Origin: Bacteroidales bacterium
Lineage (GTDB): Bacteria > Bacteroidota > Bacteroidia > Bacteroidales > UBA12077
Length of the DNA stretch: 64,000 nt
Reading direction: 5' to 3'
Assembly: GCA_003446015.1 (NCBI GenBank)
Contig: DMBU01000091.1
Location: 9,380 to 73,379, forward strand
The position numbers and the translations under genes are program-made. The stretch's first letter is position 1. Every line of letters starts with the position of its first letter. The notes beneath the pieces were generated by a model. It ran no database searches, was not told where the DNA came from, and saw only the letters and a program-made list of their open reading frames with translations. Shown piece by piece: positions 1 through 64,000 of the stretch.

Positions 1-383
1 GCATATACCATAAAAATAAAAATTTACTTGAATATGCAGGAGCGTATAATCCTTTATATTTAATTAGAGATTGTGAGTTGCAAGAATATAAAGCCGACAG
101 AATGCCTATCGGAATATACCATGTAGAAAAAGACACATTCACAAATCACGAGATAAAAATTAAGAAGGGTGATATTATTTATATATTCTCAGATGGCTTT
201 GTTGATCAGTTTGGAGGACCTGCACAAACAAAATTTAAAAGCATGAATTTGAAAAAACTATTGCTGGAGATCTGTAATAAACCAATGGAGAATCAAAAAG
301 AAATTCTGGAAGAACGTTTTAATAAATGGAAAGGTAACTTGGATCAAATTGACGACATCATATTTATAGGAATAAAATTCTAA
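1..383 (+). CDS. SpoIIE/PP2C-family protein serine phosphatase, C-terminal fragment (5' end lies outside the window)
   Basis: The frame is open from nt 3. The translation LEYAGAYNPLYLI..DRMPIGI..FSDGFVDQFGG..QIDDIIFIGIKF is colinear with the C-termini of the SpoIIE-domain ORFs at 47735-48973 and 49000-50745. Confidence 0.8.
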   Translation, partial: IYHKNKNLLEYAGAYNPLYLIRDCELQEYKADRMPIGIYHVEKDTFTNHEIKIKKGDIIYIFSDGFVDQFGGPAQTKFKSMNLKKLLLEICNKPMENQKEILEERFNKWKGNLDQIDDIIFIGIKF

Positions 384-425
384 TTAAAAGAGTTGTCCTC
401 ATTTAATATTCACGAATTAATACTT

Positions 426-791
426 TTATTCTTTGTCCCTGTGAACTGTATCAGGAGAGAATGCAGGTAAACAAATGGCTACATATTCTGCACCACCTGC
501 AAAAGGTGAGCTATATTGCACCCACTCGTTTTTACCAATTAAAATTGCCTGTCCTGCAGTTATATTATATTCTTCATGATTTGTTTTAACCTTTAAAGAT
601 CCTTTCAGTACTACTGTATATTCGTCAAATTCTGGTTTTTGGCCAGGCTCTTCCCATCCTTGTGGGCTTGTCATTTTTGCAATACTTACATTAGAATCTT
701 TGCTATTTACTCTTCCAAAAAATTCTTCAATAATCTTACCTTCAGTTCCAGCGGCTTCAATAACTGAAGCTTCTTTAATTAACTTAATCAT
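426..791 (-). CDS. Cupin-fold small protein
   Basis: 121 aa ORF of typical cupin size with a beta-rich pattern (LKGSLKVKT..ITAGQAILIGKNEWVQY). It is not overlapped by a better ORF. Confidence 0.55.
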   Translation of the reverse strand: MIKLIKEASVIEAAGTEGKIIEEFFGRVNSKDSNVSIAKMTSPQGWEEPGQKPEFDEYTVVLKGSLKVKTNHEEYNITAGQAILIGKNEWVQYSSPFAGGAEYVAICLPAFSPDTVHRDKE

Positions 792-805
792 CTCTGTTTT
801 AGGTT

Positions 806-1780
806 TTATTCAAAATACTCAAATGCATCTATAATATCCAGGTAAACTCCGTCAAATCCTGAACTCAGAATTTTATCGAGGTACGCGTTTGAATTTCCAT
901 AGATTACATTTTGCCATTCGGTTTCCCAGTAACGCACCTTATAATTACCTTCCCAATCAGGGTTTTCAGCTTCGATCCAATCGGGTAAAGTAGTATTCCA
1001 TTCACTTTGCCAATAATACCTGTAATCTTCAGCCTCACCTATACTCATGTAAGAAATAACTAGACGAGAGCCACCATTTAATTTAGTTTTCAATTGTGCA
1101 ACATCGTTAAATGTTAAAATTTCTTCGTTAAAGAAACAATCTATAATTATTGCATCATAGTTAGTTCTTGAAACAGCTTCGAGAAAGGCTTGCTTTGATG
1201 CATAGTTTTCAGGGTTTAACAAATAGAGAAAGTTTTTAGCATCTGACAATGTTGCAATATCCAGATTGTTCACATTAAAAATTTGTAAAGGATAATCAGG
1301 AATTACATTTAACTCACGATCTGGTGCTGCAAACGAAATAAATCCTTTTATTTCGTTTTGCGAATATGAATCATCCATTTTTGATTCTGTCCAGCAATAA
1401 TCGGTTGTTAATACTTCAACATTGTTATTCTCACAAATATCGAGATAAGCTATCATGTAATCCTTTTCTGATAAAGGAGTTGCAACATTATCATCATCGT
1501 AACCATAATATAAATCTTCGCGCCCCACTCCATCAATGGCATTTAAATATGTTGAAACGGGAGTCCCATCCTCTTCACCATTAATTGTCACCAGCTCTTG
1601 ACCATTTTGAGGAATAACAATAAAATTGGCATTCTCGGCTTTTGCATATTGGCTAATTTGAATAACAAAATCACGCATTTCCTGTCTGAAATCAACATCG
1701 CCATAATCGGGAGTTTCCTCATCGTCTGAACACGATAATAAGGATAATAATCCTGCAATTAAAAATATTTTATATTTCAT
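806..1780 (-). CDS. GH114-like / TM1410-family putative glycoside hydrolase lipoprotein
   Basis: Motifs YMSIGEAEDYRYYW and GFDGVYLDIIDAFEYF are typical of the Glyco_hydro_114/TM1410 family. A lipobox LLSLLSC follows the internal Met (MKYKIFLIAG), so that ATG is preferred over the upstream TTG at 1810. Confidence 0.55.
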   Translation of the reverse strand: MKYKIFLIAGLLSLLSCSDDEETPDYGDVDFRQEMRDFVIQISQYAKAENANFIVIPQNGQELVTINGEEDGTPVSTYLNAIDGVGREDLYYGYDDDNVATPLSEKDYMIAYLDICENNNVEVLTTDYCWTESKMDDSYSQNEIKGFISFAAPDRELNVIPDYPLQIFNVNNLDIATLSDAKNFLYLLNPENYASKQAFLEAVSRTNYDAIIIDCFFNEEILTFNDVAQLKTKLNGGSRLVISYMSIGEAEDYRYYWQSEWNTTLPDWIEAENPDWEGNYKVRYWETEWQNVIYGNSNAYLDKILSSGFDGVYLDIIDAFEYFE

Positions 1781-1837
1781 AATCCCCGTTTTTTTTGTGG
1801 TAAATAGCAAATTACAACTAAAAACCCTTTAAACAAA

Positions 1838-2863
1838 TTAATTACTATAAAATCCTTTTGCAGTAAACGCAAGCATAGCAATAACAACAATACTTAGAAT
1901 AAATGAATAAATCATTAATGCACCAAAGGTCTTAAAAAAAGCACCTATATATTTTCTATTGTAAAAGCGCTTAATTCCCACCATTAAATAAATTGGGATT
2001 CCTAACATTAATAATGCCTCGTTTCCTGAAAATTTTTCAGGGACAATCAATCTTAATATCATGACAATGGATGATATTCCAAAAATAAATGAATGAAAAT
2101 TAATAGAGAATATAAGATGCTTAACATATAACATTCTTGATTTCCATAATATCATGGCTAAAATCAATGCAAAAAACGGCATAAGTACAAACAAGGTATA
2201 TGAAAGATTCTTCAGGAATCTACTTACGAATAATTTCTGGTTTTCGCTGGCGTTAATTGCACCAATCACCATCTGCTTTAAAGGTTCTGAATTAGTAGAA
2301 TCATTCAGAACTTCCTGTTTAATTTTTTCTTTATCAAAATTTGAAAAATTTTCAAGAATGATGTCTGAATTGTTTTGAATACTGTCCTCTCCATTGAAGG
2401 TATACTCACCTTTAATATTCATGCTAAGAGTATCTCCATGTAAACCAGAAACAAGTGATGCCTGATTCTTAGTTGGGGTCTCATTAAACTTAATTATATT
2501 TTTGGATTTATCGGAACCTGTATATTGAATAAGAAAGAAAAAAAGAATACTAAAGAACATGTACATTCTCATTGGTGGAACATACTTTTTACGACGCCCA
2601 TTAAAATATTCCTGAGTTAAAAACCCCGGTTTTGTAAAAAAGGGAAGCAAGGTTTTTAATAAGCGAATATCCAGATTAATGGAATCAAATAAATCACCTA
2701 CAATTTCTTTTATGGGTTTATTAAAATCTTTATTTGATTGCCCACAACTGGGACAAAATCGTCCTACTTCTGTTTCACCACAATTAGGACAAATAATAAA
2801 ATCGTACTTGGAAACTTCCTGACTTTTTTTCTCTATCTTTTTTAAATCTTCACCTTTGGCCAT
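1838..2863 (-). CDS. DUF3667-like zinc-ribbon membrane protein
   Basis: N-terminal double CxxC (CPNCG..CPSCG) followed by several hydrophobic helices. This is the DUF3667 architecture. Confidence 0.6.
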   Translation of the reverse strand: MAKGEDLKKIEKKSQEVSKYDFIICPNCGETEVGRFCPSCGQSNKDFNKPIKEIVGDLFDSINLDIRLLKTLLPFFTKPGFLTQEYFNGRRKKYVPPMRMYMFFSILFFFLIQYTGSDKSKNIIKFNETPTKNQASLVSGLHGDTLSMNIKGEYTFNGEDSIQNNSDIILENFSNFDKEKIKQEVLNDSTNSEPLKQMVIGAINASENQKLFVSRFLKNLSYTLFVLMPFFALILAMILWKSRMLYVKHLIFSINFHSFIFGISSIVMILRLIVPEKFSGNEALLMLGIPIYLMVGIKRFYNRKYIGAFFKTFGALMIYSFILSIVVIAMLAFTAKGFYSN

Positions 2864-2933
2864 AAAACATCATCATTTTTTTTGCGAAATGAAAGTAATA
2901 CAATCTATGAAATATTTAAAATAAATTTTAGGA

Positions 2934-3581
2934 TTAGTTTAATTTCACGAATTTTTCTCCATGTAATCGACGCTTTAATATCCTTTTAAGTTCCCGTTTT
3001 GTAGGTTTTAGAAAATACTCCTTTTCATCGTTAACGGAGTCAGTATAAACTTCTATGGAGGTAATATTTTTTATGAATCTTAAATCATCATCGGTAAGTA
3101 TATTATCAAATTCGAGGGTATCTCCCATTAATTGAATAACTTTTACTTGCCAATACTCGTTGGAATCTTTAAAATTCAAGAAATAGTAATTCTTGTAATA
3201 TCTTAATAATTGGTTCTCTGATACTTGAAACACATTTTCGTCTTTACTTGAGTAAACCTTAACAGAATCACCAAAAGATTTTATTGTAATATTCCAATTC
3301 TCGGTAAAAGTAAATGAAGTATCTTCCGATATAGTATCCCCTATTTCTTCACGGAATTCTGTTTTTGATAAAATTAAATTTTCGCGATACTCTTTAATAA
3401 TTTTATCAGACTCAATACTAATAACAGCAGAGTCATAAACCGACATGTATTTACCTAATATACTAGCTGAAAAACCATCAAGATTTGTTGAATTTTCAGG
3501 CTGAGGTACTTTAAACCAAATATATGGCCCACAACTTAAAAGTAATAAAAGAGCTACATAAATAACCAATTTTCTTTTCAT
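2934..3581 (-). CDS. Hypothetical lipoprotein
   Basis: 215 aa ORF with a signal peptide and lipobox (LLLLSCGP). No family was recognised. Confidence 0.5.
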   Translation of the reverse strand: MKRKLVIYVALLLLLSCGPYIWFKVPQPENSTNLDGFSASILGKYMSVYDSAVISIESDKIIKEYRENLILSKTEFREEIGDTISEDTSFTFTENWNITIKSFGDSVKVYSSKDENVFQVSENQLLRYYKNYYFLNFKDSNEYWQVKVIQLMGDTLEFDNILTDDDLRFIKNITSIEVYTDSVNDEKEYFLKPTKRELKRILKRRLHGEKFVKLN

Positions 3582-3604
3582 TCTTACTCAATTGATTTAA
3601 TGTA

Positions 3605-3755
3605 TGTCCTTTTTTATGCATAATGAGTTATCTTGATTTTCTTCTATTGCCCCCTGCCCTAAAGGGTGAGAAGAAAATCAATTACTCCCTTTAGGGTTCG
3701 GGGCAAATAATTGATTTCCTGAGAAATAATAGTTTAATATGCATAAAAGCGGACA
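3605..3755. repeat. About 150 bp imperfect nested palindrome with pseudoknot-type A-B-A'-B' arrangement
   Basis: Outer arms are tgtcc-ttttttatgcata (3605-3622) and tatgcataaaagcggaca (3738-3755). The GC-rich inner stem is ttgccccctgccctaaaggg (3647-3666) with ccctttagggttcggggcaa (3687-3706). The loop segment gaaaatcaatta (3673-3684) is complementary to taattgatttcc (3708-3719). Confidence 0.5.
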
Positions 3756-3815
3756 ACCAAAATTCATTTTTAACCAATTTACAAATTAAAGCTCATAAAA
3801 TAAATTTATTATGAA

Positions 3816-3850
3816 ATAAAAAAGGAGCTGCACAAAATGAACAGCTCCTT
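3816..3850 (-). terminator. Intrinsic terminator downstream of pepD
   Basis: Stem aaggagctg/cagctcctt with an 11 nt loop, followed on the minus strand by a T-run. Confidence 0.7.
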
Positions 3851-3868
3851 ACTATCAATTTAATTTTT

Positions 3869-5326
3869 TTATTTTTTTGGAATATTCTTTAATGTTTCAA
3901 TTAAGAAGTCGTAAAACATTCCAACCGTTTTAATATTTACTTTCTCATCAGGAGAATGAGGAAAACGGATGGTTGGTCCGAATGATATGGTATCCAGATT
4001 TGGATAATTTTCCATGATAATTCCACATTCCAGTCCTGCATGTATTGCTTTTATCTCTGGAACTTTTCCCCATTTATTATTATAAACATCCTGCATAGTT
4101 TTTAAAATTGGAGAATTGATATTAGGATTCCATCCGGGATATGCACCTTCGTGCACCACTTCGGCACCTGCTAACTCCAATACGCAACGAATCATGTTTG
4201 CTAAATCTTCTTTCGAACTATCAACCGAGCTACGTTGCAACGAAGCTACTTCAATAAATCCGTTTTTCTTTGAAACAATTGCAAGGTTCGTAGAAGTTTC
4301 AACCAAACCTTCCATTGCATCACTCATACGAATAACTCCATTTGGAAATCCATAAAGAGCCTTAATTAAATTATTCGATGTTTTTTCATCAATTACTTTA
4401 GCCGGCATAGTTGTTTCATCATAAGTAATTGCTAAGCCGGGTTCAGTAACCGATAGCTCGCTTTTGATTTGAGGAACTAACTCATCAATAAAGGCTTTAA
4501 AATCGCCAAGTTGAGATTTAAGAACTGTAACAACAGCGAAACCTTCGCGTGGAATAGCATTTCTAAGACTACCAGATTGAATATCAGCTAAACGAACTTC
4601 CAATGTTTTATTAACTGCATAAAGTATTCTATTCAAAATTTTATTGGAATTCCCGCGTCCTAAAGGAATATCTAATCCTGAGTGTCCACCTTTTAATCCT
4701 TTTACATCAATTCTGAAAGCTGCAGAATCTGTAGGAACTGATTCTTCTTTAAAATAAAATTTTGCATTTGTGTCAACACCACCAGCACAACCAATATACA
4801 ATTCACCTTCATCTTCGGAGTCTGTGTTGATCATAATATCAGCCTTCAATATTCCGGCTTTTAAATTTTCAGCACCGGTCATTCCTGTTTCTTCGTCGAT
4901 GGTTAACAAAACTTCCAATGGACCATGTTGAATATCTTTAGATTTAAGAACTGCCAACGATGCAGCAACACCAATTCCATTATCAGCTCCAAGTGTAGTA
5001 TCTTTTGCAGTAACCCATTCACCATCAACATAAGCCTGAATTGGATCTGTCTCAAAATTATGATTGATATCACTATTTTTTTGTGGTACCATATCCAGAT
5101 GACCCTGAAGGACAACTGTTTTTCGATCTTCCATTCCTGGTGTTGCAGGTTTTTTAATAATTACATTTTGGATCTCATCAACAATCGTTTCCAATCCAAG
5201 ATCTTCTCCAAATTTCTTAGCGAATTCAACAGCTTTTTGCTCTTTTTTTGATGGGCGTGGTATGTCGCACAGTTGTTGAAATATTTCCCAAACTGCTTTT
5301 GGTTCTAAATTGCGAATTTCACTCAT
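3869..5326 (-). CDS. pepD: Aminoacyl-histidine (Xaa-His) dipeptidase, M20 family
   Basis: 485 aa with motifs GHLDMVPQ, GADNGIG and IDEETGMTGA. The length and termini are typical of PepD. Confidence 0.9.
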   Translation of the reverse strand: MSEIRNLEPKAVWEIFQQLCDIPRPSKKEQKAVEFAKKFGEDLGLETIVDEIQNVIIKKPATPGMEDRKTVVLQGHLDMVPQKNSDINHNFETDPIQAYVDGEWVTAKDTTLGADNGIGVAASLAVLKSKDIQHGPLEVLLTIDEETGMTGAENLKAGILKADIMINTDSEDEGELYIGCAGGVDTNAKFYFKEESVPTDSAAFRIDVKGLKGGHSGLDIPLGRGNSNKILNRILYAVNKTLEVRLADIQSGSLRNAIPREGFAVVTVLKSQLGDFKAFIDELVPQIKSELSVTEPGLAITYDETTMPAKVIDEKTSNNLIKALYGFPNGVIRMSDAMEGLVETSTNLAIVSKKNGFIEVASLQRSSVDSSKEDLANMIRCVLELAGAEVVHEGAYPGWNPNINSPILKTMQDVYNNKWGKVPEIKAIHAGLECGIIMENYPNLDTISFGPTIRFPHSPDEKVNIKTVGMFYDFLIETLKNIPKK

Positions 5327-5671
5327 TATAATTCCTCCGTTTAAATTATTTAAATTAATATTTATACAATGACTATTTTTTTCAAGGATTGTTTAATTTT
5401 TTACTTAAAAAATTAACAAGCTCAAATTTAAAAAAAAATACTGGCTTACTAAAGGCTTAAAATGTTTAATTAAAAAACTTAACAATTCTTAACATAAAAT
5501 TACTTGACTGTTAATCCCTTTGTTGAAATTAAATAATCTTAATCATATTAATTTATTAGTTTCAAGAAAATATTGTAAAATTGAAACAAAAGGATTTTAT
5601 TTGTGTTTAAATAATACATATGGAAATATGTATATATTTTATTGTAATTCGATAATAAACCAGACGGAAAT

Positions 5672-6208
5672 ATGAAGAAGATAGCGGTATTAATGGTCCT
5701 TGCATGCATAGGATTATTAAAGGTAAGTATGGCACAGGAAGCAAAAGTAAAATGGTACACATTTGAAGAAGCTGTTGAATTAAATAAAAAAGAACAACGA
5801 AAAATATTTATTGATGTTTATACTGACTGGTGTGGATGGTGCAAAAAGATGGAAGCTACAACATTTACAGATCCGGTAATTTCAAACATATTAAACAAGG
5901 ATTATTATGCAGTAAGATTCGATGCAGAAACAACAGACACCATTGGTTTTGGAGGAAAACAATTTGTTAATGATGGTGGCAGATCCAGATCACCACATCA
6001 ATTAGCAGTGGCTTTACTTCAAGGTAAAATGTCTTACCCTTCGATAGCCTATTTAAATGAAGATAATCAATTATTAACATCAGTTCCCGGATATTATACT
6101 GCAGATAGATTAGAACCTATTCTGAAATTTTTTGCCGAAGATGCTTTTAAAACACAAAGTTTTGAAGAGTTTCAGAAGAATTTCAAGAGTGAGATAAAAA
6201 CAAATTAG
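5672..6208 (+). CDS. Secreted thioredoxin-fold protein (DUF255/thioredoxin-like)
   Basis: Signal peptide plus a CxxC in the context YTDWCGWCKKME. Confidence 0.75.
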   Translation: MKKIAVLMVLACIGLLKVSMAQEAKVKWYTFEEAVELNKKEQRKIFIDVYTDWCGWCKKMEATTFTDPVISNILNKDYYAVRFDAETTDTIGFGGKQFVNDGGRSRSPHQLAVALLQGKMSYPSIAYLNEDNQLLTSVPGYYTADRLEPILKFFAEDAFKTQSFEEFQKNFKSEIKTN

Positions 6209-6255
6209 ATCTAAGTATCAAGTTTTGAGATTTGAGTTTCAAAACTGAAATTTAT

Positions 6256-7404
6256 TTATTTTTCATCTTTTCTGTAAAATTCAATAAAGCTTTCTTCATT
6301 CATTAAAAACATGGCGGGAAACTGAACAATAGTTCCATATTGCTCCACATTTACTTTTCGCTTTGCTAATAACGAATTACCATCATAAACTTTTACAGTA
6401 ACCTGATCTGGAATTCTATAATAGATTTTATCCTTATAACTTGTTCCTTCTCTATTTATTTGATCAGAAAATAAATACGCCAAGTTCTTCGTTTGATCCT
6501 TTTTCGCTAATTCAACTATAATTGGTCTGCCCCTTAAATCATTAGGATTTAATATTCCTTTATCTTCATTAAAGCGAAACAAAATATATGGTTGTTCTAA
6601 TTCTTTTTCAGTAGGTACAAATTCAAAGTTTGCACTATAATTACTTGTAAATCTTTTGCCAATAAATAATTCCAGATAATCATTTTCCAGACGGTTTAAT
6701 TCATTTATCGCAAGATCCATTGACTTTCCGTCAGGATAAAAGTCGGACATCCCTGTTAATAACTCAAATCTCTTTTCACGAATCATAAAAATAAAATATG
6801 CAGCTTCTTCAGCTTTTTCTTCGAATGATTTATAAACTGATTGGTTTTTTGTTACCGGAACTTTTGCAAATAATGAATCTCGTTGTACACGTTTGTAATA
6901 AGTGATTTTCTCCTGTCCAACAAACTTCGAAACACTTAAATCAGTAAATACAATATCATTCCCAGTATTATTAAAACCATAGAAGTCGTTTGAGAAACTG
7001 TTTACATCAGGTTTATTTACTGGTAAAATACTACCATTTTGTATCAGTTTATTAAAATCAATTTTCATTTTACCGCTTGGTTCAAGAATATAATATTGAC
7101 TTGGATCAATGTCATTGTACGTCTGAACAATAATATCATTAATTTCCCAAACGGAAGATTCTCTTTCAGGAGCGTTTTCTATTCCCATGTATTTTTCGGC
7201 ATACTCGTGATAAGGTCCCGGAATAATATCTGTTTTTACTGAATTAATGGTAAACTTAAGGTTGGTTTGTGGCAATGCATAAATTATTCCACTCTCCGAA
7301 ACGGCACTTACATTTTCAATCTTTGTAACCAGTGTTTCTGATGTTGGTTTACAAGAAAATAATGCAAAGATGCTTAATGCTACCAATACAAATCTATTTT
7401 TCAT
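6256..7404 (-). CDS. DUF4831-family lipoprotein
   Basis: Lipobox ALFSC. The N-terminal pattern IYALPQT.L.F......D..PGPY..YAEKYMGI is typical of DUF4831. Confidence 0.6.
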   Translation of the reverse strand: MKNRFVLVALSIFALFSCKPTSETLVTKIENVSAVSESGIIYALPQTNLKFTINSVKTDIIPGPYHEYAEKYMGIENAPERESSVWEINDIIVQTYNDIDPSQYYILEPSGKMKIDFNKLIQNGSILPVNKPDVNSFSNDFYGFNNTGNDIVFTDLSVSKFVGQEKITYYKRVQRDSLFAKVPVTKNQSVYKSFEEKAEEAAYFIFMIREKRFELLTGMSDFYPDGKSMDLAINELNRLENDYLELFIGKRFTSNYSANFEFVPTEKELEQPYILFRFNEDKGILNPNDLRGRPIIVELAKKDQTKNLAYLFSDQINREGTSYKDKIYYRIPDQVTVKVYDGNSLLAKRKVNVEQYGTIVQFPAMFLMNEESFIEFYRKDEK

Positions 7405-7408
7405 GATT

Positions 7409-8920
7409 CTATTCTTTAATTTTTAAAAATGCTTTTCCTAAATGATCAATGATATCGGATGCAATTAATGCCTCCTGCCCTATTTCTTCTGAAGCAATAT
7501 CACCGGCTAAGCCATGTAAATATACTCCAATAATTGCAGCTAATTTGGGTTCATAATCCTGACCTAATAACGAAAGAATAATCCCAGTTAGTACATCGCC
7601 ACTCCCCGCTGTTGCCATTCCCGGATTTCCTGTACTATTGAAATAGCAAGAACCATCAGGACAGCTTATAGATGTATGAGCTCCTTTTAATACAATATAA
7701 ACTTTATTTTTTAGAGAAAAATCTATTTGAGTCTGAATTCTCTCAAAATCGTCAGTAGTTTTTCCTACTAACCTTTCAAATTCTTTGGGATGTGGGGTTA
7801 AAATACTATTTGTAGGAATTTTTTTTAATAATTCTTTTTGTTCGGATATTATATTTAATGCATCGGCATCAATAACCATAGGATCATCAATAGAATCGAA
7901 CAAATCTGATAAGCCTTTTTTTGTATTTTGTTTTGTTCCAATTCCGGGTCCAACACCAACAGATGTATAGTTTTCAGCATCAGGCGCGTTTGTAAAAATA
8001 AGATCTGACTGGTCAATACTAATCATTGCCTCAGGTAATGCTGTTTGCATAATTTCATAGCCTGTTTTTGGGATGTGAACACTTACTAAACCCGAACCCG
8101 ATCTTAAACAAGCCTTTGCCGCTAAAACAGCAGCTCCAATTTTACCATAACATCCAGCTATTAAAAGTACATGCCCGTATGTTCCTTTATGAGAAAACTT
8201 TTTCCTGGTTTTTAGTTGATCTTTAATAAATTGATGATCAGTCATATAAAAATCAGATTCTAAATGATCAATAAAGTGCTGATTTAATCCAATGGGTAAT
8301 ACCTCCCAATCTCCAACAAAGATCTCATTTTTTGCAAAAAAGAAAGATAATTTAGGTAACTGGAATGTTAGCGTATGTTTCGCTTTAATAATTGAATCCA
8401 AATCATTATCCCCGTTGTTTTCACCAAATAAACCCGATGGAATATCAATGGCAATAATATCAGCTTCTGAAATATTTAAATATTGAACTAGTTCTTTTGA
8501 AACACCTTCCAGCTTTCGAGTTAAACCCGATCCAAATAAGCCATCAATCAAAACATCATCGTTTTCAATTTTTGGAAAATCATTCTTGTTTGAGATTTCT
8601 TTAATTGTAATTTTCTTTATGTCCTTTACTCTTTCTAAATTAATTTGGCAATCGTGTGAAAGGTGATCAGAAATTCTTACTAAAAAAACCTCTGTTTTAA
8701 AATTAAATTCTACAAGCTGACGGGCAATTGCTAGTCCATCGCCTCCATTATTTCCGGGACCAACGAATATTTTTAACTTCTTTTGGCTGGAAATATTTCT
8801 GGAAATCCACTGGCTTATTGTTTGCGCTGCACGCTCCATTAAATCAATGGATGCAACAGGTTCATTTTTTATAGTAAAAGCATCCACTTCTCTGACTTGA
8901 GGTGATTTTAGAATTTTCAT
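7409..8920 (-). CDS. nnr: Bifunctional NAD(P)H-hydrate epimerase / ADP-dependent dehydratase
   Basis: 503 aa with an N-terminal YjeF_N motif GPGNNGGDG and a C-terminal kinase-like motif GSGDVLTGII. Confidence 0.9.
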   Translation of the reverse strand: MKILKSPQVREVDAFTIKNEPVASIDLMERAAQTISQWISRNISSQKKLKIFVGPGNNGGDGLAIARQLVEFNFKTEVFLVRISDHLSHDCQINLERVKDIKKITIKEISNKNDFPKIENDDVLIDGLFGSGLTRKLEGVSKELVQYLNISEADIIAIDIPSGLFGENNGDNDLDSIIKAKHTLTFQLPKLSFFFAKNEIFVGDWEVLPIGLNQHFIDHLESDFYMTDHQFIKDQLKTRKKFSHKGTYGHVLLIAGCYGKIGAAVLAAKACLRSGSGLVSVHIPKTGYEIMQTALPEAMISIDQSDLIFTNAPDAENYTSVGVGPGIGTKQNTKKGLSDLFDSIDDPMVIDADALNIISEQKELLKKIPTNSILTPHPKEFERLVGKTTDDFERIQTQIDFSLKNKVYIVLKGAHTSISCPDGSCYFNSTGNPGMATAGSGDVLTGIILSLLGQDYEPKLAAIIGVYLHGLAGDIASEEIGQEALIASDIIDHLGKAFLKIKE

Positions 8921-8940
8921 TTTTACAAATCATTTTTTAA

Positions 8941-8948
8941 CAAATTTA
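8941..8948 (-). promoter_or_regulatory. Candidate Bacteroidota sigma-A -7 box (TAAATTTG) for nnr
   Basis: The plus-strand sequence caaattta matches the reverse complement of TAnnTTTG, 21 nt upstream of the start codon. Confidence 0.4.
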
Positions 8949-8995
8949 ATCGCTTAAACCTTTAAACAAAAACTTGGTCACAGAAAAAAGATTTT

Positions 8996-9003
8996 TATAT
9001 TTG
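8996..9003 (+). promoter_or_regulatory. Candidate -7 box (TATATTTG) for the POT transporter gene
   Basis: Exact TAnnTTTG match. A TTG lies 19 bp upstream (8974-8976) and the start codon is 55 nt downstream. Confidence 0.45.
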
Positions 9004-9057
9004 TCTTTCCTAAATTTAAGATATTGAAAATTAATATTAACTAAAAAATAATGAATT

Positions 9058-10704
9058 ATGTTTAAAGGACATCCGAAGGGTTTATATGTTGCCTTTTTTG
9101 CTAACATGGGAGAACGATTTGGTTTCTATACCATGATGGGTATTCTTGTATTTTATTTAACAGCCAAATTTGGACTGTCTGAATCAAATGCAGGACTAAT
9201 TTATAGTATTTTCTATGGATCTATTTATGGATTAGCTCTCGTTGGAGGTATTCTTGCAGATAGAACCCAAAACTATAAAGGAGTAATCTATGTAGGTCTA
9301 TTTACCATGCTGGGTGGTTATATATTAATGTCTATTCCTGGTTTTGGCTTAGCATTTACTGTTGCTGCCTTAATGATAATTGCTTTTGGTAATGGTTTAT
9401 TTAAAGGTAATTTACAAGCTGTTGTTGGTCAATTATATGATGATCCAAAATATTCTCATTTAAGAGATTCTGCTTTTAGTGTGTTTTATATGGGTATCAA
9501 CGTAGGTGCATTATTTGCACCAAGCGCAGCTTCCGGAATCATTAACTGGTTTATAAAATCAAAAGGATTTTTACGTGACGATGCTTTGCCAGCTTTAATT
9601 CATAAATTTAATTCCGGGCTAATTAATGCAGCAGAAAAATCTGATTTACAAGCTTTAGCAGATAAAGTAACAGGAAGTACAGTTACTGACTTAGGGGCTT
9701 TTACTCATGATTATCTTTCTGCATATGGTACTGGATTTAACTATGCTTTTGCAGTGGCAGGTATAACAATGATTATTTCTTTAATCATTTATACTATTTT
9801 TAAAAGAATGTTACCCGATGTTAAAAAGGCAGTTGCTGAAAAAGGAACTCAAATTATTGAAATGTCAAAAGAGGAAACTAAACAGCGTTTAACTGCATTA
9901 TTCCTTGTTTTTGGTGTAGTTATTTTCTTCTGGATGGCTTTCCATCAAAATGGTCTAACCATGAGTCTTTTCGCTAGAGATTACACTGTTCAGCAAGTTG
10001 GACCAGCTACCTATCTTGTATTTAATATTTGGTCGTTGCTTTCAATTGTAGTAGGAATTCTTTCTCTGACTTATATCTTGAAAAGAGATTCATCAGGTAA
10101 AACAAAACTTGTAGGTATTGGCTTATTAGCTTTATCCGTTTTAGCTACTTATTATTTCTATAGCAATAATCCTGAAGTAAATGCATTTTCTCCAGAATTA
10201 TTCCAGCACTTTAACCCAACGATGATTGTCTTATTAACTCCAATTGTTGTTGGAATTTTTGCATGGTTAAATAAACGAGGAAAAGAGCCTTCTGCACCGC
10301 GAAAAATTGGTATTGGAATGATTATTACATCTTTTGGATTCCTTATCTTATTGATTGGTTCTTTAGGTTTGGAACCATTTCAAGCAATTCAATCTGATCC
10401 AAATCACCTTCGTGTTGGAACAGGATGGCTAATAAGTACTTATTTCACTTTAACCATTGCTGAATTATTCTTAAGTCCAATGGGTATTTCCTTTGTATCA
10501 AAAGTATCACCACCAAAATATCAAGGTTTAATGCAAGGTGGATGGTTAGGGGCAACTGCATTAGGTAACTTACTACTTGGAGTTGGAAGTTTCTTGTATG
10601 CAAGAGTTCAAATCTGGCAAGTATGGGCAATTTTCATTATTTTATGTTTCATTGCTGCCGGATTTATTTTTAAAGTAATGAAAAAATTAGAAAAAGTATC
10701 CTAA
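9058..10704 (+). CDS. POT/PTR2-family di-/tripeptide:proton symporter
   Basis: 548 aa polytopic protein with the PTR2 signature GERFGFYTM near the N-terminus. Confidence 0.85.
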   Translation: MFKGHPKGLYVAFFANMGERFGFYTMMGILVFYLTAKFGLSESNAGLIYSIFYGSIYGLALVGGILADRTQNYKGVIYVGLFTMLGGYILMSIPGFGLAFTVAALMIIAFGNGLFKGNLQAVVGQLYDDPKYSHLRDSAFSVFYMGINVGALFAPSAASGIINWFIKSKGFLRDDALPALIHKFNSGLINAAEKSDLQALADKVTGSTVTDLGAFTHDYLSAYGTGFNYAFAVAGITMIISLIIYTIFKRMLPDVKKAVAEKGTQIIEMSKEETKQRLTALFLVFGVVIFFWMAFHQNGLTMSLFARDYTVQQVGPATYLVFNIWSLLSIVVGILSLTYILKRDSSGKTKLVGIGLLALSVLATYYFYSNNPEVNAFSPELFQHFNPTMIVLLTPIVVGIFAWLNKRGKEPSAPRKIGIGMIITSFGFLILLIGSLGLEPFQAIQSDPNHLRVGTGWLISTYFTLTIAELFLSPMGISFVSKVSPPKYQGLMQGGWLGATALGNLLLGVGSFLYARVQIWQVWAIFIILCFIAAGFIFKVMKKLEKVS

Positions 10705-10721
10705 AAAATATCCTTCACTTC

Positions 10722-10758
10722 AAATCCCACTCCATTTAGGTTGTGGGATTTTTTTTTG
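10722..10758 (+). terminator. Intrinsic terminator after the POT transporter gene
   Basis: Stem aaatcccac/gtgggattt followed by a 9-10 nt T-run. Confidence 0.7.
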
Positions 10759-10781
10759 CTTTTTTTATCTACCCGTTTTTA

Positions 10782-10799
10782 GTTCGCAAACGTTTGAAA
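10782..10799. promoter_or_regulatory. LacI/PurR-type operator (gTTCGCAAACGTTTGAAA) upstream of the maltose operon
   Basis: Perfect 10 bp palindrome CAAACGTTTG. 17 of 18 nt are identical to the reverse complement of 31097-31114, which lies in the susC/lacI divergent region. Confidence 0.6.
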
Positions 10800-10877
10800 C
10801 AAGCTGTTCAGCCCCACAGATTCAAATGTAATTCATTGCATAACAATAAGATACATGGAAGTTTGTATTATTTTTAT

Positions 10878-10885
10878 TATATTTG
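10878..10885 (+). promoter_or_regulatory. Candidate -7 box (TATATTTG) for the maltose operon
   Basis: Exact TAnnTTTG match 50 nt upstream of the 10935 start codon. Confidence 0.45.
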
Positions 10886-10934
10886 AAATTACGTTTTTGA
10901 CTTAGTAAATCTGAAATCACATTAAAGATATTTC

Positions 10935-12437
10935 ATGAAAAAAGAGAAAAAATCACTGAGTTTCTGGCAAATATGGAACATGAGTTTCGGTTTCTTTGGA
11001 ATTCAATTTGGTTTTGCTTTGCAAAATGCCAATGTTAGTAGGATTTTTGAAACCTTAGGTGCCGAAATTAACAGCATCCCAATTCTATGGATTGCCGCTC
11101 CTGTTACAGGTTTAATTGTACAACCCATAATTGGTCATTTAAGTGATAATACCTGGACCCGATTGGGAAGACGAAGACCTTTTTTCTTAGTTGGAGCAAT
11201 CCTTGCTTCCATTGCATTACTGATTATGCCTAACTCTCCCTCTTTATGGATTGCAGCAGGGATGCTTTGGATAATGGATGCATCAATAAATATATCGATG
11301 GAACCATTTAGAGCCTTTGTCGGAGATATGCTCCCTTCAAAACAAAGAACAATTGGTTTTAGTATGCAAAGTTTCTTTATCGGGATGGGTGCAATCATTG
11401 CATCCTTTTTACCTTATATTTTCACAAATTGGTTAGGAATATCAAATACTGCAGCTGCCGGCGAAATACCTTTATCAGTAAAACTATCTTTCTACATCGG
11501 AGGAGCAGTATTTTTAGGTTCAGTATTATGGACCGTTTTTTCTACCAAAGAATATTCCCCTGAAGAATTAGCTGAATTTGAAGATAAAGAACTGGAAGAA
11601 CAAATAAAGAATGAAGAAATTGAAAATATTAAAAACTCCAAAAGCGATTTTAAAATTGGATCTGTTTTCTTAATCATTGGATTAGTATTAACATTTATCT
11701 TAAGCCAAATACATGTTGATAAGGAAGTGTATGTATTATCTATTGGTTTAAGTTTGTTTGGTATCATGGAATTAAGCTCAGGCTTGTTAAAAAAATCAGG
11801 GAAACTAAAGAACGGATTTGTTGCTGTAATTTCAGATTTTAATACCATGCCTTCAACCATGAAACAACTTGCTGTTGTTCAGTTCTTTTCCTGGTTCGCT
11901 CTTTTTGCAATGTGGATTTACACTACTTCTGGTGTTACAAGTCATGTTTATGGTACTAGCGACCCAACATCTGCATTATATAATGACGGAGCTAACTGGG
12001 TAGGTATTTGTTTTGGTATTTACAATGGTTTTGCTGCTGTATTTGCTTTCTTATTAATTCTTCTGGCAAAATATACGAATAGAAAAATAACTCACTCAAT
12101 TTCTTTAATCATTGGAGGTTTAAGCTTAGCGTCTATTTTCTTTATCACTAACCCAACGATGCTTTTATTACCATTTGTAGGTATAGGACTAGCATGGGCC
12201 AGTATCCTTGCAATGCCTTATGCTATTTTAACCGGATCGCTACCATCACACAAAATGGGAGTTTACATGGGAATATTTAATTTCTTTATTGTGATACCTC
12301 AGATTTTAGCAGCAAGTGTTTTAGGATTTTTAATAAAAACCTTATTTGATAATCATCCAATTTATGCGCTAATACTTGGAGGATTCTCAATGATCATAGC
12401 AGGAATTTTAGTTGTTTTTGTAAAAGATAAAGATTAA
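10935..12437 (+). CDS. GPH/SLC45-like MFS sugar (maltose/maltodextrin) transporter
   Basis: 500 aa, 12-TM pattern, RLGRRRPF motif after TM2. First gene of an operon with pgmB and GH65 maltose phosphorylase. Confidence 0.8.
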   Translation: MKKEKKSLSFWQIWNMSFGFFGIQFGFALQNANVSRIFETLGAEINSIPILWIAAPVTGLIVQPIIGHLSDNTWTRLGRRRPFFLVGAILASIALLIMPNSPSLWIAAGMLWIMDASINISMEPFRAFVGDMLPSKQRTIGFSMQSFFIGMGAIIASFLPYIFTNWLGISNTAAAGEIPLSVKLSFYIGGAVFLGSVLWTVFSTKEYSPEELAEFEDKELEEQIKNEEIENIKNSKSDFKIGSVFLIIGLVLTFILSQIHVDKEVYVLSIGLSLFGIMELSSGLLKKSGKLKNGFVAVISDFNTMPSTMKQLAVVQFFSWFALFAMWIYTTSGVTSHVYGTSDPTSALYNDGANWVGICFGIYNGFAAVFAFLLILLAKYTNRKITHSISLIIGGLSLASIFFITNPTMLLLPFVGIGLAWASILAMPYAILTGSLPSHKMGVYMGIFNFFIVIPQILAASVLGFLIKTLFDNHPIYALILGGFSMIIAGILVVFVKDKD

Positions 12438-13096
12438 TGCAAGAAATAAAAGCCGTAATATTTGATCTTGATGGTGTAGTCGTTGATACTGCTATATTTC
12501 ATTATAAAGCATGGAAAAGATTAGCAGATGAATATGGATTTGATTTTACCCCTGAACATAACGAAAAATTAAAAGGAATAAGCCGACTTGAATCTTTGGA
12601 TATTCTGCTTTCAATCGGGGGAATTGAGATTGATTCTATAGATGAAAGAAATCGAATTGCCAATCTAAAAAACGACTGGTATAGGGATTATATTTTAAAA
12701 ATGACACCCAATGATATTCTTCCCGGGGTTAAAAACTTTTTAATTGATCTCAAAAATACAAATTACAAGATTGCCATTGGGTCTTCGAGTAAAAATGCAA
12801 ACACAATACTTGAAAGAATTGGCTTTGACAGCTTTTTTGATGCTGTTGTTGATGGTTTGCAGATATCTAAATCAAAACCCGATCCTGAAGTATTTCTAAA
12901 AGCAGCTGCCAAACTAAATATAAATCCTGAAAACTGTATGGTTTTTGAAGACGCCGCAGCAGGAATTGAAGCAGCAAAAAGAGCAGGGATGCTGGCTATT
13001 GGCGTTGGGAAGTACGAACACCTTTCGAATGCCGATAAAGTAATTCCTGACTTTAGCAACATGAATGTTTTAATGATTGATAATTTAACTAAATAA
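12437..13096 (+). CDS. pgmB: Beta-phosphoglucomutase (HAD family)
   Basis: Motifs FDLDGVVVDT, GSSSKNA, KPDPEVFL and EDAAAGIEAAKRAGM. The start codon overlaps the upstream stop (TAATG). Confidence 0.9.
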   Translation: MQEIKAVIFDLDGVVVDTAIFHYKAWKRLADEYGFDFTPEHNEKLKGISRLESLDILLSIGGIEIDSIDERNRIANLKNDWYRDYILKMTPNDILPGVKNFLIDLKNTNYKIAIGSSSKNANTILERIGFDSFFDAVVDGLQISKSKPDPEVFLKAAAKLNINPENCMVFEDAAAGIEAAKRAGMLAIGVGKYEHLSNADKVIPDFSNMNVLMIDNLTK

Positions 13097-13126
13097 TAAA
13101 TCTCAAACATATAATAATCCCTTCAA

Positions 13127-15439
13127 ATGAACGAGTATTTAAAACATGATGAATGGTGTATAATTGAAGAAGGATTTAATCCTGCCAATCAGAGATCTTC
13201 TGAAAGCATTTTTTCCCTTGGTAATGGACACATTGGGCAAAGAGCAAACTTTGAAGAAAAATATAGCGGTGACAGTCTTCAAGGTAACTATTTGGCCGGA
13301 ATTTATTATCCCGATAAAACAAAAGTTGGATGGTGGAAAAATGGTTATCCTGAGTATTTTGCAAAAGTTTTAAATGCTCCAAACTGGATTGGAATCAACA
13401 TTAAAGTTGGGAAAACAGAGCTTGATCTTTCTAAAGTTAAAGTTGAAAATTTTCGTCGCGTTTTAAATATGAGGGAAGGATATTTGGAACGATCATTTAT
13501 TGCCGAGTTTCCAAATGATAATTTAATCGAGGTTAAAACCATACGATTTTTAAGTATTAAAGAAAAAGAATTAGGTTGTATTAAATACGAAATAAGGAGT
13601 ATTAGTACAAAGGATAATCTCTCTATCACTCCTTTTATTGATGCAGATGTTATTAACGAAGATTCAAATTATAAAGAAAAATTTTGGGAAGAAGTTGCAA
13701 TTGAAAGCAAACCTGGCGAAGCGTATTTAACAGTAAAAACAAAAAAACTAGGTTTTCATGTTTGTACCAGCATGAAGTTTAACATCCAAAAAAACGGAGT
13801 AGAAATTACTGAACAAATAAAGGAAGAACAAAGAAAGAAGTATATTGCTCAAAGTATTGAATTAAACATAAAACCCGACGATATAGTTACTATTTATAAA
13901 TATTCTTCAATTACAAATTCTGAAAATCACAACATTGATACATTAACCATTGCTGCTCATAATGTATTACAAAGATCGTTTGAGAAAGGATTCGATAAGT
14001 TACTGGAACTGCACTCGAATGCATGGAAATGTAAATGGACCGATAGTGATATTGTAATAAAAGGTGATGTTGCTGCCCAACAAGCAATCCGATTTAATAT
14101 TTTTCAGTTAAATCAGACATATACCGGCGATGACGAGCGTTTAAACATCGGTCCGAAAGGATTTACCGGCGAAAAATACGGTGGAAGCACATACTGGGAT
14201 ACTGAAGCATATTGCTTACCATTTTACCTGCGTACATCGGATAAAAAGGTTTCCCGAAATCTTTTGTTGTACAGATACAGACATTTACCGAAAGCAATAG
14301 AAAATGGTGAAAAATTAGGATTCACCAATGGAGCTGCATTATATCCGATGGTTACCATGAATGGTGAGGAATGTCATAACGAATGGGAAATAACTTTTGA
14401 AGAAATTCATAGAAATGGTGCTATAGCTTTTGCAATTTACAACTATACGCGTTATACCGGAGACGAATCATACCTTGAAGATTATGGTCTGGAAGTATTA
14501 ATCGCGATTAGTAGATTTTGGGCTCAACGCGTTAATTTCTCCAAAGAAAAGAATAAATACGTAATGCTTGGTGTAACGGGTCCAAACGAATACGAAAACA
14601 ATGTTCATAATAACTGGTACACGAATCTAATGGCAACCTGGTGTTTAGATTATACCATTAAATCGATTTCTAAAATTCAAAGCAAAAGTCCGGAAAAATA
14701 TAAAAATCTAAAACAAAAAATAAATTTCAACGAACTTAAAGAAATAGGAAAATGGACGAATATTGTTGATAACATGTATTTTCCAGAAGATGAGAAGCTG
14801 GGCATTTTTCTGCAGCAAGATGGATACATGGATAAGGAATTACTAACCGTGGAAGAATTAAATCCGGAAGATCGGCCTATAAATCAAAAATGGTCGTGGG
14901 ACAGAATCTTGCGTTCATGTTTCATTAAACAAGCTGATGTTTTACAAGGAATTTATTTATTTGATGAAAATTACGATATAGATACCATAAAACGCAATTT
15001 TGATTTTTATGAATCGAGAACTGTTCATGAGTCATCTTTATCGCCATGTGTTCATACCATTCTTGCTGCAAAGCTGGGTTACAAGGAAAAAGCTTACGAT
15101 TTATATCTTCGTACTGCACGATTAGACATTGACGATTATAACGATGAAGTTGATCAGGGCTTACACATTACAAGCATGGCAGGAACCTACTTATCAATAG
15201 TTGAGGGGTTTGGAGGAATGCGACTGAAAAATGAAGAGTTGCATTTTAATCCATTCATTCCTCAGAAATGGGAACTATTTTCATTTATTGTAAAATACAG
15301 GGAGAATCTTTTAAAGGTTGAAGTTACCAAAGAAAAAGTTACTGTTTGTAATCAGGGAGGTGTAACTTCAAAAGTTTTTATTCGTGGTGTGAGATACAAC
15401 ATTAAGGAAAGAGAATCAATAGATTTTTATTGTAACTAA
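13127..15439 (+). CDS. GH65 maltose phosphorylase
   Basis: 770 aa. The N-terminus WCIIEEGFNP..SESIFSLGNGHIGQRANFEE and the segment GFTGEKYGGSTYWDTE are typical of GH65. The context with pgmB supports the call. Confidence 0.9.
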   Translation: MNEYLKHDEWCIIEEGFNPANQRSSESIFSLGNGHIGQRANFEEKYSGDSLQGNYLAGIYYPDKTKVGWWKNGYPEYFAKVLNAPNWIGINIKVGKTELDLSKVKVENFRRVLNMREGYLERSFIAEFPNDNLIEVKTIRFLSIKEKELGCIKYEIRSISTKDNLSITPFIDADVINEDSNYKEKFWEEVAIESKPGEAYLTVKTKKLGFHVCTSMKFNIQKNGVEITEQIKEEQRKKYIAQSIELNIKPDDIVTIYKYSSITNSENHNIDTLTIAAHNVLQRSFEKGFDKLLELHSNAWKCKWTDSDIVIKGDVAAQQAIRFNIFQLNQTYTGDDERLNIGPKGFTGEKYGGSTYWDTEAYCLPFYLRTSDKKVSRNLLLYRYRHLPKAIENGEKLGFTNGAALYPMVTMNGEECHNEWEITFEEIHRNGAIAFAIYNYTRYTGDESYLEDYGLEVLIAISRFWAQRVNFSKEKNKYVMLGVTGPNEYENNVHNNWYTNLMATWCLDYTIKSISKIQSKSPEKYKNLKQKINFNELKEIGKWTNIVDNMYFPEDEKLGIFLQQDGYMDKELLTVEELNPEDRPINQKWSWDRILRSCFIKQADVLQGIYLFDENYDIDTIKRNFDFYESRTVHESSLSPCVHTILAAKLGYKEKAYDLYLRTARLDIDDYNDEVDQGLHITSMAGTYLSIVEGFGGMRLKNEELHFNPFIPQKWELFSFIVKYRENLLKVEVTKEKVTVCNQGGVTSKVFIRGVRYNIKERESIDFYCN

Positions 15440-15500
15440 TTAAAAACCAATCATCAAGATTTTTTTCTCAAATCAATACGTAAATTAATTTAAACCAAAA

Positions 15501-15533
15501 AAAGCTGCTTTTAAAATTAAGAGCAGCTTTTTA
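15501..15533. terminator. Bidirectional intrinsic terminator between convergent maltose phosphorylase and pfk genes
   Basis: Stem aaagctgct/agcagcttt flanked by A-runs and T-runs. Confidence 0.65.
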
Positions 15534-15549
15534 TTCTTATAAATTATTT

Positions 15550-16647
15550 TTATTTATCGCCAAAGCTAATACCTACGCCTCGGGCATTTTTCATTAATGC
15601 TGTATCAGCAGTTACAAAATTAGGCTCTGTAATTGCTTCTTTAAGTGGCACGGAAGTAATATGTGGATGACGGTATGAAACCATTTCACCAAATTTTCCT
15701 TCAAGTACCATCTCAAAAGCATGTACTCCGAACTGTGTAGCTAAAACACGATCGTATGCAATTGGAACTCCACCGCGTTGAATATGACCTAGTACAGCTT
15801 TTCGGATACTGTGTTTTATTCCAGCTTCTTTTAATTCCTCAACCAATCGTGTTGCTGCACCAGAAATTCTTGCATTCGTGTAGCCAACCTCATCATTTTT
15901 TTCTTGCGACATTTCTTTACCAATTGCACTTGCTCCTTCGGCAATAACAATTATGGTAAATCCACGATCTCTTTTAAATCGTTCATTTATTTTATCAACA
16001 ACGATATTTATATCATAAGGGATTTCAGGAATTAAACAAATTTCTGCTCCGCCCGCAACAGCTGCATTCATTGCAATCCAACCAGCATCGCGGCCCATAA
16101 CTTCGAGAACCATAACCCGGTTATGACTGGCAGCAGTTGTTACCAACTTATCGACAGCCTCGGTTGCTATTTGCACAGCTGTTTGATAACCGAAAGTTGT
16201 ATCTGTAGCTGACAAATCATTATCGATAGTTTTTGGAACACCAATAATATTTAAACCCTTTTCAAAAAGAGCTTGTGAAATACGTTGCGAACCATCGCCC
16301 CCAATATTAATAACGGCATCAACTCCCATGTACATCAATTTTCTGATCATTTCTTCCGAACGATCAACGGTAGTCCATTTCCCATCTTTATCTTTTATAG
16401 GCCACGCAAATGGACCTCCTCTATTTGTTGTTTCGATTATTGTACCACCTTGAAAATGAATTCCTGCAACAGCATGTTCATCTAAAATTTTTATCTCGGT
16501 TGGTTCCCATAATATTCCATTAAAAGCCTGAATACTTCCTATAACTTCCCAGTCGCGTTCCTGAGATGCTCTTTTTACTATAGCCCTTATAACGGCATTT
16601 AAACCAGGACAATCTCCTCCGGCAGTTGCAACTAAAACACGTTTCAT
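15550..16647 (-). CDS. pfkA: 6-phosphofructokinase (PfkA family)
   Basis: Motifs GGDCPGLNAVIR, IGGDGS, PKTIDND and EVMGRDAGW. Residues Gly104 and Lys124 (E. coli numbering) are a mixed signature, so the ATP versus PPi donor cannot be decided from sequence. Confidence 0.9.
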   Translation of the reverse strand: MKRVLVATAGGDCPGLNAVIRAIVKRASQERDWEVIGSIQAFNGILWEPTEIKILDEHAVAGIHFQGGTIIETTNRGGPFAWPIKDKDGKWTTVDRSEEMIRKLMYMGVDAVINIGGDGSQRISQALFEKGLNIIGVPKTIDNDLSATDTTFGYQTAVQIATEAVDKLVTTAASHNRVMVLEVMGRDAGWIAMNAAVAGGAEICLIPEIPYDINIVVDKINERFKRDRGFTIIVIAEGASAIGKEMSQEKNDEVGYTNARISGAATRLVEELKEAGIKHSIRKAVLGHIQRGGVPIAYDRVLATQFGVHAFEMVLEGKFGEMVSYRHPHITSVPLKEAITEPNFVTADTALMKNARGVGISFGDK

Positions 16648-16858
16648 TTAATTAAATTTTAAGTTGATTATTATACATTTTATTTCTTGGGGAAGAAAAC
16701 GCTCAATTCTCTTTATTTAGTAGGCAATTCGTTTAGTTTTTTAATCTGATTTTATTATCTTTAAAGAACCAAAATTTTGCAAAGTAAAAATAATAAAAAG
16801 CCACAATTAATCACAATTTTAAATCATTTTTAATCAATAAAAACATAAAAAAAACGAT

Positions 16859-18229
16859 ATGAAAACTACCTTCAAAAAATTTAGCAAAATTTTCTTTGTT
16901 TCAGGACTTGTAATCTTCCTTTTTCTTCTTTCCTGTAACCCTAAAAGTAGCGAAATAAAATACCAGGAAGTAAAACATCCGGAATGGAGTAAAAACTTAA
17001 GCATGTACGAGGTTAATATAAGACAATATACCCCTGAGGGAACATTTAATGCATTCGCAGAACACTTACCAAGACTAAAAGAATTAGGAACTGATATTTT
17101 ATGGCTTATGCCAATTCACCCTATTGGAGAAAAAAACAGAAAAGGTTCAATGGGCAGTTATTATGCAGTTCAAGATTACTACGGAATAAATCCTGAATTT
17201 GGAACAGAAGAAGATTTCAGAAATCTTGTTGCCAAAATTCATGAATTAGATATGTATGTAATTATTGATTGGGTTGCTAACCATACCGCCTGGGATAACG
17301 AATTAATAAACTCTCATCCTGATTGGTACAAAAAAGATACTTTGGGAAACATTATTGCTCCTGTTGATGACTGGACTGATGTTGCAGGATTAAATTATGA
17401 AATTCCAGAACTACATGATTATATGATTGATGCCTTAAAGTTTTGGGTTGAAGATTTTAATATTGATGGTTATAGATGTGATGTTGCAGAGATGGTTCCT
17501 GTTGAATTCTGGAACAGAGCACGATACGAGTTGGATAAAGTAAAACCTGTATTTATGTTAGCAGAAGCAGACAATCCAGAATTAAATGAATATGCTTTTG
17601 ATATGACTTATGCATGGAGTTCACACTTTCTTTGGAATGAAATTGCTCAAGGTAAAAAATCGATTGATGATTTAGAAAATCAATTTAAAGATGAGAAAAC
17701 AAAATATAAATCGTCTGATTACAGATTGAACTTTACAAGCAATCACGATGAAAACTCCTGGAAAGGAAGTGCCATTGAAAGATTAGGCGAAGCAACAAAA
17801 GCTTTTGCCGTATTATCAGTGACTTCTCCCGGAATGCCTTTGCTGTATAGTGGTCAGGAAGCATGTATTGAAAAAAGACTGCTTTTCTTTGAAAAAGATA
17901 CTATCAATTGGGAAAAAGAGTGCTGTCTTAACGATCTTTATAAAGCATTATTCAAATTGAAAAAGGAAAATCCAGCTCTCTGGAATGGTGATTTTGGTGG
18001 AAGTATGGAAAGGATTCAAACAAATGCTGACGATAAAATATTCGCATTCTCGCGCATTAAGAATGAACACACAGTAATTACAATTTTAAATTTAAGTCAG
18101 GGGAATGTAGAATTTGAATTAATTAATCCAATAGAAAACAAGAACTTAAAAGAATTATTTACCCAGGAAGAAGTAACAAACAAGTATAATTTAAAAGCCT
18201 GGGATTATAAAATATTTAAAACTGAATAA
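16859..18229 (+). CDS. GH13 alpha-amylase-family lipoprotein
   Basis: Lipobox LLSCNP. GH13 regions DWVANH, DGYRCDVAE, MLAEAD and FTSNHDE are present. Confidence 0.85.
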   Translation: MKTTFKKFSKIFFVSGLVIFLFLLSCNPKSSEIKYQEVKHPEWSKNLSMYEVNIRQYTPEGTFNAFAEHLPRLKELGTDILWLMPIHPIGEKNRKGSMGSYYAVQDYYGINPEFGTEEDFRNLVAKIHELDMYVIIDWVANHTAWDNELINSHPDWYKKDTLGNIIAPVDDWTDVAGLNYEIPELHDYMIDALKFWVEDFNIDGYRCDVAEMVPVEFWNRARYELDKVKPVFMLAEADNPELNEYAFDMTYAWSSHFLWNEIAQGKKSIDDLENQFKDEKTKYKSSDYRLNFTSNHDENSWKGSAIERLGEATKAFAVLSVTSPGMPLLYSGQEACIEKRLLFFEKDTINWEKECCLNDLYKALFKLKKENPALWNGDFGGSMERIQTNADDKIFAFSRIKNEHTVITILNLSQGNVEFELINPIENKNLKELFTQEEVTNKYNLKAWDYKIFKTE

Positions 18230-18383
18230 TATTCAGGAGATTCCGGCAATTAAACATCTGATGTTTTTTGTACATCAGGTATTCTTGCCTGATGATTCTT
18301 TGTTTGCACAGACATTTTTAACATATGAAACAAGTATATAAGAATTAGCAGAAATCCAACGTACAGAAATGTGCGTTGTACTG

Positions 18384-18424
18384 AAAAAAAGATCCGATGA
18401 TTTAAATCATCGGATCTTTTTTTC
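18384..18424. terminator. Bidirectional intrinsic terminator between the GH13 gene and the GGDEF gene
   Basis: Long perfect stem agatccgatgattt/aaatcatcggatct flanked by A7 and T7 runs. Confidence 0.7.
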
Positions 18425-18488
18425 AGAGACTTTTCAATAACCCTTCTTATTTATTAACCTAATTTAGCTATGAACTAAATTCTTGAAA

Positions 18489-19076
18489 TTATTCTTCCAT
18501 TAAAACTACCGTATTTTTTGATTGTTTTGCTTCATGTAAAGCCAGCTCAGCTCTTTTTCTTATTTTTTCGGGAGTATCACTTTTCTCAGAACTTGTAATT
18601 CCCATACTAATTGTAAGGTTAATTTGCTGATTATTTAATTCGAAAGGATGATATGCGATAACTCTACGCAATCGATTTCCGACCTCAATAGCCTCATTTA
18701 CACCAATATTGGAAAATATTATTGCAAACTCATCACCACTTTTATATCGAAAAAACAAATCTGATTTACGAATAAAACTTTTCGTAATATTTACAAATTC
18801 CTGCAGTAAAACATCCGCTTTGTCGTATCCATAATGATCATTATAGTTTTTAAAACGATCAATATCAATTAAAACAAATACAAAAGAATGAATGGATGGA
18901 TTTTTAATAATTGATTTTAACTTTGATTTTAACTCGCGATGATTATAAATACCCAGATCATCAGAAAATGCAAGGCTTTTTAAACTGGCAATTTTACCTT
19001 TAAAGATCAAGTAGGCAACAAAAAACCCAGCCGAAACAGATAAGAAAATAATTAGTGTCAATTTTATATTCATCAT
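18489..19076 (-). CDS. Single-TM GGDEF-domain protein with a degenerate SGDEF signature
   Basis: An N-terminal TM helix is followed by DIDRFKNYNDHYGYDKAD .. RKSDLFFRYKSGDEFAIIF .. ISMGI .. ALHEAKQSKNTV. Confidence 0.75.
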   Translation of the reverse strand: MMNIKLTLIIFLSVSAGFFVAYLIFKGKIASLKSLAFSDDLGIYNHRELKSKLKSIIKNPSIHSFVFVLIDIDRFKNYNDHYGYDKADVLLQEFVNITKSFIRKSDLFFRYKSGDEFAIIFSNIGVNEAIEVGNRLRRVIAYHPFELNNQQINLTISMGITSSEKSDTPEKIRKRAELALHEAKQSKNTVVLMEE

Positions 19077-19108
19077 TATTTATTGATTCTGAGACAAAAT
19101 GAATTAAT

Positions 19109-21868
19109 TTAATTTTTTAATAGTTTACCTGTATAGGCATTCTCATCAAAAATTAGTTTAAAGAAATAAATCCCATTCTTTAATTCTGTTGCATTTATCT
19201 CAACGTTGTCGGACCCGGTAATTTCTTCTTGCAATCTCAATTTACCATCTATATCATACAAGTAGATGTTTCCTGTTTTTTCATATTCTCCAGAGATTTC
19301 AAAATAAAATATTCCTGAAGAGGGATTAGGGTAAACCTTAAGTTCTTGCTTAGTATCTAGTACTTTGTTAAACAATGCTGTAGGAAGATTGGGTTGTTTT
19401 AATTTTACATCTGTATAAAACCTATACTCCCCCGGTTCAAAAATTAAGGATTGATCGGCACGTGTTATGGAAAGGGTATCGCCACTATAAAGTTCAAACC
19501 AATTGCCTAATTTTGGAAAAGTAGCACTTACAAAAAGAGAGGTTACATCAAAATTACCCATAATTACAACATTCATATCGTCACTATATAAATTAATAGT
19601 TTTAGCTTTTCCATCCTGATCTAATGTAAAATCAGAGGTAGAAAAAACATCATAATTAAGTTTTAAGTTATTCAGGGTTTTGTAAATTGTATAAAGCCTG
19701 TATCGATCTTCCTGGTTGTAATATTCCCAATGGATAGGTTTATTGCAAACTCTGCAGTCATCATCAATTGATATATCATAACCTAATTCTCCAAACTGCC
19801 AGATCATTTTAGGTCCGGGTATTGGAATAAAAAAGTTTGCAACCAGTTCAACTCGTTTAAGAGCAGTAGGGAGATCCTTAATATCATAACTCCCATATGA
19901 AATTCCACTGCTAAGATTTGTATACATTAACCTTTCTTCATCGTGGCTTTCCATGTAGCTTATTAAATTTGGAGTACTCCAGCTTCGTTCAGTATAAAGC
20001 CCCCATGAAATATCAGATGTATTTCCTTTTGAAGCTTCGCGATATTCGTGATTAATATTACCCCAAATCATCATTCCATAATCAGACAATTCAATTTCCT
20101 CGGTATTATTTGTAAAATGCTCCAGGATAATATATGCATTTGAATTAATTGCCCAAATTTCATTGGCCATTCTTTTTAAGATTGCAATTCTTGAAGCATC
20201 ATAATTCCATCCATCACCAATGGTGTTTGTAAAGCCTTTAGTAAAATCGAAACGAAAGCCATCTACCTTATATTTTTCTAACCAAAACCGATTTACACTA
20301 TCAACAAACTCTTTGGTATAAATGCTTTCGTGATTAAAATCATAGCCCCACGAATAGGATGTGTTGGGAGACTGTACATTATACCAAGGATTATCAGCCG
20401 TAGGTTTTTCGCCGTCAAAATACATGCGAACTAATGGAGACTGACCATAAGAATGATTTAAAACCATATCCATAATAACAGCAATACCCCTGCCATGACA
20501 TGAATCGACAAATGCTTTTAAGTCGTTTTTTGGTCCATAATATTTATCGGGAGCAAAATAAAAACTTGGATTATAGCCCCAACTTTCATTACCCTCAAAT
20601 TCACTAACCGGCATTAATTCTATTGCATTTATTCCTAAAGAATCGAGATAATCGAGCGTATCTTTTAAGGTTTTATAATCATGATTTGCCAAAAAATCTC
20701 TAACCAGCAATTCATAAATAATAAGATTCTCTTTTCCCGGAATAGCAAAATCATCATTTTTCCATTGATATTCATCCTGATTTGTTTGCAATACAGAAGC
20801 AGTACTTGAAGTTTTATCTTCGGGATATGCAATTAATCCAGGATATGTATCTTCTAAAATATATTTGTCATTTACATCACTTGTTTTTTCGGTATATGGA
20901 TCAGCAATTTTTAATTCTCCATCGATAAAATATTGAAAAATATATTCTTCCTTTGGTGTTAAGCCTCCAATCGCAAGCCAGTAATACTTTCCATCAGGTG
21001 TTCTATTCATCATGTAATCATCACTTAAACTCCAACTATTAAAATCACCAATAACAAAAACAAAATCCTTATTTGGAGCAAAAAGAACCAAGCCTACAGA
21101 ATCTGCAGCCAAATAATTAATTCCCTTGATCCATCCTGAAGGCAAATCACCTTCATTATTAGTTCCTCTGGCAAAATAATTAACAGAATCTGCAGCAAAT
21201 TCGGTTGCATTCTCAGCAATAACTTTTATTTTATGTGATCCGGCAATATTTTCAGTATGCGAATAACTAAGATTTGTCCCCTCCAATTTGCTTATTAAAA
21301 TATCATCAATAAATAAAAACATACTATCGGCATCGTTTGATGTTGCACTAATATCAACCTGCTGACCGGGAATAATGATATAGTTGTTTGTTGGAGACGA
21401 TATATTTAGATTTAATCCAGCTTCATACACTTCAACAAAAGCATCTCCCCCATCAGCTTCTCTTCCTGTAATTGAGCCATCAGAATTTCTGAATACAAAA
21501 GCAAGTTTGAGTATAACTTCCTCGTCGGGTACTCCATAAAACTCCTTTATACTGGGTTGAATTTCCAATTTATAAAGATTAGATGTTACCTCGATTAGCT
21601 TTGCTTTATCTGTATTCACATTCCATTCTGCAATTACATATTTCCAGTCCGAAGATGATGTGCTTTGATCAGTTATTACTCCAGTATGTGCATAAATATC
21701 ACCACTGTAATCCATAAGACCCTGATTCCCCTGTGTAGCATCAAAATATATGGTTACCGCAGCATCTGCAACAGGAAACTCAGGATCGGTTGTAATTACC
21801 TGAGAATACGAGGCTAAAGCTTCCGCAAATAACATGATAAAAACTAAAATAATTGTTTTTGCATTCAT
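19109..21868 (-). CDS. Large GH13 alpha-amylase/pullulanase-like enzyme with a T9SS C-terminal sorting domain
   Basis: GH13 regions VIMDMVLNHS, DGFRFDFTKG and YMESHDE. The C-terminal ~80 aa (KVYPNPSSGIFYFE..NGIYFFKL..GKLLKN) matches the type A T9SS CTD pattern. Confidence 0.85.
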   Translation of the reverse strand: MNAKTIILVFIMLFAEALASYSQVITTDPEFPVADAAVTIYFDATQGNQGLMDYSGDIYAHTGVITDQSTSSSDWKYVIAEWNVNTDKAKLIEVTSNLYKLEIQPSIKEFYGVPDEEVILKLAFVFRNSDGSITGREADGGDAFVEVYEAGLNLNISSPTNNYIIIPGQQVDISATSNDADSMFLFIDDILISKLEGTNLSYSHTENIAGSHKIKVIAENATEFAADSVNYFARGTNNEGDLPSGWIKGINYLAADSVGLVLFAPNKDFVFVIGDFNSWSLSDDYMMNRTPDGKYYWLAIGGLTPKEEYIFQYFIDGELKIADPYTEKTSDVNDKYILEDTYPGLIAYPEDKTSSTASVLQTNQDEYQWKNDDFAIPGKENLIIYELLVRDFLANHDYKTLKDTLDYLDSLGINAIELMPVSEFEGNESWGYNPSFYFAPDKYYGPKNDLKAFVDSCHGRGIAVIMDMVLNHSYGQSPLVRMYFDGEKPTADNPWYNVQSPNTSYSWGYDFNHESIYTKEFVDSVNRFWLEKYKVDGFRFDFTKGFTNTIGDGWNYDASRIAILKRMANEIWAINSNAYIILEHFTNNTEEIELSDYGMMIWGNINHEYREASKGNTSDISWGLYTERSWSTPNLISYMESHDEERLMYTNLSSGISYGSYDIKDLPTALKRVELVANFFIPIPGPKMIWQFGELGYDISIDDDCRVCNKPIHWEYYNQEDRYRLYTIYKTLNNLKLNYDVFSTSDFTLDQDGKAKTINLYSDDMNVVIMGNFDVTSLFVSATFPKLGNWFELYSGDTLSITRADQSLIFEPGEYRFYTDVKLKQPNLPTALFNKVLDTKQELKVYPNPSSGIFYFEISGEYEKTGNIYLYDIDGKLRLQEEITGSDNVEINATELKNGIYFFKLIFDENAYTGKLLKN

Positions 21869-21895
21869 CCTAACTGATAATTAAATTTAAACAAG

Positions 21896-23788
21896 TTAAT
21901 TTTTAAAGATTAAAATTATTGCATTTGTTGGTTCCATCTCAATATCAATAAATCCATCTTTAGAACTATAGATCTGAATATCATTTAAAGCATCGTAATA
22001 TTCTCCATTATTTGTTACCGGTATATGTAATAATTTTGCACTTTCAGATTTATTAAAAGCAACAACAATTTCGTCGGATTCGTTTTTACGATTATATGCC
22101 AAAGTCCTGTTTTCATCGTCAATTAGCGAAAAATCAATTTCTCCATAAACTAATACAGAGTTTGATTTACGAATGTGAATCAATTTTTTGTAAAAGTTTA
22201 ATAAACTTGTGTCTTGCTCTACTTTATCAGTTTTTCTTTCTTTATCGAACGGATGAGTTTTTTCCTCATCATATTTAATATCAGCCCAAACCATTGGTTT
22301 TCGTGTACAGGGATCGTCGGAACCCCACATACCAACCTCATCGCCATACCAAATATGAGGAGCACCAATATACGTATATTGATGAATTAACAACATTTTC
22401 TGGATAGCTCTTGTGTTTTCATCGGGTTTGTCGATTTTATAATTTTCGTTCTCCCAGGGTTTTGCTTTGTACTTATATCTTCCATTATTGTACAAAGAAG
22501 TTGCTGTGCGCGGAGCATCATGACTTGCCGTTAGGTTCATCATAGCCTGCATATTATCTATTTTAATGTCTTCAAATTCCTTTTTAAGGCCGTTTACAAA
22601 ATCACTTGGGTTCATTGGCTCGGGAGCATCTGCAAAAAAGTTTCTGGCAGGTCTGTACCAATGATAATGCATAATTGCATCAAATATATCGCCCTGCAAG
22701 TAAAACTGTGGCATAACGAATTCGTCGGGCCATGATTTCCACCAAATCTCACCAACAAGATAGGCTTCGGGGTTGATGCTTTTAACTACTTTTCTGTAAT
22801 CTTGCCAAAATCCAACTGGAACTTTTTCTGCAACATCAAGTCTAAATCCATCAACACCTTCGGATGGATCTCCATCCATATTTGGATCTAACCAACGTTT
22901 GGTTACATTAAAGATGTGTTGTTTTGCTGCTTCGTTATGTAAGTTACCTTTTAATGGAACATCTTCGAGTGAACCAATAATATCTTTTTTAATTTCTGGC
23001 ATGGTCTGAACACCAGCCCATCCATTATATTTAAATTCGTTTTCTTCGGTAGTAGGATCGTCAAAACTTTCAATTTCATACCAATCAGCAAATTCTGAAT
23101 CTTTTCCTTTTTCTTTTACATCCTTAAAGGCCCAAAATTCTTTGCCAGTATGATTCCATGAATAATCCAAAATTACTTTAATATTTCTTTTATGACACTC
23201 ATCAATAACTTTAAGAAACAGCTGATCGGCACTTGTCCATTTCCATGTTTCAGGATTAACCGGATTTTCAGTTTTAATTAATTCAATGTCATTTTCTGGA
23301 TCGGGTCCAAAATTTCTGTCAATATGTCTCCAGTACCTGGGATCATATTTATGTAATGAAGGAGAATCATTTAATGGATTAAAATAAATAGCTGTAATAC
23401 CTAAAGATTGCAAATAATCGAGCTCATCAAGCACTCCTTGCAGATCACCACCAAATCTTCTAAGCTGCAAGTTGTCCCATTTATTTGGCAACGGGGAATT
23501 GCTGAAATAATCATCAGGTTTATACCAATCGTGTCCCCATTCAGTTATGTGCCAGTTTCCGGGAATGCTATCAGGATATGTTCCTACAATGTCTTTTGCA
23601 GTTGGATCATTTGAAGAATCTCCATTTCGAAATCGCTCAACAAATATTTGATACCAGATTGCTTGTTTGCTCCATTCGGGAGCATAGCTAAGATCAGTAT
23701 TTGATATTTGCTCTGTTTTGCTTTTTTGATTACATGAAAAGCTAATACTTATTACAAAAAGGATTAAAATACTTGTCTTTACTTTCAT
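21896..23788 (-). CDS. GH13 alpha-amylase/neopullulanase-like lipoprotein
   Basis: GH13 regions ILDYSWNHTG, DGFRLDVAEKV, YLVGEIW and LTASHDAPR. The start is set at MKVKTSIL (lipobox SFSC) because the longer ORF would run through a terminator hairpin. Confidence 0.85.
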   Translation of the reverse strand: MKVKTSILILFVISISFSCNQKSKTEQISNTDLSYAPEWSKQAIWYQIFVERFRNGDSSNDPTAKDIVGTYPDSIPGNWHITEWGHDWYKPDDYFSNSPLPNKWDNLQLRRFGGDLQGVLDELDYLQSLGITAIYFNPLNDSPSLHKYDPRYWRHIDRNFGPDPENDIELIKTENPVNPETWKWTSADQLFLKVIDECHKRNIKVILDYSWNHTGKEFWAFKDVKEKGKDSEFADWYEIESFDDPTTEENEFKYNGWAGVQTMPEIKKDIIGSLEDVPLKGNLHNEAAKQHIFNVTKRWLDPNMDGDPSEGVDGFRLDVAEKVPVGFWQDYRKVVKSINPEAYLVGEIWWKSWPDEFVMPQFYLQGDIFDAIMHYHWYRPARNFFADAPEPMNPSDFVNGLKKEFEDIKIDNMQAMMNLTASHDAPRTATSLYNNGRYKYKAKPWENENYKIDKPDENTRAIQKMLLIHQYTYIGAPHIWYGDEVGMWGSDDPCTRKPMVWADIKYDEEKTHPFDKERKTDKVEQDTSLLNFYKKLIHIRKSNSVLVYGEIDFSLIDDENRTLAYNRKNESDEIVVAFNKSESAKLLHIPVTNNGEYYDALNDIQIYSSKDGFIDIEMEPTNAIILIFKN

Positions 23789-23806
23789 CGGTTTTAATTT
23801 TGGGGT

Positions 23807-23832
23807 AAAAAAAGCCCGCAGTTGCGGGCTTT
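23807..23832 (-). terminator. Intrinsic terminator/attenuator inside the starch locus, between the susF-like gene and GH13
   Basis: GC-rich stem agcccgc/gcgggct with a 4 nt loop, followed on the minus strand by T6. Confidence 0.7.
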
Positions 23833-23849
23833 TAAATATCACAATTTGC

Positions 23850-25562
23850 TTATTTTACTGCAGTAACAGTGGCAAAAAACTTGTCTGTTCCACTCAAATC
23901 TAAAGTAACGTCATATGTTCCTGCACCTGGAGTTGCAAGATTATCAGGGGACCCATTAATTAAATTATCTAATGATCCACCTAAATTAATATCCCAGCCA
24001 TCATTTGCCCTAAACTTATACGAACCAGATGCCAAGAAATCAACTTGACCTTCCCAAACTTTATTTGTTGAGTTATAAGTTAAATTAACATCTGTGTCCC
24101 AACTACCAGCTTGAGCATCACCAATAACTCCCCAATCCGTTTTTGTTAAAACTACTGTTTTATTAAACATATCAAATTTGATTTCATAAAATCCAGGTGT
24201 AGAATATGTCGGTAGGCCAGATACAATTATATTACCTCCTCCATCAGCAATTTCACCAGGCGAGGCTCCTGCTCCCCAAAGTCCATCCCAACTATCTCTT
24301 TCAACTAATATTTTAATCTCAGATGCATCATCTAAATATTGATATCCAACATGTATATTATTACCAAGAGCAGCTAGGTATTGTCCATGATTATTCCAAC
24401 CATTAATAGATCCAACTAACCAAATGTTAGCCGCTTTAATAGTATATGTTCCTTGTTTGATATTTACCACAATTTTATAAGTATCACCTCCTCCATCGAA
24501 TGTAATATTATCATTTTTACCTTCTGGGCCTAAAATACCTGAATTTCCCATTCCTCCAATATTAGCCCAATTTGGCGACCATTCACCATTTCCAATAACA
24601 AATTTAAATTGAGCTTCATCAGGTAAAACAATTTCATAAGTAAAAACACCTTCTGAAAGCTTGGTCATTTCAAATTGGGGTGGATTAGCCTGAGCATCCC
24701 AGCCACTTATACTACCTACTAAGTATAATTGATCATAGTCTTCAACATATGTATGTCCATTATGCTCATATGTTTCTATAATAAGAGTACTTGTTAAATA
24801 ATCAGCTTCGATTTTATACCAACCTGTTGCTCCTGTAAAAGTGAAGTTTTTCATTTCATCTCCTGCACTTGCAACATTATCTGGTAAATTAACTAAACTT
24901 TCATAGTTGTATGTATTATCTACTGTATCTTGTTCCATTAAGAATCTGAACATTTTATTATTTTCAAGATATGTAAATACCGTAAACTTACCATCTTCTT
25001 TATATGTAGCTAAAGCACTACCAGCATCGTAACCAACTGTTGTTGCACTTCCAAATATGTATAATTCATCAGGAACGGGTACATCCTTATATGTTGTAAC
25101 CGTGAATGAAAGGGGATCCGTAAATAATGAATCTAAATCTTCATGAACAAATGCTTTAATCCTTAATTGTAAGTCATATGTTTGAACAGGACTATATCCA
25201 TTTGCAAGAAGTTTAGTGTTTAGGTTACCTTCAGTAATTATTATTGAAGTTTCAGAAGTTGTACTAGCCTCAATTACAAAATAAGAGCTAAAGTTGCTAC
25301 CTGAATCTGCAACTTGAACAGAATAATGTGTAATTAAACCTTGTCCCTCGTATAATTGAGCAGCAGTCCATACTAATGTATCCCAGGCTAAATCTTCATT
25401 TTCCTTAAGTAAAGTAACTACGGGGTTGTCAATACCATTAGTTATGGCCTGAGCTACATTGTTATAACTTGGTGGTGCCGGTGGATTATCAAAATCATCT
25501 ACATCACAAGAATAGATAGATACAGCAACCAAGACTATCAATAAATATTTTATTTTATTCAT
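23850..25562 (-). CDS. SusF/SusE-family outer-membrane starch-binding lipoprotein (multi-module)
   Basis: Lipobox IYSC. The position is directly downstream of susD and the susE-like gene. It contains repeated modules (Y/W)(I/L)(V/F)GS..GW. Confidence 0.7.
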   Translation of the reverse strand: MNKIKYLLIVLVAVSIYSCDVDDFDNPPAPPSYNNVAQAITNGIDNPVVTLLKENEDLAWDTLVWTAAQLYEGQGLITHYSVQVADSGSNFSSYFVIEASTTSETSIIITEGNLNTKLLANGYSPVQTYDLQLRIKAFVHEDLDSLFTDPLSFTVTTYKDVPVPDELYIFGSATTVGYDAGSALATYKEDGKFTVFTYLENNKMFRFLMEQDTVDNTYNYESLVNLPDNVASAGDEMKNFTFTGATGWYKIEADYLTSTLIIETYEHNGHTYVEDYDQLYLVGSISGWDAQANPPQFEMTKLSEGVFTYEIVLPDEAQFKFVIGNGEWSPNWANIGGMGNSGILGPEGKNDNITFDGGGDTYKIVVNIKQGTYTIKAANIWLVGSINGWNNHGQYLAALGNNIHVGYQYLDDASEIKILVERDSWDGLWGAGASPGEIADGGGNIIVSGLPTYSTPGFYEIKFDMFNKTVVLTKTDWGVIGDAQAGSWDTDVNLTYNSTNKVWEGQVDFLASGSYKFRANDGWDINLGGSLDNLINGSPDNLATPGAGTYDVTLDLSGTDKFFATVTAVK

Positions 25563-25583
25563 ATTGATTAATTTTTAAATTAT

Positions 25584-26363
25584 TTACTCAACTAATGCCA
25601 TAGCAATAGATTTTGCATCTAAATCTACCGTTATTTTATAATTACCAGTTTCTCCATCGAACCTATAGTTAGGATCAGAATGAGTAGTTTCATCAGCTAA
25701 AAGTTCAGACACTTCTCCTGTAAAGTAATCGTATCCCCATTGGTCAGCATCCCAAGAAGGTTCCTTAAAGAACCGGAAGTGTCCTCCATTAGTAAACTGA
25801 GTTGTTGTTTCATATTTATTTGCTGCAACACCTGTTACTTCGACAGCCAAATCCGTATTCCAGTCACTAACAGCCGTACCTATCATATAAATTGGGTCAT
25901 AAGCGTTATAAGCTGTTATAGTGAAGCTAAGAACATTTGAATAAACAGGTTCATAACTAGTTCCAATAGAAGCAGACACTCGAATTTCAATTGATGTAGA
26001 AATCTCAGGCTTAAATCCATAATTTAAAAAAGCTGAATTAAAAGTTTTCACAGTAACGGTATCTGTAAATTCATTAATTATTGTATAGAATTCTTTTGCG
26101 TCAGCAAAATTATTTGTGGCAGTATCCATTTCAAGTGTATAAGTCACTGGGGTAACAACTCCATAATCTACTTCTGTCCAGGCAAATACACAAAACGTGT
26201 CAGTTTCATTTTCTTCTAACAATACATATTCATCGTTCGTAAAAACTTGTAAAGTACTTCCTGCAATATCTTTATTTAGAACCGCAGTAGGATCTTCATC
26301 TTCGCAAGCAATAAACGAAAACAGAATTAGTATAAACGTAATAATTATATTATATTTTTTCAT
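25584..26363 (-). CDS. SusE-like outer-membrane lipoprotein
   Basis: Lipobox FIAC. The call rests on size and on position immediately after susD. Confidence 0.6.
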   Translation of the reverse strand: MKKYNIIITFILILFSFIACEDEDPTAVLNKDIAGSTLQVFTNDEYVLLEENETDTFCVFAWTEVDYGVVTPVTYTLEMDTATNNFADAKEFYTIINEFTDTVTVKTFNSAFLNYGFKPEISTSIEIRVSASIGTSYEPVYSNVLSFTITAYNAYDPIYMIGTAVSDWNTDLAVEVTGVAANKYETTTQFTNGGHFRFFKEPSWDADQWGYDYFTGEVSELLADETTHSDPNYRFDGETGNYKITVDLDAKSIAMALVE

Positions 26364-26381
26364 TTTATATTTTTTTTAATA

Positions 26382-27986
26382 TTAATATCCGGGGTTTTGA
26401 ACCAAGTTAGGATTTGCACTAATATCAGATGAAGGAATTGGGAACAAATTATATTTGGAATCTGTTGATCTACCTTCTTTGATTTTCCCTTTCCAGGGCC
26501 ATAAATAACTATCACCAGTAAATTTTCCGAATCTAATTAAATCGGTTCTTCGGTGACCTTCCCAGTACAATTCTCTTGCACGTTCATCAAGAATAAAATC
26601 TAAGGTAAGCTGACCAGTGGTAATATCTCCAGAGTCATCACCGTAGGCTCTTCCTCTTATTAAATTGATATAATCACGAGCTGTACCTATATCACCTCCA
26701 ACACCACCTCTTAAAACAGCTTCAGCATACATTAAATATACATCCGCAAATCTAAATAGTGGGTAATCTGTATCAGTCCATTCATCGCTTGAAGCCATAT
26801 CGCCAGTAGAAGTAACATTTTTAAATTTTACCAGAGAATAACCTTCTTCAAACACACCAATATCTTCAATATCTAAAGTATGATCCTGAATATATACCAT
26901 TGCCCTCCATGTTTCATTATTATCGCTGGCATCTTGGAATGTTCTTGCTCTTTGATCAGTATTTAATGTAAATTTCTCGATTAAGCTTCTTGTAGTTCGA
27001 ATACCTCCCCAACCACCGGCTACACCATAATTCTCAAGAAGGTTTGTCATTGTGCCTCCAATTGCAGCATGAACCAGATAATTTGTACCACCCCATGATT
27101 TTGTAAAAGCACCATCATGACGAACAGCAAAAATAAGTTCGTTAGTTAAAGTATGATTATCAGCTAAAAAAAGATCGGCATAGTTACCTGCTAAAGAATA
27201 ACCGGCATCAATAATTTTATTACAATAAGTTATACATTCAGTGTATTTACTTTCACCTATGTAAACCTCAGCATTTAGATATAATTTAGCCAACAGCATC
27301 CATGCAGCAGCTCTGTCTGCTCTCCCATAATCACTTGTTCTTGGTTCAGACATTATGGTTTCAATAGCTAATAATTCCGATTCGATATATGAGAAAAGAT
27401 CCGCTCTATTTGTTTGAATTGGGAAAAATGCGCCCGGAAGATCATCTTCGGTAACAAAAGGAGGATTTGCAAAGAAATCCATTGCATACCAATAAGATAA
27501 TGCTCTTAAAAATCTGGCTTCTGCAGAATGAACCTGATATTGTTCCATCCCTTCAGTTCTTCGCACAAATTCGTTACAAATCGTTACTTCGAACATTAAT
27601 CTGTTATAAAGTCCGGCAATAAATAAATCGGCAGAAGACCATGTATGATAATGAAAATCTTTAATCGTTTTATCATTCCATCCAACAACAGCTTCATCTG
27701 TGGTAAGTTCCTGAGCCATCCATAATTGGCGTAAATAGTGAGATTCACCTTCGTCTCCGGTTAAAATATCCTGAGCACCACTGGGACCTTGTTGTCCTGT
27801 AACTGACAAACCAGCATAGCATTTTGCTAACAACTGAAGATATGCCGAGTCGCTTGAAAAAACATTATTTGGAGTTAATACATCTTTATCTAAGGGTTCT
27901 GTATCAAGATCATTAATACAAGAAACAAAGAAAGATATTATTAACATTAATCCGAAATAAGTTATTTTATTATATTTTATTTTCAT
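26382..27986 (-). CDS. susD: SusD/RagB-family nutrient-binding outer-membrane lipoprotein
   Basis: 534 aa with lipobox FVSC. It has typical SusD blocks (R..RA.SY..M..F.., LF.AD.Y, RARELYWEGHRR.DLIRF) and directly follows susC. Confidence 0.9.
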   Translation of the reverse strand: MKIKYNKITYFGLMLIISFFVSCINDLDTEPLDKDVLTPNNVFSSDSAYLQLLAKCYAGLSVTGQQGPSGAQDILTGDEGESHYLRQLWMAQELTTDEAVVGWNDKTIKDFHYHTWSSADLFIAGLYNRLMFEVTICNEFVRRTEGMEQYQVHSAEARFLRALSYWYAMDFFANPPFVTEDDLPGAFFPIQTNRADLFSYIESELLAIETIMSEPRTSDYGRADRAAAWMLLAKLYLNAEVYIGESKYTECITYCNKIIDAGYSLAGNYADLFLADNHTLTNELIFAVRHDGAFTKSWGGTNYLVHAAIGGTMTNLLENYGVAGGWGGIRTTRSLIEKFTLNTDQRARTFQDASDNNETWRAMVYIQDHTLDIEDIGVFEEGYSLVKFKNVTSTGDMASSDEWTDTDYPLFRFADVYLMYAEAVLRGGVGGDIGTARDYINLIRGRAYGDDSGDITTGQLTLDFILDERARELYWEGHRRTDLIRFGKFTGDSYLWPWKGKIKEGRSTDSKYNLFPIPSSDISANPNLVQNPGY

Positions 27987-28007
27987 GATTCTTGTTTTTA
28001 ATATAGT

Positions 28008-30974
28008 TTAAAATCTTACACTTAATCCAAAAAGATAAGTTCTTGGTCTTGGATAAATATTGTTATCTATTCCTCCGTATATTTCAGGATCTAATCCATC
28101 ATATCCTGTTATTGTAAATGCATTTTGAACGGTGGCATATAATCTTACACCTAAATCAACATTATTTAACATTGGTTTTAATAAATCATCAAAGGAATAA
28201 CCAAGGGTGATATTATCAACTTTTAGGAATGAAGCATCATGAATATAATAATCTGAATTCGGTTGCGCTGCATTAAACTCTGTATTATATATATCTGTAG
28301 ATAGGTTGCCAAGATAATCATTTGTAAAAATATTATCGTATCGTGCATTATCCGAGCTGATATTATCATAAATATAATTATTCAGATTTGCCCTGGCCGA
28401 TAGGTTAAAATCAAAGTTTTTGTATTCTAACCTGGTAGAAAAACCAAATATCATATTTGCTGCAGGACTTTCTGCAAAATACTTATCATCTTCATTTATA
28501 ATACCGTCATTGTTCCTGTCAACATAAGCACCCTCAATAGGTTTCCCATTGATATCATAAACTTGTTCGTATACAAAGAAAGTATTAATCGGGTAACCAA
28601 CAACATGTTTCTGAATTGTGTTTCCCGTAGCTCCAGAAATGCTTCCAACATCTACACCTTTGTAGTTGGGATCATCAAACAATGTAAGTTTTGTAATTTC
28701 ATTATCGTTATAGCTGAAATTTGCTCCTATTTCCCAGAACAAATCTTTCTTATTATAAGCTATTCCGGTTAATTCTATTTCGAATCCGGTATTTTCCAGA
28801 TTACCTACATTCGTTTTAAGTTTGTCGGCGAAATTGCTTCCTATTGCAATAGGAATTTCGTTCAATAAATCCTTTGTTTCTCTTTTATAAAACTCTAATG
28901 ACCCATTAAGTCTGTCTTTAAAAAAGCCAAAATCCAAACCAATATTATAGGTTGTTGTAGTTTCCCATTTAATATTAACATCATAAGCACTAGGTTTAAT
29001 AGTATAAAATGCATGATCACCAAATGAATACATTGCATTTTGATCGCTTACAACAAAAAGAGGCATGTATGAATAATAATCGTCACCAATATCCTGCTGC
29101 CCTGTTTGTCCATAACCTAATCTAAGTTTTAAGTTACTTATTGCGTTAATATTTTTCATGAAATCTTCATCTGAAATTCTCCATGCTAAAGCTAATGAAG
29201 GGAATAAACCCCATCTGTTATCTTCTGAAAATCTTGAAGAACCATCTTCTCTAACAGTAGCTGTTAATAGATACTTATCCATAAAAGTATAATTTAACCT
29301 ACCAAAGAAAGATATTAAATACAGTTCTTTTTCACCAGAAACCAATTTAGCTTCACCATCTTTAAACAAGATATTGTCTTCGTTGGTATCCCAGAAATGT
29401 TGCCATGAATATCCTCCCATTACATCAATCTTGCTATTGATATTATCAAGATCTTTTTTGTAATTTAGGAAAAAGTCTAAAAGGGAATTCTTTTTTTCTT
29501 GTGTATAATGCTTTTTTATCTCGGTTCTTCCGTAGGTATACCATGAAGCTTTAGGATCAATATCTTTATCTCCCTGAGAATCTGAATAATCATATCCCAA
29601 TTTCACATTAGCTTTAAGTTCAGGTAAAAAATGGAATTTATACTCAAGTTGTAAATCACCAATAAATCTATTAACTATTGATTCATCATAAGTATAATCT
29701 AAAAGGGCTACTGGATTACTTGTAGCTAGTGGGTTGGGTGTATTACTGCTATTTAGCCATGCATAATAACCTCCATACAAACCTGTTTGATTATATACAG
29801 ATTGAGTTGGGTCCATTCTTACTGCACTTCCTATCGCTCCTTTATCGGCAAATCTGTTTTCAATATAAGAATATTTTACACCAACATCAATCTTTAAATG
29901 ATCATCTAATAAAGAAGGACTTAATCTAATATTTCCGGTAGCCCTTTCATTATTGCTGGTTTTTAATATACCATCTTTATTTGAATAACTTCCTGAAGCT
30001 CTGTAAGGGATATTATATAATGAGCCGGATATACCAAGATTATGTTCTTGTCCAAATGCCGTTTTAAAAATCTCATCCTGCCAATTTGTATTGGAAGATC
30101 CAAGTTTAGCAACCGCACCAGTTGAAATTGTGCCGGCAGTTTCCAAATCAGTTACTAACTGAGTATATTCAGCAGCAGAGAGGACATCAACAGTTTTAAT
30201 GTTTTCGCTTAACGAAAATTTAGATGAATAATCTATTGTCATTTCCTTACCAAGCTTACCCGTTTTTGTAGTAATAAGAATTACCCCATTTGATGCTCTG
30301 GAACCATAAATAGCAGTAGCTGAAGCATCCTTTAAAACTGTAAAAGTCTCAATATCATCAGGATTAATGGTATTTAAAACGTTACTCATACCAGCAATAT
30401 CAGAGTTACCAACTGGTATTCCATCAATTACATACAATGGGTCGTTACTTGCTGTTAACGAAGAACCTCCACGGATTCGTACCGTTGATTTACTTCCAGG
30501 TGCACCTCCTTCTGAGGTAATTGAAACACCGGCTATTTTACCAGATATTAATTCCTGAGCCGAAGTTATTGCTCCCTGATTAAAATCTTTTGTAGAAACT
30601 GTTGTTATAGCACCAGTTGCATCACCTTTTCTAACCTGACCATAACCAATAACCACAACCTCATCTAAATATTCCACTTGCTTTTCAAGTGCAATATTTA
30701 TTTCTGTTCTTTCATTAACAACTACTTCCTGTGCTGCATATCCTACGTAGGAGAACACCAGAATTGCATCTTTAGGGACTGTTATTTCATAGTTCCCGTC
30801 AATGTTTGTAATTGCACCTATCCCCGAATTTTTTTCTAAAATAGTAACACCAGGTAATGAAATGCCTTCTTCGGCATCGGTAACATTACCCGTTACTTTT
30901 AATTGTGCTAACAAAATTCCTGGAATGAGAATTTGAAAGAAAATTAAAATTAATGTTAATCGAATTTTTTCCAT
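28008..30974 (-). CDS. susC: SusC/RagA-family TonB-dependent outer-membrane transporter
   Basis: A carboxypeptidase-regulatory-like N-domain (VTGNVTDAEEGISLPGVTI..), a plug (IRIRGGSS..PLYVIDG) and a beta-barrel ending in ..FGLSVRF. The start is set at MEKIRLTL, the signal peptide. Confidence 0.9.
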   Translation of the reverse strand: MEKIRLTLILIFFQILIPGILLAQLKVTGNVTDAEEGISLPGVTILEKNSGIGAITNIDGNYEITVPKDAILVFSYVGYAAQEVVVNERTEINIALEKQVEYLDEVVVIGYGQVRKGDATGAITTVSTKDFNQGAITSAQELISGKIAGVSITSEGGAPGSKSTVRIRGGSSLTASNDPLYVIDGIPVGNSDIAGMSNVLNTINPDDIETFTVLKDASATAIYGSRASNGVILITTKTGKLGKEMTIDYSSKFSLSENIKTVDVLSAAEYTQLVTDLETAGTISTGAVAKLGSSNTNWQDEIFKTAFGQEHNLGISGSLYNIPYRASGSYSNKDGILKTSNNERATGNIRLSPSLLDDHLKIDVGVKYSYIENRFADKGAIGSAVRMDPTQSVYNQTGLYGGYYAWLNSSNTPNPLATSNPVALLDYTYDESIVNRFIGDLQLEYKFHFLPELKANVKLGYDYSDSQGDKDIDPKASWYTYGRTEIKKHYTQEKKNSLLDFFLNYKKDLDNINSKIDVMGGYSWQHFWDTNEDNILFKDGEAKLVSGEKELYLISFFGRLNYTFMDKYLLTATVREDGSSRFSEDNRWGLFPSLALAWRISDEDFMKNINAISNLKLRLGYGQTGQQDIGDDYYSYMPLFVVSDQNAMYSFGDHAFYTIKPSAYDVNIKWETTTTYNIGLDFGFFKDRLNGSLEFYKRETKDLLNEIPIAIGSNFADKLKTNVGNLENTGFEIELTGIAYNKKDLFWEIGANFSYNDNEITKLTLFDDPNYKGVDVGSISGATGNTIQKHVVGYPINTFFVYEQVYDINGKPIEGAYVDRNNDGIINEDDKYFAESPAANMIFGFSTRLEYKNFDFNLSARANLNNYIYDNISSDNARYDNIFTNDYLGNLSTDIYNTEFNAAQPNSDYYIHDASFLKVDNITLGYSFDDLLKPMLNNVDLGVRLYATVQNAFTITGYDGLDPEIYGGIDNNIYPRPRTYLFGLSVRF

Positions 30975-31096
30975 CTTGCAATTTTTATTTTTAGGGTTAA
31001 ATTTTCCCCTAAAGTTATAAAAACCGTTATCAATTGTCAAATACAAGAATATATATATCAGACATTTACAAACACGTCAATTAACTACAGGAACTA

Positions 31097-31114
31097 TTTC
31101 AAACGTTTGCGAAA
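31097..31114. promoter_or_regulatory. LacI/PurR-type operator (TTTCAAACGTTTGCGAAA) in the susC / lacI-family divergent region
   Basis: Same 10 bp palindrome CAAACGTTTG as the other site. The reverse complement matches 10782-10799 at 17 of 18 positions. Confidence 0.6.
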
Positions 31115-31247
31115 GGAGTTTAAACAAGAACTTATTTTATTAATAATTTAAGTTTATCTAAACAATTTCTTTATTTTTTGTTAAATTGTTTGAGAATTGA
31201 AATAGTTTTCCTTTCTTCATAACAAAATTTTAACCATTTAGTTTAGT

Positions 31248-32273
31248 ATGAGAGGTCATCAGGTTACCATAAAAGATATTGCAAAAATTCTACATATTTC
31301 TCCTTCGACAGTTTCCAGGGCGTTGAAGGATCATCCTGATATTAACCCCCAAACAAAAAAGAATGTTCAGGATTTAGCCAAAAAACTCAATTATAAACCT
31401 AACCAAATAGCCCTTAACTTATTGCAACAAGAAAGTAAATTAATCGGAGTAATTATACCCGAAATAATTCACTATTTCTTTTCAACCGTAATTAGTGGAA
31501 TTGAAAAGATAGCCAATGAGTCAGGTTACCATATTATAATCACACAATCAAACGAATCTTATCACAAGGAAGTAGAAAATATTCAGGCACTTTTATCAAG
31601 TAATATTGATGGTTTTATTATTACCATGGCAAAGACAACTTTAAATTTTGATCATTTTAAAAATGTTGAAGAAATTGGTGTCCCAATGGTTTTTGTTGAC
31701 CGATCGTGCGATGCAGTTACAGCAGACAAAGTTTTGGTTGATGATTTTGACGGTGCATACAAGGCAACTAAACATTTAATCGAAAATGGATGTAAAAATA
31801 TTATTCACCTGGCAGGCCCTCAAAACTTAGATATTGGAATTCAACGTAAAGAAGGCTTTTTATCTGCATTAAATAATTCAAATATTCCAATTAATAGTTA
31901 CTCAGTTCAAATTTGCGATACACATGACCATGCTTTAAAATTAATTCCTGAATTGTTAAGCAGGCATAATAATATTGACGGAATATTTGCGGTAAATGAT
32001 TTAACTGCTATAGGTGCAATGAAAGCAGTAAAGTCGATGAATAAAAAAGTTCCCGATGACATTGCCATTTCAGGATTTACAAATTCGCATATCTCATATA
32101 TTGCTGACCCTGAATTAACAACCGTCGATCAAAAAGGCTTTGAAATGGGACAACATGCCGCAAGGATGATCCTTAAAAGGATTCATAGTGATGAAAATTA
32201 TGGCCCCGTTACTACAATTCTAAATACCGATTTAATTATTCGAAAATCTAGTTTGAAGCGAAAATTGAATTAG
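31248..32273 (+). CDS. LacI-family transcriptional regulator (predicted starch/maltose regulon repressor)
   Basis: N-terminal HTH TIKDIAKILHISPSTVSRALKD plus a periplasmic-binding-protein-like core. It is divergent from susC. Confidence 0.9.
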   Translation: MRGHQVTIKDIAKILHISPSTVSRALKDHPDINPQTKKNVQDLAKKLNYKPNQIALNLLQQESKLIGVIIPEIIHYFFSTVISGIEKIANESGYHIIITQSNESYHKEVENIQALLSSNIDGFIITMAKTTLNFDHFKNVEEIGVPMVFVDRSCDAVTADKVLVDDFDGAYKATKHLIENGCKNIIHLAGPQNLDIGIQRKEGFLSALNNSNIPINSYSVQICDTHDHALKLIPELLSRHNNIDGIFAVNDLTAIGAMKAVKSMNKKVPDDIAISGFTNSHISYIADPELTTVDQKGFEMGQHAARMILKRIHSDENYGPVTTILNTDLIIRKSSLKRKLN

Positions 32274-32719
32274 CTTGTTTGCTTTTTTTATCTGCCCATC
32301 CAGTTTACATGCCGAATGGCATTGCAGGAGGGCTTTTATCTTTTATCTTTCCTTTTCCACTAAGGTATACACTAAGTCTCACTAAAATTTCCTTTAATGC
32401 AAACTGCAAACTGCATCTTGCTCCTTTTTTAACCGCAAACCTGTTGGCAGACAGGGGTGCTGAGACGCTAAGAGCACCTTTCTTTCAATTATAAACATTG
32501 GTTTTTAAATAAGAAATCAGTTCTTCTTTTAAAGATATTGAGTTTATTATTAAATGAAAAAACACCTGTATCGTAATAACTCATTAGCAAAACCAATTGA
32601 CATAACATATAGAATATGTGAATTTTGCAATTCTTACTTTTTATTATGTAATAGCTTAACAATTTAAAGAGCTCACCTTTGTACCTGAATATTTTTTCAA
32701 AAAATTAATTTCAAAACAT

Positions 32720-34003
32720 ATGAAAACAATTAAAAAATTATCAAGCTTTGCAGTTCTTGCTTTAACAATAATGGCGGGATGTAGTCAGGATGAACCTTTA
32801 ACAAAAAGCACTGACAACATGAAATCTTCAAAATTAGATGCAATTACTGTTAACTCAATAAAAACATCTAAAAGTACTTTTGAATCAAGTGATTTGCTGC
32901 TAGGTAGCGCATCATCATTTGCAGTATTGGCTGGTACAACAGTTACCAATGCTGAGGCTTCAGTAATAACAGGTGATTTAGGTGTTAGTCCTGGCACAGC
33001 AATTACGGGATTCCAACCAGAACCTATTAACTCAATTGAAGGTCCAGGAACAGTAACTTCAGGCTTGGGAATAGTAGATGGTATCATTTATGCAAGTGGT
33101 CCTGAAGCAGTTCAAGCACAAGTGGATGCTACAATAGCTTATAATTATCTTGTTGGACAAGAACCTAATACAATCTTAGGAGATGTTTATCAACTTGATG
33201 GACAGACATTCACACCCGGAATTTATAATTTTCCATCATCTGCTAATTTGCAAGTAAACGGAACACTTACTCTTGATTTCCAGGGAAACAACGATGCTCT
33301 GTTTATTTTTCAATTAGGTAGTACACTTGTAACAATGACTAATTCAAATATAATTGCCATTAACAATGGTAACGAAACTGAATGTCTTGGTTCAAACATA
33401 TTTTGGACAGTTGGTTCTTCTGCAACTGTTGATGGTAATTCATTTATAGGAACTGTTATTGCTTTTACAAGTATTTCAATGACAAATACCGGAAATGAAT
33501 CTGGAACGACTAATGTATCAGGTAGAATGTTAGCTTTAGGTGGTGAAGTTACCATGGTTAATAGTATAATTACGACTTGTGGTACTGGAACTATTATAAC
33601 ACCAGATCCAGAACCAAATTGTACATGGAATAATGAAACAGCTTGGTCTGCAGGAACACGTTATGTAAAAAAAGGCAATTGGGCTACTTATACTTCTTAT
33701 AATGGCGTAGAAAAAACTGTAATTTTATATGCGGGTCAACACATCAATATAGGTAATGTAATATTTTCTGCTCCAATTGAAGGTAATATAACAATTACAA
33801 TTGAGCTTAATGAGTTTGGAGAATTCCAGAATATTAGCGAGAACGTTAAGATTCAGGATTATAGCACGGCTCCTTCAAAGAATCCAAAACCAGGAAGATT
33901 TGATTACAAAGCAGATGCTTCAGGTTCAACATTTGAAATGGTTGTTCCAGTAAATAGCTTCTATGGAGTACACATTGATGCAAAAAGTAAAGTGTGTAAA
34001 TAA
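32720..34003 (+). CDS. DUF3494 ice-binding-like lipoprotein with an extra C-terminal domain
   Basis: Lipobox MAGCS. DUF3494 blocks are present: SASSFAVLAGTTVTN..ITGDLGVSPGTAITGF, LTLDFQGNNDALFIFQLGSTL, NIFWTVGSSATV and SGRMLALGGEVTM. About 130 aa of unassigned C-terminal sequence follows. Confidence 0.8.
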   Translation: MKTIKKLSSFAVLALTIMAGCSQDEPLTKSTDNMKSSKLDAITVNSIKTSKSTFESSDLLLGSASSFAVLAGTTVTNAEASVITGDLGVSPGTAITGFQPEPINSIEGPGTVTSGLGIVDGIIYASGPEAVQAQVDATIAYNYLVGQEPNTILGDVYQLDGQTFTPGIYNFPSSANLQVNGTLTLDFQGNNDALFIFQLGSTLVTMTNSNIIAINNGNETECLGSNIFWTVGSSATVDGNSFIGTVIAFTSISMTNTGNESGTTNVSGRMLALGGEVTMVNSIITTCGTGTIITPDPEPNCTWNNETAWSAGTRYVKKGNWATYTSYNGVEKTVILYAGQHINIGNVIFSAPIEGNITITIELNEFGEFQNISENVKIQDYSTAPSKNPKPGRFDYKADASGSTFEMVVPVNSFYGVHIDAKSKVCK

Positions 34004-34037
34004 TTAAAAGATTAACATTTATAATCTAAATTGGAAA

Positions 34038-34071
34038 AGAGCGTTGCTTATTAAGCAACACTCTTTTTTTA
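34038..34071 (+). terminator. Intrinsic terminator after the ice-binding-like gene
   Basis: Stem agagcgttgctt/aagcaacactct with one mismatch, followed by T7. Confidence 0.7.
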
Positions 34072-34084
34072 TTTCCTTTTATCT

Positions 34085-34250
34085 TTGGATGGCTTTACAC
34101 TTTTCGTGATATTCTTCAATCAATACTAAACCCAGAGCAATTCCTGATTTTGTTGAAAATTTGCTCCAGAATTAAGCACGGCAATTCTATATCCAACGTA
34201 ATAGGTATCTCTTTTTTAACTGTATATGATATAAATAAAAAACAAAAAAT
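34085..34250 (-). pseudogene. Decayed, truncated copy of the GIY-YIG gene
   Basis: It is nucleotide-colinear with 34359-34604 (for example atatccaacgtaataggtatctcttttttaactgtatatgatataaataaaa against atatccaacataataacgatctcttttttgactatatagaatataaataaaa), but carries deletions and has no intact frame. Confidence 0.5.
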
Positions 34251-34256
34251 GTAAGA

Positions 34257-34300
34257 CACAAAAAAAGCGACAAAGAATTAACTTTATCGCTTGTGTAGCG
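34257..34300. repeat. Direct repeat copy A (tRNA 3' end plus terminator hairpin)
   Basis: The sequence aaaaagcgacaaagaattaactttatcgcttgtgtagcga is identical to 34617-34659. It contains the hairpin gcgacaaag/ctttatcgc. Confidence 0.6.
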
Positions 34301-34364
34301 ATAGGTCCCGACTTGTGTCGGGAAACTGCCGACCTTCCCGATTAAAAATCGGGACGCTCTAACC
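34296..34364 (-). pseudogene. tRNA-Lys(UUU)-like remnant lacking the 5' acceptor/D-stem, with a GC hairpin in place of the T-loop
   Basis: The minus strand reads GGTTAGAGCG-TCCCGA-TTTTTAA-TCGGGA-AGGTC-GGCAGTT[TCCCGACACAAGTCGGGA]CC-TATCGCTA. An anticodon arm with UUU is present, there is no 5' acceptor strand, and the T-arm is disrupted. Confidence 0.45.
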
Positions 34365-34604
34365 GTTCCTAATTAAGTCTTCAATATATTTTCTACTCTT
34401 CTTTTTCTTTATAGCTTTTTCCCTTCTTATGGCTTCACTCTTTTCTTGATATTCCTCAATATAAACTAGACTCCAAGGAATTCCAGACTTTGTAGAAGTT
34501 GTCGCACCAGAATTATGTTTAACGATTCTGGAATTTACATCTGAAGTATATCCAACATAATAACGATCTCTTTTTTGACTATATAGAATATAAATAAAAT
34601 ACAT
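34359..34604 (-). CDS. GIY-YIG nuclease-superfamily small protein
   Basis: MYFIYILYS..RYYVGYTSD...R...HN.G..TSTKSG.PW.LVY.E.....EA..REK.IKK.SRK is the classic short GIY-YIG pattern. The start is set at MYFIYIL because the longer ORF would cover the tRNA terminator. Confidence 0.8.
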   Translation of the reverse strand: MYFIYILYSQKRDRYYVGYTSDVNSRIVKHNSGATTSTKSGIPWSLVYIEEYQEKSEAIRREKAIKKKKSRKYIEDLIRNG

Positions 34605-34616
34605 AGATCTAATATA

Positions 34617-34659
34617 CAAAAAAAGCGACAAAGAATTAACTTTATCGCTTGTGTAGCGA
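34617..34659. repeat. Direct repeat copy B (tRNA-Met 3' end plus terminator hairpin)
   Basis: Identical to 34257-34300. On the minus strand the hairpin is followed by T7, so it acts as the terminator of tRNA-Met. Confidence 0.6.
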
Positions 34660-34727
34660 GAGGCGGAATTGAACCGCCGACCTCATGATTATGAATCATG
34701 CGCTCTAACCATCTGAGCTACCTCGCC
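34654..34727 (-). tRNA. tRNA with CAU anticodon (elongator tRNA-Met, or possibly tRNA-Ile2)
   Basis: The minus strand folds as a cloverleaf: GGCGAGG TA GCTC AGATGGTTA GAGC G CATGA TTCATAA TCATG AGGTC GGCGG TTCAATT CCGCC TCTCGCT A. It is 74 nt long and all four arms pair. Confidence 0.85.
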
Positions 34728-34744
34728 AACTATTATAATCTTAA

Positions 34745-34807
34745 GAACTTCAGCATTCAAGCGCTCTAACCCTGTCTGCAACAGGCAGGCATCCGAGCTA
34801 GCTCGCC
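34745..34807 (-). pseudogene. Duplicated 5' half of tRNA-Met with a 19 nt hairpin inserted in the D-loop
   Basis: The minus strand reads GGCGAGCTAGCTCGGATG[CCTGCCTGTTGCAGACAGG]GTTAGAGCGC. Apart from 2 mismatches and the insert, this equals the first 28 nt of the tRNA-Met. The sequence after that does not fold into an anticodon or T arm. Confidence 0.45.
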
Positions 34808-34823
34808 ATTTGTTTATGGGGTG

Positions 34824-34831
34824 CAAATATA
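34824..34831 (-). promoter_or_regulatory. Candidate -7 box (TATATTTG) driving the pseudo-tRNA / tRNA-Met transcript
   Basis: The plus-strand sequence caaatata is a perfect consensus match on the minus strand, 17 nt upstream of the pseudo-tRNA 5' end. Confidence 0.5.
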
Positions 34832-34925
34832 ATATTTTATTTTATCTTTTATAATTTCAATGTACAATTTCTAAAAAAAAAATGATATATTGCGTTACAG
34901 GGAAAAATTGCTAATAAATTGACCT

Positions 34926-35300
34926 ATGAAAAATAAATTTGAATTAGAATACACAATAAACTCATCTCCTAAAATTTTATATACCAGATTAAGCACTCCG
35001 GGAGGATTATCTGAATGGTTTGCCAATGACATAAATATACAAGGGAGTATTTATACTTTTATTTGGGAAGGTGTTGAACAGGAAGCGGAACTTACCATTA
35101 AAAAAGAAAATCAGCTTGTTCGATTTAAATGGATTGATGACGAAGATGATGCATATTTTGAATTTAAAATTCATAAAGATGAATTGACAGGAGAAGTAGC
35201 GCTCATAATTACTGATTTTGCCGAGGACAATGAAAAATCTGACATTATTGATCTATGGGATTCACAAATTGCTGAATTAAAACGTGCACTTGGGCTTTAA
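34926..35300 (+). CDS. START/AHSA1-like (SRPBCC-fold) small protein
   Basis: 124 aa. The pattern SSPKILYTRLSTPGGLSEWFA is typical of START-like domain proteins of Bacteroidota. Confidence 0.6.
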   Translation: MKNKFELEYTINSSPKILYTRLSTPGGLSEWFANDINIQGSIYTFIWEGVEQEAELTIKKENQLVRFKWIDDEDDAYFEFKIHKDELTGEVALIITDFAEDNEKSDIIDLWDSQIAELKRALGL

Positions 35301-35336
35301 TTTCCTTAAACCATTTATTCTTACGATAAAATAATT

Positions 35337-35344
35337 TATTTTTG
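35337..35344 (+). promoter_or_regulatory. Candidate -7 box (TATTTTTG) for the lptF/G-like operon
   Basis: Exact TAnnTTTG match 19 nt upstream of the TTG start at 35363. Confidence 0.4.
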
Positions 35345-35362
35345 TAATCGTTTTAATAAAAA

Positions 35363-36973
35363 TTGATTGATGTGAAGCGATTACATAAATTTATTTTAAA
35401 ATCATATTTTGGACCTCTAGTCGCAACATTCTTTGTTTCTTTATTTATCCTTTTAATGCAATTCCTGTGGAAATACATTGATGATTTAGCAGGAAAGGGA
35501 CTTGAATGGACAGTAATCGCTGAATTAATCGTGTATGCCTCGGCTCGTCTAGTTCCCATGGCTCTTCCTTTGGCAATATTGTTATCTTCAATCATGACCT
35601 TTGGAGATTTAGGAGAAAACTTTGAGTTAACAGCAGTAAAATCCGCAGGTGTTTCTTTACAACGATTCATGACCCCTCTAATCATACTAACTATTGCTAT
35701 AAGTATAGGGGCATTTTATTATTCCGATTATATTATACCTTATACTAATCTTAAAACCGGTGCATTAATATACGATGTAAAAAACCAACGACCCGAACTT
35801 CAAATCAAAGAGGGAATGTTTTATAATGGTATTGATGGTTATAGTATTAAGATTGCAAAGAAAAATTATAAAACAAATCTTTTGCAAAATATTATGGTTT
35901 ATGACCATAGTGATAATAAAGACAATGTAAAAGTTACCATTGCCGATTCTGGTTACATGAGAATGACAGCCGATGAGCTTAATTTAATTTTAACCTTATA
36001 CAATGGATATACTTTTGAGGAAGTTGAAGAATCGAGAAAAAAAAGACAAAAAGACAAAACATACCCTCATACCCGGCAAAGTTTTGAAAAACAGGAAGTC
36101 ATTTTTAAACTTACAGGTTTAGATTTTAATCGCACCGATGAAGAGTTGTTTAAAAACAATTTTCAAATGCTAAATCTAAAGCAACTTGAGTATGCTGAAG
36201 ATTCTTTATATATTCAATATAATAATCAAATCAAAGATTTTTCTAAAAACCTTATCAGCACGAATTATTACAAAAACGAAAGATTAATGAATGATGAATT
36301 TAAAAAACTTCATACATTAAAGGAAAAAAAGGAAGCTGATAAGCCTAAAAATAAAAAAAACAAGAAAAAAGCCCGCCTGCAAGCCACGGATGGTAATCCA
36401 GACGAGAAGGCAAAGAAGATAACTCCCAAAAAGGATTCTTTAATTTCAAAACCAAAAAAAGATTCTACAGTAATATTTAACATTGATACTGCTTATAAGT
36501 CATTGAATTTAAACAACAAAGATCATGTTATGCAATATGCATTAACATTTGCCAGGGCAGTTCAAAATAACCTTACAAATTCGAAAAAACAATTTGAATA
36601 TAAGGCCGAGCGAATCCGCAGACACCAGATTGAATGGCACAGAAAGTTTTCACTTTCGTTTGCCTGCCTTGTATTTTTCTTTATTGGGGCTCCCTTAGGT
36701 GCTATTATTCGAAAAGGTGGATTTGGAACTCCTGTGGTAATATCTATCTTGTTCTTCATTCTTTATTATATAATTTCTATTTCAGGTGAAAAATTTGCCC
36801 GTGAAGGAGTCATGCCTGCATATATGGGTATGTGGATGTCTTCGTTCATCTTAATGCCATTGGGTATTTTCTTAACTTATAAAGCAACCACCGATTCAGT
36901 AATTTTAAATGCTGATACCTATTTACTATTCTTTAAAAAGCTTTTTAAACGATTATCAAAGAAATCGGATTAA
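35363..36973 (+). CDS. LptF/LptG-family (YjgP/YjgQ) permease with an enlarged periplasmic region
   Basis: N-terminal KFILKSYFGPLVATFFVSLFILLMQFLW with three TM helices, and three C-terminal TM helices. A Lys-rich low-complexity insert lies in the middle. The start is TTG, or GTG three codons later. Confidence 0.8.
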   Translation: MIDVKRLHKFILKSYFGPLVATFFVSLFILLMQFLWKYIDDLAGKGLEWTVIAELIVYASARLVPMALPLAILLSSIMTFGDLGENFELTAVKSAGVSLQRFMTPLIILTIAISIGAFYYSDYIIPYTNLKTGALIYDVKNQRPELQIKEGMFYNGIDGYSIKIAKKNYKTNLLQNIMVYDHSDNKDNVKVTIADSGYMRMTADELNLILTLYNGYTFEEVEESRKKRQKDKTYPHTRQSFEKQEVIFKLTGLDFNRTDEELFKNNFQMLNLKQLEYAEDSLYIQYNNQIKDFSKNLISTNYYKNERLMNDEFKKLHTLKEKKEADKPKNKKNKKKARLQATDGNPDEKAKKITPKKDSLISKPKKDSTVIFNIDTAYKSLNLNNKDHVMQYALTFARAVQNNLTNSKKQFEYKAERIRRHQIEWHRKFSLSFACLVFFFIGAPLGAIIRKGGFGTPVVISILFFILYYIISISGEKFAREGVMPAYMGMWMSSFILMPLGIFLTYKATTDSVILNADTYLLFFKKLFKRLSKKSD

Positions 36974-38179
36974 ATGAATATCCTACAGATTGCAAATAAG
37001 GCCATTTATCCACCTGATGGAGGTTCTATCGCAATCTTAAGTATAGCAAAAGCTTATGTGAACAATGGTCATAAAGTGCATCTTTTAAATATGATTACTC
37101 ATAAGCATCATAATAATACAAAGATCATTGAGCCCGAATTCAGAGACAATCTTACTATATCTGGTATTAAGATCAATACAAAGATATCATTCATTAAACT
37201 TATTGCGAATTTCCTGTTTTCAAGTAAACCATTTATTTCCGAAAGATTTCTTTCTAAAAAGTTTGAAAACTCTCTAATTAATTTATTTGAAAATAATTTA
37301 TTTGACTTTGTTCAAATCGAAGGATTATATTCATTACAGTATATAAAGTGTATTAAGCAAAATTATAAGGGAAAAGTTTTATATCGACCACATAATGTTG
37401 AGTATTTGATCTGGGAAAGAAATGCCTTTGAAGCAAAATCCATATTAAAAAAAATCTACTTCAAATCATTATCAAAACGAATCAAAAAACTTGAAGAAAA
37501 GTACTTAAATTCATACGATTACTTAATCCCAATTTCAAATGCAGATGCTGAAATATTTAATAAATTGGGCAACCAAAAACCTTTTAAAGTTTCACCTTTT
37601 GGTATTGATTTTAATATTATCATAAATCAATCCGGAGCTGATAAGCCAGATTCAGAGCAATCCATAAATTATATTGGAGCTCTTGACTGGATTCCAAATC
37701 AGAAAGGATTAAAATGGTTTATAGATTATTGTTTTCCTATTGTTTTAGAATCATTTCCCGAAATAAAACTTAACATAGCGGGACGAAATGCCCCTGATTG
37801 GTTTATAAAAAAATTAAATCAAAATAATAATATTCGATATGTGGGTGAAGTAAATAATGCATATGAATATTTACATACTCCGGGTCCTGTAATTGTCCCT
37901 TTATTTTCCGGAAGCGGAATGCGGGTAAAAATCATTGAAAGCATGGCTATAAAAAAAGCAATTGTTTCAACCAGTATTGCTGCCGAAGGAATAAATTGTA
38001 TGCATAATGAAAACATCTTAATTGCCGATAATCCTGAATATTTTGCAAATTCGGTTATCTCACTTTTAAAAAATCCGGATTTACAGAAAGAAATTGGAGA
38101 AAATGCATCTAAATTCGTAAAAGATAATTTCGATTTTAATATTATTGCAAACAATATATTAAATTTTATTAAAGACTGA
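36974..38179 (+). CDS. GT4-family glycosyltransferase
   Basis: 401 aa. The C-terminal GT-B block PLFSGSGMRVKIIESMAIKKAIVSTSIAAEGI carries the E-x7-E-like motif. The start codon directly abuts the upstream stop. Confidence 0.8.
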   Translation: MNILQIANKAIYPPDGGSIAILSIAKAYVNNGHKVHLLNMITHKHHNNTKIIEPEFRDNLTISGIKINTKISFIKLIANFLFSSKPFISERFLSKKFENSLINLFENNLFDFVQIEGLYSLQYIKCIKQNYKGKVLYRPHNVEYLIWERNAFEAKSILKKIYFKSLSKRIKKLEEKYLNSYDYLIPISNADAEIFNKLGNQKPFKVSPFGIDFNIIINQSGADKPDSEQSINYIGALDWIPNQKGLKWFIDYCFPIVLESFPEIKLNIAGRNAPDWFIKKLNQNNNIRYVGEVNNAYEYLHTPGPVIVPLFSGSGMRVKIIESMAIKKAIVSTSIAAEGINCMHNENILIADNPEYFANSVISLLKNPDLQKEIGENASKFVKDNFDFNIIANNILNFIKD

Positions 38180-38181
38180 TC

Positions 38182-39354
38182 GTGTATATATTATTCTGGA
38201 CATCTTTACTAATTATAGTATATTCTTATTTAGGATATCCTCTTAGTATTTATACATTAAGTTTATTCGTTAAACTATTTAAATCGAAAACAACCACAAA
38301 TCAAAACAATGCATACGAGCCAGATGTGACTCTCTTTGTTGCTGCATATAACGAATTAGGTATTGTTGATGAAAAACTAAAGAATTCGTTTTCCATAGTT
38401 TATCCCAAAGAAAAACTAAAATATGTTTGGGTAACCGACGGATCAGATGATGGAAGTCCGGAAGCTTTATCTAATCATAAAAACGTTCAGGTATATCATC
38501 ATAATGATCGAAAAGGAAAAATAGGTGCTATAAATCGTGGGATGAAATTCATCGAAACACCCATTGTCATTTTTTCAGATGCAAATTCTATGTTAAATAA
38601 AGAATCCATCTTACATATTGTAAATGAATTTAAAGATCCACAGGTTGGTTGTGTTGCAGGCGAGAAAAGAATTATTTTAAAGGATAAAGATAATGCTGTA
38701 AATTCCGGTGAAGGTATATATTGGAAATATGAATCGTTTATTAAAAAATCTGAATCACAAATTAGTTCAGCCCTGGGAGCAGTTGGAGAATTATTTGCAA
38801 TAAGAAAAGAGCTATTTGATGAAATTGAAAGCGATACTATTCTTGACGATTTTATTATCTCGTTGCGAATTGCACAAAAAGGTTTTAACATAAAATATGT
38901 TCCAGAAGCTTATGCTATAGAAAGTGCTTCAATCAGTATCCACGAAGAACTTAAAAGGAAAACCCGGATTGCATATGGTGGATTTCAAGCCATTACACGA
39001 TTAAAATCATTACTAAATCCTTTTAAGAATCCTCTATTAACATTTCAATATTTGTCTCATAAAGTTCTTAGATGGACACTTGTTCCAATTGCTTTTATAC
39101 TGGTTTTTGTATCCAACTTGCACATTGCTTTTGTAGAGAACTGGCATGGATTTTACTCAGGTTTATTTTATTTGCAAATTATTTTTTATTTATTCGTTTT
39201 TTTAGGAAGCATTTTACAATCAAAAAAGACCAATTTAAAAATCCTATTTGCACCCTATTACCTTTTCATTATGAATCTTGCAGAAATTATTGGTTTACTG
39301 AGGTTCTTAAGAAAATCACAATCAGTAAACTGGGAAAAAGCAAAAAGAGAATAA
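38182..39354 (+). CDS. GT2-family membrane glycosyltransferase
   Basis: An N-terminal TM helix, VTLFVAAYNE, DGSDDGS, FSDANS and C-terminal TM helices. GTG start. Confidence 0.8.
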   Translation: MYILFWTSLLIIVYSYLGYPLSIYTLSLFVKLFKSKTTTNQNNAYEPDVTLFVAAYNELGIVDEKLKNSFSIVYPKEKLKYVWVTDGSDDGSPEALSNHKNVQVYHHNDRKGKIGAINRGMKFIETPIVIFSDANSMLNKESILHIVNEFKDPQVGCVAGEKRIILKDKDNAVNSGEGIYWKYESFIKKSESQISSALGAVGELFAIRKELFDEIESDTILDDFIISLRIAQKGFNIKYVPEAYAIESASISIHEELKRKTRIAYGGFQAITRLKSLLNPFKNPLLTFQYLSHKVLRWTLVPIAFILVFVSNLHIAFVENWHGFYSGLFYLQIIFYLFVFLGSILQSKKTNLKILFAPYYLFIMNLAEIIGLLRFLRKSQSVNWEKAKRE

Positions 39355-39402
39355 TCACTTTAATTAATAGTGACTTTTTTAGGGAAATTTAAACACTTAT
39401 TA

Positions 39403-39410
39403 TACTTTTG
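39403..39410 (+). promoter_or_regulatory. Candidate -7 box (TACTTTTG) for ribBA
   Basis: Exact TAnnTTTG match 31 nt upstream of the ATG at 39441. It overlaps the alternative TTG start at 39408, which argues against that start. Confidence 0.45.
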
Positions 39411-39440
39411 CAAAACAATTTTCTTTTTAAATATATCAAA

Positions 39441-40691
39441 ATGCCTAACAATCAAGACAATAATAAAAGCAAGCTTAATACTGTTGAAGAAGCCATAGAA
39501 GAAATTCGGGCAGGGAAAGTAATCATAGTTGTTGATGATGAAGATCGCGAGAACGAAGGAGATTTTGTTGTTGCAGCTGAAACGATCACTCCCGAGATTG
39601 TAAATTTTATGGCAACTTATGGCAGAGGTTTAATTTGTGCTCCACTACCAGAAGACAGATGTGAAGAACTTGATCTGGAACTCATGGTTGGCAATAATAC
39701 AGCTTTACATGCTACCCCATTTACTGTTTCGGTTGATTTAAATGGTCATGATTGTACGACAGGTATCTCGGCATCGGATCGTGCAAAAACGATCAGGGCT
39801 TTAGTTGATCCTAATACGAAACCCGAAGATCTTGGTCGTCCGGGACATATATTCCCTCTAAAAGCCAAACAACGCGGTGTAATCCGCAGAGCCGGACATA
39901 CCGAAGCTGTAGTTGATCTTACAAGGCTTGCTGGAATGAAACCTGGAGGTGCTCTTGTCGAAATTATGAACGAAGATGGAACAATGGCACGTATGCCTCA
40001 GCTTCTTGAAATCGCAAAGAAATTTGATCTTAAAATTATTTCAATTGAAGAACTAATAAAATATAGATTAAAAGAAGAAAGTCTGGTTGAAAAAGGAGTA
40101 AGAGTTAAACTTCCAACAGAATATGGCACGTTTGATTTAATCCCCTTCAAACAAAAATCAAATGGTTTAGAACATGTTGCGCTTATTAAAGGCGAATGGA
40201 CCAAAGATGAACCTGTTTGTGTACGAGTTCACTCATCATGTGTTACCGGCGATATTTTTGGATCAAAACGTTGCGATTGCGGACAGCAATTGCATAAAGC
40301 TATGAGAAAAATAGATGAAGCCGGAAAAGGTGTTATACTTTATATGAATCAGGAAGGAAGAGGAATTGGCTTGTTTAATAAAATGAGAGCTTATAAACTG
40401 CAAGAAGAAGGCAGGGATACTGTTGAAGCCAATATTGAGCTAGGATTTGAAGACGACGAAAGAGATTATGGAGTTGGAGCCAGTATTTTACGAGAACTTG
40501 AACTTGGTAAAATCCGACTTTTAACCAATAATCCTATCAAAAGAAAAGGTCTTGAAGCATATGGATTGGTAATAATCGAGAATCTGCCCCTCGAAATCGA
40601 ACCTAATGAACACAATAAGTTTTACTTAGAAACTAAACAGCATAAAATGGGGCACACACTTGAACTTGTGAACATAAAGCCTGGCAAATAG
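39441..40691 (+). CDS. ribBA: Bifunctional 3,4-dihydroxy-2-butanone-4-phosphate synthase / GTP cyclohydrolase II
   Basis: The RibB part has [14 protein letters not shown] and HTEA. The RibA part has [18 protein letters not shown] and [10 protein letters not shown]. Confidence 0.9.
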
Positions 40692-40777
40692 TATCTCTAC
40701 TTTATTTCGGGTATTGTAGTCTAAAAAATCGAAATACTGTTAGATACTCGTCATTTCAAAAATAAAAAGCCCAATGC

Positions 40778-40989
40778 AACTACTCAAGTTGAATAGATAA
40801 TTGTATTTAATTAAATATTAATAGGATATACATTTCACGCAAAGTTTGCAAAGAATATCGCAAAGACCGCAAAGTATTCATAATAAACACTTTGCCTTTT
40901 TTTCGTTTCTTTTACTCAGCGCTCTTTGCGGGGAATTTTTAATCATAAAACACAAATAATCAAAAATTTTAACAACCTGATTAGTTACA
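40778..40989. repeat. Left copy of an inverted repeat pair of about 220 bp (GCAAAG-rich intergenic element)
   Basis: It aligns along its length with the reverse complement of 43948-44174, at roughly 70 percent identity by eye. Shared blocks include aactactca(a/g)g, tatttaattaaa, cacgcaaagtt, cgcaaagt, ctttgcg and tttttaatcataaaa-caaataatcaa. Confidence 0.6.
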
Positions 40990-41045
40990 GCCCAATTTTC
41001 CCGGACTTCTTCTTTTTAAATAAGATATTCATTATTTACATTAAA

Positions 41046-41708
41046 CTAGAATTCTACTGAACCACCTAAGGCATTATGTTTTTCAACTGTATTTTTAAAA
41101 TCATTCTTTATTAAAACATAAAATTCGTCAGGAGTTATATTATTTAATGAACAAAAATCAACCACAGAAACATCTTCATTGCTTACCGTAAAATTATATT
41201 TCACAAGTTTACTTTCTAAATCAGGGTATGTAACCTTAAACACATGTTCTGCAAAATCAGTTAACGAAAGTTTTTCTGCATCAGGGAAGTCAGGAATCTC
41301 AACATTTCTGGAGTAACTATCTGATATTTCATTCCCAATTTGAACAATCGTACTAAAAGGGTACCAATCATATTGTGTACCGAAGAAAACTAAAACTGTT
41401 ATTACTATTGCAGCAATTATTTCTTTCAGATTTGCCAGTTTAAACTTAGCCTGCGAAAAGTAATAGATTAAAATACCCCAGTTAATCTTGAAAATATGAA
41501 ATATCGAAAATAAAATAAACAAGTAAGAAAATATCGTATGCTGATGTTCCCATTGTTTTTTTGTAAGGTTTAAAACATCCCAGCCAATCCATCTCGACAG
41601 ACTCCCCTCAGGAGCTATGTATAAAATTATTCCTGAAATTGATAGTATAATAAATGAAAATAATAAGCCTAAGCTTATAAAACTTTGCCAATTAAATTTA
41701 GTATTCAT
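41046..41708 (-). CDS. DUF4405-like four-TM membrane protein with a soluble C-terminal domain
   Basis: 220 aa with four hydrophobic helices and conserved His residues (EHQHTIFSYLF..FHIF), typical of DUF4405. Confidence 0.5.
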   Translation of the reverse strand: MNTKFNWQSFISLGLLFSFIILSISGIILYIAPEGSLSRWIGWDVLNLTKKQWEHQHTIFSYLFILFSIFHIFKINWGILIYYFSQAKFKLANLKEIIAAIVITVLVFFGTQYDWYPFSTIVQIGNEISDSYSRNVEIPDFPDAEKLSLTDFAEHVFKVTYPDLESKLVKYNFTVSNEDVSVVDFCSLNNITPDEFYVLIKNDFKNTVEKHNALGGSVEF

Positions 41709-41763
41709 TCTGGTAATTTGTATTTATGACAGTAGCTAATAGAAAGTTTAAAATTTTATTTAA

Positions 41764-41771
41764 TACTTTTG
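41764..41771 (+). promoter_or_regulatory. Candidate -7 box (TACTTTTG) for fmt
   Basis: Exact TAnnTTTG match 27 nt upstream of the start codon. Confidence 0.45.
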
Positions 41772-41797
41772 GGCAAAGCTAAAAAAAAGAACTTAAA

Positions 41798-42775
41798 ATG
41801 AATAAAATCAATTTAAGAATAATTTATATGGGCACACCTGATTTTGCGGTTGAGCCTTTAAAACTATTGGTTGAAAACAATTACAATGTTGTTGGAGTTG
41901 TTACCAATCCCGATAAACCCGCGGGGAGAGGACAAAAACTACAAGAGTCGGCAGTAAAGAAATATGCAATTAGTCAGAATTTAAATATTCTGCAACCCCA
42001 TAAATTCAGAGATGAATCCTTTTTAAATGAACTAAAAGAATTAAATGCCGATTTGCAAATTGTTGTTGCTTTTAAAATGCTGCCAGAAGTAGTTTGGAAT
42101 ATGCCCCGAATTGGCACTTTTAATCTACACGCTTCATTACTGCCGCAATACCGGGGAGCAGCACCTATTAACTGGGCTATTATAAATGGAGAAAGTAAAA
42201 CGGGAGTAACAACTTTTTTTCTAAAACACGAAATAGATACCGGGAATATTATTTTTCAGGAAGAAGTTCAAATCCTGGAAGATGATGATGCCGGAAGCAT
42301 CCACGACAAATTAATGTATAAAGGAGCAAACCTTGTTTTAAAAACTGTAGATTCCATTCTTACAGGTAATTATCCCCAGCTTAATCAGAATATTTTAGTT
42401 GAAGCTGGTACTTTAATTAAACATGCCCCTAAAATTTTTAAGGATGATTGTAAAATAAACTGGAATAAGGATTTAAATTCAATTCATAACCATATTCGTG
42501 GCTTAAGTCCATATCCTGCTGCATGGACAGAGATGGTTAATAACGAAGAAGAAATTCAAATCAAGATATTTAAATCAGAAAAAGAATCAGGGAATCATAA
42601 TTTCACAACAGGTAAAATTATTTCAGATCAGAAAACCCATTTAAAAGTTGCAGTAAAAGGAGGATTTGTTCATTTGAAAGAATTACAATTGGCTGGAAAG
42701 AAAAGATTAAGAGTTGAAGACTTCTTAAGAGGTTTTCAGGAAATAAATGAGTATAATTTTTCAACAAAAGTTTGA
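41798..42775 (+). CDS. fmt: Methionyl-tRNA formyltransferase
   Basis: Motifs YMGTPDFAV, NPDKPAGRG and NLHASLLPQYRGAAPINWAI. Confidence 0.9.
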   Translation: MNKINLRIIYMGTPDFAVEPLKLLVENNYNVVGVVTNPDKPAGRGQKLQESAVKKYAISQNLNILQPHKFRDESFLNELKELNADLQIVVAFKMLPEVVWNMPRIGTFNLHASLLPQYRGAAPINWAIINGESKTGVTTFFLKHEIDTGNIIFQEEVQILEDDDAGSIHDKLMYKGANLVLKTVDSILTGNYPQLNQNILVEAGTLIKHAPKIFKDDCKINWNKDLNSIHNHIRGLSPYPAAWTEMVNNEEEIQIKIFKSEKESGNHNFTTGKIISDQKTHLKVAVKGGFVHLKELQLAGKKRLRVEDFLRGFQEINEYNFSTKV

Positions 42776-42814
42776 TTTAGCTGTTTTCAAAAAGAAACAG
42801 TTAATCAAATAAAA

Positions 42815-43879
42815 ATGGTAAATAATTACGGTTCCGATCAAAAAACTGCATTGCAGGCAAAAATTGATGCACAAAAAATTGCCTTCGCTCCCATTGTATT
42901 TCAAGCAGTAAAGTCACTCAGAGATTTCAAAATCCTTGATTTGTTAAATAAACATACCGAAGGCCTAAGCCCTATTGAAATTTCAAAAGAAACAGGTATA
43001 AGTGAATATGGAGTAAAAGTATTGCTCGATGCAGGATTAAGTGCCGAAGTTGTAATTCGAAGTGATAATAAATATCAATTAACAAAAACAGGGTATTATT
43101 TTATTAATGATACGATGACAACCATCAATATGGATTTTGTAAACGATGTCTGTTATGAAGGAATGTTTTATTTAAAGGACTCGATAAAAAATGAGAGTCC
43201 CGAAGGGCTAAAAGTTTTTGGTAACTGGCCAAGTATTTATCACGGACTATCTGAGCTGCCAGAACAAGTAAAAAAAAGCTGGTTTGCATTTGATCATTTT
43301 TATTCCGACAATGTTTTCATTTCAATTTTACCATTAATCTTTAAAAATAATCCCAAGAAAATACTTGATGTTGGTGGGAATACAGGAAGATTCTCATTTC
43401 AATGTGTTCATTATAATCCTAAAGTTGAGCTTACTATTATGGATTTACCCGGACAGCTTAATGTGGCTTTACACAATGCAAAAAAAGAAGGTATAGAGAA
43501 ACAAATAAAAGGCTATCCATCAGACATATTAGATCATAACAAGGAGTTCCCAAAAGGATTTGATGTAATTTGGATGAGTCAGTTTCTCGATTGCTTTTCA
43601 GAAGAAAATATCCTGCAAATATTAACAAGAGCCTATCACTCTATGGATGAAAACGCAAGCTTATTCATTCTGGAGACCTATTGGGACCGGCAAAAATTTG
43701 ACATTTCTACGTTCTGTCTAAATAATACGTCTTTATATTTTACAGCAATGGCGAATGGGAATAGTCGAATGTATCATTCCGACGACATGATCAGGTTAAT
43801 TGAAAAAGCAGGATTTAAAATTAGTAACATACAAGATGATTTGGGTATAAGCCACACCTTAATTGAATGTGTTAAATAG
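42815..43879 (+). CDS. Class I SAM-dependent methyltransferase (O-methyltransferase-family-2-like, N-terminal winged-helix dimerisation domain)
   Basis: SAM motif ILDVGGNTGRFS with acidic MDLP downstream. The N-terminal ~100 aa resemble the dimerisation domain of this family. Confidence 0.65.
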   Translation: MVNNYGSDQKTALQAKIDAQKIAFAPIVFQAVKSLRDFKILDLLNKHTEGLSPIEISKETGISEYGVKVLLDAGLSAEVVIRSDNKYQLTKTGYYFINDTMTTINMDFVNDVCYEGMFYLKDSIKNESPEGLKVFGNWPSIYHGLSELPEQVKKSWFAFDHFYSDNVFISILPLIFKNNPKKILDVGGNTGRFSFQCVHYNPKVELTIMDLPGQLNVALHNAKKEGIEKQIKGYPSDILDHNKEFPKGFDVIWMSQFLDCFSEENILQILTRAYHSMDENASLFILETYWDRQKFDISTFCLNNTSLYFTAMANGNSRMYHSDDMIRLIEKAGFKISNIQDDLGISHTLIECVK

Positions 43880-43947
43880 CTTTTTAGAATCTTTTGTTGT
43901 TAGGTTACAAATTCTCATATTTATCGCAGCAAGCAACATGTATTTTT

Positions 43948-44174
43948 GTAACTACTAAGGTAATTTATACTATTGATTATTTGTTTTTATGATTAAAAAG
44001 TTCACGCAAAGACGCTAAGTTAAAGAAATGCAAACCTGCCAGCCGGCAGCTGGAACGCAAAGGGCTTACCATAAACACTTTGCGCTTTTTCCGATAATTT
44101 TTGTGAACTTTGCGTGGAATGCTTATCCTATTGGTCTTTAATTAAATAACCCCATTTAGACTACCTGAGTAGTT
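43948..44174. repeat. Right copy of the inverted repeat pair (GCAAAG-rich intergenic element)
   Basis: It is the reverse complement of 40778-40989. It carries an extra GC-rich palindrome, cctgccagccggcagctgg. Confidence 0.6.
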
Positions 44175-44292
44175 AAGTGTTTTTTATACCTAATCGGTGT
44201 ATGATAATATAATAAGCAATATATAAGTAGCAATAGATCACCCAGGCGAAATTCGAAAAGTTTAACACAAAATAAGAGAAAAATACATTAGT

Positions 44293-45327
44293 CTATTTAT
44301 CAAAATTTTCAATTACCGGAGTTTCTTCTATAACATCGGAGTGTTCTTTATAATCTCTCAACCACAGTTTTTGCCCAACAGCAGGTTCAGAACCTTCGTC
44401 CATCAAGTTTTTTTCGTACAACTTTTTAATTTTTATCCCATACATCTGTGAAATGGCATACATCGATTCACCTTCTTTTACCTCGTGAAAATCAAATCCG
44501 TGTTCGGCTTTATTTCTTTTGGGCTGGATATACAGAATTTGGCCTTCAGTTAATTTGCTGTTTTCTTCTATCTCGTTATACTTAAAAAGCTCCCATGGAA
44601 GCATTCCTAATTCTTCAGTAATACTTTTAAAGCTATCGCCTTTTTTAACAATGATATAATCAATTCTGTTCTTACTAAATACTCGATGCTTCTCGGTATA
44701 TATCTTAAAATTATCGACATCGGCCAGAACCACTTTTTGTGAATCCTGAACAAATTCTTCAGTTTTATAATTTGATAAACTTCCTCCCTGATCAAAAACG
44801 TAAAGTTGATTATCTTCAATGATCCTTATTAATAATGTTGCATATGTTTTACTGGTTGCATAACCGGCTCTTTGCAGTCCTTTTGCCCAGGATTTATAAT
44901 CGGTAGGATTAAGATCAAACAAAAATGAATATCGTGTTCCTTTAACTATAAAATCCGAATGATCTTTATATGATTCGTATACAGTATTGTATTTTCTAAA
45001 ACATTCATTTCTTTTATCATCATCGTGGTAAACTTTTCCTCCCTTCCATCCGTTATGGCATTTTATACCAAAGTGATTGTTTGATTTTCTTGCCAAGGTA
45101 CTATTACCATTATCCGATTCGAGCATAGCCTGAGCCAGAGTAATGCTTGCAGGGATCCGACTCCTTTTCATTTCCTTAATAGCCAGTTCATTAAAGTTAT
45201 TTATATAATCTTTACGATCAATAGAAATATAATTATTAGTTGATTTAGATGATGATTTTGGTACCTGCTGTACCTTACATGAAATTACGAATAAGGGTAT
45301 TATCAGGAATATTAGCTTTTTTGTCAT
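44293..45327 (-). CDS. GH73 glucosaminidase-domain lipoprotein with two LysM domains
   Basis: Lipobox VISC. Glucosaminidase block IPASITLAQAMLESDNGNS. Two LysM-like repeats are present (Y.V.KGDS...I; H.VKEGESMYAISQMYGI). Confidence 0.8.
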   Translation of the reverse strand: MTKKLIFLIIPLFVISCKVQQVPKSSSKSTNNYISIDRKDYINNFNELAIKEMKRSRIPASITLAQAMLESDNGNSTLARKSNNHFGIKCHNGWKGGKVYHDDDKRNECFRKYNTVYESYKDHSDFIVKGTRYSFLFDLNPTDYKSWAKGLQRAGYATSKTYATLLIRIIEDNQLYVFDQGGSLSNYKTEEFVQDSQKVVLADVDNFKIYTEKHRVFSKNRIDYIIVKKGDSFKSITEELGMLPWELFKYNEIEENSKLTEGQILYIQPKRNKAEHGFDFHEVKEGESMYAISQMYGIKIKKLYEKNLMDEGSEPAVGQKLWLRDYKEHSDVIEETPVIENFDK

Positions 45328-45347
45328 TTTTTTTTTGTTATTTTGAA

Positions 45348-45355
45348 CAAATGTA
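45348..45355 (-). promoter_or_regulatory. Candidate -7 box (TACATTTG) for the GH73 gene
   Basis: The plus-strand sequence caaatgta lies 21 nt upstream of the start codon. Confidence 0.4.
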
Positions 45356-45408
45356 AAAAAAATATTTAATGTTGAATTTGATATTTTTTTCTAAAGGAAC
45401 AACTTCAT

Positions 45409-45891
45409 ATGATTAAACGTGAAATAAAATCAATATTGTTTGATTACAATTCTCTTGCCGAACTTGATGAAAAATATCAGGAATTAATTCAAAAAGCAAA
45501 AGAAGCTGCAGAAAACGCTTATGCTCCTTATTCAAAGTTTAATGTAGGTGCAGCTGTATTACTTGAAAACAATGAAATTATCCAGGGAAACAACCAGGAG
45601 AATGCAGCATATCCATCGGGTTTATGCGCTGAGCGAGTGGCCATCTTTTATGCTAATTCCAAATATCCTAATATCCCTATTAAGGCTATAGCTGTGACAG
45701 CAAGTACAGAAAAAGGATTCATAACTGACCCGATTCCTCCTTGTGGTTCATGTTTACAAGTTATTTTAGAAAGTGAAAAAAGATCTGGAAAACCTATTGA
45801 AGTATTGCTATACGGACAAAATAAAATAACTATTGCGGATAGCGTTATACAGTTTTTACCCTTATACTTTAATAAAGAAATGCTAAAATAG
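45409..45891 (+). CDS. cdd: Cytidine deaminase
   Basis: Zinc motifs CAERVAI and PCGSCLQV. 160 aa. Confidence 0.85.
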   Translation: MIKREIKSILFDYNSLAELDEKYQELIQKAKEAAENAYAPYSKFNVGAAVLLENNEIIQGNNQENAAYPSGLCAERVAIFYANSKYPNIPIKAIAVTASTEKGFITDPIPPCGSCLQVILESEKRSGKPIEVLLYGQNKITIADSVIQFLPLYFNKEMLK

Positions 45892-45894
45892 ATA

Positions 45895-47496
45895 TTAGTA
45901 TTTTGATAATTTTTTAAGGAATTCTGCATTAGGAACTATACCATATTCATCATCAGAATATTCCGGTTTGAGCCTGTTTACAAAATACATATCTAATTCG
46001 ATATTATTTTTAACTTCTATTTTGCCTCTATAAGTGCAGTCAAAATAATCTTTAATAAATTCATACGTATCACCAGAAACATTAACTTTTCCCACTTCGC
46101 CCGACTGTTCCATCCTATTGGCTTTATTTACCGCATCACCCCAAATATCATATGCAAATTTCTTTTTCCCAATTACACCTGCAATAACTTCTCCTGTATG
46201 TATTCCCAATCGCAACTCCCATGCAGTTTCGTTTTTCATTTTCTCTTCTTCTGCATATTCCTTCATAAATTTTTGAATCTCTAATCCTGCAAGAGTAACA
46301 TCAATGGGGTTACTTTTATTTCTTAAAGGTAAGCCCCCAGCACACATATATGCATCACCAATCGTTTTTATTTTTTCAATATAATGTCCTTCAATTATTT
46401 CATCAAATTTTTGGATATACATATTTAACTCTTCAACCAAATCCTGACTCTCCATTATTCCTGTTAGCTTCGAAAAGTCTTTAAAATCAGTAAATAATAT
46501 AGAAACTAACTTATATTGTTTTGATTTTGCGAAACCTTTTTTCTTTAATTGTTCTGCCGTTTCAAAAGGAAGAATATTTAATAAAAGCTCATCGGATTTT
46601 TTCTTTTGTTCTTCGCTAAGTTCTTTTTGCTTTTCAATTTCCTGACGTTGTTTTTCCAACAGTAAATTTGAATTTTCTAGATGCTCAGTTAGTGTAACTA
46701 AGCTCTCATTTTTAGCTTCGAGTCTTTCTTCTGCTTCTTTTAGTTCTGTAACGTTGGATTCTATTGCGATATACTTAATAATCTGATCCTGTTCATTATA
46801 AACAGGAGTTAGGGTTGTTTGAATCCAGATTGGCTGTCCGTCTTTTGTTTGCCATTTTTTTTCATAAGCGGAACTTTCGGCACCTTCCCTGCATTTTTGT
46901 ATGGCATCATTCAACTTAGGATTATTCTCAGGATCAAATAACAATGATTCAAACTTCTTCCTAAACTCTTCCAGCGTGTAACCATACATTTTTTCAAATC
47001 CTTCATTAACCCATTCAATTTTGTTTTTATTACTAATAATAACAACGCCAGTTGCAGTTTTACGCGCAACAATTGAAAGTTCACGAAGCAGTTCATGTTC
47101 AATGTATATATCGTGTTGAAAATCTCTTCTACTTTCAGCAGCTTCAATACGCATTAAGAGTTCATCTTTGCTATAAGGACTTCTGATAAAGTCAACAATA
47201 CCGTATTCAAATACTCTATCAAAGTTTGTTCGTGGAGAATAATCGGTAATTAATATTACAGGAATATCATGTGTTAATTTATCCTGTTTTAATGACATTA
47301 TACTTTCTATTCCATTTCTTGCAAGCGATTCTACACTAATTAAAATTATATTTGGTTGAACAAGGAGTGCAGAATTGTAGATTTCGCTTCGCGCTGATTG
47401 TGAAATTCCAAATCTATCTTTATCATCTTTAAGAATATCTTGCAAATAAGAAAATGCATTTCCTTTATCATCTGCAATTAATATCTTGTAAATCAT
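45895..47496 (-). CDS. Degenerate-receiver / PAS / coiled-coil / class III adenylate cyclase
   Basis: REC-like residues 1-125 carry Ser at both the phospho-Asp and the conserved Lys positions. The PAS-PAC region is VVIISNKNKIEWVNEGFEKMYGY..WIQTTLTPVY. The cyclase domain is VSILFTDFKDFS..KTIGDAYMCAGG..GIHTGEVIAGVIG..YDIWGDAVNKANRME. Confidence 0.85.
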   Translation of the reverse strand: MIYKILIADDKGNAFSYLQDILKDDKDRFGISQSARSEIYNSALLVQPNIILISVESLARNGIESIMSLKQDKLTHDIPVILITDYSPRTNFDRVFEYGIVDFIRSPYSKDELLMRIEAAESRRDFQHDIYIEHELLRELSIVARKTATGVVIISNKNKIEWVNEGFEKMYGYTLEEFRKKFESLLFDPENNPKLNDAIQKCREGAESSAYEKKWQTKDGQPIWIQTTLTPVYNEQDQIIKYIAIESNVTELKEAEERLEAKNESLVTLTEHLENSNLLLEKQRQEIEKQKELSEEQKKKSDELLLNILPFETAEQLKKKGFAKSKQYKLVSILFTDFKDFSKLTGIMESQDLVEELNMYIQKFDEIIEGHYIEKIKTIGDAYMCAGGLPLRNKSNPIDVTLAGLEIQKFMKEYAEEEKMKNETAWELRLGIHTGEVIAGVIGKKKFAYDIWGDAVNKANRMEQSGEVGKVNVSGDTYEFIKDYFDCTYRGKIEVKNNIELDMYFVNRLKPEYSDDEYGIVPNAEFLKKLSKY

Positions 47497-47734
47497 AGAA
47501 TTTGAAATAGAGTGTTACTTAAAAAGTTTATCAGTTAAAAATATAACTTTTAAACTAAAAAAATCTCTATTTAACTTTTTTTTTAACTACTCCATATTTA
47601 CCATTCATAATATCTTTTATACCTTTCATCAAAAACCGACTTAAATAAGAAAAACAAGATCAAAATAAGTTACGAGTTCGTGCTAAATTTCATTTACAAT
47701 CATTATTTTTATTTTTCCAAATGGGGAAAGTAAT

Positions 47735-48973
47735 ATGATTTTTAGATTATTGTTATTAAGTGAAAGCAAAAAGGAGATTGATAAAATTACTTCTTTACTA
47801 ATTTCTGAATTTCCCGACATAACTCTTGAGATAAGGGTTCCAGATATTGAAATTCTAAATGAAATTGAATCTCTTTCTCCTGATGTAATAATTTTTGATG
47901 TAGACAATCCCAAAAATCATTTTAATGAAAATTTAGATCTTACAAGGAATATTCTAAGTATTAAACAAATACCAATTATTGTTATATCATCAACAAACGA
48001 TTATAAAAAAATATATAAAACAGGAGCAATAAATTTTATTCAAAAGCCTTATTCTGAAATTACTTTAGTATCAAATTTTAAAACAGCTACTAATCTTATA
48101 AGTGTATTAGATTCAATAAATATCAAAGAAGCTGAAATTGAAGAAAAGGATAAGAAGATTAACTTACAAATTGAAAGCGAGCTTAAGCAACGTGAGATTA
48201 TTATCAGGAAAAATAAGGAAATTATGGCAGATATTCGATATGCCAGCAGAATACAACATGCTATTTTACCAAATATAGATTTTATTAATGAAACTATTCA
48301 CGAATACTTTATTTTACATCAGCCTAAAAGTCATGTTAGTGGTGATTTTTATTGGGTTTCTTGCTTAGGTAATAAAAAGATAATTGCTGTTGGTGATTGT
48401 ACAGGACATGGATTATCTGGCGTATTAATGCATATGTTAGGTTCTGTATATTTAAACGAAATTGTTTCAAAGGGAGTTTTTTCTACTGCAAGCGATATCT
48501 TAGAACAACTTCGTGATAATATTATGAGATCACTAAATCAGACCGGGGAATCAGGAGAAGCGCAGGATGGACTTGATATAGCGCTTTGCATTGTTGATTG
48601 TGAGAAAAAAAAGCTGCAGTTTGCTGGGGCCAATAATCCGCTTTACATTGTTAAAAAAAATGATTTAATTGAAATCAAAGGCGACAGAATGCCCGTTGGA
48701 ATACATATCAATTTTGACAAACCCTTTACAAATCATTTAGTAGATTTAGAAAGTAATGATAAAATATATTTGTTCTCGGATGGTTATGCTGATCAGTTTG
48801 GCGGGCCTAAAGGCAAGAAATTTAGATACAAACAATTTAAAGAATTACTTCTTACTATTTGCCATGAACCAATGAATATTCAAAAGGAAATTTTAAATAA
48901 TACTCATGATAAATGGAGGGGCTCAACTGAGCAAATTGATGACATTCTTGTTTTTGGAATAAAAATAAAATAA
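47735..48973 (+). CDS. Receiver-domain SpoIIE/PP2C protein serine phosphatase
   Basis: The REC domain has Asp55 (VIIFDVDNP), IVISS and FIQKPY. The SpoIIE domain has A..IQ.AILP, SGDFYW, VGDCTGHG, FSDGYADQFGG and QIDDILVFGIK. Confidence 0.85.
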   Translation: MIFRLLLLSESKKEIDKITSLLISEFPDITLEIRVPDIEILNEIESLSPDVIIFDVDNPKNHFNENLDLTRNILSIKQIPIIVISSTNDYKKIYKTGAINFIQKPYSEITLVSNFKTATNLISVLDSINIKEAEIEEKDKKINLQIESELKQREIIIRKNKEIMADIRYASRIQHAILPNIDFINETIHEYFILHQPKSHVSGDFYWVSCLGNKKIIAVGDCTGHGLSGVLMHMLGSVYLNEIVSKGVFSTASDILEQLRDNIMRSLNQTGESGEAQDGLDIALCIVDCEKKKLQFAGANNPLYIVKKNDLIEIKGDRMPVGIHINFDKPFTNHLVDLESNDKIYLFSDGYADQFGGPKGKKFRYKQFKELLLTICHEPMNIQKEILNNTHDKWRGSTEQIDDILVFGIKIK

Positions 48974-48999
48974 CTTTAACCTTTGTAAATTTTATTGAA

Positions 49000-50745
49000 G
49001 TGAAAAAAATAACTAAAATCATACTTTCTTTTTTTATCACTTATCTTTTTTTCTGTTATTCTGTTATATCGCAGGATATTCCTTCGTCGATTAAAAATGA
49101 ACTACAAGCTTACGAAGCTAAAATTGTACAATATAAAAAAGAAAATAATTTACAACTTGAGTTAGAGTTTCTTAATAAAGCAGCATTTTTATGTTGGGAT
49201 AATCAATTGTTTAATAAGGCTATTGATCATTTTAAAAGAGGAGTTGAAATAAACGAAAAGCTTAACAACCAAAATGGTATAATGTTAAGTGCAAATTACA
49301 TTGGGATGATCTATAATGATACTCAAGATTACAACTCTGCTATTACCTATTTTCGAAAAGCCCTTGAAATAAACAGAAAACTAAATAATAAGGAAAATAT
49401 ATCATCTTCACTTGTTAACATTTCACAATCCTTTCAGCAACTTGCCAATTATGAAGAATCAAACAAATGGGCTCTGGAGGGAGTTGAAGTAGCTAAAGAA
49501 TTAAATAATTTAAAATTAGTTAGAAGCTTTTATGGGATATTAGCAAATAACTTTCAAAGTCTTGGAAACTCCGAAAAAAGCATTGAATATTTTGATTTGT
49601 TTGCTTCCATAGATAAATACCTTAAAAAAGAAGAGATTAAGGATATCAAACAACAATCTGAATCTGAAGTACAAAAAGCCAAGCAAGAGAAAGAGATAAC
49701 AAAGCAAGAGCTTGTTAAACAAACCGACAAGTTAAAAGAAACGGAGACTTCACTTGCCCAGGTTGAAGAAGTAACCCGCGAACAACAAATGCAATTAGAA
49801 CTTCAAGAATCAAAAATAAGAGAACAGGCAGCACAATTAAAATTTGAACGATTAGTAAGAAGAGTCATTATTGGTATTCTAATTATTTTCTTTGCTTTTT
49901 TTACAATTTTAATGGTTTTATACAGAAAAATAAGAATCCAGAAAAATCAAATTGAAGAACAGAGAGATATTCTGGATATCCAAAATAAAAAAATAAATGC
50001 AAGTATTCAGTACGCACAAAATATTCAAAGAGCAATACTTCCGGTTAAAAATCAAATTGAAAATCTATTTGAAAGTTTTATAATATATCGACCCAAAGAT
50101 ATAGTCTCAGGAGACTTTTATTGGTTTGCCCAAACACAAGACACAGCTTTCCTTGCTGCTGTTGATTGCACTGGGCATGGAGTCCCTGGTGCATTTATGT
50201 CAATGATAGGAAATAGCCTCTTAAACGAAATTGTTTTAGAAAAAAAAGTTGTAGAACCAGCAAAAATATTATCTTTATTAAACGAAAAAATAATTGAATC
50301 GTTAAGACAGGAAGAAACAGAGAACAAAGATGGAATGGATGTTTGTTTTATTTCGATTGATTTAAAATCAAAACAAATAAATTTTTCCGGAGCAAAACGA
50401 CCATTATTTATATTTAAGAAAAAAACCTCTGAATTTGATGAAATTAAGGGAGACAGAATATCTATTGGAGGAGTAAAAAACACTAAAGAAATTGAACAAT
50501 TTAATAATCACATTATAAATACTGAAAAAGGAGATATTTTATTTTTATCTTCAGATGGTTTAACAGATCAAAATAATTCAGAACGAAAAAGATTTGGAAG
50601 TAATAAGCTGAAAGAAATAATTTTAAATAATATTTCGGAACCAATGGCTAAACAGAAGGAAATTATTGAGAATGAGCTAAGCGATTTTCAGCGAGATGAA
50701 GAGCAACGTGACGACATTACTTTAATTGGAATAAAAATTAATTAA
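49000..50745 (+). CDS. Signal peptide / TPR repeats / coiled coil / TM / SpoIIE-PP2C protein serine phosphatase
   Basis: TPR-like repeats with (A/G)..Y..A(I/L)..F..(A/G)(L/V)EIN.KL. A TM helix VIIGILIIFFAFFTILMVLY. The SpoIIE domain has AQNIQRAILP, SGDFYWF, AVDCTGHG, LSSDGLTDQ and QRDDITLIGIK. GTG start. Confidence 0.85.
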   Translation: MKKITKIILSFFITYLFFCYSVISQDIPSSIKNELQAYEAKIVQYKKENNLQLELEFLNKAAFLCWDNQLFNKAIDHFKRGVEINEKLNNQNGIMLSANYIGMIYNDTQDYNSAITYFRKALEINRKLNNKENISSSLVNISQSFQQLANYEESNKWALEGVEVAKELNNLKLVRSFYGILANNFQSLGNSEKSIEYFDLFASIDKYLKKEEIKDIKQQSESEVQKAKQEKEITKQELVKQTDKLKETETSLAQVEEVTREQQMQLELQESKIREQAAQLKFERLVRRVIIGILIIFFAFFTILMVLYRKIRIQKNQIEEQRDILDIQNKKINASIQYAQNIQRAILPVKNQIENLFESFIIYRPKDIVSGDFYWFAQTQDTAFLAAVDCTGHGVPGAFMSMIGNSLLNEIVLEKKVVEPAKILSLLNEKIIESLRQEETENKDGMDVCFISIDLKSKQINFSGAKRPLFIFKKKTSEFDEIKGDRISIGGVKNTKEIEQFNNHIINTEKGDILFLSSDGLTDQNNSERKRFGSNKLKEIILNNISEPMAKQKEIIENELSDFQRDEEQRDDITLIGIKIN

Positions 50746-50749
50746 CCTA

Positions 50750-51280
50750 ATGACTGATACGAATATCGTTTCATTTATGACAAATAAAACAATATTATCT
50801 TATAAAGGACCTTTTTACATTGAGCTAATATCTGTTTTTGGAACAAATATTCGAAACTTTAACGATGCATATAGCAATGCTCGAAAAAAACTTTTTAAGA
50901 TTTTTATTGAACTTTCGCAAAACGTTTCGAATTATTCTGAAAATTATCATATGGTCAACAATGTCCAAAGAATTGGTGTTGGAGAACTTACTTTAAAAGA
51001 TTTAGAAAAAGCTTATCTTTTTACTACAAAAAATCAAGTAAAAAAGACCGATGCAGAGATTCTTGCTGAACGATGTGAAATAGTAAATGCATCAGACCAG
51101 TTAAAACTGAGAGAATTAAAAAGAGAACAGAGATTAAATTCACCGGGAGAAAAATTTGGTGCCAGAATTGGACTAATCCAGGCAGTAATGCTATCAAATA
51201 ATACACTTGAATATCACATTGAAAAGATAAACGAAGACTTTTCTTATTTTTCGTTAACCGTTAAAATAGATAAATATTAA
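50750..51280 (+). CDS. SiaB-like small GHKL-fold protein kinase (RsbW-type)
   Basis: 176 aa. The N-terminus ILSYKGPF, the N-box-like IELSQNVSNYS and the G2-like GEKFGARIGL are present. It sits between PP2C phosphatases and a DUF1987 gene. The assignment is from motif memory, not a profile search. Confidence 0.55.
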   Translation: MTDTNIVSFMTNKTILSYKGPFYIELISVFGTNIRNFNDAYSNARKKLFKIFIELSQNVSNYSENYHMVNNVQRIGVGELTLKDLEKAYLFTTKNQVKKTDAEILAERCEIVNASDQLKLRELKREQRLNSPGEKFGARIGLIQAVMLSNNTLEYHIEKINEDFSYFSLTVKIDKY

Positions 51281-51292
51281 ATAAAACATATT

Positions 51293-51679
51293 ATGGAAAA
51301 TATTACTTTAACAAGCTCCCCTACTACTCCTTATTTCCCAGAAGTAAATTTCAATGTTGAGAAAGGTACTTGCGAAATAAAAGGTGAATCATATATGGAA
51401 GAGACTTACAAGTTTTATCTCCCGTTAATAAATTGGATTAAAGATTATACTAAAAAAATCAAAAAGCCACTCGAAGTAAATGTTAAACTTATTTATCTTA
51501 ACACAAGTTCTACTAAATGTGTATTAGATATATTAGAAATTTTAAAAGATTTCGAAGATGATGGTGGAACAGTAAAAGTAAATTGGTATTATGATAAATC
51601 TGATCCTGATATGGTTGATGAAGTTGAAGACTTTGAAGCAGAATCAGGAATGAAAATTGAATTAATAGAATTTGAATAG
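51293..51679 (+). CDS. DUF1987 / SiaC-like regulatory phosphoprotein
   Basis: 128 aa with PEVNFN.EKG.CEIKGESY.E....FY.PLI.WIK.Y......L.VN.KLIYLNTSSTKC..DIL..L......GG.V.VNWYYD..D.DM....EDF. This is the characteristic DUF1987 pattern. Confidence 0.7.
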   Translation: MENITLTSSPTTPYFPEVNFNVEKGTCEIKGESYMEETYKFYLPLINWIKDYTKKIKKPLEVNVKLIYLNTSSTKCVLDILEILKDFEDDGGTVKVNWYYDKSDPDMVDEVEDFEAESGMKIELIEFE

Positions 51680-51698
51680 ATTTTATTACTGATAATAC

Positions 51699-51730
51699 AA
51701 AAGAGGCTGCATATATGCAGCCTCTTTTGT
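51699..51730. terminator. Bidirectional intrinsic terminator between the SiaC-like gene and ilvE
   Basis: Perfect stem agaggctgcatatatgcagcctct flanked by AAAA and TTTT. Confidence 0.75.
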
Positions 51731-51744
51731 ATTGCATGAACGTA

Positions 51745-52764
51745 TTACTTTATAATTTCAACCCAATTATGTGGATCTGGCTCATCGCCATATTGAATGG
51801 CAACCAATTTATTATAAATCTTCGTTGAAATTGGTCCGGCTTTACCATCTTTACAGAAATTATATTTCTTATCCTCATCAATATCATAAATTTCACCAAT
51901 AGGAGAAATTATGGCTGCTGTTCCACAGGCCCCAACCTCGTCAAAAGTATTTAACTCTTCAATATCTATTGGTCTTCGTTCAACTTTAAAACCCATATCT
52001 TCAGCTAACTGCATAATACTCAAATTAGTTATTGAAGGTAAGATGGATGGTGATTTTGGAGTTATATAAGTGTTATTTCTTATTCCAAAGAAATTTGCTG
52101 CACCAATCTCGTCAATGTATTTTTTATGTACTGAATCTAAATACATTGGGGCACCATAACCTTCATCATGCGCTTTTTTTACACCACGCAAACTTGAAGC
52201 GTAATTCCCACCCACTTTTATACTGCCTGTTCCTAATGGTGCTGCACGATCCGAATCTCTTATAACAGCTATTTTAACAGGAGTAAATCCTTCTTTAAAA
52301 TATGGACCAACGGGCGAAACAAAAACTACAAATAAATATTCATCAGCTGGTTTAACCCCAATCTGTGGACCAGAACCAATCAATAAAGGTCTTAAGTATA
52401 AAGCTGCTCCAGTTCCATAAGGTGGAACAAAACGCTCATTCATAAAAACAGCTTTGGTAATTGCCTCTTTAAAAATTTCTTTTGTAATTGGTTGCATTAA
52501 TATTCCGTGAGCAGATCGTTCCATTCGTTTAAAATTCTCTTCCCAACGAAATAATCTAATCTTGCCATCTTTACCTCGATAAGCCTTCATTCCTTCAAAT
52601 GCCTGCTGTCCGTAATGCAAAGCTGTTGCCGAAATATGTAAATTTAAATGCTCAGATGAAGATATTTCTAATTCTCCCCATTTGCCATTTCTATAATAAC
52701 ACCTGACATTGTAATCTGTTTTTAAATAACCAAAGGGCAATTTACCCCAGTCTAAATTTGTCAT
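51745..52764 (-). CDS. ilvE: Branched-chain amino acid aminotransferase (class IV)
   Basis: 339 aa with LHYGQQAFEGMKAYR, YLRPL.IG and GGNYA.S. Typical IlvE. Confidence 0.9.
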   Translation of the reverse strand: MTNLDWGKLPFGYLKTDYNVRCYYRNGKWGELEISSSEHLNLHISATALHYGQQAFEGMKAYRGKDGKIRLFRWEENFKRMERSAHGILMQPITKEIFKEAITKAVFMNERFVPPYGTGAALYLRPLLIGSGPQIGVKPADEYLFVVFVSPVGPYFKEGFTPVKIAVIRDSDRAAPLGTGSIKVGGNYASSLRGVKKAHDEGYGAPMYLDSVHKKYIDEIGAANFFGIRNNTYITPKSPSILPSITNLSIMQLAEDMGFKVERRPIDIEELNTFDEVGACGTAAIISPIGEIYDIDEDKKYNFCKDGKAGPISTKIYNKLVAIQYGDEPDPHNWVEIIK

Positions 52765-52797
52765 ATCTGTTTATTTTTTGATTTTCATTTTGCTGCA

Positions 52798-52805
52798 CAA
52801 AGATA
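52798..52805 (-). promoter_or_regulatory. Candidate -7 box (TATCTTTG) for ilvE
   Basis: The plus-strand sequence caaagata lies 34 nt upstream of the start codon. Confidence 0.4.
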
Positions 52806-52879
52806 CCAAAATTGATAGTTGTTAAGTAAAAAAAAATCCTATTACACAACATGAAAATCTTCAATGAAACTGAATAATT

Positions 52880-53464
52880 TTAATTTATAGTCAATTCCTT
52901 AGCTCCTTTGCTCACAAGTTTACGTATAGATTTCTGCTTGCATTTCTCAGACTTCCCAACGATGGCATCTGAAACCAGATACATATCATAACCTATCTTT
53001 AATCCGCTTAATGTTGAAGTTTTAATACATTCATTAGCAACACGTCCAACAATTACAATTTGATTTATATTTTTATCTTTTAAAAATTTAATAAGTTCTT
53101 TAGAAGTAAAAATATCTCCTCCATGATCAATGAAATTATTTTCATTTACAATTTTCAATCTACCATCAAGATCCTTAACAATTTCTTCAACATAAATTTT
53201 CTTTAAAGTTAAATTCAAAACCTTATGCATTGCTTTTAAATAAACAACATTTTCAGGATCAACATCAGTAATTATTTGATTGATCTCTGCTATTTCATCA
53301 GAAGTAGATTTTTCTGATAGTTCATTTTTAGAATATGCATTTTGCATATGAACAACAATTACTATTTTATTGTCAAGCGAATTTGCTTCTCCTTGCGCAA
53401 CTGAATGAACTATAGGAAATAAGAAAACATCAATAAATCCGGCAATAACATAAATTGATCTCAT
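52880..53464 (-). CDS. Secreted isochorismatase/cysteine-hydrolase-family protein with a non-canonical triad
   Basis: Signal peptide. VIVVHMQNAY replaces the usual ..VIDMQN... The sequence IVIVGRVANECIKTSTLSGLKIGYDMYLVSDA retains the nucleophile Cys. Confidence 0.6.
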   Translation of the reverse strand: MRSIYVIAGFIDVFLFPIVHSVAQGEANSLDNKIVIVVHMQNAYSKNELSEKSTSDEIAEINQIITDVDPENVVYLKAMHKVLNLTLKKIYVEEIVKDLDGRLKIVNENNFIDHGGDIFTSKELIKFLKDKNINQIVIVGRVANECIKTSTLSGLKIGYDMYLVSDAIVGKSEKCKQKSIRKLVSKGAKELTIN

Positions 53465-53503
53465 AAATTTTGATTTAGTTAATAAAACCGAAAGTATGGA
53501 TTA

Positions 53504-53511
53504 CAAAATTA
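53504..53511 (-). promoter_or_regulatory. Candidate -7 box (TAATTTTG) for the isochorismatase-like gene
   Basis: The plus-strand sequence caaaatta lies 40 nt upstream of the start codon. Confidence 0.35.
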
Positions 53512-53590
53512 TTTTGCTAATTGTTTAAGTAGATTTAGTTTTTGTTAACTTATTTAAACATTTTACAAAAGTTGCTAAAGTTAATAATTA

Positions 53591-53631
53591 AAAAACCGCT
53601 ACAAACCATATTTAATGGGATGTAACGGTTT
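53591..53631 (-). terminator. Intrinsic terminator downstream of dcp
   Basis: On the minus strand the stem is aaccgttaca/tgtagcggtt with one mismatch, followed by TTTTT. Confidence 0.6.
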
Positions 53632-53656
53632 ATAAAACTAATATAAGGGTTTATTT

Positions 53657-55750
53657 CTATTGTATTCCCAGGCTCTTTAATAAAGCATCAATTTGAGGTT
53701 CACGTCCGCGGAAAGCAACATACATTTCCATTGCATCTTTTATACCATTGTTTGCAAGTACGTTTTCTCTAAACGATTTTGCAGTTGCCTGATCGAAAAG
53801 ACTCGTTTCCTTAAATGCATCAAAGGCATCGTTATCAAGCACACTTGCCCATGTATACGAATAATATCCTGCATCGTATCCACCCATTATATGTCTGAAG
53901 TATGTGGGTCTGTAACGTGAATAAATCTCTGGTATCAATCCAATTTCATTCATATATTCTTTTTCAACCTTCATTACGTCTAAATTGGCATCTTCTTCTG
54001 TCATCATATGAAATTTCATATCAAGCAATGATGCTGCAAGAACTTCTGTTAAAGCAAATCCTTGATTAAAGTTTGCACTTGCTTTTAATTTTTCAATTAG
54101 CTCGTCAGGAATTATTTCACCTGTTTCGTAATGTTTAGCATACATTTTTAATACTTCTGGCTCAAAAGCCCAATGCTCGTTAATCTGAGATGGTAACTCC
54201 ACAAAATCCCATGCAATATAACCTGCATTATAAGATGTTTCTGAAAATAATCCGTCTAATGCATGACCAAACTCATGGAACATAGTTTCAACTTCATCGA
54301 TACTTAATAAAGCAGGTTTATCATCTGTTGGTCTTGTAACATTAAGCACATTATTTACAAGGGGAGCAACTTCTTTACCTTCTTTATCGAAATGATGCTC
54401 TCTGTAAGATCCGCACCAGGCACCACCTCTTTTACTTGCTCTAGGATGCATATCCATAAAGAATAATGCTAAATGAGAACCATCAGCTTCTTTAACCTCA
54501 TAAACAGTTGTTTCCGGATGTGGTACAGGAATTCCTTCAATTGGAGTAAAAGTAATTCCGTACAGCTTATTGGCAACCATAAAAATACCTTTGCGCACAT
54601 TTTCAAGTTCAAAATATGGTCTAACTTCACTTTCGTCTAAATCATATTTTTCTTTACGAAGTTTTTCTGTGTAATAAAACCAATCTTGTGGTTCTAACTT
54701 AAAATTAGCTCCTTCTTTATCAATCATTGATTGCAATGCAGCTCTTTCTTCTTTTACTTTTGGTAAGATTCCATCCCATAACTGATTTAACAAATTAAAA
54801 ACTCTTTCAGGATTTTGAGCCATTCGGTTTTCAGTTTTATATGCTGCATGATTTTCGTATCCCAGAAGCTTCGCTCTTTTTACTCTTAAGTTTAAAATCT
54901 TCTTAAGAATTTCTTTGTTATCATATTCATCACCATGATTACCTTGATTTACATATGCATCATATATTTCCTTTCTTAATTCGCGATTATCAGCATATTG
55001 TAAGAAAGGTATCATACTTGGGTTTTGTATGGTAAATACCCAACCTTCAATACTATCTGAAGCAGCAGTTTCGGCGGCAGCCTGAATTGATGATTCTGGA
55101 AGCCCTGATAAATCTTCTTTATTTGTAATAACTAATTTGAAATTATTTACTTCAGCTAATACATTCTGACTAAAATGTAAAGTTAAACTTGACAATTCCT
55201 GATTAATACCTTTTAAAATCTCCTTTTTATCTTCAGGCAAAGCAGCTCCACTTCTAAGAAATGATTTATAGTCATTTTCCAACAGAAAAATCTGTTCTGC
55301 GGTTAAATTGTATTTATCTTTATTTTCATAAACAACTTTAATTCTTTCAAAGAACCTTGGATCTAAGCCAATTTCATCTCCATGTGCAGATAATTTAGGA
55401 TAGATTTCCTGAGCTAATGCTTGCAGTTCATCACTTATGTTAACGCTATTAAACTCTCCAAATACACCAGCAACTCTCCCTAATAATTCCCCTGCATAAT
55501 AAGATGCTTCTACAGTGTTCTCGTATGTGGGTGCTTCCGGATTACTTAAAATTACTTCCATTTCAGCTTTATGCTGTTTCATTGCCTCTTCAAAAGCTGG
55601 AGTAAAATGTTCTAATTTCACTTGTTCAAAAGGTGGTACCTTAAATGGAGTGTTCCATTCAGTTAATAAAGGATTGTCATTGCTAGCTTGCTTAGAGCAA
55701 GATCCCAACATCAGTAATATACCCGTTACAATTAATAGTAGTTTTTTCAT
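53657..55750 (-). CDS. dcp: M3-family peptidyl-dipeptidase (Dcp-like) lipoprotein
   Basis: 697 aa with the zinc motif HEFGHALD and a downstream E. Lipobox LGSCS. Confidence 0.85.
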   Translation of the reverse strand: MKKLLLIVTGILLMLGSCSKQASNDNPLLTEWNTPFKVPPFEQVKLEHFTPAFEEAMKQHKAEMEVILSNPEAPTYENTVEASYYAGELLGRVAGVFGEFNSVNISDELQALAQEIYPKLSAHGDEIGLDPRFFERIKVVYENKDKYNLTAEQIFLLENDYKSFLRSGAALPEDKKEILKGINQELSSLTLHFSQNVLAEVNNFKLVITNKEDLSGLPESSIQAAAETAASDSIEGWVFTIQNPSMIPFLQYADNRELRKEIYDAYVNQGNHGDEYDNKEILKKILNLRVKRAKLLGYENHAAYKTENRMAQNPERVFNLLNQLWDGILPKVKEERAALQSMIDKEGANFKLEPQDWFYYTEKLRKEKYDLDESEVRPYFELENVRKGIFMVANKLYGITFTPIEGIPVPHPETTVYEVKEADGSHLALFFMDMHPRASKRGGAWCGSYREHHFDKEGKEVAPLVNNVLNVTRPTDDKPALLSIDEVETMFHEFGHALDGLFSETSYNAGYIAWDFVELPSQINEHWAFEPEVLKMYAKHYETGEIIPDELIEKLKASANFNQGFALTEVLAASLLDMKFHMMTEEDANLDVMKVEKEYMNEIGLIPEIYSRYRPTYFRHIMGGYDAGYYSYTWASVLDNDAFDAFKETSLFDQATAKSFRENVLANNGIKDAMEMYVAFRGREPQIDALLKSLGIQ

Positions 55751-55840
55751 CCTGTTTCTATTTAATGATTAATATTTTAAAAAGTTTAAATTTAACAATT
55801 AGATTAGTTTACTAAAATAAAGTTTAAAAATATTAGATAT

Positions 55841-55867
55841 AAAAAAACCTTACTAAATCTAGTAAGG
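55841..55867 (-). terminator. Intrinsic terminator downstream of the cold-shock gene
   Basis: Stem ccttacta/tagtaagg followed on the minus strand by T7. Confidence 0.7.
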
Positions 55868-55901
55868 CTTCAAGCATAAATGAGTATTAAATATCTTTAG
55901 A

Positions 55902-56093
55902 CTAAGCTAATTTCACATTTACTGCATTTAATCCTTTTTTACCTTCTTGTAATTCGAAAGTAACTTCATCATTTTCATTGATTTCATCAATTAAACCAGA
56001 TACGTGTACAAAGTACTCTTTTTCTGTTTCTGTGTCTTTAATGAATCCATAACCTTTTGATTCATTAAAAAATTTTACTGTTCCTTTATTCAT
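55902..56093 (-). CDS. Cold-shock protein (CspA family)
   Basis: 63 aa with the RNP motifs KGYGFI and FVHVS. Confidence 0.9.
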   Translation of the reverse strand: MNKGTVKFFNESKGYGFIKDTETEKEYFVHVSGLIDEINENDEVTFELQEGKKGLNAVNVKLA

Positions 56094-56183
56094 AATATAA
56101 ATTTAAAATATTTGATACGAAGATAAACATATATTTTAATATGACTTTAAAAAAATCTTAAAAAAATAACATTTTTTACTGAT

Positions 56184-57359
56184 TTATGCCAGTTTAATAT
56201 TGATATGAGGTATAACAATTGGGATGTTAATTTGTTCAGGAACAAAATGTTGACCAAGGAAATTTCTTAAATACTCCAAATACTTCATTTTATAATAATC
56301 AACTTTCAATTCCATGATAACCTGAGATACCGATTGGATTTTCGTTGCTAAGTAAGCTTTTGATCCGGCAAATGCAAAACCTTTATCCATATTTCCCGTT
56401 GCAGCATTATGCAATGCCTGGGCAATACAATATGGGACATTCTTTGAGTCGCAAGATTTCAGACATTTCCAGTAACATTTAAATGGTTCTGTTTCACCTG
56501 AATTAATTTTTTCTACGAAACTGTTTTTTATAGCTCTTCCAGGTAATCCTACAGGGCTTTTAATAATTGTGATATCCTCTTTTTTACAATTTACGTAAGT
56601 TTCTTTAAATTTCAGTGATGCATCGCATTCATGAGTAGTCACAAATCGAGATCCCATTTTTACTCCTTTTGCACCTTTTTGCATTATCTCATACATATCA
56701 CGACCTGTATAAATTCCACCACCAGCGATAACAGGAATTTCTTTCCCAAATTCTTTTTCAAAGTAGCTTATTTCATTAACCGTTTCTTCAACAATATCTG
56801 CTAAAGGAGTAAGTTCTCCTTGCAAATCATCGGGTTTAAATCCAAGGTGTCCTCCTGCCATTGGTCCCTCAACAATTACTGCGTCCGGTACAAAATTAAA
56901 ATTTTTAGCCCAATATGAGAAAATCACTTTTGCTGCTTTTGCCGAAGATACCTTTGGTATAAATTTAGTATGTATATTTTCAAAACCTTTTTCAATAACA
57001 TATTGAGGCAGTTTCAAAGGTAATCCCGCTCCTAAAATAATAACATCAATCTTTTCTTCAAGTGCAACTGTAAATAACTCTTCATAATCGGTTACTGCAA
57101 CCATTAAATTTACTCCCAGAACACCATCAGTCAGACTTCTGGCTTTACGAATCTCTTTTCGTAGAGCTCTTTTATTAGCTTCACGATAATTTTTCATATA
57201 ATCAGGTTCAGTCATTCCTATAGCAACTGCTGAAATAACACCAATTCCACCTGCATTTGCAACTGCCGATGCTAAGCCTGATAATGATATCGCAACTCCC
57301 ATGCCCCCTTGAATAATTGGCAAGTTAACTTTTAAATTTCCGATCTGTAATGGATTCAT
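56184..57359 (-). CDS. Nitronate monooxygenase-family (NMO / FabK-like) flavin oxidoreductase
   Basis: PIIQGGMG..S...LA.AV.NAGG.G, EGP.AGGH.G and IAGGGI. It has a C-terminal extension of about 60 aa. Confidence 0.75.
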   Translation of the reverse strand: MNPLQIGNLKVNLPIIQGGMGVAISLSGLASAVANAGGIGVISAVAIGMTEPDYMKNYREANKRALRKEIRKARSLTDGVLGVNLMVAVTDYEELFTVALEEKIDVIILGAGLPLKLPQYVIEKGFENIHTKFIPKVSSAKAAKVIFSYWAKNFNFVPDAVIVEGPMAGGHLGFKPDDLQGELTPLADIVEETVNEISYFEKEFGKEIPVIAGGGIYTGRDMYEIMQKGAKGVKMGSRFVTTHECDASLKFKETYVNCKKEDITIIKSPVGLPGRAIKNSFVEKINSGETEPFKCYWKCLKSCDSKNVPYCIAQALHNAATGNMDKGFAFAGSKAYLATKIQSVSQVIMELKVDYYKMKYLEYLRNFLGQHFVPEQINIPIVIPHINIKLA

Positions 57360-57385
57360 ATCTTTATTATTATTTTATAATTTTA

Positions 57386-57393
57386 CAAAAGTA
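57386..57393 (-). promoter_or_regulatory. Candidate -7 box (TACTTTTG) for the NMO-family gene
   Basis: The plus-strand sequence caaaagta lies 27 nt upstream of the start codon. Confidence 0.4.
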
Positions 57394-57513
57394 CATGCAA
57401 ACCTGACTAATATGAAATAATAGGGTTAAACACCGAAAGAAAGGTTTAAAATAACTTGTTTAGGGATGAAGATTCTTAATTCAGGGGTGAAAAGATTAGC
57501 TTTAGGATGTGAA

Positions 57514-58350
57514 TTAAATAAGTTCTTTCAGTTTATAAACGAAATTTTTAGAAACAGGGATGGTGAAATCTAAATTTTCAAAGAACAATTTATAACCTTG
57601 AACATTTCCTTCAATCTTATCGATATATTTGATGTTCACCATATATGACCGATGACATTTGAAGATAAACTTATGCTCTTTTAATAGTTCTTCGGCTTTG
57701 AGCAGACTTGTCCTGATCATTTGACTTTTATATTTTCCTCCCTCTTTCCAAAAAACTTCAATATAATTGTTTGCGGCTCGAATTAATAAAAGCAAACTTA
57801 CTTTTATGGAAAGATTGTCTTTTACATAATCTGATTGAAAATGAACCAATTTCTCTTCTATAGATTTATTTTCTTTTAGTTTTTTGTTTATGCCTTCCGA
57901 AAATCTTAGATTGGTTCTCAACATGCGGTTACGGTTCACAATAATCAGTCCTGTTATTGGGATAATTGCTATTATAATTAATCCAAGGATCATTCTGAAG
58001 TCGACATCAAATATTCCCAGTAGCCTGTAATATAAATAATATCCTACCGAAATGGTCGATAAAATCCATAAATTCCATAATATTTCCTTCTTTATATTCC
58101 AAATTCGTTTTATAAAAATGCCAGGAAATAAACTTGGAAGAATTAATAAGTTTAAACTTAGCGAAAGAAATGTGACAGCCCCTAAACCGAGAACTACATA
58201 TAGTTTCTGCTCATTATCCATTAAACTAACATCTAAGGGCTGAAATAAATATAGAAAAACCAGAACTCCAATACTTATAAAAAATATTAGCTTGCTATTA
58301 TATTTCAAGTCGTCGTTAAAAGGATATGGCTTATTTAAAAAGTTAAACAT
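57514..58350 (-). CDS. Membrane-anchored LytTR-domain DNA-binding protein (no receiver domain)
   Basis: Four N-terminal TM helices. The C-terminal LytTR pattern is I.A..NYIEVF......Y....R.SL...E..L.....F.KCHRSY.VN..YI.KI. Confidence 0.75.
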   Translation of the reverse strand: MFNFLNKPYPFNDDLKYNSKLIFFISIGVLVFLYLFQPLDVSLMDNEQKLYVVLGLGAVTFLSLSLNLLILPSLFPGIFIKRIWNIKKEILWNLWILSTISVGYYLYYRLLGIFDVDFRMILGLIIIAIIPITGLIIVNRNRMLRTNLRFSEGINKKLKENKSIEEKLVHFQSDYVKDNLSIKVSLLLLIRAANNYIEVFWKEGGKYKSQMIRTSLLKAEELLKEHKFIFKCHRSYMVNIKYIDKIEGNVQGYKLFFENLDFTIPVSKNFVYKLKELI

Positions 58351-58382
58351 TATCTATTTTTATATGTGAATTTACTTCGGAT

Positions 58383-58390
58383 CAAAAGTA
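58383..58390 (-). promoter_or_regulatory. Candidate -7 box (TACTTTTG) for the LytTR gene
   Basis: The plus-strand sequence caaaagta lies 33 nt upstream of the start codon. Confidence 0.4.
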
Positions 58391-58441
58391 TATTAATTTT
58401 TAAATCTTTACTTAATATAATTATGTTTCAATGTAAATTTC

Positions 58442-59050
58442 TTAACTAAAAGTACCGATATAGTTTGCAATTCCATCAAATACAAGTTGTAAACCAATTG
58501 TTGCGACAATAAGTCCGGTTATTCTTATTAGAGCATTCATTACATTTAGTCGATTCAGAAACCTCCCTATTTGTTTAGCAAATAACATTAATATTAAATT
58601 TAAAGCCAGTGCTATAACAATAGTTATAATTGTATTAGCTTTTCCGTAATGCGAGGGGAATGTTACTGCTGCTGTAATTGTTGCAGGACCCGCAATCATT
58701 GGCATTGCAATAGGTACAGTTAAAATGTCATCAATTTTTATGTTTTTTTCAATTTTCAAAAATGCTCCTTTTTGCAAACCATCAATACCATTATAAAATA
58801 AAATAACTCCACAAGCAACTTTAAATGCATATAACTGAATATGAAAGACATAATTAAATATCAACTCGCCAAGAAACAAAAAAAGTATTAATATTAACAT
58901 CGCAGTAAAAGATGATTTAAAGGATAAATATCTTAACTGCTTATCATTAAACTGATCTTGCAATGAGGTAATTACTAGAATTTTATGAATTGGATTTACC
59001 AATGCAAAAAATGCAACCAAACAACTTGTTAATAATTTTATTTCGCTCAT
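58442..59050 (-). CDS. MarC-family (UPF0056) integral membrane protein
   Basis: 202 aa with six TM helices. The segment PIAMPMIAGPATIT is typical of the MarC family. Confidence 0.8.
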   Translation of the reverse strand: MSEIKLLTSCLVAFFALVNPIHKILVITSLQDQFNDKQLRYLSFKSSFTAMLILILFLFLGELIFNYVFHIQLYAFKVACGVILFYNGIDGLQKGAFLKIEKNIKIDDILTVPIAMPMIAGPATITAAVTFPSHYGKANTIITIVIALALNLILMLFAKQIGRFLNRLNVMNALIRITGLIVATIGLQLVFDGIANYIGTFS

Positions 59051-59081
59051 TAATCCATTAAATTAAAAAACTTTAATTTTT

Positions 59082-59762
59082 CTAATTTTTATTCAATGAG
59101 ATAAAATAATCCCAAAGTGAATCAGTAGGAGGATTGGCAATGATTTCAACGTTTTCCTTTTTTACAGGATGTATAAATTCTATTTTTCGCGAGTGTAAAC
59201 TTATTCCTCCATCCGGATTAGATCTTGGGAATCCATACTTAAGGTCCCCTTTTATGGCACATCCTATTTTTGCAAGCTGACATCTTATTTGATGATGTCG
59301 ACCGGTATGCAAATCAACCTCTAATAAATAATAATTATCCGCCGAAGCGATTAATTTATAGGTTAAACTTGCCAGTTTAGAATCTTTAGTTTCTTTATCA
59401 TGTGCAAAAGATTTATTCTTTTTTTGATCGCGAACAATGAAATGATTTAGTGTATCTGATTCTTTTGGAGGTTTTTCTTTTACAATTGCCCAATATGTTT
59501 TTTTAATTTCTTTGTTAAGAAACATTTCATTTAACCGCGTTAAAGCTTTACTTGTTCGGGCAAATAATAACGCCCCGCTAACCGGCCGATCCAATCGATG
59601 TGTAACTCCCAAAAATACGGCCCCTGGTTTACTGTATTTATTTTTGATATAAGACTTAACTTTTTCAGATAAAGGTTCATCTCCCGTCTTATCGCCTTGA
59701 ACTATATCGGAGATATTCTTATTAACACCTATAATATGATTATCCTCGTATAATATTTCCAT
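59082..59762 (-). CDS. RluA-family RNA pseudouridine synthase
   Basis: Catalytic motif HRLDRPVSG, followed downstream by TGR.HQIR. Confidence 0.85.
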   Translation of the reverse strand: MEILYEDNHIIGVNKNISDIVQGDKTGDEPLSEKVKSYIKNKYSKPGAVFLGVTHRLDRPVSGALLFARTSKALTRLNEMFLNKEIKKTYWAIVKEKPPKESDTLNHFIVRDQKKNKSFAHDKETKDSKLASLTYKLIASADNYYLLEVDLHTGRHHQIRCQLAKIGCAIKGDLKYGFPRSNPDGGISLHSRKIEFIHPVKKENVEIIANPPTDSLWDYFISLNKN

Positions 59763-59814
59763 TTGTAATTGCCTTAATAATTATTGCAAATATTGATAAA
59801 CTTTTAACCAATTT

Positions 59815-60636
59815 TTAATACTGTTCCTTTTCGTTTGGGAAATCTCTGGTTTTAACATCATTAATAAATGATTTTACCGAACCTTTAATTTCCTCAAATA
59901 AATTATGATATCTTCGAAGGAAACGTGGAGAAAATTCCTGAGTTATACCTAACAAATCATGAATAACCAACACCTGACCATCAACTCCACCACCTGCACC
60001 TATTCCAATGATAGGAATAATAAGCTCTTTTGCAACTCTTTCTGCTAATTTGGCCGGGATTTTTTCAAGAACAATTGCAAAACACCCGGCTTCTTGTAGT
60101 TTATGAGCATCTTCAATTAACTTTTGGGCTTCCTCTTCTTCCCTCGCTCTAACTACATAGGTTCCAAATTTATGTATGGATTGTGGTGTTAAACCCAAAT
60201 GTCCCATAACGGGTATACCTGCAGATAATATTCTTTGAACAGATTCAATAATTTCCTGTCCTCCTTCAATTTTAACAGCATGTCCTCCGGTTTCTTTCAT
60301 CATTCGAATGGCATTTGTTAATGCCTCTTTTGAATTACCCTGATATGAACCAAAAGGCAGATCAACAACAACTAAAGCTCTGCTTACTCCACGTACTACC
60401 GACTTAGCATGATAAATCATCTCATCCATGGTAATGGGTAAGGTTGTTTCATTACCTGCCATAACATTCGAAGCCGAATCACCAACTAAAATAACATCAA
60501 TTTCAGCCTGATCAAGTATTCGGGCTGTTGAGTAATCATAAGCTGTTAACATTGCTATTTTCTCATTTCTAAGTTTCATCTCATGCAATACATGAGTTGT
60601 AACACGCTTAATTTTTTGATGAACTGACATAATCAA
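59815..60636 (-). CDS. panB: 3-methyl-2-oxobutanoate hydroxymethyltransferase
   Basis: Motifs [22 protein letters not shown] and [10 protein letters not shown]. Confidence 0.9.
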
Positions 60637-60656
60637 TTTGTATTTATTTCAGTTAA

Positions 60657-60664
60657 CAAAGCTA
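60657..60664 (-). promoter_or_regulatory. Candidate -7 box (TAGCTTTG) for panB
   Basis: The plus-strand sequence caaagcta lies 21 nt upstream of the start codon. Confidence 0.4.
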
Positions 60665-60906
60665 CGAATAATACAATTCAGTTGCGTATTATTTTTAATT
60701 GAAACATCTATCAATTATAACATAAAACCTGACACAATGTCTTTTTGTCACATAACCTGACGAATTATTACCTATAAAAGATCTTTTAAATGTCAGATTT
60801 GCATTAATGCCTAACTATTTTTTAATGGCATAATGATTGTTTAAATGTTAATCGCAAACAAATTTTGAAAATAATAAAACGTAAATAACATTAAACATAT
60901 AAGACA

Positions 60907-62820
60907 ATGAGTAAAATAATTGGTATAGACTTAGGAACAACAAATTCATGTGTTTCAGTGATGGAAGGTAACGAACCTGTTGTTATTCCAAATAGCGAAG
61001 GAAAACGAACTACTCCATCGATTGTTGCTTTTATAGAAAATGGAGAACGTAAAGTTGGCGATCCTGCAAAACGACAGGCTATAACTAACTCAACAAAAAC
61101 CATTTCTTCCATTAAAAGATTTATGGGAGAAACATTTGATAAAATGAGTAAGGAAATTAACCGTGTATCATATAAAGTTGTTAAGGGAGAAAACAATACA
61201 CCAAGAGTACAGATTGATGACAGACAGTATTCTCCTCAAGAAATTTCTGCTATGATTCTTCAAAAAATGAAGAAAACTGCCGAAGATTATCTTGGACAAG
61301 AAGTAACGGAAGCAGTAATTACTGTTCCTGCTTATTTTAGTGATTCACAACGACAAGCTACAAAAGAAGCAGGCGAAATAGCAGGACTTACAGTTAAACG
61401 TATTATTAACGAACCAACAGCTGCGTCATTAGCTTATGGCTTAGATAAAAAGGACAAAGAAATAACTGTTGCAGTATTCGATTTAGGTGGCGGAACTTTT
61501 GATATTTCTGTTCTTGAGTTAGGAGAAGGTGTTTTTGAAGTAAAATCGACAAATGGTGACACGCATTTAGGTGGCGACGACTTTGACGAAGTGATTATTA
61601 ATTGGTTAGCTGAAGAGTTTTTAAAAGACGAAGGCATTGATTTAAGAAAAGATCCGATGGCTCTTCAAAGACTAAAAGAAGCCTCAGAAAAAGCTAAAAT
61701 TGAATTATCAAGTTCAACCAGCACTGAAATTAACTTACCTTATATCATGCCAGTTGATGGTGTTCCAAAACACCTGGTTAAATCTTTATCAAGAGCAAAA
61801 TTCGAACAATTAGCCGATAAATTAATTCAAGCAACTCTTGAGCCATGTAAAAAAGCATTGAAAGATGCTAATATGACTCCGTCAGACATAGATGAGGTAA
61901 TCCTTGTTGGAGGATCTACTCGAATGCCTGCAATTCAAGAGGTTGTTGAGAAATTTTTTGGAAAGAAACCATCAAAAGGAGTTAATCCTGACGAGGTTGT
62001 TGCAATTGGAGCAGCAATACAAGGTGGCGTTTTAACCGGTGATGTTAAAGATGTATTATTACTTGACGTAACTCCTCTTTCTTTAGGTATCGAAACAATG
62101 GGTGGTGTATTTACAAAGCTAATCGATGCAAATACAACAATCCCTACTAAAAAAGCTGAGACATTTACAACAGCAGCAGACAATCAGCCATCTGTGGAGA
62201 TTCATGTATTACAAGGTGAACGACCTATGGCAAAAGACAATAAAACAATTGGACGTTTCCATTTGGATGGTCTTCCACCAGCACCACGAGGTGTACCTCA
62301 GGTTGAAGTTGCTTTTGATATTGATGCTAATGGTATTATTCATGTTACAGCTAAAGATAAAGCTACAAATAAAGAGCAAAGTATACGTATAGAATCATCA
62401 TCAGGACTAACAGATGATGAAATTAAAAGAATGCGTGATGAAGCGAAGGCTAACGAAGAAGCTGACAAACAAGTTCGTGAAAAAGTTGATAAATTAAATA
62501 CTGCTGATAGTTTAATTTTCTCAACGGAAAAACAACTTAAAGAGTTTGGAGACAAATTATCTTCAGATAAAAAGGCAAACATTGAAAAAGCGTTGGCCGA
62601 TTTAAAAGAATCTCATAAAAAAGAAGACTTGTCTGATTTAGATGCTAAAACTGAAGTATTAAATAATGCATGGAAAGAAGCTTCAGAAGAAATGTATAAA
62701 GCTAGTCAGCAAGCTGGAGCACAACCTGGTCCTGAAGGAGCACAAAATGCAGGCCAGCAAGAATCTTCAGGTAAAGATGATGGTGAAGTAACAGATGTAG
62801 ACTTCGAAGAAGTAAAATAG
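60907..62820 (+). CDS. dnaK: Molecular chaperone DnaK (Hsp70)
   Basis: Motifs [18 protein letters not shown] and [11 protein letters not shown]. 637 aa. Confidence 0.95.
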
Positions 62821-62843
62821 CATAACTCTATTTTAAATTAAAA

Positions 62844-62872
62844 GGGGTTCTCTTTGGAGAACCCTTTTTTTA
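62844..62872 (+). terminator. Intrinsic terminator after dnaK
   Basis: Stem gggttctc/gagaaccc followed by T7. Confidence 0.75.
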
Positions 62873-62908
62873 TGTTTTCGCTTAACCTTAAAAGTGAATT
62901 ATTCTTTT

Positions 62909-62916
62909 TACTTTTG
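62909..62916 (+). promoter_or_regulatory. Candidate -7 box (TACTTTTG) for the MORN-repeat gene
   Basis: Exact TAnnTTTG match 17 nt upstream of the ATG at 62933. It lies inside the longer GTG-initiated ORF, which argues against that start. Confidence 0.45.
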
Positions 62917-62932
62917 TAAAAAACCATGCATT

Positions 62933-63736
62933 ATGAAACGAAAAGGCATAACCCTTGTTCTACTTTTAATTATTAATTCATTAACAGCATTATCACAAGA
63001 CACTAAAGCTATTAATCAAACAGATGATAAAGGGTACAAGCAAGGCTATTGGGAAAAAAAATATCAGAATGGAAACATACAATACTCTGGAAATTTTATT
63101 GACAATAAGCCTGTTGGAATTTTTAAGAGATTCGACCAAAATGGAGTTCTTAAAGTAGAAATGCTTTATAAGGAAAGCTCAAATAAGATTTATTCAAAAT
63201 TTTATTATCCCGGAGGAGCTCTGCAGGCCGAAGGCATTTATATTGGAAAATTAAAGGATAGTATCTGGAATTATTATGCCGAAGATGGTTATAAAATAAA
63301 CGAAGTAATTTATAAAGATGACCAAAAAAATGGTACGGAGAAAAAATATTATCAAAGCGGGAATTTATCTGAGAAATCTGAATGGGAATATGGCATAAAT
63401 GAAGGTCTCACTATTCGATACTATGATTCGGGAAATGTTATGATGAGAATTTTTTATATGAACGGTCAGCTAAATGGTGAATATAATGTTTATGGACCTG
63501 AAGGGAATATTCTGATTCAAGGTCAGTACGATAATAACAAACGAGAAGGAAAATGGATATACTATAAAGAAAATGGGCACATAGAAAATGAATTAAACTA
63601 TATTAATGGTGTTGCAGAAAATCAGGAAGAACTCGAACGATTAGAAAACGAACAAATAGAGATGTTGGAAAAGAATAAAGGGAAATTCCAGGAGCCAACC
63701 GAAAATATGTACAATACTTTACCACCAGAAAATTAG
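62933..63736 (+). CDS. MORN-repeat-variant / YwqK-like secreted protein
   Basis: A signal peptide MKRKGITLVLLLIINSLTALS is followed by repeated G.W..YY..G motifs. Confidence 0.65.
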   Translation: MKRKGITLVLLLIINSLTALSQDTKAINQTDDKGYKQGYWEKKYQNGNIQYSGNFIDNKPVGIFKRFDQNGVLKVEMLYKESSNKIYSKFYYPGGALQAEGIYIGKLKDSIWNYYAEDGYKINEVIYKDDQKNGTEKKYYQSGNLSEKSEWEYGINEGLTIRYYDSGNVMMRIFYMNGQLNGEYNVYGPEGNILIQGQYDNNKREGKWIYYKENGHIENELNYINGVAENQEELERLENEQIEMLEKNKGKFQEPTENMYNTLPPEN

Positions 63737-63795
63737 CTTATTTAAATAATATTAATTTGTGCTAACAATTGTACAAGATATTTGTATATAACTTT

Positions 63796-64000
63796 ATGAA
63801 AAGACTACTGTTTTTTATCACTCTTATAGTAGGATTTTATAATTCAAATGCTCAAGTAGCAGAAGATACTTATCGCCTATACTTAACTGATAAAGACTTT
63901 AACCAATTCACAATTGATAAACCCGAAGAATTTCTTTCGCAAAAAGCATTAATTAGAAGAACAAATCAAAATATTGAGATAAATCAAAAAGACTTACCTG
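63796..64000 (+). CDS. N-terminal fragment, probably of a secreted S8-family peptidase (3' end outside the window)
   Basis: Open frame to the window edge, starting MKRLLFFITLIVGFYNSNAQ (signal peptide). The following YRLYLTDKD...I.KPEEFLSQKALIRR..Q.I.I...DLP resembles the propeptide start of Bacteroidota S8 peptidases. Confidence 0.45.
   Translation, partial: MKRLLFFITLIVGFYNSNAQVAEDTYRLYLTDKDFNQFTIDKPEEFLSQKALIRRTNQNIEINQKDLP

Follow-up and report, generated by a model that had tools for sequence, protein, structure and literature searches.

A probable SiaABC-type partner switch with two PP2C phosphatases beside an adenylate cyclase gene in Bacteroidales

The genome of a Bacteroidales bacterium displays four co-directional open reading frames separated by gaps of 26, 4 and 12 nt, and next to them a divergently transcribed gene for a class III adenylate cyclase. 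All five lie in the 64,000 nt stretch of DNA analyzed here (the window). The initial annotation read the four genes as a partner switch of the Sia type and suggested the cyclase as its output, which raises the question of whether this neighbor is in fact the target. The layout of the five open reading frames was reproduced in full, i.e. coordinates, gaps and the 238 bp divergent intergenic region (47497–47734), and Pfam and NCBIfam profile searches upheld the domain assignments of each of the five proteins. It is likely, in our judgment, that the genes at 47735–51679 are one operon encoding a SiaABC-type phosphorylation partner switch that is found Bacteroidales-wide, with an effector encoded outside of the module and the cyclase a mere neighbor.

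The SiaABCD system of Pseudomonas aeruginosa is a biofilm switch consisting of the PP2C phosphatase SiaA, the kinase SiaB, the phosphoprotein SiaC and the diguanylate cyclase SiaD. The first gene of the cluster (47735–48973, + strand) encodes a 412 amino acid phosphatase with a SpoIIE domain (Pfam, 4e-17) that matches the C-terminal region of the NCBIfam SiaA model with 169.5 bits. The receiver (REC) domain of the protein falls below the Pfam cutoff in the window (25.8 vs 30.2 bits) but is clear in orthologues, e.g. 79.6 bits in locus L048. The receiver Asp55 is kept in 48 of 49 orthologues, and Ser/Thr85 and Lys104 in all 49. The PP2C metal motifs SGDFY, GHG, DG and DD are invariant or nearly so across the same 49 sequences. 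The window protein has S9-E10 at the position where most orthologues have DD. We propose that this enzyme provides an input to the switch and is gated by a phosphorelay.

The second phosphatase (49000–50745, + strand, 581 aa, GTG start) displays TPR repeats (TPR_12/TPR_8) at residues 97–167 and a SpoIIE domain (Pfam, 1.6e-24), and it matches the SiaA model with 190.7 bits over residues 309–580. There are hydrophobic segments at positions 7–25 and 284–311, the latter followed by a basic flank, YRKIRIQK. At its N-terminus, the protein is similar to the TPR sensor of P. gingivalis FimS (NF053520, 2.9e-14). The protein appears to be a membrane-anchored SiaA analogue with extracytoplasmic TPRs, a transmembrane helix and a predicted cytoplasmic PP2C domain. 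Its catalytic region is 41% identical to that of the first phosphatase. The domain assignments agree with the suggestion that two differently gated phosphatases serve one switch. A third SpoIIE phosphatase was also noted correctly; it ends at nt 383 of the window (SpoIIE, 2e-10), is of the SiaA type and shows 37% identity to the TPR phosphatase.

The third gene (50750–51280, + strand) encodes a 176 amino acid protein that belongs to the SiaB family of kinases, as had been supposed from its GHKL-like boxes. It matches DUF6272 (Pfam, 1e-26) and exceeds the NCBIfam SiaB_fam_kinase cutoff (NF038262, 108.6 bits vs 85). A phmmer comparison with P. aeruginosa SiaB (PDB 6KKO chain A) gives a full-length match (E = 1.1e-6) in which the IE..QN and G..GAxxGL boxes are aligned.

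The fourth gene (51293–51679, + strand) encodes a 128 amino acid SiaC-family regulatory phosphoprotein with a net charge of −13. Its placement in the DUF1987/SiaC family is confirmed by profile (PF09345, 3.4e-40) and by fold. In a phmmer comparison with P. aeruginosa SiaC (4.8e-19), LYLNTSS is aligned, and N70-T71-S72 are invariant in 27 homologues. In an AF2 model (pLDDT 89.1), T71 is at the N-terminus of helix 71–89. Foldseek superimposes the model on 6KKP, 6K4F, 6KKO and 7E6G with TM scores of 0.87–0.91 and rmsd of 1.4–1.8 Å; the next fold is SpoIIAA/STAS with TM about 0.5. In P. aeruginosa SiaC, phosphorylation of T68 governs partner binding (PMC8457831), and this residue aligns with T71. 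Thr71 in the LNTSS motif is therefore the predicted phospho-acceptor. The cluster combines phosphatases of the SiaA type with a kinase of the SiaB family and a SiaC-family phosphoprotein carrying a candidate acceptor Thr, in agreement with a Sia-type partner switch.

The cluster is similar to SiaABCD in several respects: the SiaC-family fold (TM about 0.9) and acceptor motif, a kinase above the NCBIfam subfamily cutoff, a membrane-anchored PP2C homologous to the SiaA catalytic region, and the gene order phosphatase, kinase, phosphoprotein. There are also clear differences. The proteins described here stay below all three NCBIfam equivalog cutoffs. The membrane phosphatase has a TPR array as its sensor, which does not match the N-terminal part of the SiaA model, and most loci have a second, receiver-gated PP2C. 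The siaD gene is absent, and no GGDEF gene is found in or near the operon in 80 loci. In addition, the alpha3 helix of the SiaC-like protein is much more acidic than that of SiaC, DPDMVDEVEDFEAE vs NERVAELAEEFRED, which suggests a binding partner other than that of SiaC in P. aeruginosa.

At least 75 Bacteroidales species-level genomes share the core of TPR phosphatase, SiaB and SiaC, mostly together with the REC-PP2C, and such conservation of a whole module is well above chance. Among the loci, 78 contain a SiaB-family gene, 78 a SiaC-family gene and 75 PP2C genes. The TPR phosphatase is present in all loci where the contig is long enough, and the REC-PP2C gene is found in 45 of the 62 assessable loci; two PP2C genes are thus seen in 45/62 and one in 17/62. 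The flanks vary by clade and consist of housekeeping genes. One set comprises Dus, a CAAX protease, aminopeptidase P and fumarate reductase; a second comprises ADP-ribosylglycohydrolase, a cupin, PPDK, PEPCK and PlsY; and a third comprises fmt, LysM, cdd, the cyclase and BCAT. No conserved output neighbor was found among the recurrent flank clusters of the 80 loci.

The cyclase gene (45895–47496, − strand) encodes 533 amino acids with Guanylate_cyc (1.4e-48), PAS_9 (1.4e-15) and Response_reg (33.7 bits) domains; a weak HNOBA-type helix match precedes the catalytic domain. Residues D337, D381, K377, D450, N457 and R461 do not vary among 13 orthologues, and these include the Lys (in KTIGDAYM) and Asp (in YDIWGD) from which use of ATP had been deduced. 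The enzyme is thus predicted from its residues to be a class III cyclase with an intact catalytic site and a Lys/Asp pair of the ATP type. It resembles class IIIa adenylate cyclases that have PAS and signaling-helix/cyclase-transducer elements in its Guanylate_cyc domain and in the invariant metal, transition-state and Lys/Asp residues. It differs in having an N-terminal pseudo-receiver, which in this lineage has no acceptor Asp or conserved Lys (Ser54 and Ser106 occupy these positions), and in that its most conserved adjoining gene is glucosaminidase/LysM. Because the acceptor Asp and the Lys are missing, the cyclase would not be under ordinary phosphotransfer control; the pseudo-receiver could instead be a protein docking domain.

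These features bear on the proposal of a cAMP output, according to which the unphosphorylated SiaC-like protein binds the stalk or pseudo-receiver of the cyclase, either in one clade only or in trans Bacteroidales-wide. SiaC acts on the dimeric stalk of a fold-related nucleotide cyclase, and DUF1987 proteins have been proposed to modulate adjacent proteins (PMC8457831). The proposal is mechanistically plausible, since the neighbor combines a pseudo-receiver with a predicted dimeric coiled-coil stalk and a palm-type domain, the general architecture bound by SiaC in SiaD (PMC8457831). The stalk, however, is not of the same length in all orthologues (P0180 lacks 30 residues, and P0196 and P0202 lack 7), is equally conserved in non-adjacent orthologues, e.g. 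P0192, and displays no adjacency-specific features. By eye, the protein shows nothing equivalent to the SiaD R..K..RISDRYQ motif, and degeneracy of the receiver does not track adjacency to the module.

The gene neighborhoods also weigh against the cyclase. It adjoins the module, divergently transcribed, in 30 of the 62 assessable loci and does not adjoin it in the other 32. The cyclase-adjacent loci form a single clade on the SiaB+SiaC tree in which the whole neighborhood is syntenic, and the adjacency is therefore best taken as one evolutionary event; within this clade BCAT is an equally conserved neighbor. Other clades have the module beside fumarate reductase or PPDK/PEPCK. Two loci inside the clade (L025 and L044) have lost the adjacency but kept PP2C-SiaB-SiaC. 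Conversely, the module is missing from within 8 kb of six of seven distant cyclase orthologues (46%–53% identity); all seven keep the glucosaminidase/LysM neighbor and four keep cdd, whereas one has the Sia module. The deep synteny of the cyclase is with glucosaminidase/LysM, cdd and fmt and not with the module. In L085, PanB-RluA is beside the cyclase, and in L083 Lnb-BCAT-module is inserted at that point. The cyclase gene probably belongs to the fmt-LysM-cdd backbone, is conserved independently of the module and became its neighbor by one lineage-specific rearrangement.

The shared 238 bp region would allow co-regulation in the cyclase-adjacent clade. Consensus scans for promoters and terminators in this region gave no excess over shuffled sequences. 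Two intergenic blocks, TTCATCAAAA and TTAAAAATATAA, occur in 14–17 of 33 cyclase-adjacent loci and in none of 37 module-only loci or 10 cyclase loci (L081–L091); present in the closest relatives only, they are uninformative.

The role of output partner suggested for the cyclase by the initial annotation is thus weakened, because the adjacency is not conserved in relatives, although an alternative co-conserved partner was not found in the flanks. The comparative data tie no function of the cyclase to the switch, nor does the evidence show that it belongs to the switch. Members of the cyclase family and copies of the module are both common across Bacteroidales, and therefore the two may co-occur in a genome and interact in trans. 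Taken with the points above, a cAMP output is unlikely, and the cyclase is probably only a neighbor and not the switch target.

The absence of a GGDEF output holds for the cluster and for the 80 related loci, where no GGDEF ORF is found near the module in 1.26 Mb, but it does not hold for the window as a whole. A small, membrane-anchored protein with a genuine GGDEF domain (PF00990, 115.6 bits) is encoded at 18489–19076 (− strand), 27 kb away. It carries IDIDRFKNYND, an SGDEF signature and an upstream RKSD. Only one target of SiaC has been characterized, a GGDEF enzyme (PMC8457831), and the SiaC-like protein might accordingly activate a diguanylate cyclase encoded elsewhere, such as this one. 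Only about 16 residues, however, separate its transmembrane helix from the GGDEF domain, which leaves no long SiaD-type stalk bearing the two binding motifs. A metagenome scan gave one close relative (66% identity), the rest being generic matches of 30%–38%. The protein is far less conserved than the SiaC-like protein with its nearly invariant surface. SiaB and SiaC genes are near none of 80 GGDEF loci. Such an unlinked diguanylate cyclase target is very unlikely.

In the sigma-B pathway of Bacillus subtilis (RsbU/RsbP-RsbV-RsbW), two sensory PP2Cs converge on a small phosphoprotein and are opposed by a GHKL-type kinase, and RsbY of Bacillus cereus is a REC-PP2C, i.e. a receiver-gated PP2C used as input. 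The cluster shares with these systems two differently sensing PP2Cs, one of them receiver-gated, a small phosphoprotein with a structural relation to SpoIIAA/STAS (TM about 0.5) and an opposing small GHKL-type kinase. Unlike the Rsb proteins, its phosphoprotein is DUF1987/SiaC and not STAS, and its kinase is DUF6272/SiaB and not of the RsbW family. An RsbW-style logic would make the SiaB-like kinase itself the effector: it would keep a sigma factor or other protein inactive, the SiaC-like protein would serve only to antagonize it, and there would be no separate SiaC target. The two-phosphatase input is the classical design of sigma factor switches, the module is self-contained with no conserved neighbor, SpoIIAA is the next-best structural match of SiaC, and a SiaB-SiaC complex is known in P. 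aeruginosa (PDB 6KKO). Against this, inspection of the recurrent flank clusters of the 80 loci, whose singleton flanking genes are not all annotated, showed no sigma factor gene linked with the module, and in the one characterized Sia system it is the phosphoprotein and not the kinase that carries the output (PMC8457831). An RsbW-style arrangement is accordingly quite unlikely.

Clades with the cyclase neighbor and clades that lack it share one invariant alpha2/alpha3 surface on the SiaC-like protein (N70-T71-S72, DPD..E..DF.xE), which shows no adjacency-specific features. The acidic, strongly conserved alpha3 surface fits either binding role and does not discriminate for or against RsbW-style logic. 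Partner switches that control diguanylate cyclases are also known in HptB-HsbR-HsbA-HsbD of P. aeruginosa and BgrSTUWV-BgrR of Sinorhizobium meliloti, where the phosphoprotein regulates a nucleotide cyclase by protein-protein contact (PMC8457831). There, the switch relies on STAS proteins with GGDEF enzymes as targets, whereas here the phosphoprotein is of the SiaC type and a cyclase is at most a candidate target.

The preferred reading, a SiaABC-type switch acting on an effector outside of the module, can be formulated as follows. From homology and the conserved LNTSS, the SiaB-like kinase would phosphorylate the SiaC-like protein on Thr71, and both PP2C phosphatases may strip this phosphate. 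The membrane-anchored TPR phosphatase would read an extracytoplasmic cue by its repeats, and the cytoplasmic REC-PP2C would be gated by receiver phosphorylation from a histidine kinase. The unphosphorylated SiaC-like protein would then bind and control the effector, which we infer by exclusion to be encoded in trans. The locus is thus best read as a self-contained, two-input switch of the Sia type without an adjacent output.

The module is made up of four open reading frames on the forward strand, separated by intergenic gaps of 26, 4 and 12 nt. The first (47735–48973) encodes a phosphatase with a SpoIIE domain (E-value = 4e-17) and a weak receiver domain that scores 25.8 bits in the window copy, and is termed REC-PP2C here. 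The second (49000–50745, with a GTG start) encodes TPR-PP2C, which displays TPR repeats at residues 97–167 and a SpoIIE domain (E-value = 1.6e-24). These are followed by genes for a 176 amino acid SiaB-like kinase (50750–51280) and a 128 amino acid SiaC-like phosphoprotein (51293–51679). A 238 bp spacer separates the module from a divergent gene on the reverse strand (45895–47496), which encodes a 533 aa cyclase with Response_reg (33.7 bits), PAS (E-value = 1.4e-15) and Guanylate_cyc (165.4 bits, E-value = 1.4e-48) domains. The positions, gaps and spacer reported in the initial annotation were confirmed by a check of the open reading frames. Its domain calls for all five proteins were borne out by Pfam and NCBIfam profile searches, which place 50750–51280 in the SiaB family and 51293–51679 in PF09345 (formerly DUF1987).

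The SiaC-like protein passes the Pfam gathering threshold of PF09345 with a score of 136.9 bits (cutoff 24.5, E-value = 3.4e-40) over residues 12–126. It is similar to Pseudomonas aeruginosa SiaC (PDB 6KKO, 6KKP and 7E6G; E-value = 4.8e-19), and the sequence LYLNTSS aligns residue for residue. N70, T71 and S72 are invariant across 27 SiaC-like homologues. An AlphaFold2 model built from the homologue alignment has a pLDDT of 89.1 and displays the SiaC fold of six strands and three helices, which is related to STAS. In Foldseek searches the model matches 6KKP, 6K4F, 6KKO and 7E6G with TM scores of 0.87–0.91 and an rmsd of 1.4–1.8 Å; the runner-up fold is SpoIIAA/STAS, with a TM score of about 0.5. 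T71 opens the helix at positions 71–89 of the model; the predicted acceptor threonine lies within N-T-S at the N-terminus of helix alpha2 and is the counterpart of T68 of P. aeruginosa. Thr68 of SiaC is the residue phosphorylated by SiaB, and it inserts between the stalk helices of SiaD (PMC8457831). The closest match of the SiaC-like protein, with 100% identity, is a hypothetical protein in a Bacteroidales MAG.

The 176 aa protein scores 108.6 bits with NF038262, the SiaB-family kinase model (cutoff 85), and 93.6 bits with DUF6272 (cutoff 26.6), and thus passes both cutoffs. It matches SiaB over the full length (chain A of PDB 6KKO, the SiaB-SiaC complex entry; E-value = 1.1e-6) and retains the IE..QN and G..GAxxGL boxes. 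The equivalog models are a stricter measure, e.g. a score above the NCBIfam SiaC equivalog cutoff would indicate that function is shared with SiaC of P. aeruginosa. Here the SiaC-like protein scores 98.1 bits with NF038265 (cutoff 150), the kinase 60.8 bits with the SiaB equivalog NF038264 (cutoff 225), and REC-PP2C and TPR-PP2C 169.5 and 190.7 bits with the SiaA equivalog NF038263 (cutoff 700). Since no equivalog cutoff is reached for SiaA, SiaB or SiaC proper, the module proteins count as members of the Sia families, but not as demonstrated functional equivalents.

The SiaA model is the best NCBIfam match of all three PP2C proteins in the window, including a truncated one that ends at nt 383. 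It is matched only at positions ~388 to 657, which comprise the linker helix and the PP2C domain; the N-terminal sensor is unmatched. Across the linker helix and PP2C domain the two module phosphatases share 41% identity, and both keep the PP2C metal-binding motifs. In the receiver of REC-PP2C, Asp55 is present in 48 of 49 orthologues, and Ser/Thr85 and Lys104 are present in all 49. The window copy has S9-E10 in place of the acidic DD pair found in most orthologues; despite this, the domain is a genuine receiver. In TPR-PP2C, a simple hydropathy scan shows hydrophobic segments at residues 7–25 and 284–311 followed by a basic cytoplasmic flank, which supports the proposed membrane topology. In Bacillus two phosphatase inputs, RsbU and RsbP, meet on one phosphoprotein, RsbV, and the module described here would have the same logic. 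As far as the searchable literature shows, a two-phosphatase input is new for a SiaC-type system.

The sensory part of the module varies between loci. A clade represented by L048 (positions 7250–9442 of that locus) and L060 (746 aa) has a TPR-TM-PAS-PP2C protein of 730–746 aa with an extra cytoplasmic PAS domain, thus the sensor part of the TPR phosphatase is modular. REC-PP2C has been lost in a subclade of loci where the module adjoins the cyclase gene (L022, L023, L026, L029–L032 and L045), while the TPR phosphatase, SiaB and SiaC are kept; the second phosphatase is therefore dispensable. The truncated third phosphatase mentioned in the initial annotation is real (SpoIIE E-value = 2e-10, 68 bits with the SiaA model). 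It is represented by its C-terminal end at positions 3–383(+), is cut by the start of the window and is 37% identical to TPR-PP2C. It is followed by no SiaB or SiaC paralogue, and could be an extra input to the same switch.

A pattern scan with one genome per species gave 145 encoding loci, the best 80 of which were taken with 10-kb flanks. Among these 80, SiaB is found in 78, SiaC in 78 and PP2C genes in 75; wherever a component is missing, the contig is truncated. Both phosphatases are present in 45 of the 62 loci with enough upstream sequence, and the TPR phosphatase alone in the other 17. No GGDEF open reading frame was found in the 80 loci (1.26 Mb) by phmmer with PleD and WspR probes combined with a motif search. 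This negative is meaningful because the same probes do detect the one GGDEF protein of the window. Thus a long-stalk GGDEF enzyme of the SiaD type, co-transcribed with siaABC, is found neither in the cluster nor in the 80 related loci. Family matches, the SiaC fold and the 80-locus survey together support the proposal of a partner switch of the Sia type that has two sensory phosphatases and lacks an attached GGDEF enzyme. Two of the loci bear the titles of other taxa, L032 (Thiohalospira sp.) and L057 (Polyangia bacterium). Their module is that of the Bacteroidales loci, in L032 together with the flanking genes, and they probably represent Bacteroidales contigs mis-binned into those MAGs.

The absence of GGDEF holds for the cluster and the 80 loci and not for the window as a whole, where a 195 aa GGDEF protein is encoded at 18489–19076(-), 27 kb from the module. 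This protein (PF00990, 115.6 bits) has one N-terminal TM helix, the motifs IDIDRFKNYND and SGDEF, and an upstream RKSD. With only about 16 residues from the membrane helix to the catalytic domain, it has no SiaD-like stalk. c-di-GMP enzymes are uncommon in Bacteroidales. In a metagenome scan the SGDEF protein has a single close relative (66% identity), the remaining matches being generic (30%–38%), and none of the 80 GGDEF loci from that scan contains SiaB- or SiaC-like genes. As a conserved partner in trans it was rejected, being poorly conserved and never linked to SiaB/SiaC, and a role as partner of the switch in trans has a low probability. A Sus-like locus for starch/maltodextrin utilisation (13127–31046) surrounds its gene, which lies towards one edge; the locus includes genes for a GH65 protein (13127–15439), PFK (15550–16647) and three GH13 alpha-amylase-family proteins (16859–18229; 19109–21868, with a T9SS C-terminal sorting domain; and 21896–23842). 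A gene for a SusE-like protein (23850–25562) is next, and larger open reading frames reach 31046.

The other candidate output is the divergent cyclase, which the initial annotation had put forward as a cAMP-producing partner. Two metal-binding Asp residues, the Lys/Asp pair, and the transition-state Asn and Arg are all present, which places the protein among the predicted class III adenylate cyclases. D337, D381, K377, D450, N457 and R461 are invariant in 13 orthologues. The catalytic machinery thus appears intact and, as had been read from the Lys/Asp pair, of the ATP type. The receiver is degenerate in the window lineage, with Ser54 at the acceptor position and Ser106 at the Lys position. 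The possibility that this degeneracy tracks adjacency to the module was rejected, as the acceptor position is variable (S/A/F/D/E/N) in orthologues with and without a nearby module. A special kinship with the receiver of REC-PP2C was likewise rejected as generic receiver homology; an HMM of the REC-PP2C receiver family gives 60.8 bits with the window cyclase and about the same, 47–55 bits, with non-adjacent cyclase orthologues. The stalk is as conserved in the non-adjacent orthologue P0192, and its length differs by 7 or 30 residues in others. By eye, nothing in the coiled coil of the cyclase convincingly matches the stalk motif of SiaD, R74..K77..R80-I-S82-D-R-Y-Q86..R90-D91 (PMC8457831); this is not decisive, since the SiaC-like surface differs here.

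At 30 of the 62 assessable loci the module has the cyclase gene next to it; the other 32 lack it. On a neighbour-joining tree of SiaB and SiaC the adjacent loci group as a single clade, and they are syntenic throughout, with the order methyltransferase, glucosaminidase/LysM, cdd, cyclase, module, BCAT and M3 peptidase. The adjacency is therefore counted as one evolutionary event. BCAT is equally conserved as a neighbour of the module in this clade. The arrangement is broken within the clade at L025, where PP2C-SiaB-SiaC is kept and the flanks are a sodium:solute symporter, an aldehyde ferredoxin oxidoreductase and a MacB permease, and at L044, where an aldehyde dehydrogenase gene separates a receiver-less cyclase from the module. 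Two blocks in the 238 bp spacer are conserved in the closest relatives only and follow neither the module nor the cyclase elsewhere. Scans for sigma-70 promoters and intrinsic terminators gave no excess over shuffled sequences, with a consensus that is not appropriate for Bacteroidota.

The reverse comparison took full-length cyclase orthologues (46%–61% identity) on long contigs, of which seven neighbourhoods were read. The module is beside the cyclase in the 61% orthologue, and no module lies within 8 kb of the other six. The gene order at one orthologue locus (L085) is PanB-RluA-cyclase-cdd-LysM-fmt, and at another (L083) it is PanB-RluA-Lnb-BCAT-[SiaC-SiaB-PP2C-PP2C]-cyclase-cdd-LysM; from these orders it looks as though the block was brought in next to a pre-existing cyclase. 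The presence of fmt at 41798–42775 indicates that the window has the same backbone as the cyclase orthologue loci. No cyclase homologue on the multi-megabase contigs of module-only loci is among the best 120 of about 7,900 matches, which says nothing either way on genome-level co-occurrence.

Comparative genomics thus does not support the cyclase as output partner: no adjacency beyond that explained by shared ancestry, such as independent juxtapositions or retention where the surrounding synteny has decayed, was found, with one clade, 32 of 62 loci non-adjacent, the breaks at L025 and L044, and six of seven orthologues without the module. In the survey of neighbourhoods that the initial annotation had called for, cyclase neighbours are confined to that clade and GGDEF neighbours are found in 0 of 80 loci. 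An output through the cyclase is conceivable only as an interaction on which gene adjacency has no bearing, for or against.

The glucosaminidase/LysM gene is beside the cyclase in the window (the pair spans 44293–47496) and in all seven distant neighbourhoods (among loci L081–L091). Cytidine deaminase (cdd) is often between them; it is found in four of the seven, with fmt and ribBA in several. The pairing is conserved to a far greater depth than that of cyclase and Sia genes, and may be a hint to the real functional context of the cyclase. The methyltransferase gene at 42815–43879(+), between fmt and the LysM gene, occupies this position in the cyclase-adjacent clade only. Its product scores 534 bits with the NCBIfam FlxJ family, just below the cutoff of 560. 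FlxJ is linked to flexirubin-type pigment biosynthesis.

The clades without the cyclase each have their own stable, housekeeping neighbourhood. One has Dus, a CAAX protease and aminopeptidase P upstream and fumarate reductase subunits downstream; a second has an ADP-ribosylglycohydrolase and a cupin upstream and PPDK, PEPCK and PlsY downstream; a third has an LTD/Big_5 protein upstream. A cluster (c51) that recurs by the module in two clades was considered as a signalling partner and rejected, as it is an aldehyde dehydrogenase.

The SiaC-like protein itself bears on the partner. It has a net charge of -13, and in the alignment the alpha3 helix of P. aeruginosa SiaC is far less acidic. The acidic alpha3 points to a binding partner different from that of Pseudomonas SiaC. 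The alpha2/alpha3 surface is nearly invariant in all clades of module loci, which favours a partner shared by every clade.

The module is probably a SiaABC-type switch that is complete in itself and takes two inputs, with its effector encoded elsewhere. A cAMP-output switch is conceivable, in which a SiaC-type phosphoprotein under one kinase and two sensory PP2Cs would gate a class III adenylate cyclase via its dimeric stalk or pseudo-receiver, within this clade or, acting in trans, throughout the order; in a broader variant, the conserved, highly acidic SiaC-like protein would control a wholly new effector class. We regard this proposal as improbable. If the link to the cyclase were real, it would make this the first known case of cAMP control by a partner switch. 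The cAMP idea rests on one rearrangement inherited by a clade, and is a caution against drawing function from adjacency.

To our knowledge, only one organism is known to have the Sia switch; the switch there drives both a c-di-GMP synthase and biofilm formation. The order Bacteroidales is largely without c-di-GMP signalling. Here the phosphatase-kinase-phosphoprotein core is kept as a unit across many species, in unrelated housekeeping neighbourhoods and without a c-di-GMP synthase, and a second, receiver-gated phosphatase is usual. SiaC-type phosphoproteins must therefore have at least one class of target other than diguanylate cyclases of the SiaD type. With a nearly invariant SiaC surface and a large family, the Bacteroidales are a clean place in which to find such a target.
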